Shown here piece after piece: positions 1-48,078 of a DNA stretch of 48,078 nt. Below the pieces are notes generated by a model. The model saw nothing but the letters and a program-made list of their open reading frames with translations, had not been told where the DNA came from and ran no database searches. The position numbers and the translations under genes are program-made. Every line of letters begins with the position of its first letter. The first letter of the stretch is position 1. The stretch covers positions 1,490,001-1,538,078 of the forward strand of contig MU057781.1 of the NCBI GenBank assembly GCA_013265495.1, given 5' to 3'. The DNA is from Vicugna vicugna. Lineage: Eukaryota.

Positions 1-29
1 CTTTCTGTTTCAACTTTATTAAAACCAGA

Positions 30-190
30 GGGGCCGCCGGCACTTGGGGGCGGGGTCGCGGCCTGGAGGGCGGGGCCTACGCTCTCGGGGGAAGCCCCGC
101 CCCCGTCGCGGGCCCCTCCGGTCAGGCGCGTGGGGGCGGGGGAGTCCAGGTTGCCTCTGCCAGGCCGCGCGTGACCAGCTGCCCTTGGGT
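30..190. promoter_or_regulatory. CpG-rich GC-box cluster at the window edge
   Basis: Four GGGCGGGG/CCCCGCCC boxes at about 47-55, 68-76, 94-103 and 132-142. Confidence 0.4.
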
Positions 191-627
191 CCGAAGGTGA
201 CCAGGTGACCCTCCCAGGACTCTGGTTCTCCTGGTTGTTTTGTTTTCGGTGGTTGCTGAAAGAATGAGAAGAGGAAGGAGAGAGAAAATCCGGAGAGCTT
301 TAGAGGACAGTGCTACCAAACCTCCCACCCTCGTCCTCCTGGACCGGACCTCAGGCCACAGAGGCTGTGCTGAGCCCACCTGGAGGGATGGAGGGGGTGC
401 ATGTGAAGGACTCCATAGGTCCTGCCCCTGTCAGCTCCAGCTGGTGGCTCAGGGAAGGGTTTATTTTGGGGTTCATCTCCTATTCCCCCAGCCCCCAGCT
501 CTGCCTTCTGGGGTGAGGGCCTGGCCAGCAGACTTGGGGGTTGGGGGAGTTACAAGGGGGGGTACCTGCTGTTTGCACATGTGTTCCTGGGAAGGCTGCG
601 GGGCGCAGAGTGTGTGGTGTAAAATCA

Positions 628-700
628 CTTCATTCACTCATTCATTCATTGCACAAACACCTGTGGGGCTTCTGCCGGTGTAGCCAGGCCCTGGAATGTA
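628..700 (-). mobile_element. L2 3' end remnant
   Basis: (TTCA)n tract followed by CAAACACCTGTGGGGCTTCTGCC..GCCAGGCCCTGG. Confidence 0.55.
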
Positions 701-3700
701 GCTCTGGGAGGGACAGGCTTGTCCGTGGCCCTTGGAAAGCCAAGGAATGGCTCTAGAGAACCACCCTCTGTGGCTTTGCCCCCAGCGCCAGCTACACCCC
801 AGCCCCAGGCCACACGTCCCCAGGCTGCACAGCAAGTTTTCAGGCCCTGGAGTCTGGGGTTTGGAGTCAGTCCTCAGGTACTCTGGGAGGTCGGGTGCCA
901 CTGTCCAGGAACTGGGCACCCGCTGGCCCAGGACGGGGCCTAAGTGGGCAGTTCAGACGGCAAGTGCAAGCCCAGTGGTCACTTGTCAGAAGTGCATCCA
1001 CTCAGCCTCCCAGGTCAGACAAAGCAGGGGCACTGTTTTGTTGGTAAAAGGTGAAGTGTGATGTTTATAAAAAAAAGTTTATTTTTGGAGTAGTTTTAGA
1101 TACATAAGATATAGCAAAGGTGGTACAGAGCATTCGGTGGGTTCCCCTGCACCCACACCTGGGAAGTTTGCTTGTGAATATGAGTGTATTCACACTTTGG
1201 AAGCTTAGCTTCCCTGCAGGGAGGAGGGTGGTCAGGACGGGAGGTGACTGAAGGGTCCTGCTGCCCTGAGGCCTCTGGGCAACCTGCCCTTGGTCCAAGG
1301 TGGGTGAGTGGTGGGAACCCAGCAGGGGCTGCAGATGTGGGCAGCTGAACAGGTGCAGCTGCTAGAAGAGGATGGTAGAGCTGGCTGCTCAGACCCACGC
1401 CTACTTGTAGTGAACTCCCATCCCCACCCACCATGTCGCTCTCCCTCCTCTGGGCACGGTGACCACCGACATGCATGGGAACGCTGTCCTTGCTGACTGG
1501 GCCCCTTGCCCAGGAGCACATGCAGACTGCAGCCTGACAGGGGGTGGATCCTGGGACCAGGTGTGCAGGCAGCTCTGGGTGGGGTCCGGGCCACCAGAAT
1601 TCCCCAGGGCTTTCCACGGCGGGCAGCCCCCCAGCACCTCTGCTCCCTGCCCAGGAGATGGCCGCCTGTAGTTAGCTCCTAGAATGAGGGTCCCCCAGGC
1701 CAGTCTGAATCCCTGCTGCCCCGTCCTCTGAGAACACGTGCCCTGCCCCCTCTCCCTCGTCCACCCTGGTTTCCTCCCTGTTCCCTCTGAGCCCTGGACC
1801 CAAGGGGTTTGCCAGCAGCTGCCTCTTGTTTCCTTATCCAGAGGGCAGGCCACAGTGGAGACTGAGTCTCCCTGGGCCAGGTGACCCCACCCCCTGCACA
1901 GGGCTCCCAGGAGGTGGCTCTCAGGCTGTGGCCCTCGGGCCAAGTGCCGGCCTCCACCTTGTGACAGGGCCTGGACACTGGACCAGAAGGGACTTCTTCT
2001 AAATCTGGGACATGAATGCAGAGACATCACCTGGCCGGGGATGCCTCCATTGGTGAACCTCAGGCCAACCTAAGGCACAGCACAGGTACAGCCACCCCGA
2101 GTGCTGACCACCACTCTTGCCTCCCATGGGCCTCAGCTGGGGCTGTGGCTCTCAGGTCCCCAGCTCCCTGGCTCCTGCACCGCTCTGGCAGCACCCCTGG
2201 GGAACAGGACCACTCATGCCCGGAACCAGGGACCCCCTTTTCCCCCACAGCCCCCACAGTCCCTCCAGGGCCCTGTCATGCACACAGCCAGGTGGCAGTG
2301 ACTTAGCTCTCCTAGGTGGTAGAAAAGAGGGAGCTGCCCCACTGCGGATGTGGGCCGTGTTGGGTCACGGTCAGGTCACAGGCGGCTGCAGCTGCGTGTG
2401 CTTCCTGAGCTGGCAGCCCCAGGCCAGGTGGCCTTGGAGGAGCCAGGCAGGGGTGGGTGACATCCTCCAGTGTCCTGGTCTGGGGACTGGTCCCCTAACT
2501 GCTGGACAGTGGCCTGGACACCCACTCCAGCTCTGTGCTTGCTCTGAGGTCCTGAGTGGCTGTGCCTGAGGGCGCCTGGCCTCTGCCCCATCTAAATGTC
2601 CGGCTGCAGGCCTGGCTGGTTAGGGCAGCTGAGGTGTCCTGAGGGCTCCACCCCTGGACAGATAATTGGGACACAGGCAGAGCGCCTGGAGCTGGCCTCA
2701 GCGCCCTCTGTCCTGGCTGCTCTGCCCCTCTGGGCTCTCCTCAGCCCTGGCCTTGGCACCAGCAGGCCCCACTCTAGCCCAGGGGGCATGGCTCAGAGCC
2801 GGGCCTGTTTCCAAACCCCTTTTGAGGAACAGACCAAAAGAAAGGAGCATCAGTGGCTTCAGCAAGTGAGCAGTTTACAACTCAGGCACACGAGCAGCTG
2901 CTGCCTCCCAAGCGGACCCAGCGGCTGCTGGGAGGGAACTGACTTCCACACACGGATCTCACAATTGCCCATCAGTTCCAACCACAGCTGTGCACAAAGC
3001 AAGCTCTGGCGGGACTTCTGTTTGCCTGTGAGCCATTGTTCCTGGTTTTGGAAGGAGGTTAAAAGAAACGTTTTGATGAGCCCTGAGCAGAGGTGAGCTT
3101 CCCCGGGTTCAGCCCTGAGTGTGAGGGCCGGTGAGGCGCCTGGGTTGGGGCCTGGGCACCGCCTGGAGCTCAGTGGAGCCCTGAGGGCTTGTTGCTTCCT
3201 GCATGGATGGTGCTGGCGAGGAGGTGCGCAGCCTTGACCACTGGGGGTGCTATTCCTGGTGAGGGTGCTGTCCTGAGGGGGTGCCATCCCTAGGGAGGGA
3301 GTGTGTCCCTGGGGGGTCGTATGCTTGGGAAGGGGGTGTTGCCCCCAACTGAGTTCAGGTTCACAGGAAGTAGACGTGTCCCCCGTGGTGGCCGGTGTCA
3401 GGGAAGGGCAGGAACCCCACAGGGCAGTTGGCACTGGGCCTCACAGACGGCAGTGACCGCCGGGCTCTCAGTCTGTCTGTAGTGGACACTTCCTGTGTAA
3501 CTGCTCTGCCCTGGAGAAGAGGGCGGTGTCGGGGGAGGGGGCAGCAGTTCCTCTCAGGCAGGGCTCGCAGGGGTCCTCATCCCTTTGTCTCCCTTTTTTG
3601 AAATCGCATTCAGACTCTGCCTTGATATGGAGAGCAGCCTCCACCTGATGGGGTTCCTGCCCCTTCGCCCGCCTGAGGTGCCACACTGGCCGGCTGTGGA

Positions 3701-5061
3701 CAGCACCCTCTCTACCAGCCACCGGAGCCTCCTCCAGTGCCCGGCGTCCCCGCTGGGCAGAAATCCGACACAGGGAGGACAGGCCCACTGGTAGCCCAGC
3801 AGGAAACGCGGGGTGGGGGCAGCATCCTGCTGCGGCCTTGAAAACAGAGGAAGTGAGTGCCTGGCTGCTCACAGCAAGAGCTGTTGGGATTTGGAGAGTA
3901 GGGGGCAGGGCTCCGTCTGAGGGCGCATGTCCCAGGGCCTGCTGTGCGGAGTTGGGGGCCTTCCCTGCCTCTGGGCTCTGGGAGTTTCCCAGCCTGCCCG
4001 AGGCCCTCTGTGCCCTTGGGCACAGCTCAGCATGAAGCTGGGCCCCCAGCACAATTTCTGACCCTGGTCAGAGGCTCTTCTCCACCTGCCCTCACCTGGC
4101 ATGGGCTTTGCAGGGCCCAGGGCTCCCCTGTGTCCCACCTGGGAGGTCTTTGAAACACAGGAACCCTTCTGGAGTTGGTGGAACAGGCCCTGGCTGGGGG
4201 TGGGGGATGGGCTGCAGGCCCCACCTGAGGCCTTCCCTGGGCCTGGAGCTCACCTGGGGGAGGGCGTGGTCTAGGTGTGGACGCAGCAGACCCAAGGCAG
4301 AGGAGCCTGTCACGTGTGGAGCTGACCAGAGCTAGGTTCTCCCTCCATCCCCTCCCAAATACTTCGCTGCTGCGCAGGTCAGACACACTGACACTGTGTC
4401 CACCTTATGGAGCCCTGCCAGGGGGGCAGTGATCCTGGAGCAGCACCTGTGTGGAGGCTGCTGGGGACGGCATGAGCCTCAGAGGCCCAAGTGGAGATCT
4501 AGACACAAAGAGGGAAAGGGTGACTGGCGGAGGGGATGGAGGCTGGGTGAGGCCGGAGCCCTGGGACTCAGGGGATTGGCGGGAGGGTAAGGGGCCTTGG
4601 GAGCTGGGTAGGAGCCAGATGTGGAGACTCCATGGACTGGCAGACAGCAGCGAGCTGAGGTCATCCAGTCCCACCCTGATGAGAGGGCAGGAGGGAAGCA
4701 GCCCCATGTCCCAAAAGCAGGAAGGTGGCCTGCGAGCTGGTGGGGTGGGTGTCCCAGGCCGAGGACAGCAAGAGCAGAACTGTGCCCCCAGCGCTGTTGG
4801 AGGTGGGGCCCTGGGCTGTTCTGAGGAAACACTCCAGGCCACACAGGGCACCGGCCACCGCAGGGCTCCGGCAGGAAGCACTTCCTGGCCCTGGACTCCG
4901 GCAACTGCATCTCGTGGTCACGGGCGTGGTTATGGTCGTGGTCACATGGCACTGCCTCTATGCAGCCGGGCAAGTCCAGGCTTGCAGACCTGTGCCTGCG
5001 TCTTCAATGCTCCGGTTACCGAGGTTTCCTCTAACTGTGTCTTTCCCATGTGCCATCTTGG

Positions 5062-5490
5062 ATTTGTAGTGGTGATATAATATACATAACATAAAATTTT
5101 CCATTTTAAAGTATACATTTTCGTGATAGGCAGTGTATTCACAAAGTTGTGCAACCATTAGAAGAATCTAATTCTGGAACATTCTCATCATCATTAGGTG
5201 CCACCCTGCTTTCCTCCTCTGCCCCTGGCAGCCACTTCCAGATGTTTCCCTTCAGTGGACTCAGACTCTACGTGGTCTTCACGCCCAGCTCCTTTCACTC
5301 AGGGTGACGTTTCCAAGGTGCATGCACCCTGTCGTATGTGCACTGCACCCCATTCCTTTTAATGGTGTGTCACATTCCATTGTGTGGATTTGCCATGTTT
5401 TGGTAACCCTTCATCACTTGTGCACATCTGGGTTGATTCCAGATTGCGCGTTGTGAGTGATAGGCTGCCTTATTTTGTGAATTGTGTAAA
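5062..5490 (-). mobile_element. Old L1M 3' end fragment
   Basis: ATATACATAACATAAAATTTTCCATTTTAAAGTATAC..TATTCACAAAGTTGTGCAACCAT is a typical antisense L1MB/ME terminus. Confidence 0.75.
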
Positions 5491-5862
5491 AGAACGAAAT
5501 GTCTTCAGGACGTGGAGTGTATGTCATAGCAGGAATGGCTGTGGCCGAGGCACCCCCCCACTCTCCTACTCCCATGGGCCATGCTTGGTGGCTTCGCTGC
5601 CCCACCATGCCAGGCCCAGCTTCCTGCAGCAAGATGAAGCCAGCTGTGCCTGGAAAGGAGGGGTCCCTGATTCTGGAGCACAGCCCCCCGACCCCTCTCA
5701 GCCCAGGCTGCTCGTGCCACCTGCCCCCGGACATTCTCCTGGCCTGTGGCTGCCAGGCCTGGCCCCCTCCGGCCCTTCCTGCTGCCCTTCGCCTGCGCAG
5801 CCCCTTGTCCAGCACTTGACTGCTGTGCTCCCACCCCATCTGGACCAGTGACTTGTCCATGC

Positions 5863-6385
5863 AGCGTCATTCAATAGAAACGCGACGTGAGCCTGTGTGT
5901 AACTGCAGGTGGTCTAGTAGCTACATCAAAACCATAAAAAGAAGCGGGGGAACCTCGTTGAATACTACATCTGTTTAACCTGATGTACCAGCGATCACTT
6001 TCACGTATAGCCAGTACAAAAATTGTTAGAGACATTGTCACCCTGTTTGTGGGCAGAGAAGTTTCTTTTTCAGTTGCACTGTTTTGTTCAGTTTGAAATT
6101 ACATTGTTTAATGGAGGGCGGGTAGACTGAAGCAGTCTGGGATTAAACGTGCCGCACGGTATTTGTATTTTGCAATGACGTGTAACTTTCTCCCCATAAC
6201 ACAAATTCTCTACCATTTCCATGTTCACTTTCTGTATCGCGGTGCTGGTGCTTTGTATGAAGAACATACCCATCCAGTTGGTAGCAAGTCTTTGAAACCC
6301 GGCATGTGTTTTCTACTCACCGCACATGCTCACTAGGACCAGCCATGTCTCGGGCTCTGTGGCCACGTGGGGCTGTGGGCTGCTT
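5863..6385. mobile_element. hAT-Charlie element with MER33-like ends and about 240 bp extra internal sequence (possible Charlie5 deletion derivative)
   Basis: CAATAGAAA..GAGCC..TCTAGTAGCTACAT..AAAAAGAA at the left end and AAGTCTTTGAAACCCGG..TGTGTTTT..GCACATG..AGCCA..GCCACGTGG at the right end, separated by an AT-rich insert at about 6050-6285. Confidence 0.6.
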
Positions 6386-8539
6386 AGCTTGGCTCCGGAT
6401 GCTGACCAAGCCCTCAGAGTGGCCTGGCACTGCCTTGGTCAGCAGAGTGATCCAGCCTAGCCTGTGGGGTCACAGGTCACCCACCCACAGGCACAGTGCA
6501 CACGGGGAAGGGCGGTTTTCTGACTCACGGTAAGTGGGGATGTTTCCACCCAAAATGCCAGCAGAAAGGGCTCCACCTCCAGCTCCCGAGCTGGCCTGCT
6601 ATCTGCTGGGGTCGGAAGGGAGAAGCCACCCCACTTCCAGGCTGAGCCCATGAGCATAAGGCTATGTGTCTGTCTGTGTGTGTATGGACACGTGTGCGCA
6701 TGTGGACGTGTGGGTGCACACAGGAGTATGTCTGTGTGTGGACGTGTGTGCAAGCAGGGGTGTGTGGGGTCTGGCTCCCAGGCAGGCTTGAGCCTTCACT
6801 GACCACCCTGCTGGGATTCCACTGGACAGGAGGTACCCTCAGAGGCCCGAGCACACACACGGTGCTGGCCCTCAGGTAGGGGAAGGGAGGGGTAGGGAGA
6901 CCTGAGAGGGAGATGGAGGGGGAAGGAGAGGAAGGACAATGGGGGCTGCAGCTGGTGCCCCTCTGGGCAGCTGGCACCAGTGGCTGGCTTGGCCGCTGGG
7001 TGAAGCTTCCTGGAGACACTGGGTGTGGGGGTGTTGGATGGCTGTCCTGAGGATCCCCAGCAGAACTTTCTCCCGGGCAGGCTGGGCCTCCAGCTGGACC
7101 CTGGGGTGAGAGGGAGCCTGCCCACCCACCAGCCACAGCCCCAGGGCTCTGCCTCCAGGGGGGCAGTAGGGGTCTTTCTGGTCTGGTTGGGGTGTGGAGG
7201 CCCTGGCAGCCCCGCGGGCACACCGTTATGTCATCTAGGGGCCCTGGAGTGGCCCGGTGAAGGCACAGCAATGGCGGGAGAAAGGCCAGGCCCTGCTGTG
7301 GGGTGGGCAGGAGGACCGAGGGAGCTCCGCCTCCTGCTCCTGGGGCTTGTGGAGGGAGATGCAGTGGGGTTGGGGGGACCGGAGCAGAGGCTGAGCAGGA
7401 GGATGTTACTGGAGGAGATTCTGTTGGGGAGGGTCACCCAGCAGCCGGGACCTTCCCTTGGAGGATGCAGCACCGGAAGAGCAATTAGGGACAGCCCCAC
7501 CCCCACGCCAGTCAGGCCCGCCCTGCTGACCCCAGCCAAAGCTCACCCTGTCGCCCTGGCCCTCCACTCACTGCTTCCCCAGAGAGTGCGGGGTCCCTCA
7601 GGGAGCCCTGATGGCCAGCACCACACCACCTTCTGGCCATCCTGCCTCCTGGGCCTCCAGTGGTGCTGGGCCACTTCTCCTCAGCCCGCCTCCTTCCTCA
7701 ATCTGGTTCCTGCTTTCGTTTTCCTGCGCCTGTTTGTTTTAGTAGAGATGCCTCCAGAGAGCGTCAGCTGCAGACTTTCTCCTGTCCCACGACAGCTCCA
7801 GGGGTCGTCCCCGGCTGCCTGCCGCCTCCTCTGAGGACTGGAGTGAGGACTGGACAGCACAGGGCCGCCTGTGCCTCTGGACCCCTGGACGCCGCGGAGG
7901 GTGCGCCCGGCCCCACTTGGAGGTGCAGGTGAGGAAATGCAGGAAGGCTGCAGCCCCCCCAGGGAGGGGCCCTGAGAGGCCAGACTTGCTCAGCTGCCAC
8001 CTCTGGGAGGGGTCAGCCAAGGTGGAAGGGCTTGCTAGCCGGGAAAGTGTGGTGTCTTCCTGTCACTAGAGCGGGTGGGGGTTGGGGCCCTGGGGAAGGG
8101 GGTGGGGAGGTGGTTTCCTGGAGCTGCTGGCTAGATGGCCTGGGACCTTGCAGGGCTGGCCCGGACCTTGTGACCCTCACTCTGTTCACCCAAATGAGGC
8201 CAACGGCCACAGTGAGGTCCCGGCCCCTCTTGTGCCTGCAGGTTTGCTGGGCTTCAGAGGGAGGGCCGCTTGCTGGGGCCACCACAGCTGGCCATGGAAG
8301 TGCAGGAGAGCTCCCAGGATTGAGCCAGGAAGAGGCTTCTTAGACACAAGCAGACAGACGCCAAGTGATGGCAGTTCAAGCTCAGGCCTCCGCCTGGTGA
8401 GGCTGAGCAGCAGGGTCTCTATGGGAGGGTGTCAGCAGAGCAGTGACGTCCTAGTGCCCTGGACAGTGTGGCTGCCCGTTGCGGGCTCAGTTCACTTGTG
8501 GCCCTGCGGGACACGACCCTGATGCTCACACCACACAGG

Positions 8540-8786
8540 GCCACTTCCCACTGCTCCGGAGGCTGGGTTCCGCTTCCTGGCTTTTACATGCTGCCTTCTC
8601 GCCGGGTCCTCCTGTGGGGAGGGGGCGGGGGGGAGGAGCTCTCAGGGGTCTCTTTCCAAAGGACACTGATGCCATTGCGGGGCCTCATCACCACCTCATC
8701 ACCTCCCATAAGTCCTGCCTCTTGGACCTTGGGAGTTAGGATTTCAATGTGTGAACTGGGGGGACCCAGACACTCAGTCTATAGCA
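8540..8786 (-). mobile_element. Degenerate MaLR LTR (MLT1A/MST-like) just upstream of the TIR ORF
   Basis: GAGCTCTCAGGGGTCTCTTT..AAGGACACTGATGCCATT..ATCACCTCCCA..TTAGGATTTCAATGTGTGAA..CAGACACTCAGTCTATAGCA. Confidence 0.65.
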
Positions 8787-8844
8787 ACCCCCCATGGCCA
8801 GTGACACGTGAGCCACATGTGAAGGGAAAGAAGGCCTGGGAGGC

Positions 8845-10500
8845 ATGTCCAGCAGGCACCCAGACCCCTTCAGATGCCCCGTGGGCACAGCAGAGGCTGG
8901 TTCCCCAGGGTGCGCTGCAGTGGGGTCCCACGTCATGTGGGTTTGGCAGAGACCCAAAGGCAAGCCAGGGAGTGAGGGCTTCCTAGTGGGAAGAGAGCTC
9001 GGGGCCCCCGTCCCCCCAGGAGGCTGCATCCTCGAGGTTGGTGAGGGGCACATTGTGACCTTCACCAGTGGGTCTCGAGTTGGAAGGGGAAGAGGGACAG
9101 TGGTTGGCTGCATCCTGGCAGGGGTGGTTAGCTGCAGCTTCTCAGGCTGGCAGCCGCTCCACTGCTATAGACAGTCGGCCGCAGTCTGTCCGCATAGTCA
9201 GGCTGTCTCCATCTCTTGCAGCCTAAGGGCAGTTTTCTCCTTGGGGACCAGAGGCAGATTCGGGGCATGCCCATGGGTTCCTGTCCCGAGGAGGAAGGTG
9301 CGGCCCCTGCCATCCCCCCCGCTGAAGGCTGGCGAGAAGTACCACCTGTTCGTGAGTTACAGCAGCGTGGACGCCGCGTGGACCCATGGGCTCATCAGTC
9401 GCCTGGAGGTGGACCACGCAGGGCTGAAGGTCTGCCTGCATGAGCGGGACTTCATGCCGGGCAGGAACGTTCTGGAGAACATGGCCGATTGCATCCACCA
9501 GAGCCAGAAGGTGCTGCTGGTCCTGAGCCAGGACTTCGTGCAGAGCCGGTGGTGCTTGCTGGAGGCCGACCTGTCCCTCTTTGGCTCCTGCCTGGAGCAG
9601 AAGCCGGTCATCCCGGTCCTGCTAAGGCCCTGCCAGGTCCCGCTCTACCTCAGCCACCTGACCTATCTGGAGGCCACGGACGGCCGCTTCTACCACAAGG
9701 TGGTGCAGCTCCTGTGCACACCCAACCAGCGCGTGGCACGCCCCCTGGGCCTGCGCTCGGCCCCCTCCCTCTACAGCGGGAAGACCCTGCTGACCCTGGA
9801 CTGCATCAACAGGGAAAGCCTGCCCTCCTGGAGAGTGGGCACCTTCAGCACCCTGGCCGTCCCGGACCCCTTGAAGCCGGTGCTGGAGGACCCCGAGGTG
9901 TACAGGCATGCTGTGGGCATCCTGAATGGGGTGCAGTCACCTCGGTCCTGCCTCCGGTACCTGGGCTGCAGGATCACACTGGGCATCTTCCTGATTCTCC
10001 TCTCCTTAGTATCAATCCTCCTCCCTTTGGTTTTGGGGCTCTCGCCAAACCAGCCTCCTCAGCGGCTCCTCCTGATCACTGCCAACATATTTTTCTGCCC
10101 CTTCTTTATGATCTTAGGCATTAACACTTTGTGCTGGTTCAGAAGGTTTTCTAAGAGGAAGACGCGGGAGCTGGATCTCAGGGTGGGTGAGGCCAACCTG
10201 CTGCTGGCGCCCCACTCGGTGCTGATGGGCAGCAAGACCATGAACAGGCTCCACTTCGTGTACGTTGTGCTGGGGGACTGCAGGGAGGCCTTCCTGGAGG
10301 CGCCGGGTGGCGAGGCCCTGTTCCGGGAGGCCCTGGTGCAGTTCTCATCCAGCTACGCCTGCTGCCTGGCCCACGCGCACTTCCCCGACTCCGAGGACGC
10401 TCCCGGGGCTCCGGGCCACCTGGAACTGGGCCTGTGCTTCTGCCGGTTCGTCTCTCTGCAGCTGAGGAGACAAGGGTGGCTCAGGGCTCCCCCTGTGTGA
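8845..10500 (+). CDS. Uncharacterised TIR-domain plus TMEM268(DUF4481)-like two-TM protein; single coding exon. The recognisable part is 9319-10500 and the probable true start is ATG 9267 or 9273
   Basis: 551-codon ORF with strong GC3 bias from about 9320. TIR motifs: box1 YHLFVSYS (9340), box2/BB loop CLHERDFMPG (9433-9462), SQKVLLVLSQDFVQSRWCLLE, IPVLL, LTYLE. Two hydrophobic helices at about 9973-10041 and 10066-10140 are followed by basic RRFSKRK. C-terminal motifs DLRVGEANLLLAPHSVLMG, LHFVYVVLGDC, FSSSY and H..CFCRFV resemble TMEM268 as I recall it. The first ~150 codons look non-coding. Confidence 0.85.
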   Translation: MSSRHPDPFRCPVGTAEAGSPGCAAVGSHVMWVWQRPKGKPGSEGFLVGRELGAPVPPGGCILEVGEGHIVTFTSGSRVGRGRGTVVGCILAGVVSCSFSGWQPLHCYRQSAAVCPHSQAVSISCSLRAVFSLGTRGRFGACPWVPVPRRKVRPLPSPPLKAGEKYHLFVSYSSVDAAWTHGLISRLEVDHAGLKVCLHERDFMPGRNVLENMADCIHQSQKVLLVLSQDFVQSRWCLLEADLSLFGSCLEQKPVIPVLLRPCQVPLYLSHLTYLEATDGRFYHKVVQLLCTPNQRVARPLGLRSAPSLYSGKTLLTLDCINRESLPSWRVGTFSTLAVPDPLKPVLEDPEVYRHAVGILNGVQSPRSCLRYLGCRITLGIFLILLSLVSILLPLVLGLSPNQPPQRLLLITANIFFCPFFMILGINTLCWFRRFSKRKTRELDLRVGEANLLLAPHSVLMGSKTMNRLHFVYVVLGDCREAFLEAPGGEALFREALVQFSSSYACCLAHAHFPDSEDAPGAPGHLELGLCFCRFVSLQLRRQGWLRAPPV

Positions 10501-13500
10501 CAGCTGGAGGGGCCTGGGGGCAGGGCCTGTTTTTGGGCATCCAGCTGCCGCTGAGCTGGCCCTGCAGACTTGGCAGCAGTGAGCTCTGGGCGGCGCACAC
10601 AGGCCTCCCCACTTCGTCAGCTGTGCCCAGCCGGGCGGCCCTGAGGCCCCTGCAGCACCCAGAGGACCCACAGGCTGCTCTGAGGGTAGAGGTTACCAGC
10701 AGCAGTCCCTCAGGCCTGGCGTCCTGCTCCAGCCTGACAGTCGGGAGAGGAGGGCTTTGTCAGACTACCTGGGAGGAGGCTGGGGAAGCAGCGGTCTTGC
10801 TGTGGGACCCTCGGGAGATAGTCACTGCCCATCTCTGGATGGTCAGTGCATGTCCAGGGGCCGGGGCGGAGTGCGCTGGCTCCCTGGGCCCCCTGAATAG
10901 CTCCTCCAGGAACCTGCCCCCGTTGCTGGGACACAGATCAGATGGACCCCGAGGTTCACTCTCAGCCACACACACACACACACACTGTGCGCCTGCCGTC
11001 CGTGCTGAGAGCCCATGGGGGCCAGCCACAAGCCATCCTCGGCTGAAAACAGCCTGCGTTTGTCCTCAGTGCGGATATCTGCTGGTCAGACCCAGATGGA
11101 CTTCAGACTGGGTGGGTGCTGTGTGCTGCCTGCCTCCCCTCCGGCTCCGTCCCAGCTCCTGAGACACAGACCCTGGGTCGGTATCCTTCCCCTTCTGGAG
11201 GAGAGTGAGTCTGGGGCTGCAGCATGGCCTCCTGCAGTCCAGCAGCGGAGCCTGTCCGTCCACAAACACTGCCCCTGAAGACAGGCCTCTGAGCTCAGAG
11301 GTGGTGGCGCTTCTGCTGAGAGAGCGGCATTTGAGGGGCACAGACGTGACCTGATCCTGGGTGTGGGGGCCCAGCAGGAGTGTCTCCTGAGAGTCCCAGT
11401 TGCGCCCTTACCAATCCGTAGACGAGCAGCTGGCGGATTGCAAGTCTGGTGCTGGGCAGATGTTCCCAGGTGTTGTGCTGGCCAGAGCTTGGCTAAGCAG
11501 CTGCGTGGTGTCTCTGCCTCACCCATTTCCCAGGTGCAGGCCCTGGACCGCAGCTGCAGAAGCACAGGCAAGTGAGGCTCTGGAGGCTTTCCCAGCAGCA
11601 CTGTGAGTGACAGTGCCCTCCCTCCCAGGCCCTCCCCAGCACTCCTTAGATGAGACCCCCATTCCCCGCAGAGTGTACCAAAATCCCACTCTTTTGGTTT
11701 GAACTGGCCGATCTGCCCGCTAGCCCAGGGATCTCAAAGCACTCTCCCCACGGAACCCGATGCAGGCTCGTGCTGGGGTCGGCCTCTCTGTCTACACCCA
11801 CCTGACCTCCCCCATCAGTAACAAGTTCTCTGCTTCAGTTTCTTCCGTGGTCTGCTCTTGAACTTGGCAGCACCCTGGGCTTCTCTTACCAAGTGTTAAT
11901 CAAGCTGAATCACAAGGCGACTGTCCTGCTGGAGGCAGCATTGGCCCGCTCTGTCCTGGGGCCAGGGCCGCACGGAGAGGATCTCCCTCCAGAGGAGACT
12001 GAGCAGCAGGCAACAGTGAGAGAGGCAGAGAAGGGGGGGTTCCGGGCGGGGGTCCGCACCAGCAATGGCACCAGACAGGAATCTGGTCACAGCGAGAAGC
12101 CTGAACCTCGGTGGCCCCAAAGATGGGCCCTGACACAGCCTCTCTGTGGCTGGTGGGGCCTGGCACTCCTGTACGTTGAAGGGCTGGGGGCCGCTGGGGA
12201 AGCAGCAGGGCCAAGACATGACCACAGGCTCTGCCCCAGAGTGGGCACCTGTGAGCCCCAAAGCCATCTGGGCCCCACGTGGAGAAGAGCCTCTTGTAGC
12301 AGTGGAGGCTCCGGCTCCCTTCCAGGGGCCCCCTGGACTCCGCTGGGTCCTCCAGCCTCTGCAAAGTCTGAGTGTGGGACCACCCACCCAACTTCCGGGT
12401 CAGAGCTGGCTCCTAGACGGCACAGGTGACACCCACAGACACGGAGGAGCCGACTTGAGGCCACACCTGCCCAGGCCGAGGGTCCACTCAGTGCTGAGTG
12501 CAGCTGGATCAGAGAGCACTGGAGCCTCGCATGCAGAGCCGGGCAACTGGTCAGCCTTTCAGGGCCAGACTCCCGGTTGCATCACAGGAAACCCTGGGAG
12601 GCCATGCTGGGGCTGGAGGTTGGGGACGGGGGTGGGCATGGCCTCGCTGTGCACGCACAGGCACGTGCATGGGCTCCTCGGGCATGCCGGTGACAACAGT
12701 GGCATTCCTGCTCGGTGGTGCCCAGCGGTGCATCTGAAAGAGGGCAGAGAGACAAAAGGGAGGGCAGAGGTCTCTCGTCAAAAGACCAAGATTTTTCATC
12801 ATGAAATAGTATATTTGTGCAATCAGAAAGGAGAAGCATTAGAGGAGCCATTCTGCTCTCACACAGGCTGTTGGGAATCTAAGCCTCCTTTGAACTGAGC
12901 CTACGACAGTGCCTCAGCCAGCCTTGCTCCAGTGCCCCTGGCCTGGCCAGCCCCACATTGCTGTGCAGATCCCCCACTGGGGCAGGCAGTGTCGGCTGTG
13001 GGGGATGCTAGACCTGGAGGAGTGGCCCCCCAGAGTGCCCACTAGGCTGGCCACCCCCTTGCACCCACTCCAAGGCTGCATGACCCAGGCCAATGGCTCC
13101 AGAACACAGGGACCCCAGCCCACCCTCCAGGGCCTGGACCCAGGGCTGTCACACTGCCTGCTCTGGCCCCTTGACCTCGCCACCTGCACGAGAGGTCAGT
13201 GGCTTGGGGGGGGGGGTCGGACGGGGCCCTGCATACCTGCTGCAGCAGGAGCAGCGGCCTTCACGGTGGAGTGCCTGACCTCCACTATCCGCCCCAGGAC
13301 AGGACCCCAAATCACCACCCTGGACAGGTGAGGATGGAGGTGCAGGCTCCTCTGTGCCTCTCAGGGACCTGGAGCTCCACCCCCTGCAGACGCCCCAAAA
13401 TGCCTCTCCTCAGTCTTGGGCTGGTTTTCAGCAGGGTGACCCCAGGCAGGTGGGGCTGAGGCTCTAACCAGTGCTGGGAACCCCCTGACAAGGCTGCTGG

Positions 13501-13899
13501 TCACCAGGGGTCAGGCAGCTGTCCCAGGCTCACTCTCAGACCTGGAGCACCACCCCCTGGTGTTCACCCCAGGGCCTCTCCCTTGGCCGCGTGGGTTTCC
13601 CGTGAGAGGAGAGTGAGGTCCCCAGGACGGGGCTGCTGTGCCCTGGTGACCTCATCACAGCTTGGGCCTGCATTTAGCAGGAGTGACCAGGGCTCTGAGT
13701 AGACAGGCCCCAGGGCCCTACTTCCACTGCCCCTCCACCTGGCTGGGCTCTGCCTTGTGGGTCAGGTGAGCCTCACTATGGACAGTGGGGATGGGCCAGA
13801 GCTGCCCTCGCCACCACCCTCCTCCAAGTGGACAGGGTGGGGGACACAGCACCGAGGTCAGCAGAGGACTGTCTTGTACCTGCTGTGGGTGTTGTGGAA

Positions 13900-15290
13900 A
13901 AAAAAACCTTCAGGGGAAAAATGTGAAGCAGAATAAGTAAAAAAATGCACGTGCATCTGCGTATTTCTGCAAAAAGATACACAGGAAGGCGGAATTAGAC
14001 TAGTAAGACTGAGTTCCTTCAGGGGGCGGGCGGGAGGCAAGTGTCTTATCTGGGACTTCTTTTGTGTGGTTTTGCCTTTGGGAACCATGTTAATATTACA
14101 CGCTAAAAAACAATATAATAAAACCAACAAAAATGAGGAAAGGACACTAAAAGGGAGTATAAGCAGTAATAAGGGACTCTTCTATGTTTCAAAGGAATGG
14201 CATAACTGCACTGATGTGAAAAAAAGAAAAGCTCCAAGTAACTTTTGGCCTGGCGCTTTGACTATGCACCCTCAGGCTGAAGGCAAACGCCCTCCTCTAG
14301 TTTGCAGGCTCACTTCTGTCGCGGTACGGACACCAGTTCCGAGGCAAAGTGCGGCGCACTCTGAGACTAGCGAGTAAGTATACTGAGGATGACAGGAGCC
14401 AGGTGTCTCTGCGGAGAAGGGGCTCCCATCACGGGAAGGAGGAGAGTCTCACTGGGAACTCCAGGAGTTCCCTGTGTGTTGTACACATGTGTGTAGATGT
14501 GTGGGCATGTCGTACAGATTTATGAGGGTTGTGTCTATGCATGTATGTGCACTTATGCACATACACACATACGCTTAGAGGAGAGAGATCTAGATGTGTG
14601 TATGAGTGTGTATACACACATCTACCCTCAAAGTCCAGCCACTGGGTGTGCCTCTGAAACTGAGTCCCCCTAAACCCGAGTGCCCTTACTGAGTTTATGA
14701 TTCATCTCACCACCCAAAACTTTGTTCCCTTTCTTGTGCCCTCAGACCTCAGTCCTGCACTCACTGAACACTCACCAACCAGAGTCAGAAGACTAAAACT
14801 CCTGTTGTCAATAAAATTGCCAATGTACCCAAACTGCCTGTGTAGACATCGTCATTAACATACAAACTCAGGTTATTTCTCCAGGGCAGGGTGAGCTAAC
14901 AGAGCCCTGAGCCATGGACCACCTGGCCAGAGACATCCTGACTCCCAAAACTAGATTAAGAACGGTCGCAGGAATCCATGGGTCCCACTGATATAAATAA
15001 ATGACTTAATGGGGGGCAGGGCAGGGGGGTCTTCCTTATAGTCGGCTAAGAATTGTAGAAGAATCAATTGAATGTAGAAAATTATCACTTGGAAAATATT
15101 GTTATTGATTCGGACAAAAATCTTCCCTGGATGCTATTACTAGGTGAGGGGTTTTTATGTAAATATTATTACTCACCAGTCTCAAAGCATCTTCCACAAA
15201 ATGTGTATTAATTTAGAAAGGGAAAAATGGTGGTTTTATAGGGAAAAACCTTGTCAGAAGCCACCTTAGGCACATTATGGAGTTAACCTC
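13900..15290 (+). mobile_element. Old L1MC/ME-like fragments with a (TG/TA)-rich simple repeat at about 14470-14620
   Basis: Abrupt A-rich blocks in a GC-rich background with L1 3'-UTR-like wording; subfamily not resolved. Confidence 0.45.
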
Positions 15291-16544
15291 ACCTCCCTCC
15301 ACCTTGCCTCCCTCCACCTTGCCTCCAGTGTGGGTCTCACTCATCTTCTGGACCCCACCCGCTGTTCCAAGGCTGCCCAGACCCCCTACATTGCCAGGCT
15401 GGAGGCCTAGCAGTCAGATTCCCACCCTTCTTCTGAGCACCTTGGGAATCACCCAGCCCCAGTGCTCAGCTGCAGGGCAGATTGCTGACACTGGCTCTAG
15501 ACAGGTCACCTGACACCGCAGAGATGCTCCGGGCTCTCATTCAAGGCAGGCACTCTGCACTGGGGCTGAGGGGAGCTCCCCAGGAACTCCCACCCATGTA
15601 AGGCAGCAGTCTCCAGCTGTTTCCTCCGGCTGCCTGGGCTTCCCAGGCCCTGTCATTCCTGTCTGCCAAGCCCAGCTCTTAGTCCCCAGGCCTGAGCTCA
15701 CCTCCAACCAGTGGGGTATCTGGGCCTGGGGGCCAGTCATCAGAGGAGGACAAGGGCTTCAGGGGAGGGGCACAGTCTGATCCACCCAGGTTGGGGCAGA
15801 GCTGGGACCTTTCAGAGTTGTGGTAGGGGGAGGTAGGGCAGGCTGTGCTTCCCAAAGTGAGCTGCCAGGGTGAATGAGAAGACTCTTGGTGGCTCAGGGC
15901 ACCCATGGGCCCTCAGACCTCCCGCCCCACCTCTAGCTTCCAGAAAACAGAAGATCCAGTGTTCTATGGGGCCCTCTGGGGCCCCAAGGGCCAGCTTACA
16001 CCCCTCCCCCGGATGCCCTATGTGCCCTCAGATGAGCATCTGCTTGATGCTTTATCCAGTCACTCATCTCGTGGGCAGTGCAGCTTGTGGGCAGGAACCG
16101 TATGTGGGTGCTGCCCAGAGCCCAGGGATTCAGACGCTCCCACCAGATGGGGGAGTGGCTTAGGGACCAGGCCCAGCACCCGTAGACTGTGATGGACATG
16201 GCTGGGCTTGGGGCTAGATGGAGGTCAGTTGGGAGGCTTCCCTGGGTGGAAGCGAGCTTATTCCGTTGTACCCAGCCGAGCGATGGACCAAACCAGGGCC
16301 TGTCCACTTGGGGCTTTGGCCCCCAGGCAGGCTTGCATAATGGCCCTTGCCTCCTCCCCTGTACGCATGAGCTGCGTGAGCCTCGTGTCCAGCTCACTGC
16401 CCTCCGCGGCCATCACTGCTCCCCGAGGTCCCTCAGGGGTCCCTGTAGGCAGTGGAGGACAAGATGCGGGTGCTCGCCCAAATTGGGGTTGAGGGGCAGG
16501 AAAAAGGCCGGAGGAACCGAGGCTGCTCAGGAGACGCGAGAGCC

Positions 16545-16762
16545 AGGTGGATGTGAATCTTTACTTAGAGAAAAGCGACAGAGCTAGAGGCTCACTGGGC
16601 GGGGGCGTCAGCGAGGGGTCCTGGGAGCAGGGCCACGACCACAGCGGGGAGAGCCTCTGGCGAGGGCCGGCGCAGGTAGCGGCGTAGGGTGCTGCGAAGA
16701 CAGAGGGGACGAGGGGTAGGAGCGGGCGAGGCGGGGCCGGCACACGGCCCCCTACCGCGCGC
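16545..16762 (-). other. CALY: Probable CALY terminal non-coding exon with variant polyA signal AGTAAA (16560-16565)
   Basis: Donor GTAGGT at 17030, 27 nt after the stop (NMD-safe distance); pyrimidine-rich acceptor TTCTTCCCCTGCAG ending at 16763; no nearby AATAAA seen. Confidence 0.45.
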
Positions 16763-17057
16763 CTGCAGGGGAAGAACGGCGAGACTGAACCCCGCCCGCC
16801 CGCCTCCGGTTCACCTGACACCGCCCCCTCCGGTCCCGCGGGTCCCGGCCCGCCCAAGCCCCTCCCAGGAGCTCAGACGCGGTCACAGGGGTCGCGTGGG
16901 CGGACAGCACCCCTGGGTAAGCCTCGGGCAGATGGGGTAGGCGCTCCCGGGGTGGGGGGGATAGGGAAGATGCTCAAAGGAGTGGCTGGGGTCTACATCC
17001 ACGCCCCCGGGGCCGCCGGGGCACACCTACCCGGACGGGCTGCGGGCGCAGAGGCTG

Positions 17058-20000
17058 TCACTGGGGGGCTGGGGGCAGCGCGCTCCCCGCCACCTGCGCC
17101 GCCTCTTTCTCTCCCTGAGCGGAGGGCTTCTCCGAGGGCTTCAGGGAAGGCTTGGCGGAGGGCTTGGCGGAGGGCTTGGCGGAAGGCTTCCCGGAGGGCT
17201 CCGAAGCGGCGGCCGCTGCGCCCGCCCGGTTGGGTGCCTTGGGCGTCTCCTTGAAGGCGCGGTAGCCCCCAACCCACGGCGTCTCCGTGCCGTGCTTGCG
17301 GCCCATTGGGTAGGCCCCAATGGCCGCCAGGATGCTGCGGTGACGCTCGGGGTCCAGCTCGGTGTAGTACATCTCCAGAGTCAGCGGGGTGCAGATCTTG
17401 TGCTGCGGAAGTGAGCCGGTCAGGGGCGGGGGCGGGGCGCAGGGAAGAGGGGCCGCGAGAAGCCGGGGAGAGGGGAACTGGGGAGGGAGGCGCGCGGGGG
17501 GGGTGGGGGAGGCGGCCGCGCCCATGGGCCCGGGTGTGCAAAGCGGGGTGTTGTCCTCAGTGACATCGGACACGACGCAGGAGCCATGTGCGAGGGCCAC
17601 ACGCGGGAGAGCGGTCACCTCGGGGCCTTCCTGTCCCTTCTGCTTTTGAGCAGTTCAGTAGTACTGTAGACAGTGCCCTTAAATCCATTTGTTTCTGCCA
17701 TAATTTCAAGCCACCAGAGGTCAGCCTCCAATTCAGAACTCAAAGCCCCAGGAAGAGCCAGCCCTTGTCAGACACGGGTGGTCGTGGCCTCTTCCGGGGT
17801 GAAGGGAAGGGGGCTCGGCGAATGCAGGCAGCCCGCCCCTAGCCCGCAGACTTCCGAGGGATCCCAGTGAGTGCCCGAGGTTAACAGCCCAAAGGACCCC
17901 TGGGAAATACAGCCTACGGGCCTCTGGGCACGTGTGGTCGAGCGCTTCCACCTCGGAAACCACGGGAAAGGCGGGGGTTTAGCTACTGGGAACTTAGAAG
18001 CTTAAAAAAATTACACTGAAAATGATTTTTTAAAAGTCATCATAAGCAAAGTCGAGAAAAAAAAAGAATGGGGAAAATACCTGTCACACATATAGAAAAT
18101 TATGTCCTGCGGCCTAGAAGCCCGCCGCGTGCCAGGCAGGGAGGAAAAGGCCGGCCCCGCGGGGAGAACCGTGCGGCCTGTGGTGGGGCCCGCACCTTCA
18201 CCCCCGCGGCACCCCCTTCCTTAGGCTCCACTTTTTAAATCACAGGAAGACAAAACCTCCAGCTAAAACACCTTTTCTTTTCATTTTTCTAAAGATAGGA
18301 CTCGAATATACCTGGGAGGTCACAGTCCCACAGACGGGAAACGCCTTTCCCCTCCACCCCGAGGAGGGGTTGGCGGTGCGGGGGAGGGGAGCGGAGGCAC
18401 CTGTCACCCAGGCTTCCTCAGGACACCCGCTCAAGACCCTCCCTGGTACTCTGCCTGGAGGCCATCAGAGAGCAGGGGGGCCTGACTGCCCCTTCCCAGC
18501 CCCGGTGCCCAGGCTGCCGTCCTTACCCGAAGCAGGAAGCCGTCGGGGCAGCTGAACTGGTCGTACCAGACAGCCTTGTACATGATCACGACGCAGGCCA
18601 GGAGCGCCAGGGTAAATGCCAGCATCCTCCCCGTGGACACCTGGCGGGTGGGGAGGTGTGGAGGGGAGAGCCCAGGTAGGGGGATGTGAGGCTGCAGCAG
18701 GGCCCTGCAAGGACCACACAGCCCCGTGCTCGCTGGCCTCTCGGAAGTGATGGAGAAAGGGGGAAAGGGCAGATTAACTACTGAAAAACGAAGGTTTCAG
18801 AAATAGTACACTAAAAATGATAAAGAGCCGTCATTAGTAAGGTTAAGAGCTGGAAAAGGAAGGGGAAAAACGTTTGCCTGACACCTTACAGAAAAAGTGC
18901 CTATTGTATGCAGGAAACCCAGGAGTCACCAAGGAAGAAACAAGGACCCACCTGGGAGAGGGTACAGGGCACGAGCCAGCACCACCCAGACAGCGATCCT
19001 CCGAGGGCAGCTGCTGCTCTCACCCCACTTTACAGCGACAGGGAGGCTGGGGCTTAGCCTGGCGCTGCCCAGCCCTGCACCCCACCCCTGAATGGGGTGA
19101 TTCCCTGTGACACTCTCCCCCTGAGAGCAGGGCCCTGACCAAGGGCCCAGCTGACCCAGCCCAGAGCCTGGGTGCCCAGGACCTGTAGGTGCCTCTCCAC
19201 CGCCCTGCCCTAACTCCCCACGGAACTGACAGGAGGGTTGGGTACCCTGCGCCCATGGCCCGAGTGGCTGCCGCTCAGTTTCTGGGCCTCCAGATCGGAG
19301 AACTTCTTCGACTGGTCCGGGGAGGACAGCTGGTATTCCGTCTGTGTCTTAATGACCACCTGTGGAAAGAGATGACCCCAGAGGCCCTGAACTGGGAGGG
19401 CTGGGAGAGAAGGGGACAAGGGGTCTGCTGCCCACAGTGGTGTGGGTGCTGGCCATCTGCCAGGACTGGTGAGTGGCAGGGTTCCAGGGGCTGCCGGCTG
19501 AGGCCTAGGGAAGGTGGACACTGGAAGTCTGCTGGGGCCATGGCAGCCCACGTCCTGGCCAGACCATGGAAACAGCCCCTCAGTCTGCTGGCTGCCTTTG
19601 ACTCTGAGGGTGCTAGCTCTCCCTGCCAGGAGCTTCCCCTTCAGTGGCTCTGTAGCTTGGGTTTCTTAGAAAGCCCACCCCGATTTCTCCTCTGACTCCC
19701 AGAGTCTGAGGCCCCACCACAAAGGCCACAGGCAGGTGCAGTCCTGTGCCTCATGTCTCCCACTGAGGGGCAAGGACTGAGCCTTCCCACAGTGTCCTTT
19801 GAGAACTAGGTCCAGAACCATAGCAGACTCAGCTGAAGCCCACACAGATTGCTGGAGAACTGCCCTTGGCCACAGGAGCAATGCCTGGAAAGTATTCCCA
19901 TGGTCCCCAGTCATAGCTGACCGATGGGGCCTCCAGCTGGGACAACTCTTGGTACCATTCACTCTACAGGCTCAAGTGGGATCAGGCTGGGCTGTGTCAG

Positions 20001-20507
20001 AGCTGAGCTCTGCTTCTTACAGATTCCGTATGAGAGCTCCCCCTCCACCAATCACTTGCCCAAGGACCCCATCTCAGTCCCCAACCCAAGACAGAACGCA
20101 CCCAGCAGAGGAAGGGTGGAGAGTTTTGCTTGCTGAGCCCCTGCTGGACAGCAGACAGGCTGGGCGCTGTCTGTGTGATAGTGTGTGAACTCTCACTGTC
20201 ACCCTGAGGCTGGTTTACCCCAGTTTACAGGTGAAAAGGGTGGTTCTGGGTGGCAGGGGAGCTGACCGGTCACACAGATGGCCAGCCTCTCCTGCACCTT
20301 GCAAGAAGCCACACCTAAACCAACCCCTCCTGTACCCCTTTGTTTCCGCTTCGTCCTTTCTTGCTCACCTACCTGGTCAGCAAAGGATGGCTGCAGCTGG
20401 CTGACATCCAGGGGGCTGATCAGGGGGACGCTGTCCATAATAGCCCCATCCTGGTCCCCAGGGTCTTTGCCTGACTTCCCCGAGAAGCTGCAGCTCAGCT
20501 TCACCAT
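17058..20507 (-). CDS. CALY: Calcyon neuron-specific vesicular protein (NSG family), 235 aa
   Basis: Coding exons 20373-20507 (MVKLSCSFSGK...ADQ), 19246-19359 (VVIKTQTEYQLSSPDQ...), 18527-18640 (TM segment, MYKAVWYDQFSCPDGFLLR) and 17058-17402 (HKICTPLTLEMYYTELDPERHRSILAAIGAYP...PAPQ*). All introns GT-AG, phase 0; Kozak CCACCATGG. Confidence 0.97.
17119..17202. repeat. Coding 12-bp tandem repeat x7 in CALY exon 5 (EPSG KPSA KPSA KPSA KPSL KPSE KPSA)
   Basis: Units gcggagggcttc, tccgagggcttc, agggaaggcttg, gcggagggcttg x2, gcggaaggcttc, ccggagggctcc read directly. Confidence 0.95.
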
Positions 20508-20839
20508 GGTGGATGGTAGTCCTTGTCCTGTCCACAGGTAGACACAGAGTCACTGCCCACTGGCCACCTAGCAGATGTTCACACCAGCTGGCTCTGGAGT
20601 GAGAGGACCCCAGGTTGACCCTGATGCTCCTCACGCCAGAGCCAGGACGGGCTGTGGGCAGCCAGGCCAATCTCCCTAGGACAGACCAGGCGAGACCAGC
20701 CACAGGGTTCTAGTCCCTTCCTGCCCACTGGGCTCCCTCGAGTCCCCACAGCCCTGCAGGGGATGGCGCCTCTAGAGGACATTCCAAGAGCAGCTATTCC
20801 AACCAAGAGAAAACAATCCCAGAGAGAAGGCTGGAGAGT

Positions 20840-21032
20840 CAGGAGGCCAAACTTAGCAAATAAAAATACAGGACACCAGGTGAAGTCTGAACTACAGACA
20901 AGCAAGGGGTGCTTTTGCTTTTTGTAATATATCCATGTAATATGCAATGCAGGACATACTTATGCTAAAAAGTTATTGTCTATCTGAAATTCAAACTTAA
21001 TTGAGTGTCCTGTGTTTTATCTGGCAACCCTG
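20840..21032. mobile_element. MER53 hAT-type non-autonomous DNA transposon (palindromic)
   Basis: TTAGCAAATAAAAATACAGGACA...TATCTGAAATTCAAACTTAATTGAGTGTCCTGTGTTTTATCTGGCAACCCT with internal inverted symmetry. Confidence 0.8.
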
Positions 21033-21970
21033 CGGGAGATGGGGAAGTAACAAAGGGCTATAGGAAGAGAATGCTGGTGGGTAAATCCAAGCACTACCTG
21101 CACAGAGCATGGTGGTAAAGGTGGACTTGGGGCTGGGCCATCAGGGACCTGGAATGACCTGACAAGAGCAGAAGTGGGGGCAGGGTGGATGCTGGAGGGG
21201 CCTTCGTGGGCTGGAAGAGGTCAAAGCCTCCCCCAACACTGGAGAGGTCAAGATAGTCTCACTTTTGGGCTGACCACTAAGAGTCACAGCAAATGACTTC
21301 TAACTGAAAAAGTAAAAACATAAAACATAGTCAAAAGAAGAAAAGGTCCTTTGTCCACTAAGAAACTGAATTTGTCATTAAAACCTTCTGACAACTCCAG
21401 GCCATAAAGCATCACCCCTAAATTCTACCAATCACTTAAAGAGGAAATAATGCAAATTTCACACAAAACTCATCCAGAAGAAAGTCCTGGAAAAGCCAGA
21501 GGAAGGATTCGTCTGCCAGGCGTCCAGCTTGCTACACAGCAGTGGAGTCTAAGCTGTGTGGGGTTGGTGCATGGTGTGCCCATGTGACACACTCTACACT
21601 CACGGACCACGGGTTTATGATGGAGATGTCGCTGCAAAGCAGAGGGGTGGCCACCTTTCTATAAATAGATGTCCACATGGCAAACAATGGACCTAATCCC
21701 CACCTCACACCTCACACAAAAACTGCTCCAGCTGGAGAAACCAAGATGGAAAAGCATCTTGAAGATAATGCAGGAGAATACTTTCCTGGTCTCAGGGAAG
21801 GAAAGAGTTCTTCAGTAAGACAAATAAGCACTAACCACAAAAAGCAATGTCAGTGAAAGAAGTACATTAAAGTTAAGAACTTCTGCCCATCAAAACATAG
21901 CCTTCAAAGAATGGAAATAGAAACCAAGACTGGGAGAAGATATTTGCAACCTGCAAATGAGAAAGGGCTT

Positions 21971-22390
21971 GTTGTGGGTTCAACAAAAGATGTGCCCAAG
22001 TCCTAACCCTGGGAACCCCTCCCTGAATGTGATCTTATTTGGAAACAGCATCTTTGCAGATCTAACTGAATTAAGATGAGATCATACTGGACTAGGGTGG
22101 ACCCTGATCCAATGACTGGTGTCCTTGTAAGAAGGGGGAAATTTGGACACAGATGCACATAGGAGGAGACGGCTATTGAAGGGATGCAGCCGCAAGCCAA
22201 GGGACTCCTGGGGCCATCAGGAGCGGGAAGAGACAGGAAGGAGCCTCCCCTACTGCCTCGGAGGGAGCATGGACCTTTCAACATCTGGATTTCTCACTTC
22301 TTGCCTCCAGAGATGTGGAAGAATAAGTGCCTGTTGTTTTGAGCCACCAGTTGAACTAATTTGTTACAGCCGCTCAAGGAAGCCAATCCA
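21971..22390 (+). mobile_element. MaLR LTR (MLT1-like) inserted in an old L1 fragment (L1 about 21300-22480) in CALY intron 1
   Basis: GAATGTGATCTTATTTGGAAA..CTTTGCAGAT..TAAGATGAGATCATACTGGA..CCAATGACTGGTGTCCTTGTAAGAAG..TTGTTACAGC; flanks are L1 ORF2-like (GACTGGGAGAAGATATTTGCAA). Confidence 0.8.
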
Positions 22391-23948
22391 AAGCGGCTAT
22401 CTAAAATACACAGAATGCCTCGAGTTGGTAAAGAAAGACAGCTAACCCAAGAGAAAAACGGACAAAAGCAGATCTCAAATGGCCATGAACTCTGAAGAGT
22501 GCTTACCTTCTTCTCCTTGAGACACATTCGAGCCAGGTGGGGACCTGCCCACCAGAACCCCTGAGGGCGCGGGAGCAGACACTGTGCACGGTGGGGGTCG
22601 ATATGTTTTATCTAGGATGTTGAACCTGTGACTGGCCTCACTCTTGGGTGGACACCGGCAGGAAGGCGGGTGGGCTGCAGGTGGACAGCCGCACCCTCCC
22701 ACAGAACTGCGCACCAGCATGCATCTCCAGGGTAGAACGAGTACATAAAGGAGGCATTCCTGGGACTGAGTTCCTTAGAGCAGTGGAAGTGAAGAGACTA
22801 CTGGCTACATGGAAGAACAGCCCTGAGTCACAGAAACAGAGCTGCCAAAAGAAGCCAGCAAAAGGAAGTTTCAAGAATAAGCAAACACAGCCTGCTTTAA
22901 GAGCTGGGGGTGGGGGGATCTGGGCAATGCGCCTATGTATGCAGAGTCCCGGTGGTGCCCTTGGGGGAGAGGAGCGGCTCTGGGGCAGGGTTTCCAGTCT
23001 TCACCTGATAGTAGATGCCTGGGGTTCACTTATGACAAATGATTAGGCTGCATGTTTGCTTTATGTCCTCTTCTGAGTTAGTTATATTCACAACAAAAAA
23101 GGTAACAAGCAAAGGAAACCAACAAAAGGACAGCGGTCAGGTAGCAGAGGCACAGCCGCACCAAGCGCCTTCCCCCCAGGACTGGACCCCGAAGTTCAGC
23201 TGAACAGACAGCTGTGCCCCGCCTGTCCCCTTCTTCGTGAGGACCCTCTGAGGTGAAGGGTAGAACCCAAGGGCAGCGTCTTCTGCCTTGGCCTCCAAAT
23301 GCGGTCCTTCCCTCATCACTGCCTGCACCCACCTTGCATAGACTGCTCTGCCTCTGAGCCCCCAGACTTCTGTCCTGGGTGACCTCTCCTGGTAACAGCC
23401 CCACCAGCGCCGGTGCCCACCAGCCCCACAGGCGATCGCTCTCTGACACCCCAGTGGCCAGGCGCTGCTGTGGGTCCCAGTGTGGGCAGGCCAGGTGGGA
23501 ACGCTGAAGGAGAACCCCTGCCCAGCGCGGAGACAGATGCGCAGGATGGAGTGTGGGAGGCGCTGGGAGATCCCCTTGGGTCCGCCACTGTGGGACAGGC
23601 GGGAAGCAGCCGGCCTGGGCTGAGAAAGGGGTCGCCGGCATCGTGGACTCCCTGGTGGCCCGCGGAGGAAGGTGCTCTTAGGGTCTTGAGCTGGGGCCCT
23701 TCCCTGGATGTGCGCGCCTCTCTCGTGGCCCTTAGAGACCAGCGAAGCGGCCCCACTCCCACCCGCCAAGCTGGTGGGCTCTTCCTGAGGTAGATCCGAG
23801 CCTGGCCTGGGCTCAGCCTGTGGATGACGCGGTCACCTGGGCACCTGCCCCAGGCGGGCGGGCGATCAGTCAGTCATTATCCACGCGGACAGCGCTTGTA
23901 TGACGTCCACGCTCCATGAGGCAGAGATGGATTTGGAGACATCATCAC

Positions 23949-23952
<4 letters not shown>

Positions 23953-23987
<35 letters not shown>
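23953..23987 (+). repeat. A35 homopolymer in CALY intron 1
   Basis: 35 consecutive A; no SINE body adjacent. Confidence 0.95.
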
Positions 23988-23989
<2 letters not shown>

Positions 23990-24389
23990 TCCGGCAATCC
24001 AGTGCAAGGAAAAGAAACAGACCAAAAGCGCCGAGAGGGGGCCATGGAGAGGGTATGATGGTGACAGGGGGCTGCGGGGGAGGACGGTTCGAGGTGGGGA
24101 CAGCAAGTGCCCAGGCCTTGGGGCGGGAATGGTGCCGCCCAGGGAGAGAGGGGACCTTTACGCAGCGGACGCCCCCGAGGTTAGCAAACCAAGCCTGCAG
24201 TTTACAGGAGCGTAGACCCGTCAATCCAGGTTGGTGGCCACGCCCTCTGGAAGGCAGAAGGAGGAAGTCTCCCCCTCCTCCCGCCGGAGGCCCCTCCGCA
24301 TATGGAGCTCCGCCTCTGGGTTCCGTCTGACCCAAACGTAAGCTCCAGCTCTTCTGACTCTGCGTGACGTTCATGGTACATCATCCCGG

Positions 24390-24403
24390 GTTTCCATGGC
24401 AAC
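24390..24403. promoter_or_regulatory. RFX X-box GTTTCCATGGCAAC in CALY intron 1
   Basis: 13/14 match to the palindromic consensus GTTGCCATGGCAAC; CRE-like TGACGT at 24365. Confidence 0.55.
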
Positions 24404-26031
24404 AGAGACAGGCAGGCAATGACACGTCTTCTTGAAGAAAAGAAGCGCTTTGGGGCCCAGTCAGAATGACGGGGAGAGGCTGGGCTGCATGTGGGAAGCG
24501 CCCCCCAACATTCCCTTCCTTCGCTGAGTCATTAGGACCCCCTGGGAAGGCTGGCTGGGCCCATTCACACGACAGACACAGAGCTCCGTGGAATTGGAGG
24601 GGTCTTCTCTACTCCTCCCACCGGCCCTCTCCACCCACCCTGCGCTGTAATTATGCCTTCTGCAGCGGCTCAGCTGCTCCCCACCAGCTGTGAGCTCCTG
24701 GGCTGGAGGGAGGTGCACGTCTCCTCTAAGAGGATTGGGACGGGCGCACCGGATAAGCAGTGAGGCTGTGCTGATGGACAGAATGGATGGATGGATGGGA
24801 GGGTACGGACCCTTAGTTGAAAGCCCGCAGGAAGCTCGGCTGCAGGTCACGTCACAGACTCGCTTTCACACGCGCACGCGCGCGCACACACTACCCTGGA
24901 TGCTGCGTCACTCATAGGTGCGCGTCAGTGCGCACCGGCACGGGCATGTGCAGGGCCGGGCACGAGCCTCCTGTGCGCTTTGGGCAGGCATGTGACTGCG
25001 GAGCGCAGGGGGCCTGCAGGCTTTGCTGAAGCCCCCGCAGAGCCCCTGTTCCCGAGCCCCGTCTCCTAGCCCAGCCTCAACCCCCACCTAGGTGCCCTCC
25101 CACCCTTTGCCCTGCTGGCCGGTAGTGGGTTTGGCTGCTGGTTCAAGGGCAGGTGGACCACTGGCGCCAGCCCAGCCCTGAGCGGCCCAGGCGAGGGGGA
25201 AGGTGGTGGGAGGTGCAGGTCTGCACCGGTTTCAGCTCCCACCTACCAGCCACCTGTGGCCTTGCATCTAGAGCCTGGGGCAGGTAGTTCTGGAGAAATG
25301 CCCTCTTCCTGCCTCTGGGCCACCTCCCGCCTGCCGCGCAGCCTCCCCAACCCTCCCCCGCCCCGAGCCGGCAGCGCTTTTCCCTGCTCTGATCCATCCG
25401 ATGTCCCCTTCTGTTTTCCCCACCCCACTCAGGCAGAACTGAACCGGTCCTGGAACTGGCCCCCTCCCCACCTCGGGGACGTCCAGCTCCCACTGGCTCT
25501 CTCAGACCTGCAGAGGTGGAGCTGGCTCACGGGAGAGGGGCTGCAGTCACCATGGGTGGCGGGGCGCTGCTTTCCATCAGTCAGTCCTACTCCGACCCGA
25601 GCTGTGCGCTCTACTGAGGACTGGGAGCCGGGCAGCACGTTTGGTCTGTGCAGAGGTGGACACTCACCGCCCTTCTTGGACGTCCAGGCAGAGACTCGCC
25701 CCACGGAGGCCCCGATCCTCCGGGAGGCCTGAGGGCAGCACCCCGCGGGGGTCAGCAAAGACCCCCAAGGGAGGACCCCAGCTCCGCCGGCCACCAGTGG
25801 GTCAGTCGCAGGGCCCTCCCACCCCCGCTCTCCTACTGCTGCACACGCATCTGCATACACGCATCCCGCACATCTGCGAACTCGCACCTCTCACATCTGT
25901 GCACACACACCGGCATAGCTGCAGCCCCCGCACACGCACCACGCACACTCGCGCAACGCACTTGCACACCTCTGCACACACTTGGCCCCCCTCGACCCCG
26001 CTCCACGAGGAAAAATGTGGAAATGGCTCAC

Positions 26032-26230
26032 AGGTGGCTCCAATGGGCAGCTGCGGCAGGATGCGGTCGCAGGACAAGGATGCGGTCGCAGGACAAGGAT
26101 GCGGAGGCAGGATGCGGTTCCAGACGCTTCGCAGCTGGGGCGGGCCGGGGGCGGGGCCGAGCCCCAGACCGAGGCTGCCGTTGCCGTGGAGACGCAGGCT
26201 AGGGGAGCGGAGCCTTGCGTCTGCCGCCGC
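26032..26230 (-). promoter_or_regulatory. CALY: CALY non-coding exon 1 and CpG-rich promoter (5' limit approximate)
   Basis: Donor CT|GTGAGC at 26032/26031 joins acceptor CAG|GACAAGGAC at 20527, giving ...GGAGCCACCT GACAAGGACTACCATCCACCATG, which resembles the human CALY leader as recalled. GC boxes near 26140-26157, X-box-like GTTGCCGTGGAGAC at 26180-26193, CpG-dense. Confidence 0.75.
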
Positions 26231-27044
26231 CGCACCCCTCCCACGCGCGCCCCGTCCGGGGGGGCCCCACCGTCTGTCACTCGCTTAGACACACGCGCCA
26301 CATCCACATACGGCGCACACCTCACAGAAACACACGCATCTCACACACACCATTCACACTTACAGCACCGAGCTCCAGCGGGGCAGACCCCCGGCCGGCT
26401 GAGCCCCTGCTGCTCCTCCTGTGGGGGTATCTGGGCGCAGACTCTCCCTCTGGCCCCTTTGAGCAGCTTTGTTCAGGCACAGCTGGGTTGGGTTACCCAC
26501 CCACCCAGAGGGCCTCCTCCTCACGTCTCAGGGCCTAAAGCTCCTGGGCTGTCCGCCTTCCGAGGGCAAGCCTGACACTCTTGGTGGCCGCTGTGGCCCA
26601 GGGCCCGCCCAGCCTGGCCGGGAGAAGGCTCACAGTCGCCTTGGCTGAGTGAGCGGCCAAGTGGGGGCTTGGCCCCTCGGGGTCAGGGCTCCCCACCCGG
26701 GCTCACAGCCGTGGAGGAGAAGCGGGGCGGCTGTGTCGGGCCTTTTTGCTGTTGAACAGCGTGCCGTGGTGTGGACGCCCCGTTTTATCTCCTCAGCTGA
26801 GGGCTCTGGGCTGTTTTCAGTTTTGTTTGCTGTCGGTGAATGTTCTCGCCTTCGTACCGGGGCTTGCTTTTCTCTCCGCAGGTACCTAGGAGTGGGGTGG
26901 TAGTTTACATTTAGCTTTTTAAGTTAAACTTTTTTCCAAAGTGGCAGTACCATTTCTCACTCCCTCCAGCCACGTCGGGGACACCGGCTTCTCCCATGTC
27001 CTCACCAGCACGTGTCACTGTCTGCCTTTTTTATTACAGCCATC

Positions 27045-27423
27045 TGTATTTGTTTGCAGGGCTGCCAGGACGAAGTGCTTCGGACCAGGGGGTGTAAACA
27101 ACAGGGATTTACTTCTGCCCAAGTCTGAGGCTGGGAGCCTGTCTTGGGAGCCGGCAGGTTGGTTTCCTCTGAGGCCTCCCTCCTGGGCCTGTACACACCA
27201 TCTTCCCCCTGGTCTCAGTGGTCTTTCCTCTGTGTGTCTGTGTCCTGATCGCCTCTTCTTATAAGGACACTAGTCAGAATGGATCAGGGCCCACCCATAT
27301 GACCTCATTTTAACTTAATTATCTCTTTAAAGACCACATTTCCAAACACAGTCACATTCTGAGCTACTGGGCGTTAGGGCTTCAACACGTGAATCTGGGG
27401 AGGAAACAGTTCTGCTCCCAACA
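27045..27423 (-). mobile_element. MaLR LTR (MLT1A/B-like)
   Basis: CTCTTCTTATAAGGACACTAGTC..GGGCCCACCC..ATGACCTCATTTTAACTTAATTA..CACATTCTGAG..TTAGGGCTTCAACA matches MLT1 as recalled. Confidence 0.8.
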
Positions 27424-27501
27424 CTGACCCAGTGTCCACTAGTAGGCCTGGTGATATCTCACTGTGGTTCGCATCTGTTCCCCTGATACTAACGATGCTA
27501 A

Positions 27502-27930
27502 TGTCAGCGAAAATTAACCAATGGTTGGTCTACAGGAGAAACAGAGAATTTTATTCCAGCCAACCTGAAGATTGTAACTCAGAAAACTCTGAGGACTGTT
27601 GCGTTTGTTAGAAGTTGAAGGCACAGTTATATATATTTTCACGCAAAGGGTCGCTCATCAAGCCAACACTGACATTTTATATAAAGTTCACCAAAAACAC
27701 ACAGTCCAGATGTACACGTCTGAAAGGAACTGCAGGTCACCATGGCCCTTACAGAATTAGGAAAAGAATGAAGAGGGGAACATTGATCTTTGTGGTGAGA
27801 CAGACAATCTTGCTTTAGAGGAGGTCTGTGTGATGCACACAGCATGTCAGGGAGGGCTGAATACGGACAGGGAGTGTGTTATGCTTAAATTTTCTTGTCC
27901 TGTCTTAAAACCGTAAATTTTACTCCACCA
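27502..27930. mobile_element. LTR-like insertion within L1
   Basis: TG...CA-bounded block interrupting contiguous L1 sequence. Confidence 0.5.
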
Positions 27931-28169
27931 ATAACTAAATGTCTCTTCATGGATTTATTAGTCACTTGTATGTCTTTGGTGAAATGTTTGTTCATATGTT
28001 CCAAACATTTTTCAGCTGGGTTGTTTGTCTTATGACTGAGCTGTAAAACCTGTATATTCTGGATACAAACCCTCTATCAGACATATGATTTGCAAATAGT
28101 CTCTCCCAATCTGTGACTTATCTTTTCACTTTCTTGATAGTATCTTTTGAAATGCAAAAGTTTCTAATT

Positions 28170-28298
28170 AAAAAAAAGTTGGGGGAGAGTTAACTAGGTT
28201 TATTTATCTATTTACTTTTAGAGGCAGTACTGGGGATTGAACCCAGGAACTTGTGCATGCTAAGCATTTACTCTATCCCTTGAGCTATACCTTCTCCC
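28170..28298 (-). mobile_element. tRNA-derived SINE of the camelid Vic-1 type
   Basis: Reverse complement GGGAGAAGGTATAGCTCAAGGGATAGAG..TGCTTAGCATGCACAAGTTCCTGGGTTCAATCCCCAGTAC (A and B boxes) with AT-rich tail; imperfect TSD AAAAGTTTCTAATT / AGAAGTTTCTAGTT. Confidence 0.8.
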
Positions 28299-29182
28299 AG
28301 AAGTTTCTAGTTTTGATGAAGTCCAGTGAATCGATTTTCTCTTTTATGTGTCATGCTTTTGGTGTTGTGTTTAAGAACTATTTACCTAAACCAAAGATTT
28401 GAAAATTTTCTCATTTTTTCTTCCAGAGGGTTTATAATTTTAACTTCTATATTTAAGCCTGTGGTGCATTTTGAGATAATTTTTCTGTGTGTGGTCTAAG
28501 TTTTTTTTTTCTTTTCACATATGAATATCCAATTGTCTCAGCATCTTTTGTTAAAAATCACTGCCCTTGTCTTGTCATCTTTGTCAAAAGCCAGTTGTCC
28601 ATACATGGGTGGCCTTATTTCTGGACCCTTAATTCCATTTCCCTGATCTGTGTCTCAGTCTTTATGTCTACAGCATGTCTTTTATCACTGCGGCTTTGTA
28701 GCAAGTTTTGAAATGGTGTAGTGTATGGGTTCCAATTTTGTCCTTTTGGAAATTGTATTGGCCTTTCTGTGTCATTTGCATTTTCATATATATGTCAGGA
28801 TCAACTTGTCCATTTTTACAAAGAGTTCTGCTCGGAATTTGATAGGCATTGCATCAAACCTATAGATCAGTTTTGGGAGAATCACCATCTTAGCAAAGAC
28901 TTGAGTCTTCTAATCCATGAAGAAGGAAATTCTCTCCCTTTACTTAGATCTGTGATTTTTTTCAGCTCTATTCTTGTGCTTCTTTTGTTGAATTTATTCC
29001 TAAGTATTTCATTATTCTAGGCAAGCAAACCAAGACTATGAAAGGTCCTTTTGTATATAAATATCAAATCATTCATCTGTTGTTTACATCCCAGAAGATA
29101 TGGGTTACAGATGAGAAGACAGTTATTTTATCTGATGAATAATGTATTGCTAGGTATAACCCTGTTAAGATGTGTAAAATTA

Positions 29183-30127
29183 GATGGACCTGGAGTTGGT
29201 CATACTGAGTGAGGTAATTCAGACCGAGAAAGACAAACACTACATGATGTCACATATATGTGGAATCTAATAAATGACACAAGTGAACTTGTTTACAAAA
29301 CAGAGATTCACAGACATAGAAAACAAAACTTATGGTTACCAAAGGGAAAAGGGGGAGGAGGGATAAATTAGGAGTTTGGGATTAGCAGACACAAACTGCT
29401 ACACATAAAATAGATAAACAACAAGGTCCTATTGTATAGCACAGGAAACTATATTCAATATCTTATAATAACCTACTTTTACAGCAAAATGTGTTACAGC
29501 TCAGTGTTACAGCAACCTGGACCCTGGTGAGAGACCAAGCAGCACTCAGAGGGTTGGAGAACTCAGGTTTATTATGCCGGTAGGCCTAGAGGTGTTAACA
29601 CTCCAAGCTCTGGACCCCGTTTGTCAGTTTACACAGGCTTTTATAGGCTACCAGTCAAGACTTTGCAACATTTTGCAACATCATATGCAGAGTAGGTGTT
29701 AGAAATGGACCAATTGGAAGTGACAGAAATGGACCAATCAGAAGTGATAGAAATGGACCAATCAGGAGTAAGCTAGGTTTGTGCCATATGTAGAGTAGGT
29801 GTTAGAAATGGACCAATCAGGAGTGAGCTTTGGGAACCAATAGAATCTTAAGGGTAAGTTCTGCTTTTTTAGAAGCAAGCTGTTTTACAGAAGCACAAAA
29901 GCGAGATAATGCCGCTGGGTCAGGGAACCGCAGCTGGTGGAAAACTAGTGGCCCTGCCTGGGGGTCCTGCCGGTCTTCTCATGAGGCTTCCCACCTCACT
30001 ATAATGGAAAAGACTCTGAAAAAGAATATATATACATATATATGTATGACTGAATCACTATGCTGTGCACTGGAAACTAATACAACATTGTAAATCAACT
30101 ATACTTCAATAGGAAAAAAAAGGTTCA
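29183..30127 (+). mobile_element. 5'-truncated L1 3' end inserted into NUMT CYTB
   Basis: Typical L1 3' sequence (ATGGACCTGGAG...AAATCAACTATACTTCAATA + A tail). TSD TAAAATTA at 29175-29182 and 30128-30135; removing the insert rejoins CYTB. Confidence 0.88.
29477..29998 (-). mobile_element. Solo ERV LTR nested in the L1
   Basis: Interrupts L1 ATAACCTA|TAATGGAAAAG with 4-bp TSD CTAC/CTAT. Minus-strand TATAAAA (about 29640) and AATAAA (about 29570); tandem 24-bp AGAAATGGACCAAT units at 29701-29772. Confidence 0.75.
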
Positions 30128-30259
30128 TAAAATTAAACAAATAGCAAGCAGGGAATGGAAATTTTATCCTGATGAGATATTTGATGGGGCTAGTAGATCA
30201 ATAAATGTCCTGTAATAATTTTGATTAATGGGTGGGATTTTTCAGTGTTGGTCATTAGT

Positions 30260-30328
30260 GTTCCTATAGTGGAAATATGATGATGATTTTTCAAGTAATT
30301 AACCCTGCTTACATTCCAAGTAAGAATA
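30260..30328 (+). pseudogene. Mitochondrial tRNA-Glu pseudogene (part of NUMT)
   Basis: Lies between the CYTB start (30255, minus) and ND6 (about 30330-30850, plus); TTC anticodon near 30290. Confidence 0.7.
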
Positions 30329-32290
30329 AGAATGGCATAGTTTGTATTTATTTAAAGTTTTGTAGGTTTTTCTGGAAAACTTTCACCTGCTATGGTGGCC
30401 TTGGGTTGATTGTGAGTGTGGAACTGGTTGTGGTATTGTAATACATTTTGGTGGATCGTTTTTGGGCTTAATGGTTTTTAAAATTTATTTGGGGGAATGT
30501 TGGTGGTTTCTGATTCTACAACAGCTGTGGCTACTGAGCAGTATCCTGAGGTTTGAGTTCCTAACAAAACTGTCTTGGGTATGTTTCCTTTCGGGTTAAT
30601 AATGGAGCATGCCGTGATCCTTTCTGTTTTAAAGGATGAGGAAGTAGAGATTGCGTTTAAGTTTAGTGGGACAGGAACTGAGTGATTCATGACACTGGTG
30701 GTTTTTGGTGAGGAAGCTGCAGGCAGTGCTCGTTGTGCGGCTCTGGTCCTTGGCTGGTGACTGCCGTTGGTTGGCCACTACTTATTAGTGTTCTGGTTGT
30801 TCTGGAGGTTACTCGTGGAAGTTAAATAGGATTACAGTTAAGTGTCACAACGTAGGAGAGGAAATATGACGTAATTAGGCCTTTTGAGTCTGACACTAGT
30901 GCAGGGATTTTTATTTGGAAGAGAGAGATGCTTTGGTCGAACATTTTCTAGTCAAATTATATCCTGCAGGGATGTTGCTGGTAAATTTAGATGTGACAGA
31001 TGGTGTGTGGTGGTTGGAGAGTATCAAGAAGGTTAGAGGATTTGAGTAGGTTTGAAGAAGAATCAGATGTTAGATGTTGTGTTGTAAGGCTGATTCTGAG
31101 TGCCAGAATAGAACCTGAAATAGTCATGGCAAAGACTATTTGTTCCAAGCAGCAAGGCTGTTATTTGTGGGGTAATTGTTGGAGCGATGTTGCTGGAGGT
31201 GCAGAATGTGGAGGGGACCCTGCCAGTTCACAGCTGCTTACTAGGATTGACTGGGGTGGGTTATTTAGCGTGAGCGTGGAGACGCATGGCTGTCCCAGAA
31301 GTGCGGTGGACTGTTGTTGCGGACGTGGCAATGACAGCGACCAACAGGCCTCCAGTGCTGGCAGACGATGGGTTAGTGGTTCCAACTATTAGGTCTTTGG
31401 AGTAAAGCCTGTACGAGATGGTATTCCTGCGAATGCAAGCCCTCCGATGATAAGGGACGTTGTGGTAAAAGGCACTGCTTTACATAGACCTCCTATTTTT
31501 TGAGTATCTTGTTCACTGTAGGCTGAATAACAGACTCGGAGCGTATCAATGGCACGGCTTCGAAGTATGCATGTGTGCAGGTGTGGAGATGCTCCAGGTG
31601 GGGTTGGTTAATCCCCGGAGTTAGTACTAGGAGGCCCAGCTGATTTGAGGTGGAAAAGGCAACAATATTTTGGATATCATTTTGGGTGAGAGCATAGATT
31701 GCTGTGACAGCCCCTAGGCACAGTGCTATTGTTTGGGTGGTTTTATTGTTTTCTATTAGTGCATAAAAACGGACAAGTAAGAAGACTCCTGTTACAAGAG
31801 TGGAGTGGGGCTGGGGCTGGGGCTGCAATGGGGCGCTGCACTGGAGTAGGGGTCATGGGTGGAGCCAAAATCAGGCTAGAAGTCCAGTGAGGGGTAAATT
31901 AGAGTGATTTAAGGTTAAGTATGAAAATTTGTTGTAAATCCTATGCGTTTAAGTTGAGCAAGAGCCATGCTGTTGAGGTAATGATCCAACATCTCCAACG
32001 CAGTTTGTAAGATTGCTTGGAGGGCAGTGGGGTTTGCTCGTTTGACTGTGTCATCGTCCAGTGAATGAAAAAGACATGATTCCAACTCCCTCTCATCTGA
32101 TAAAAAGTTGGAGAAGGTTGTTGGCAGCAACTAAAACTAGTATGGTGATAATAAATGTGAGTAGGTGCTTGGAAATTGATTATTTGGGTCTGGGTGTCTG
32201 TATGATATTGAGAATTCTATAATTGACCATGTAACAAAAAGTGCTACTTCTATGAATATCATTGAGAAATGGTCTAATTTAAAGCCAATT

Positions 32291-32931
32291 GATGCAGCAA
32301 AGGAAACCATAAGCAAAATGAAAGACAACCTACGTTCTGGGAGAAAATATTTGCAAACGATGCAACTGACAAAGGCTTAACTTCCAGAATATATAAATAA
32401 CTCCTACAACTCAATAACAACAACAAAAAAACCCCAATCAAAAACATGGGCAGAAGACCTAAACAGATATTTCCCCAGTGAAGACATACAGATGGCCAAT
32501 AAGCACATGAAAAAAATGCTCAGTGTCACTAATTATCAGGGAAATGCAAATCAAAACTACAATGAGTTATCACCTCACATGAGCCAGAATGGTCATTGTT
32601 AAAAAATCCACAAATTATAAGTGTTGGAAAAGGTGTGGAGAAGAGTGAACCCTCCTACACTGTTGGTGAGAATGTAGTTTGGTGCAGCCACTATGGAAAA
32701 CAGTATGGAGATTCCTTAAAAAACTAAAAATAGAGTTACCATATGATCCTGCAATCCTAATCTAGGGCATGTATCCAGAGAAAATTCTAATTCAGAAAGA
32801 TACATGCAGCCTAATGTTCATAGAAGCTCTATTTATAACAACCAAGACATGGAAGCAACCTATATGCCCAATGAAAGATAATTGGATAAAGAAGATATAT
32901 TACACACACGCACACGCGCGCGTGCGCATGT

Positions 32932-32972
<41 letters not shown>

Positions 32973-33445
32973 GGAATACTACTCAGCCATAAAAAAGAAT
33001 GAAATAATGCCATTTGTAGCAACATGGATGGACCTAGAGATTATCATACCAAGTGAAGTAAGTCAGACAGAGAAATATCATATGATATTACTTATAAGTG
33101 GAATCTAAAAAAAAAATACAAATGAATTTATTTACAAAACAGAAACAAACTCACAGACATAGGAAATGAATTTAGGGTTACCAAAGGGGAAAAGTGTTGG
33201 GGGCTGGGGGAGGGATACATTAGGAGTTTGGAATTAGCAGATACAAACTATTATATATAAAATAGATAAGAAACAAGGTCCTACTGTACAGCACAGGGAA
33301 CTATATTCAATATCTTATAGTAACCTATAATGAAAAAGAATATGGAAAATAATATATGTGTGTAAGTTAATCACTATGCTGTAAACCAGAAACACAACAT
33401 TGTAAATCAACTAAACTTCAATAAAAAAAGATAATTAAAAAAAAT
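32291..33445 (+). mobile_element. 5'-truncated L1 (ORF2 end + 3' UTR) inserted into NUMT ND5; contains a (CA)n/(CG)n tract at about 32902-32970
   Basis: L1 ORF2 C-terminal similarity (YPEKILIQKDTCSLMFIEALFITTKTWKQP), A-rich tail, TSD AAAGCCAATT at 32281-32290 and 33446-33455. Confidence 0.92.
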
Positions 33446-33683
33446 AAAGCCAATTAACAGTTTCGGGTTTGAATAATAATTCTATGTCAGTTGGAAATGA
33501 TTATTTTCTGGTTTGAGGAAATAAATATTGTTGTGGGAATTAAGCTGGTAACAAAGGCATATGACATCATGGTTTTTACATAAAATGGACATAGGTTTCT
33601 TTTGAGATGTTGGAGGTGGTCATTATAGTTGGCAAAGTTAGTATAAATAGCGTGATTTGTGTAGAAGAGGCAAGTAAATGTAT

Positions 33684-33880
33684 TACTTTTATTTGGAGTT
33701 GCACCAGCATTTTGGTTCCTAAGACCAAGGAATTACTTCCAGCCTTTAAAAGTTTGAAAAAGCCATATTGTTAAAACTGGAAGCGTGAATTAGACATTTG
33801 CATCCTTTTTTGGGAAATAGCAAAGTTTGAGCTTCTGTTGTAATATTCACAATCTAATGTTTTTGTTAAACTCTATTTAC
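33684..33880 (-). pseudogene. Mitochondrial tRNA-Leu(CUN) 33684-33753, tRNA-Ser(AGY) about 33754-33811 and tRNA-His about 33812-33880 pseudogenes (part of NUMT)
   Basis: The reverse complement reads ACTTTTAAAGG...GGTCTTAGGAACCAAAA..TGGTGCAACTCCAAATAAAAGTA directly followed by the ND5 ATA start (33683); the His copy has TTAGATTGTGAAT. Confidence 0.85.
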
Positions 33881-34021
33881 CACATCTAGGCCCCCAAATA
33901 ATTTTGGGGTTGAGTGACGGGAGTAGACAGGGTAATGAGGGGAGAGTTATGAGGGTTTTTCTCATGTAAATGGTGGTTTAATATTGTTTATATGATGTGT
34001 ATGTTTCCCTCACCGTGTTAC

Positions 34022-34497
34022 TGAGACAGGAGCGAAGGGGGCAGGGCACTGAAGGAATGATACAGCAGTTAGCACCAAGAAGGCGGAAGACTCAACCCCC
34101 AGTAGACCTTGAGGCCCAAGACGGCAGGATATTTGACTCCCAGTGGACCTTGAGCTTCATGATACACGTTGTAGTGCATTAGCCTGATAAATGACACTCC
34201 CACAGGCGCCAGGACACCTGAGGCTGACCACAGAAGGTCAAAAGCAGGAGGTGGCCCAGCTCCTGGGAATACCCCTTGCCCCTTCACCTTCCAAGGCAGC
34301 CCGAACTCTGTCTACAGAGGGTATCACCTTTACTTTAACCAGCTTCCCCCCACCCCGTGTACATCTCCCTAAATAAATCTACCTTTATTCATCTGTGGCT
34401 TGCTCCTGAATTCTTTCCAAGGACTCTCACTTGAGGGGGGTGCATCCCAGGGACTCAGCCAAGACCTGCCTGCACCCTCCTCCTTTCTCTTGTATCA
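34022..34497 (+). mobile_element. Probable solo LTR inserted in NUMT ND4
   Basis: TG...CA ends, AATAAA near 34373; ND4 sequence stops before it and resumes after it. No clean TSD seen. Confidence 0.6.
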
Positions 34498-34596
34498 TCT
34501 TGACGAATGACTGGAGAGAGTGTAAGGCGGTGATGACTGTATTGACCACTATTTGGATGACACTGGTGTTGGGTCACGAGGAAGATGGTAGTGCCT

Positions 34597-35110
34597 TAAC
34601 TCAGCCAGGGCTCTTGTGCCGGTGGAGCAGAAAGCAAACTGACAGCAGGTGTCTGCAGCAAAGTGAGGGTTTATCCCAGGGCACTGAGCAAGGGCGGGAG
34701 TCTTGCCCTTGCTCAGTCTCAGACCCACTCCTCCTCGGTCTGTGACTTAGGGGATTTTGCTAAAGGGGAAGAGCTGAGAACTGGGATTAGTCACAGTTTT
34801 GTGACACATCTGTAACATTTCTGTGACATTTCTTAATCTAGTTTCAGGAGTCCACCAGGTGGTCTGTGGCTCTGGGGTCTGTTGGCTCACCCTGCCCTGG
34901 AGGGAGAGCCTGGGTTTTAATGATGATGTCTACACCAGCAATTCTAGTGCCTTAACTGTGTTATCAACAGCTGTGTTCTTAGTCATCTGACTCTGGGTGA
35001 CTAGTGTTCAGTCAGCACAGGATTGAGGTCAGAGGGGACAAGAAAGGGAATAAAGTTTTGGGTGCAGAGGTTAAAGTCAGTAAGGCAACTCGGTTCTAGG
35101 GGGAATTCAG
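34597..35110. mobile_element. Second insertion in NUMT ND4, probably an LTR
   Basis: Non-mitochondrial block; ND4 resumes at CTTCATTACTACGAAT (35111). Confidence 0.5.
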
Positions 35111-35819
35111 CTTCATTACTACGAATGATTCCCATTATGCAGATTGCTGGGGGCAGGGCTAGGTCTGTAAGAATTGCTGGTGTCACCACGTTGCTGTTTG
35201 TGGAAGAGATGTTGGTAGCCTGCGGGCTAGAGTTACGGTTTGTCCGTGAGCACGTTCGTCTTTTGAATTTGCTAAGCAAAACAATACAGATGATGCGAGG
35301 CCACAAGCAATTATTAGGGCGGTAGCCCGTCCACTGCTTCAAGGTGCCTGGATGAGAACAGTTCCGATGACAAGGCCTCGTGGCTAACGGAGGAGTGTGT
35401 AATGAGTGACTTTGAGTCTGTTCAGTGCAAGCAGGTTGAGCTGTTATGATTACTCCTCACAAGGATGATTTGAGTGCTGGACGTGCTACGTGGCGTGTTG
35501 GGGGTTTAGGACTACGTGCCGTGCTGTGCCCCGAAGCCACCCAGCCCATCGGGAGTGGTGCAGCTGGTCTCCCTGTGCCTCCCACATCCGGGGTTTCACC
35601 CTTGGGGGCGGATTTTCACTAGAAAAGCTATTATGCATGCTAATCATATGGAAATGTTGGATCAAGAGTCAGACATCGCTTGGGTTCAATACTGGATTAT
35701 CAGAACTTTCAGTGAACCGGCATAGTTTGGAGGAGTCCTAGTGCAGAGCTCCACCCCATGGGCAGGGCGGGCTTGCAGGTCTTCCTGGAGCAGTCAGCCC
35801 CCTGGGGGCCCGATGCCCC

Positions 35820-36000
35820 CAGGGGACAAAGCCCAGGGCCTGCAGCATCAGGACACCTGTGGGCGGGGTGGAAGCGGTGCAAATTCCAGGGTGGCAGGTA
35901 GGTAGGTGGGGTCGGGCTGGGTGGACCTGGGAGATACAGGTTCCACTGCCCGGACTTCTGTCCAGACACGCCCACATGGGGGCCATAAAACCTCCAGAGG
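35820..36000 (+). promoter_or_regulatory. PRAP1 proximal promoter: TATA-like CATAAAA (35984-35990) and HNF4/DR1-like GGGACAAAGCCCA (35823-35835)
   Basis: Motifs lie 120-290 bp upstream of the PRAP1 ATG. HNF4 control would fit gut/liver/kidney expression (inference). Confidence 0.45.
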
Positions 36001-36110
36001 CTGGGTGGGGAGGAGCGAGGCCTGGCATCTGGATCCCTGGGTCACTGGCTACCCGGGTCTGAGTTACAGGTCCCCCAGAGCACCCTCTACGCTGAGAACA
36101 GGACCCTGAA

Positions 36111-39100
36111 ATGAAGAGGTAATGCCCAACACCTGTGAGCCCAGGTCCCCACCCAAACCCTGCATCTCTGTTGCTCAGTCACTTGGTTCAGGGACCAGCC
36201 CCTAGGCACCTGTGTCCCCAGCCCGGCCTGGATCCAGGGGCAGGGGCGAGGGCTCTGTCTGCAAACCAGTGTTTGGCTGTGGCTGCCCAGAGCGCCAGCT
36301 CCTCCCGGGTGTTTGTGTTTGGGGCTTTGGGGCAGACCTCCCCTCCCGAGTCTCCCAGAGTAACTGTTGCCCATCTGTCTGCGTCTGGGCTCCAGCTCCA
36401 AAGGCAGCCCTGGTGGCCCCTCTGAGAGAGTACATTTGCCCGTTGGGGGTCCCTTGACCCAGTGGAGAATCACCCACTGGAGGAGGAAGTGCGGGGCACA
36501 AGGCCGGAAGGAGGCAGGTCTGACTGGGGGGTAGTCAAGACCAAGGGGCTGGAGGCTGGCAGGGGCTGGGGGAGGGGGCTCCTGCTGGACCCTGAAGTCC
36601 AGCAGAGCCCAAAGGGACGTCACCCTGGGAGCTGGTGGCTCAGGGAGCACGGAGGCTCCTGCTGGACCCTGAAGTCAGAGGCCATCCTCCCTCAGGGGGC
36701 TCCCCTCCCCTCCCCTCTTGTAGGGTGTCCCAACCCTGGGCCGGAGCTCTCTCTGGCCCTCCTGTCCTGGGGATTCTCCTAGGGACTCCATCTTGTTCAA
36801 GAGGCCATGCGGCCTTTATAGTGAGGTGGGCAGTCTTGGTGTTCAGAGCTGTCTGCCTGGAGAGGGGCCTTCAGGGGGCCCACAGCCAGGCTGCCCCGTG
36901 CTCACCACTGCCACCCCTGCTCCCCGGGTCCAGCAGCCTTCTGTCCTGCAAAGTGGCTTCCTGATGTGGCTGAGCAGTGTGGAGCTGGGTGTGAAGTCCA
37001 GACACGTAGGCCCAGGCCCCCATTTCAATCCTCACCAAGTAGCAGAACTGGCCTCTGTCCGGGGGTCGGTACCCAGGGGAGGCAGGGCAGTTGAACTAGA
37101 CCAGGCCAGTGCCCTGCAGTCCAGGGCATGCTCCCACCCTTTGGCCCCTCGGTGTGCATGGGAACCCTCACCCCAATGTGCTGAGTCACCTGGAGAAGGA
37201 GCGAAGGTCTTTGTGGGGCTGGAATCTGGGGCCAGCGGGACGTCATGTAGGAAGCCTTGGCTGGCCATCCCTGCTGACCCTGCGTTCCCTGGCCCTCCCC
37301 AGCCCCGGCCCAGCCCACTGCACACGCAGACTGCTGAAGATACCCAAGGCGTATGAAGCATTCTGAGTTTATTTAAGCAAAAATCTACTCGAAAATCTAC
37401 TCGAATCAGGTAGCATCCATCCAGCAGGAGCTTTCATTACAAAGTGAGACTTACAGGCAGAGGGAGCAGGAACAAGGAGGGGATGTGAAGCAGAGCCTCT
37501 GGCTGACTGCAAGGTCACTTCCCTCAGGGGGTGGCGGGGTCTCTGGCCACCCACCTCACCAGTGTTGACTCAGCGATTCCGGACTGACTGGTTTAAGAGT
37601 CTGCTACTGGAAGAGCCCAGACTGTAATTCAGTCTCAGTTGGGTGATATGGGGCTTAGCATAAGTAACTCCACCTGGGGCCTGTTGTGTTGGTTTTTAAC
37701 AACTTGAAAGTCACACATGCACATGGACACACATGCACACTGCACACGCCCACACCAGGCACGTGCCCCATAGTGTCTCCTGTCCGCCCTCTGCTCTCCC
37801 GACACTGCCGTCTTGGGTAAGGCCTCCTCATTGCTGTGTGCCCAACACCTTCCGCCCTGTGCACATCTCCGGACATCTACCTTCGGCCGCTGCTCCTCAG
37901 ACCCCTGCTCAGGCTGGGTCCTTGACCTCCTCTCCCTGTGGGCGCTCCCGGCCTCCCCCACGTCCAGGCAGGGACTACGCCTCTCCCGCCTCCTGGGCTT
38001 CCTGCCCAGGTACTGGACCTGCTGCCTGTCCACGGCTCTGGGACCTGCCTCTGAGGAGCCACAGGGCACGACTGCAGGGGTGCTGAGGGCTCAGAGCGCC
38101 CTAACAGCTGAGCCCCGAGCCCAAGCCCCACCAGCGCCTGAACGTGGGGCGCTGGGGGCCGCACTGACCCAGGCCAGGCCCTCGAGCTGGAGGTGGGGCT
38201 CAAATCATCAGGTCCAAGCAGGTGGCCCATGCCTGCAGGGTGGGGTCTGCCCCTAGTGAGGGGTGCAGGGCAGCTGGCAGGAGAGTGGCCTCTGGTCCTG
38301 GGGGTTGGGGGCTGGGAGTAGGTGGGGGCCTGTCAAGGTCCCACCTCTCAATGCCTGAGTGTCCTAGTCTGTGACAAGGGGGACAGTAAACTACCCATGG
38401 ACCTGGCCAGGACCTGGCCCTAGGCGTCCTGTCTGGAGATGGAAGGGCTGGAGCAGCCCCTCGCCCACCTCTCACTCTCCTCTCTGGTCCTCCAGACTCC
38501 TCCTGGTCATTGGCCTGGTGGCTGTGTTGCCATGGGAGGCAGGCTCAGTCTTGATACCCCAGGTAAGTGTGGGTTCCTCCCCAGCCTCCCCTCTGCTTCC
38601 CCATCAGCCAGCAGGCAGGTGGAGAAGGGCACCTGGCCGGCCCAGGACCTGAAGACTGCAGGCCCTGTGTACTGGGTGGTACTGTGGGCGCTGGGGGGAC
38701 ACAGGGTGACTCGGAGCAGCCCCTCTTCGGGGTCTGATGGACAAGCCTCCATGACCCTAGGTGACCAGGTGGGGGAGGGGGGCCTCCATGACCCCAGGTG
38801 ACCAGGTCGGGGAGGGGGCCTGCTGACACTTGCCTGTGCTGTGAAGCCCAGGGCACCTCCATAGGCAAGGCTGCTCAGCTGCGCTGGGTGTCAATAACTG
38901 TCTGGGTCCAGGACTGTGCTGGGGCTGTCACCTCCTCGCCCTGGGTCAAGGCCACTCAGCCCTGCTCACCTGGGAGCGACCAGTTGAAGAGGGAGACACA
39001 GGAGGACCCACAGTTGCTGGGCAGCACTCACTCCACTGGGTCCCTTGTTTCATTTGCTTTCTTGTCCCTGCTGGCCCCTCCTCCTCAGGCCACCAGTCAG

Positions 39101-40325
39101 GCACAGGTGGTGCGGGTGTGGCCCGTCTGCTTTCCTCAAGTCTTCCCAGAAACCACAGGGCCCCCAGCCAGTCCCCAGAGGGCCCAGGAGGGGCAGGCAG
39201 GGGTGGAATGGAGTCGGCAAGTGTGATCCAGGGGGCTTTGGAGCTGTCCTCTGACCTTAGCCGCTTTGAGGACTGTGCTGAGCCTACATCTGTGGCCTCC
39301 CTCTCTCAGGTCCTTCTCAAGACCAAAGGCAAAGTCAGCACGGAGCAGGACACAAAGGAGTGAGTGCCCCCAGCAGCCTCTCCTGAACTCCTCTGCTGTA
39401 CCCTCTTTGGGGCCTCCCTGAGCTGGGGGCCTTGGTGGATGGAGGAGAGGTCCCGTCCAGCAGATTTGGGGAGGGGTGATGCGAGAGTCTCTGGGTCTGT
39501 CAACAACCAAGCAGATCACAGAGCCTGGGGACTCCAGGCTGCAGTCCCTGCCAGGGCTCCCGCTCAAGGCCAAGGCAGAGACAGAGAAGCCTCTGAACTG
39601 TGCCCCATTCCTGCACCCATGTGAGGACAGCCTGACCAGGCCTGGGGCCTGCTGACATCTGGACAGGACAGAACCTCGGACAAGTCCCAGGGGTCTTCAT
39701 GGCACAGAGCAACCCCGTCCCCATGGATCCCCCCAGGCAACACAGCCTTGGTCTTGGGCCAGGATGTCTTCCCATGCCCCTCACCCTCAGGGATTTCCTG
39801 GGCTCTGCACATGAGGGGTATGGCAGGGGCACCTGGCCCGAGGGTCTGGGTTGGGAGTGGCAGCGTGCTGGCCCTGGGGCCTCCTGCTGCACACGTGGAC
39901 CTGACCCAGGGGCTTTTGTTCACAGGGCCTGGGGTGTCCGAGCAATGGAGCCTCTGGAGAAGGACAACCAGCTCATGGGGCTGCTTGTGGCACCAAAGGT
40001 CGCAGCTGCCCCCTGGGAGGGGGAGCAAGGTCAGGGCAGGCACCACCCCTGGGAGGAGGAGCAAGGCCATGGCAGGGGAGCCCTCCAGGGGTCGACTTGG
40101 CTGATGAGGCCTTGAGAGGGAAGCTGAGGCCATACCTCTATCTGTCTGTCCGTAGGTGCCAAGGACATCCTGGGCCCTGAGCCCGACCGTGACAGCCTGT
40201 ATCACAGCTGGCTGGAGGAGCCCCAGGAGGAGGCGGGGGTCAGGGCTCTGGTGCTGCCATCTCACCAGGTGCTCGAAGGGCCAGAGGAGGACCGAGACCA
40301 CATCTACCATCCCAGGGAGTCCTAA
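36111..40325 (+). CDS. PRAP1: Proline-rich acidic protein 1 (secreted), 132 aa
   Basis: Exons 36111-36118 (ATGAAGAG|GT), 38496-38562 (signal peptide LLLVIGLVAVLPWEAG), 39310-39359, 39926-40029 (AWGVRAMEPLEKDNQL) and 40156-40325 (PEPDRDSLYH...VLEGPEEDRDHIYHPRES*). Phases are compatible, total 399 nt; AATAAA at 40345-40350. Confidence 0.93.
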
Positions 40326-42110
40326 CCCCTTCCTAGCTGGAAAAAATAAAACTTGCAAAGAGGTGGAGGCCACATGTGTCTTCAAGATCAGTGACTGTGG
40401 GCCCTGGCCTGTTGTCTGGGAGAAGGGGGGCCATGGGTTTGCCCCGCAGTTCGAGAGCCCCCAGGAGCACAAGGCTGATCCCTGCTGCCCACGCCCAGAG
40501 CCCATGCTCTTGGGAGGGGGCTGGGGTGTGGCAAAGGCCAGTGGTCAGGGTGGAATTACCCTGGGCTCCATCAGACAGGTCCTGAGAATGGAAAGGTCTT
40601 GGGAGGAGGGAGCCCAGTCTGACTCCTCAGATGGACAGGTGGACAGGTGCTCAGGTGCACAGGTGAATAAGAGTGGACTTGGGTCCAGACTTTCTGTCCT
40701 CATTTTCTGGGCAGTTGCTGGCACTGTCTGAGGTCCCCAGCTCTGGCCTGGCCTGGCTCAGCAGGTCTGAAGTCACAGCTGCAGGTATGGGGTCACTGGA
40801 ATTACTCCACACATAGTGTTTGTGCCGGGGCGCGTGCAATTCAGATGGGGTTTCTGGGTAGCAGTCGGCCCCTGCATCGAGAGGGAAGCATTTGGTGCCC
40901 GAGCCCTCCCCGTGGCCCAGACAGAGTCGGCTCTGTGGCCAAGACAGAATGCCACACCTCACTGCTCTGGAGACCTTGGGTCTGTCCAGATGACCCCATG
41001 TGCCCTGGAGCTCCTGTTGCCCAGCAAGTCCCAAGCCCCCAGAACTCAAACATGCCTCCCAGCACCCACAGAGCAGAAGCTCTGCCAGCCCTGTGTTACC
41101 CATGAGGAGCCTGAGACCCTGCCCCGACACAGGCAGAGCAGGTCCCAGCCTTGCCGCCATGCGCCTCACCACCGTGCACCTTGCCTGCTAAGTCGGGGGC
41201 CCCTACTCCCACCCAGACCCGAGGAGCAGTGTCTGCGAGTCCCCGGAGTTGCGCCCAGGTCTCAGGCTGCCCTGAACTCAGCATGCGTGAGGCTCATGGC
41301 TTCTCCAGGTCACACCTCTGTCTGGTTAGGGGGCCACCCCTGAGTGATTTGGGTACAGGTGTCCCCAGATCCCAGTGAGCTCGGACCCAAGGTCATTTGT
41401 GGCCATGGCCCTGGGGAGTCCATGGTGGTGTTTGTGGCCAAGTCTCCTTCCAGCCCTCCCCCGAGGACACTTCCTCCAACCAGGGCACAGCTGGAGAGGC
41501 AGAGTGAGCTGGGGACCTGGACGTGTGCTTCAGTGCATGCAAGCCTCAGGAGCAGGAGACATTGGCAGAGGCGACAGACCACGGGTCTGTCACCAACGAT
41601 AGGTGTGGCTCCTTCTAGCCTTTCTTGGAATCGGGAGTGGAGGAGAGGGGAGGGGAGGCCCCTGGCTGGCTAGTCCCCCGCAAGCCCCTTCCCCGAGCTC
41701 TCCCAGGCGCACTCCCACCCCTCACCCCACCTACAGAGGCAAACAGACCCATTGAGCTTGCGTCACCGCTCTGTGTCCCGGTGTCATTAGGCAGCACTGC
41801 TTATGCAGACAGCCTTGGCTCCCCGAGGCAGCAGCCCTGGCGGGAACTTGGACGCTGCACCTGCAGAGCGGTGGCCAGAGACACTGGCTCTGGGGGCCGT
41901 GGGCTCTTAGTGAGGCGGTACCCACTGACCCTCACCCCAAACACCTGAGCTGGCTGCGACCCACTGCACCCCGTGGGACGTCCTCCCTGAGTAGATGGCC
42001 AGCAAGGATGCTCTATGCTCTTCTCCCAAGTCTGAGCATTTGGTTGAGCCCAAGACGCTTTTTGTGGCCCCGGCGCTCCCTGACAAGAGCTTGGACTGAG
42101 TGAAAAAGAC

Positions 42111-42845
42111 TGCGACACGATTTATAATCAGAAATATGCACCTGGTCTTCGTCCTTGATCCTGGCATGAAGCTCCTAAAACCCTGATGAGCATGATAAAG
42201 GTGTCCTTTGCTGTAGGAATGAAGGGACCCTGGGACGGTCCCTAGGGATGGGGGCCAACTGCCAGGGAACCTCCCAGGACCAGAGGGTTGGAACTGCAGC
42301 CCCACCCCCAGACCTCGGGAAGGGGAGAGGACCGCACACCAACGGCCAAAGATTTCACCAACCACGCCTCTGTAATGAAGCCTCTATAAAAATCCAAAGG
42401 TCTGAGCCTGGAGCACTTCTGGGCTGGTGAACCGAGGAGATTCAGGGAGAGTGGTGCCTGGAGAGGTAGGGGGCCCGTCCCCACATCTCTTCCACCTGGC
42501 TGTCCCGGAGTCACATCCAAAGATGGCAGTGATCTCGTGAGTGAATGTTCCTCTGAGTTCTGCGAGCAGCTGTAGGAAATCAGTCCAGCCCAGGGAGGGG
42601 TCGTGGGAGCCCCCGATCTACAGCCAGTTGGTCAGAAGCCCAGGTGACAACTTGGACTTGGGACTGGCACCTGGAGGACAGGCGGTGTTGGGGCAGTCCT
42701 GCGAGACTGAGCCGTGAACCTGAGGGATCTGACGCGTCCTCAGGCAGGTGGTGTCAGAACCCGGCTGAGCTGCAGGACACCCAGCGGGGCTGCCTGGGGA
42801 TGGGGTGGGAGCCCCCATCACATTGATCCTGGTACCAAAATCATT
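42111..42845 (+). mobile_element. MER21-like LTR, followed by an old L1 fragment (about 42860-43440)
   Basis: TGGTCTTCGTCC..TCCTGGCATGAAGCTCCTAAAACCCT..GTAATGAAGCCTCTATAAAA..CCTCTGAGTTCTGCGAGC..GGTCAGAAG..AGATGGTGTCAGAA-like motifs. Confidence 0.7.
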
Positions 42846-44334
42846 AAAGGCCCTGGTGCCAAAATGGGCAAGAGATTGAACATTCATGTCAGCAAAGAAA
42901 GTAGCTGGAAGGCACGTCCACCCACGAGGAAATGCTCAACGTCCTTGATCAACAGGGAAACAAATGAAAACTGGAGGCAACACCACCACAGTCCTGTCAG
43001 AGCAGCTCTCAGGAGCCCAGCACACGGGACGAGGAGCTGGGACGGCAGGCCTGGGGCTGGTGCGTAAACTAGCTCAGCTGCTCTGGAAACGGTTTGGGAG
43101 CTTCTCAGGAAGTTACACACACACCTGCCCTCTGACCCAGCCTGGACCCTGAGGTGTGAGCCCAGAGAAACAGACTTGTGCACGCACGTTCACAGGAAGT
43201 TTACTTGCAGTCAAAAAGAACTGGAAACAACCCCGCACCACGCACCGGTGCGCGGCTGGAACACGGTGGAGTCCTGCCCAGCAGCAGAAGCGTCCTCGAC
43301 GCACACAACACGCACGCATCCCACCGAGTCACCCCGAGGGAGAAGCCAGACAAAAGGGTGCGCTGCAGTCCATTTGGGAAGTTCTGCCAAGTGCAGGCTG
43401 ATCTGCTGTGAGGAGGCAGACCAGTGGGCGCGGGGCAGGAGGCGGCCCGCTGATGGAGGTGCTGGTTCTCCCCACCCCGTGAGACTCAGTTCAAGAACCT
43501 GCAGCCTCTCAGGCCTCCTTTAGGAAGGTCCTTTGCCTGAGCCCCGGGCATCCTCCTGTCCTTTACCCACCCCCCCACCCCCGTCTGCAGAACTGCTCAG
43601 GCTTGTGCGTATTCAGTAGGCGCTCAACCACTAGAGCGAGGGAACACAGGCCTGGGCGCCCCACGTAGCTCAAGCCTGTGCTTCAGCTCCAGGGTTCCCA
43701 GACCAGCCCTGTCACCTGCCCTCCTCCTTTGGGGATGCAGGAACAGCCCATGTCCCCTCTTCAAGGGCCACCTTAGTGTCTGCAGCCCTGGGTGCTGATG
43801 CAGAAGCCCCTGCCCCCCTCAGGGTGGCCTAGGCAGCTGAAGTACCCATCTCCAGGCCCCCGGCAGTGTGCTGCATCACCACTGCCCCCATCCAGGCCTC
43901 CAGTCCCCCAGTCCCCTTCCCAGGTCCTCTGTGGGGTCTCCCCACACGAGGGTATCTACATGTGTGAGCTCTGGTCCCAAACCCAGGGACCTGCCAAGTC
44001 AGGTGGCCCAAACCTATAGGGAGGAGGGAGGCAATACTTCCCACCTGGGGGCTCATCGTGGGCAGGGAAGGGTCTGCTCTCTGGGGACCCAGTAGCCTCC
44101 ACTGTGCTCGGCGCCAGACAGGCTGTTGTGAGTAAGGACAGAGCTGTTTAAATCTGGATTGAACGTTGGCCAGTCACTACAATTTCCATCAGTTCCACAA
44201 ATTGGGATCATTTGAGCACCGGACCCAGAGCCCCTGGCCGGACAGGGCAAGGCCGTTCATCTTGCTGCTGGATGTGCTTGCCAGTGGCACTGTTGGGCTC
44301 AGGGGCCCAGATTCCTCTCTGGGCAGGGGCGTCT

Positions 44335-47300
44335 TCAACAGGCCTGGAACAGGGCGTCGGGGGCTAGCACCCCCTTCTTGAGGATGAGGTTTCCGTAAAG
44401 GGCCGTCTCCCTGCGTAAGGAGCTGAGCTGAGCGCTAGCTGGGACAGAGAGAGCTGGGTGCCCAGACCCCTGCTCTACCAGCCACCCCACCCACTCTTAT
44501 CACCCACTGGGCAGGGCCAGGCTCACCCCTTGGGATGTCCCAATCCCTGTGGGACATCTTGTCTCAGCCAGGGCAGGGGCTGAGAGGAGGGTGGCGGGGA
44601 GCTCTTGAGGGGGAAGGGGTCGGGCCCCATGCTTGACCCAGATCCAGCTGGACCCAGTAGAACCCAGTGGACTCAGTAGGATCCAACCAGAACTCACCCA
44701 GTTGCCACAATAGCAAAAGCCTTTTTGGCTCGCTCATAGAACTCAAACCTCTCTATCTTCGCCAGGGGGCTCTGGAAGGCAAAGGGTGGCATGGTTGAGG
44801 GACCCAGGCCCCATCGGACAAGGGGGCTTCTGACCTGCAAGGACTAGGTGGGCAGGAACACAGTGGGCTGTGGTGGGTGAGGCGTTTGCCACGTTTGGTG
44901 GCTGCCTCCCTGGGGCCCTTGAATCATCTGAGGAGCTCTGGGTTGTGGGGGAGGGCTGCTGTCCAGGACGGGAGCCCCAGGTCCTCTCTCAGGAATAGCC
45001 TGCTCAAGACCTGCCAGTGGGTGGTCCCTGGACGACAAGCCCAGCCCTGTGCAGGGCTGGGGGTGACCTGCAGCACTGGGCGAGGCCTCTGACCACATAT
45101 GGGGACCAGGGGTTACTCCACTTCCCCCTGTCCCCACCGGGACAGGCTGGGGTGGGTGAGGGCCCCCAGGCAGAGACAGGTAGGTCAGGATCCTGGAAGG
45201 GAGGAAGGAGGCTGGGGGCAGAGGTGGCCGTCCCCAGGGCAGGAGCTTGCACAACCATGGTGTGGGGGTTGGGGCACCTGTCTTTCACTTCTCCTGGGCT
45301 CCAAGGAGTCACAGAATCCCCAACCCCTTTCCCAGTGGGGGCCTCAGACTCACCGCACAGCCGGCCCCTAAGAGGATGGACTGATAGGTCCTCCACACGG
45401 GGGTCTGCAGGCCCCTCTCCCTGTCGCTGGGCACCAGCTCCATGACGGCAGCCTGAAGATGGAGGGGGTCAGCTTTGCAGCCCACCCACCCCTGCCCTGG
45501 GTGCCTCCAGGACCCCCTTGTTGGGTGACAGTTCAGGGCTCCACTGATCAGGGCCTTCAGGGACACATGTCCTCCCCACCATCCAAGGCAGGTGGGCCCC
45601 CTGAGCTCTGGCAAAGGGTAAACTGAGACCCAGGGCCGCAACGCAGGCCTCACCGGTTTCTCCACGTAGGTGTCCAGTGGTAGCAGTTTCAGCATGGCTT
45701 CCAGGAGCTGAGGGATGCCCAGGCCTGAAGGCAGAGTGTTGGCCTCAGACTCCGGCCCTCTCCCTCGGGCCACCAACAGTGCCACCTGCCCACCTGCCTG
45801 TCTACTCTTTCCACACTGGATCTCACTAACTCGGACAGCAAGGATAAACTTGCGCCCAGGACAGATGAGGAGCTCAGGCATCTGCGGCCTGCCTGGTGAC
45901 ACTTATCGAGGTCATGTTGGTGTCATTGTCCCGGCCCTGCCCACCCCACTTCACTCTGTGCCACACAGGTTGTTGTTGGTGATCCCAAACACCCATCTGC
46001 CAGGAGAGGCACCTGGGCCTCCTCCTTGACCCTAGAAGGCCTTGGAGATGACCTCCCTGTGATGAGGACAGTGGGGCCCGGAAAGAGGCCCCTTTGCCCA
46101 AGGCTGCCTCCAAACCTGTCCCACTTGGCTCCAAGGTCCCCCACTCTCCCGAAAGTTGGTTTCTGATTGCTAAACTAATGCATGCTTCTTGTATAAAATT
46201 GGGAAACACAGATCTGATCAAAAGAAAGAATTGGCTGTAATCTTAACCCCGTACAGGAAATCTTCCTGCCATCTGCTGCTTTTCCCCTGCGTATCTACAA
46301 GGTGAGACTTTCCTGTGTATTCGATATGAATCCTAACCGCTTGTTTTGCGGGGTGTGTGTCACCTCCGGGGGCTGCACCATGATTTACTGAGACACCCCT
46401 TCTCTTTCAGCATCCTGGCCTTTCCACTGGCCCACCCTGTCCCACCCTCATAGGCAGGACAGCACTCGGGTCTCCTGGCCCAGGGTGTAAACTCAGGCAC
46501 AGCTGGCTCAGCTCCCTGAGCAGGGGTGGAAGCCAAGGCCTGTGGGTCAGGACCGCTCTGTCTGGGGGGTTGGGTTTACCCCACACTTTACATCTCTGTG
46601 CCTTTAGTGGCCTGAACCTTGCAAGGAGAGTTGTGTTCCTGACTCACAGCTTTGCTGGGGGTTGAGGGGAGCATCCAAGTCTTGCCTGAGCCCAGTCCCA
46701 GCCCAGGCAGGACAGGACACTGGTGCCCCTACCCCGTACCCTCTGCCACCCACAGTACCACTAACTCTGCTCCTACCATCACCTCCCAGACCTGGCTCCA
46801 GACCCCTCCCAGCCTCACCTCCCACTAGCTCCTGGGAGGTCAGAGGGTCTTAGAGATGGAGTGTGTGGACACCTGGAGCCTTCAGGACCAGGTCACCAGT
46901 GTGGGGGTTTCCATAGCAAAGGCTGAACATCTGACCTGGGGTGAGATGGCAGGGGAACCCCTGCTCAGCCAGCCAACAAGGCACAGGCCTCGGTTTCCTC
47001 ATTTGTAAGAAGTTACTAAGTGGTGTGCAAGATGGAGCAGGAGGCCCCAAGGCTCACTTTCGGGGACTGGAGGCTGCAGGGACGGTCTTGAGGGTCCTGG
47101 CACTGGGATTTCCTGGGTCACTAATGGGTGCTTGAGTAATTGGTGGGGGTGGGAGCAGAGATGCAGTTCCTGGGGAGCCCAGAGCCCACCCTCCCCAACC
47201 CATCTCAGAAGAAGGTAGCAGCTCACCGTCGGCACGGATCTCCTCTGGGCCACACCTGCAGATGGAGGAGGTGGGGAAGTTCACGTCTGCAAGAACTGAA

Positions 47301-48075
47301 CAGCCGGAGGGATTAGACATCCCAGGTGGGTCCGTGCAGCCCACCCTCCCACCGCGCGGGCAGGCGCACACCCACAGTCAGTGGCCAGACGCGTTAGGCC
47401 ACGCCCGTTGCCCCTCCCATCCCGTTAGAGTGGAGGCTGAAGGAGAGGGAGCACCAGGTGCAGGAGGAACTGCAGGTGTTACCAGAATGCTGCCCGGAGT
47501 CTCGCTCAGCGTCCGGCCAGCAGCCCCCGCCCAAGGCCCACAATCCCAGGAAAAGAGAAACCACTGCAAACGTCAGGGTACAGCCCAGGCGCAGGCGGTT
47601 GTGGCCCCTCGGGAGCCGCGTCGGGAAGGGGTTGGAGTATGAGCCGCACAGAGGGCCTGGGGTCAGAGCGTGGACTTCGCCGCTGGGGACCCGGACCCTC
47701 GGGCTGGGGGAGGAACTGGACCCGCCGGGACACAATCCCTCCCAGGCCGAGGGCCATCGTCCTCGTGATCGCCCAGCCCTCAGTTTCCTAAAGAAAGCGG
47801 GGACGGCCAAACCAGTGGCCTCACCCAGGACCCGGCTCTTCCTGGACGCCAGGAGTCCGTCGCCTCCTGGCCGGGACATCACGTGGGCCAGGACCCGTGC
47901 GGGGCCGGGGGCAGCGAGGGAACCGGGAGCCTCGCCCGACTTTTGCCCGATGCAGCGGTCTCCCCGAGCCTCTGCCTCTGCCGCGCTCACCGATCTCGTC
48001 TCCGTGCCCCATCCGCGCCAGGGCGTAGAGCAGCTCGGGGGACAGCAGCGCGGGGACGCCCTTCAGCACCACCAT
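44335..48075 (-). CDS. FUOM: Fucose mutarotase (RbsD/FucU family), 157 aa
   Basis: Exons 47991-48075 (MVVLKGVPALLSPELLYALARMGHGDEI), 47227-47295 (VLADVNFPTSSIC), 45654-45724 (LGIPQLLEAMLKLLPLDTYVE), 45354-45452, 44698-44771 (IERFEFYERAKKAFAIVATG) and 44335-44410 (ETALYGNLILKKGVL...QAC*). All GT-AG, total 474 nt. Confidence 0.97.
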
Positions 48076-48078
48076 GGT

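Follow-up and report, generated by a model that had tools for sequence, protein, structure and literature searches.

Positions 9268-10500 of the 48,078-nucleotide stretch of Vicugna vicugna DNA analysed here (the window) carry an unnamed vertebrate gene in its South American camelid version; the alpaca RefSeq entry is LOC107033828. The predicted protein joins an N-terminal TIR domain to a two-helix membrane module of the TMEM268/DUF4481 kind, and this identity and domain architecture, taken alone, are almost certain. We further propose that the protein would act as a membrane-tethered TIR scaffold, serving as an adaptor or decoy; the whole statement, gene and mechanism together, we consider probable on balance. 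What is new is the TIR plus DUF4481 architecture; the TIR and TMEM268 domain kinds and an automated gene model were already known. Innate immune signalling is built on TIR proteins, whose vertebrate repertoire is as a rule derived from human and mouse. Although the TIR domain described here most resembles those of TLR1/2/6/10, it is anchored in the membrane in another arrangement, and we found no published work on the gene.

The frame that carries the gene is the longest of the 126 open reading frames of at least 110 amino acids in the window (stop to stop 8812-10500); all features given below lie on the + strand unless stated otherwise. Its main open part at 9268-10500 comprises 410 codons followed by a TGA stop at 10498-10500. 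Both this long frame and its codon bias had been claimed in an earlier, sequence-only reading and are confirmed, with a GC3 of 0.861 against a GC content of 0.571 for the whole window. From residue 17 onward the translation is 100% identical to the Vicugna pacos RefSeq protein of LOC107033828, which is labelled "uncharacterized" and has the UniProt entry A0A6J3A7Y8, and 410-residue models are present in all three Camelus species. The description of the gene as unrecognised therefore holds for the literature and fails for the databases: automated annotation already models it, so that function alone is the unrecognised part. The gene is neither named nor characterised. In the openly accessible literature searched, no paper on a gene combining TIR with TMEM268/DUF4481 was found; for DUF4481 the TMEM268/ITGB4 paper was the sole match, and a TIR fusion was absent from the TMEM268 papers examined.

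The expected neighbourhood was recovered in part. CALY is present at 17061-20549 on the - strand, but MSX3 and ZNF511 were not found: the 149 open reading frames of at least 104 amino acids in the whole window contain no homeobox or zinc-finger family. Pfam likewise gave no match for any of 98 flanking open reading frames of 62-103 amino acids (positions 1-7400 and 10600-17000), a search that short exons would escape.

Named orthologues are found in lamprey, reedfish, teleosts, lungfish, amphibians, marsupials and placentals, and a protein of the sea cucumber Apostichopus japonicus (XP_071821381.1, P0168) has the same TIR and DUF4481 architecture, in agreement with the earlier view of an old vertebrate gene. 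Alpaca and teleost proteins share 44-48% identity over 94-98% of their length. Judged on protein databases, primates and rodents apparently lack the gene. No primate, rodent or lagomorph occurred among the 88 named rows of the 120 matches listed in the protein database, nor among the named rows of a second search with 24 matches; many primate and rodent TMEM268 proteins are contained in the same database. The loss in primates or rodents that had been proposed is supported to this extent, at the level of protein databases. The apparent absence concerns both main model lineages, and if the gene was indeed lost there, the list of TIR proteins drawn up from human and mouse would fall short for most other vertebrates, including livestock. 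Compared with RNA contigs of a related camelid, the window shows 10 nonsynonymous and 11 synonymous differences. This corresponds to a dN/dS of about 0.30 between camelid lineages, as opposed to a ratio near 1 accompanied by disruptions, and on this measure the gene is under purifying selection.

The TIR domain extends over 9337-9717 (residues 24-150), as located by Pfam, a PDB sequence search, Foldseek and residue conservation. It is complete, as had been read from the sequence: the Pfam family TIR_2 is matched at residues 28-140 with an E-value of 2.2e-19 (70.5 bits against a cut-off of 28) and the family TIR with 1.2e-12 (48.4 bits against 21.3), both above the curated gathering scores. Both families (PF13676 and PF01582) are matched by 39/39 orthologues. 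The closest sequences in the PDB are TLR2 (2.8e-19) and TLR1 (6.5e-19), then TLR6, TLR15 and TLR10; among the adaptors, the MyD88 TIR is matched at 1.5e-8 and those of MAL and TRAM at about 1e-5 to 1e-4. An AF2 model of the full protein (pLDDT 73.3) has strands at residues 25-31, 55-59, 79-86 and 114-118 with helices between them, a flavodoxin-like alpha/beta fold. When this full model was submitted to Foldseek, TIR domains alone were matched, with TLR1 at 4.1e-7 and the TLR1, TLR10, TLR2 and MyD88 TIRs at probability 1.00.

The expected motifs are all found in this domain, namely box 1 (YHLFVSYS), the BB loop (RDFMPG) and WCLLE with E99. Residues R60, D61, F62, G65, W95, C96 and E99 are invariant in 39/39 orthologues, and P64 is kept in 38/39. 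By these features the domain is assigned to the TLR1/2/6/10 type, with the BB-loop proline and the WCxxE glutamate retained. Pfam gave no leucine-rich repeat (LRR) family even at E<=1 and no death domain, ARM/SAM or other effector domain; the protein has no ectodomain, and TRAF6-type motifs were not seen by eye. Two full-length copies modelled together scored 0.00 and 0.00, which speaks neither for nor against self-association.

Profile comparisons indicate that the C-terminal half is a module homologous to TMEM268/DUF4481, and the order of a TIR domain followed by a two-helix TMEM268/DUF4481-like part is supported by Pfam, by a reciprocal profile search and by profile-profile comparison. When the C-terminal modules were compared with 15 TMEM268 sequences in hhalign, a central block of 74 columns was aligned with a Prob of 93.8% and an E-value of 1.7e-7; the post-membrane block at 10126-10335 (residues 287-356) is homologous to TMEM268 residues 148-229. 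Several colinear TMEM268 blocks had been named in the sequence-only reading and are recovered by hhalign. The central one is significant, while the flanking ones are colinear but weak when taken alone (E 0.018 for the C-terminal block, and E 0.11 for the N-terminal block of TMEM268, which falls in the segment of residues 166-225).

The window protein, like that of alpaca, does not match Pfam DUF4481 (PF14800, gathering score 25 bits) even at E<=1; 21/39 orthologues match this family at E<=0.1, the best at 7.3e-6. A profile built from 15 C-terminal modules and searched against 1.84 billion representatives gave 51 matches at E<=1e-3 and recovered dog TMEM268 (P0174, Pfam 7.2e-92) at E 4.7e-4. 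Pfam was run on 23 of these 51 matches and found DUF4481 at E<=0.01 in seven, four of them above the gathering score. Matches to DUF4481/TMEM268 are thus present at the profile as well as the profile-profile level. In the ESM Atlas the top three clusters for the module are DUF4481/TMEM268, at a score of 0.79 that falls within the range of shuffled proteins and serves as a lead only. Comparison of an AF2 model of the module (pLDDT 73.5) with 48,161 PDB representatives yielded no informative fold: Z reached 7.1 at most, and only helical hairpins were matched (OST subunit, Get1/2 and designed bundles).

The Cys/His-containing tail noted earlier is strongly conserved. Its residues C338...H384...C390-x-C392 (10279-10443) are aligned by hhalign with C206, H314, C322 and C324 of TMEM268; all four are invariant in 39/39 orthologues, and the aligned residues are invariant in 15/15 TMEM268 sequences. 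Together they form a candidate metal-binding site.

Upstream of the hairpin lies a conserved pre-membrane segment (9763-9942, residues 166-225) with invariant Y169, G171 and K172 and a strand at 172-178. The transmembrane hairpin itself is placed at 9973-10140 and consists of TM1 (about residues 236-258), an 8-residue loop and TM2 (about residues 267-291), so the two hydrophobic helices of the sequence-only reading are recovered, with positively charged flanks. Placement was based on a Kyte-Doolittle scan, flank charges and the AF2 helices (226-257 and 263-316 across the hairpin). For TMEM268 the helices are given as 104-126 and 130-152 in the TMEM268/ITGB4 paper (PMC6748091). Lysine and arginine together count three before TM1 and seven after TM2. 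Because both flanks of the hairpin are positively charged, the positive-inside rule predicts both termini, and with them the TIR domain, to be cytosolic; the cytosolic termini proposed before fit this charge pattern and the short outer loop.

Comparison with known systems shows where this protein stands apart. TMEM268 (C9orf91; PF14800) shares the two-helix hairpin followed by the homologous block, the weaker colinear flanks and the Cys...His...Cys-x-Cys pattern. Unlike the window protein, however, it lacks a TIR domain, has an insert of about 50 residues before the tail and occurs in primates and rodents, whereas the window protein stays below the Pfam DUF4481 threshold. With the TIRs of TLR1/2/6/10 the protein shares box 1, the RDFxPG BB loop with its proline and WCxxE, and these also give the best sequence and fold matches. 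In contrast to the TLRs it has neither an LRR ectodomain nor a signal peptide region, and its TIR domain (from residue 24 of 410) is N-terminal to a hairpin, whereas that of the TLRs is C-terminal to a single helix. Some databases name orthologues Toll-like receptors; this name does not suit a protein without LRRs whose helices are C-terminal to the TIR domain.

The canonical TIR adaptors (MyD88, MAL, TRIF, TRAM and SARM1) differ in having second domains that are missing here, and the TIR domain of the window protein is nearer to TLR1/2. A functional likeness may exist to SIGIRR/TIR8, TRAM and MAL, with which the protein would share a membrane-held TIR domain without obvious catalytic output. 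In SIGIRR there is an Ig ectodomain together with one membrane-crossing helix, TRAM carries a myristoyl group, and MAL binds PIP2; to our knowledge the DUF4481 module occurs in none of these three, and the TIRs of MAL and TRAM are far more distant in sequence. The same domain order recurs in the Apostichopus japonicus protein, where TIR_2 (4.5e-8) is followed by DUF4481 (5.4e-21) and which the module profile finds at E 1.3e-5. That protein, however, has 515 amino acids, is much more divergent and is uncharacterised as well.

We propose that the protein would be a membrane-tethered TIR scaffold with its TIR domain on the cytosolic side. In that role it would either enter or terminate the TIR-TIR assemblies of TLR/IL-1R receptors and MyD88/MAL-type adaptors. 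It would then be an adaptor or, more probably given the lack of any output domain, a modulator or decoy. The DUF4481 module would direct the protein to its membrane and might offer a binding site for a partner, comparable to the C-terminal part of TMEM268 with integrins. A scaffold or decoy role is suggested by the TIR subtype together with the absence of output domains. A modulator of TLRs would be relevant to the infection biology of camelids, ruminants, pig, horse, carnivores, bats and fish, and would provide a first functional context for the DUF4481/TMEM268 module. More broadly, and in a tentative form that we consider rather doubtful, vertebrates, and deuterostomes in general, would have an extra membrane-resident TIR component that ties a TMEM268-type module (perhaps one binding integrins or other receptors, and a metal) to TLR/MyD88-type assemblies and that was lost in primates and rodents, with a possible null allele in South American camelids.

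The weight could also be given to the C-terminal half. The protein would then chiefly be a TMEM268-like regulator of the stability of an integrin or other receptor, and its TIR domain would merely link it to innate signalling. This would agree with the homology of the module to TMEM268 and with pre- and post-membrane blocks that are kept from fish to mammals. TMEM268 is reported to bind ITGB4 through its C-terminal part (104-342) and to shield it from degradation (PMC6748091), and also to bind and stabilise CD11b (PMC11169502). Nonetheless, the TIR domain is the best-conserved region of the protein, with an identity of 0.64 in the alpaca-teleost comparison, where the parts of the module reach 0.17-0.45, and an accessory role for it is therefore disfavoured. 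In addition, the acidic, proline-rich insert of about 50 residues in TMEM268 is absent from the TIR family. We judge this explanation unlikely.

An enzymatic TIR domain appears distinctly improbable. It would self-associate at the membrane and cleave NAD+ or produce a nucleotide signal, with the DUF4481 hairpin as anchor or trigger. The glutamate E99 of WCLLE, invariant in 39/39 orthologues, occupies what we take to be the catalytic-glutamate position by plant and TLR motifs. SARM1 and plant TIRs need such a glutamate together with self-association, as stated in PMC8635717. Some distant matches also lean this way, as 15/39 orthologues weakly match the bacterial effector family CAP12-PCTIR_TIR (best E 0.0019) and a metazoan TIR-STING protein is matched in the PDB at 6.1e-12. 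By far the closest relatives, however, are the scaffold-type TIRs of TLR1/2/6/10 (about 1e-19) and MyD88, and SARM1 is not represented in the 40 PDB sequences with matches at E<=1e-3. Moreover, E99 is not diagnostic of an enzyme, because the aligned glutamate is kept in the TIRs of TLR1 (WCHYE) and TLR2 (WCKYE), for which we know of no NADase activity.

Transcript structure and expression are supported by RNA contigs of a related camelid species, other than the source organism, and these contigs give no expression levels. The gene had been called intronless, which is true of its coding sequence but not of the transcript: contigs from two studies share the same canonical GT-AG junction, in which a 5' exon is spliced onto position 9222. 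The alignment of both contigs, X17 and X19, breaks off at 9217 and leaves an identical unmatched end, and the consensus of this end maps to 7894-7923 with two mismatches (no chance match in 100 shuffles). The last 35 bases of the 5' exon are placed at 7894-7928 and lie outside the translated part of the annotated model; the RNA contig of the related camelid has 541 bases ahead of the junction. The intron covers 1293 bases (7929-9221), with the donor CAG/GTGAGG at 7928/7929 and the acceptor ttgcag/CC. Since TGCAG is common to the end of exon 1 and the end of the intron, the true junction is 7928/9222. Exon 2 (9222-11300) contains all of the coding sequence together with 800 or more bases of 3' UTR, and record 4 of X17 follows it from 9217 to 11300 without joints and runs on past 11300.

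The frame was also claimed to be intact, and here the window copy departs from the annotated proteins. Vicugna and Camelus proteins begin with the peptide encoded from the ATG at 9267-9269 (MPMGSC...), which in the window is out of frame with the main open reading frame because the C-run at 9314-9320 (codon 18) has seven C. As a consequence of the one extra C, translation from 9267 reads MPMGSCPEEEGAAPAIPP and meets a stop after 58 codons. One base fewer at 9314, that is six C, is found in X10 (DNA of another individual) and in the RNA contigs X17 and X19, but not in run X1. The ATG at 8845 was considered as an alternative start for the seven-C allele and was rejected for the spliced mRNA because it is intronic, although a transcript that keeps the intron might still use it; reading the main frame through the mRNA of exons 1 and 2, one meets no ATG from the stop at 7609 to residue 63. 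The window copy thus probably yields no full-length protein, and the six-C allele of the other individual is intact.

The run of seven C may be a true allele or a sequencing error common to the assembly and run X1, its possible source. Of runs X1-X6, from four studies, X1 was the one aligned to the window; all six contain 100% of the sampled words, and their word shares suggest that the seven-C form is not rare. South American camelids may carry the frameshift as a common natural null allele; if confirmed, it would offer natural loss-of-function animals, a ready-made knockout. The same frameshift at codon 18, the lack of an in-frame upstream ATG in the spliced mRNA and the word shares could also be taken to mean that the locus is a decaying camelid pseudogene with the open frame as a relic. 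We find this very unlikely, as the remaining 393 codons form an open frame with no difference from the annotated alpaca protein, six C are present in another individual (X10) and dN/dS against the related camelid is 0.30. Furthermore, spliced RNA of that camelid carries the intact frame, and the 410-residue models stand in the three Camelus species.

It is hardly credible, finally, that the TMEM268 likeness is just the generic look of a two-helix hairpin on an unrelated C-terminal domain, as might be argued from the missing Pfam DUF4481 match of the window protein, the shuffled-range ESM Atlas score and the two flanking hhalign blocks that are non-significant alone, given that the significant hhalign block lies outside the helices in the soluble region after TM2, that dog TMEM268 is recovered among 1.84 billion proteins, that the sea cucumber TIR protein exceeds the DUF4481 gathering score with 75.6 bits, and that both families keep the four Cys/His positions without exception.

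The TIR gene is a plus-strand frame, open from 9268 to a TGA at 10498-10500 (410 codons; residues are numbered from 9268). Measured from stop to stop the frame covers 562 codons (8812-10500), and none of the 126 window ORFs of at least 110 aa is longer. Its GC3 of 0.861, against an overall GC of 0.571 for the window, agrees with the codon bias noted in the sequence-only reading. That reading also took the gene to be unrecognised, which does not hold for the databases: from residue 17 to the C-terminus the translation is 100% identical to Vicugna pacos XP_072828281.1 (LOC107033828), labelled 'uncharacterized protein' in RefSeq and 'TIR domain-containing protein' in UniProt (A0A6J3A7Y8). These matches show that automated annotation already models the gene, as an unnamed prediction. 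The 410-aa models of three Camelus species are 94-97% identical to the translation. For the literature the claim stands: a full-text search, with subscription journals and supplements outside its scope, yielded no paper that deals with a TIR-DUF4481 protein or with six LOC identifiers belonging to it. We rate the product as a TIR signalling protein with a membrane architecture undescribed so far. A conserved TIR gene without a named human or mouse protein is a genuine gap. The label 'Toll-like receptor 1/2/10', given to orthologues in some databases, is wrong: whereas Toll-like receptors carry an LRR region and have the TIR domain after the membrane segment, the present protein is without LRR region and its TIR domain lies N-terminal to the membrane segments.

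The TIR domain is complete, as was read from the sequence. Pfam assigns TIR_2 (2.2e-19, aa 28-140) and TIR (1.2e-12), both exceeding the curated cut-offs. The nearest solved sequences in the PDB are the TIRs of TLR2 (2.8e-19) and TLR1 (6.5e-19), then TLR6, TLR15 and TLR10; Hydra TRR-2, an oyster TIR-STING protein (6.1e-12) and MyD88 (1.5e-8) match more remotely, as do MAL and TRAM at 1e-5 to 1e-4. No SARM1 chain occurs among the 40 PDB matches. An AF2 model built from 39 orthologues (pLDDT 73.3, pTM 0.56) shows the strand-helix alternation typical of a TIR domain, and Foldseek matches it to the TIRs of TLR1, TLR10, TLR15, TLR2 and MyD88. Invariant in all 39 orthologues are W95, C96 and E99, H26, F28, S30, Y31 and S32 of box 1 and R60, D61, F62 and G65 of the BB loop, a loop important for TLR signalling according to PMC8635717; only one orthologue departs from its proline, P64 (38 of 39).

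The C-terminal module starts with a membrane hairpin. Two hydrophobic helices had been proposed, and both hydropathy (segments at about 236-258 and 267-291, with an 8-residue loop between) and the AF2 model (helices 226-257 and 263-316) recover them. K/R number three before the first segment and seven within 22 residues after the second. The model further has a strand at 172-178, N-terminal to the membrane segments, and a beta hairpin at 318-332 followed by three more helices. No solved fold resembling the module was found (best Z 7.1, helical hairpins only).

At the sequence level, homology of the C-terminal half to TMEM268/DUF4481 (PF14800) is supported by four lines of evidence, and the proposed fusion of a TIR domain with such a module withstood orthologue Pfam scans, a reciprocal profile search and hhalign. 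Pfam gives no DUF4481 match at E<=1 for the window/alpaca protein, and 21 of the 39 orthologues match PF14800 at E<=0.1 (best 7.3e-6). In a search of 1.84 billion representatives, a profile built from 15 C-terminal modules (A3) retrieves 51 proteins at E<=1e-3. DUF4481 is found at E<=0.01 in 7 of the 23 of these that were scanned with Pfam, and four exceed its gathering score: dog TMEM268 isoform X2 (308 bits), a sea cucumber TIR+DUF4481 protein (XP_071821381.1, 75.6 bits) and two unnamed proteins. Aligned by hhalign with 15 mammalian TMEM268 sequences, A3 yields a block of 74 columns directly after TM2, in the soluble region (Prob 93.8%, E 1.7e-7). Of the colinear blocks proposed in the sequence-only reading the central one is thus well supported; the colinear sub-optimal alignments of the C-terminal (E 0.018) and N-terminal (E 0.11) blocks are weaker. 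The Cys/His-containing tail is likewise present: C338, H384, C390 and C392, aligned with C206, H314, C322 and C324 of TMEM268, are invariant in both alignments, and a metal site at these positions is a reasonable candidate.

Named orthologues of about 400-460 aa occur in placentals (camelids, horse, carnivores, bats, ruminants, pig, elephant), in eight marsupials (51-52% identity), and in a caecilian, a frog, axolotl, lungfish, paddlefish, reedfish and lamprey. Partial models exist for pangolins, tree shrew, cat and alligators. Many teleosts have the gene too (44-48% identity across 94-98% of the length), often as several paralogues per species; local expansion of this kind is common for immune genes. 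Among the orthologues listed, for example, Acanthopagrus latus, Labrus mixtus, Lates calcarifer and Paralichthys olivaceus have two LOC entries each, and in gobies several copies are truncated or rearranged. Primates, rodents and lagomorphs are absent from the 88 named rows among the 120 orthologue matches listed, and from the named rows among 24 short matches; as a control, the same protein database holds TMEM268 from many primates and rodents (Homo, Pan, Pongo, Macaca, Rattus, Castor, Marmota). The suggestion of an old vertebrate gene is supported by this lamprey-to-placental range, while its loss in primates, rodents and lagomorphs would fit the absence from the protein databases searched.

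Between alpaca and teleosts, identity is 0.64 in the TIR domain, 0.45 in the segment before the membrane, 0.17 in the transmembrane hairpin, 0.35 in the block after the membrane and 0.45 in the tail. Against RNA contigs of a related camelid, the 21 coding differences listed (10 nonsynonymous, 11 synonymous) give dN 0.0114 and dS 0.0381, so that the ratio, proposed earlier as a check, is 0.30 and not near 1. The protein alignment shows nonsynonymous differences beyond these ten only as changes confined to single Camelus models; any coding change among 5 additional differences, which the listing leaves out, would therefore be synonymous and lower the ratio.

Contrary to the sequence-only reading, the gene is not intronless. 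The fit of two RNA contigs (X17 and X19) to the window ends at 9217 with the same upstream loose end, of which a 30-mer maps to 7894-7923 (2 mismatches; no chance matches in 100 shuffles). This placement, together with a donor CAG|GTGAGG at 7928|7929 and an acceptor ttgcag|CC at 9221|9222, defines two plus-strand exons: a 5' exon ending at 7928 (541 bases upstream of the junction in X17) and, after a GT-AG intron of 1293 bases (7929-9221), a large exon from 9222 that holds the entire coding sequence and a 3' UTR extending beyond 11300. Within 9217-11300 the contigs show no splice joints. Given the canonical junction, X17 and X19 derive from spliced RNA, of reproductive-tract samples from the related camelid; no expression level can be read from contigs. 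Within the intron, at 8812-9267 (plus strand), the main frame continues without a stop for 152 codons ahead of the coding exon and includes an ATG at 8845. N-terminal extensions are present in the RefSeq orthologue models of sheep (577 aa) and of fallow deer (453 aa).

Nor is the frame intact in the window. The annotated proteins start MPMGSCPEEEGAAPAIPPLKAGEKYH, which is read here from an ATG at 9267, one frame off the main ORF, and meets a stop after 58 codons; the two frames join within a run of seven C at 9314-9320. Four public runs were aligned to window 8300-11300. X1 (DNA of organism A, possible source of the window) has 7 C and mismatches the window at 8541, whereas X10 (DNA of organism A, separate study) has one base fewer at 9314, hence 6 C, and G at 9645. 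X17 and X19, from two studies and assigned to a related camelid because they are 95-99% alike to the window, both have 6 C. Since X10 has 6 C, the intact form is present in the same organism as the window, which leaves two readings of the 7-C form: a real allele, or an error common to the assembly and X1. Shares of sampled words are 100% in six runs from four studies and 96% in five runs, the expected cost of the two X10 differences. These shares point to a real allele; the base-level alignment covers X1 and X10. The 7-C allele probably yields no full-length protein, because the main frame of its spliced mRNA lacks an ATG from the stop at 7609 to Met63, within the TIR domain. At 8541 the window has C and both DNA runs T. 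At 9645 the window and X1 have C, and X10, X17 and X19 a synonymous G (L126); the 6-C/9645-G combination looks like an ancestral haplotype common to the related camelid.

With architecture, homologies, conservation and splicing in a relative established, we infer that the protein is a TIR scaffold tethered to the membrane, its N- and C-termini both cytosolic. Most likely it would join, nucleate or cap TIR assemblies formed by TLR/IL-1R receptors and by MyD88/MAL, because its TIR is of the TLR1/2/6/10 type, the BB-loop proline required for TLR signalling is kept and there is no output domain. We considered an NAD-cleaving enzyme as well: a catalytic glutamate is important in enzymatic TIRs (PMC8635717), and E99 is invariant in the 39 orthologues, but TLR1 and TLR2 have the E99 equivalent too. 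TMEM268 binds ITGB4 through its C-terminal part (PMC6748091) and stabilises CD11b (PMC11169502). By analogy, the DUF4481 module of the proposed scaffold may provide a membrane address, perhaps also a partner site; a TMEM268-like receptor-stability factor with a secondary TIR domain was considered on the same grounds, but that domain is the best-conserved region, which speaks against an accessory role. A camelid pseudogene was considered with the 7-C allele on one side and the 6-C form and the ratio of 0.30 on the other. Chance likeness to TMEM268, considered in view of the missing Pfam match, sits poorly with the hhalign block.

Of the neighbours CALY, MSX3 and ZNF511 named in the sequence-only reading, MSX3 and ZNF511 are unverified and CALY (calcyon) is confirmed: its exons are three minus-strand ORFs at 17061-20549, convergent with the TIR gene, which match the Calcyon family one after another at profile positions 1-53, 78-121 and 115-176 (E 1e-15 to 3e-12). 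Further along, a 119-aa ORF at 31496-31852 (minus strand) has a Pfam match at 4.2e-9 to Proton_antipo_M (NADH:quinone oxidoreductase/Mrp antiporter, TM) and, since this match stands in a mammalian nuclear window, looks like a mitochondrial ND gene fragment inserted into the nucleus (NUMT).
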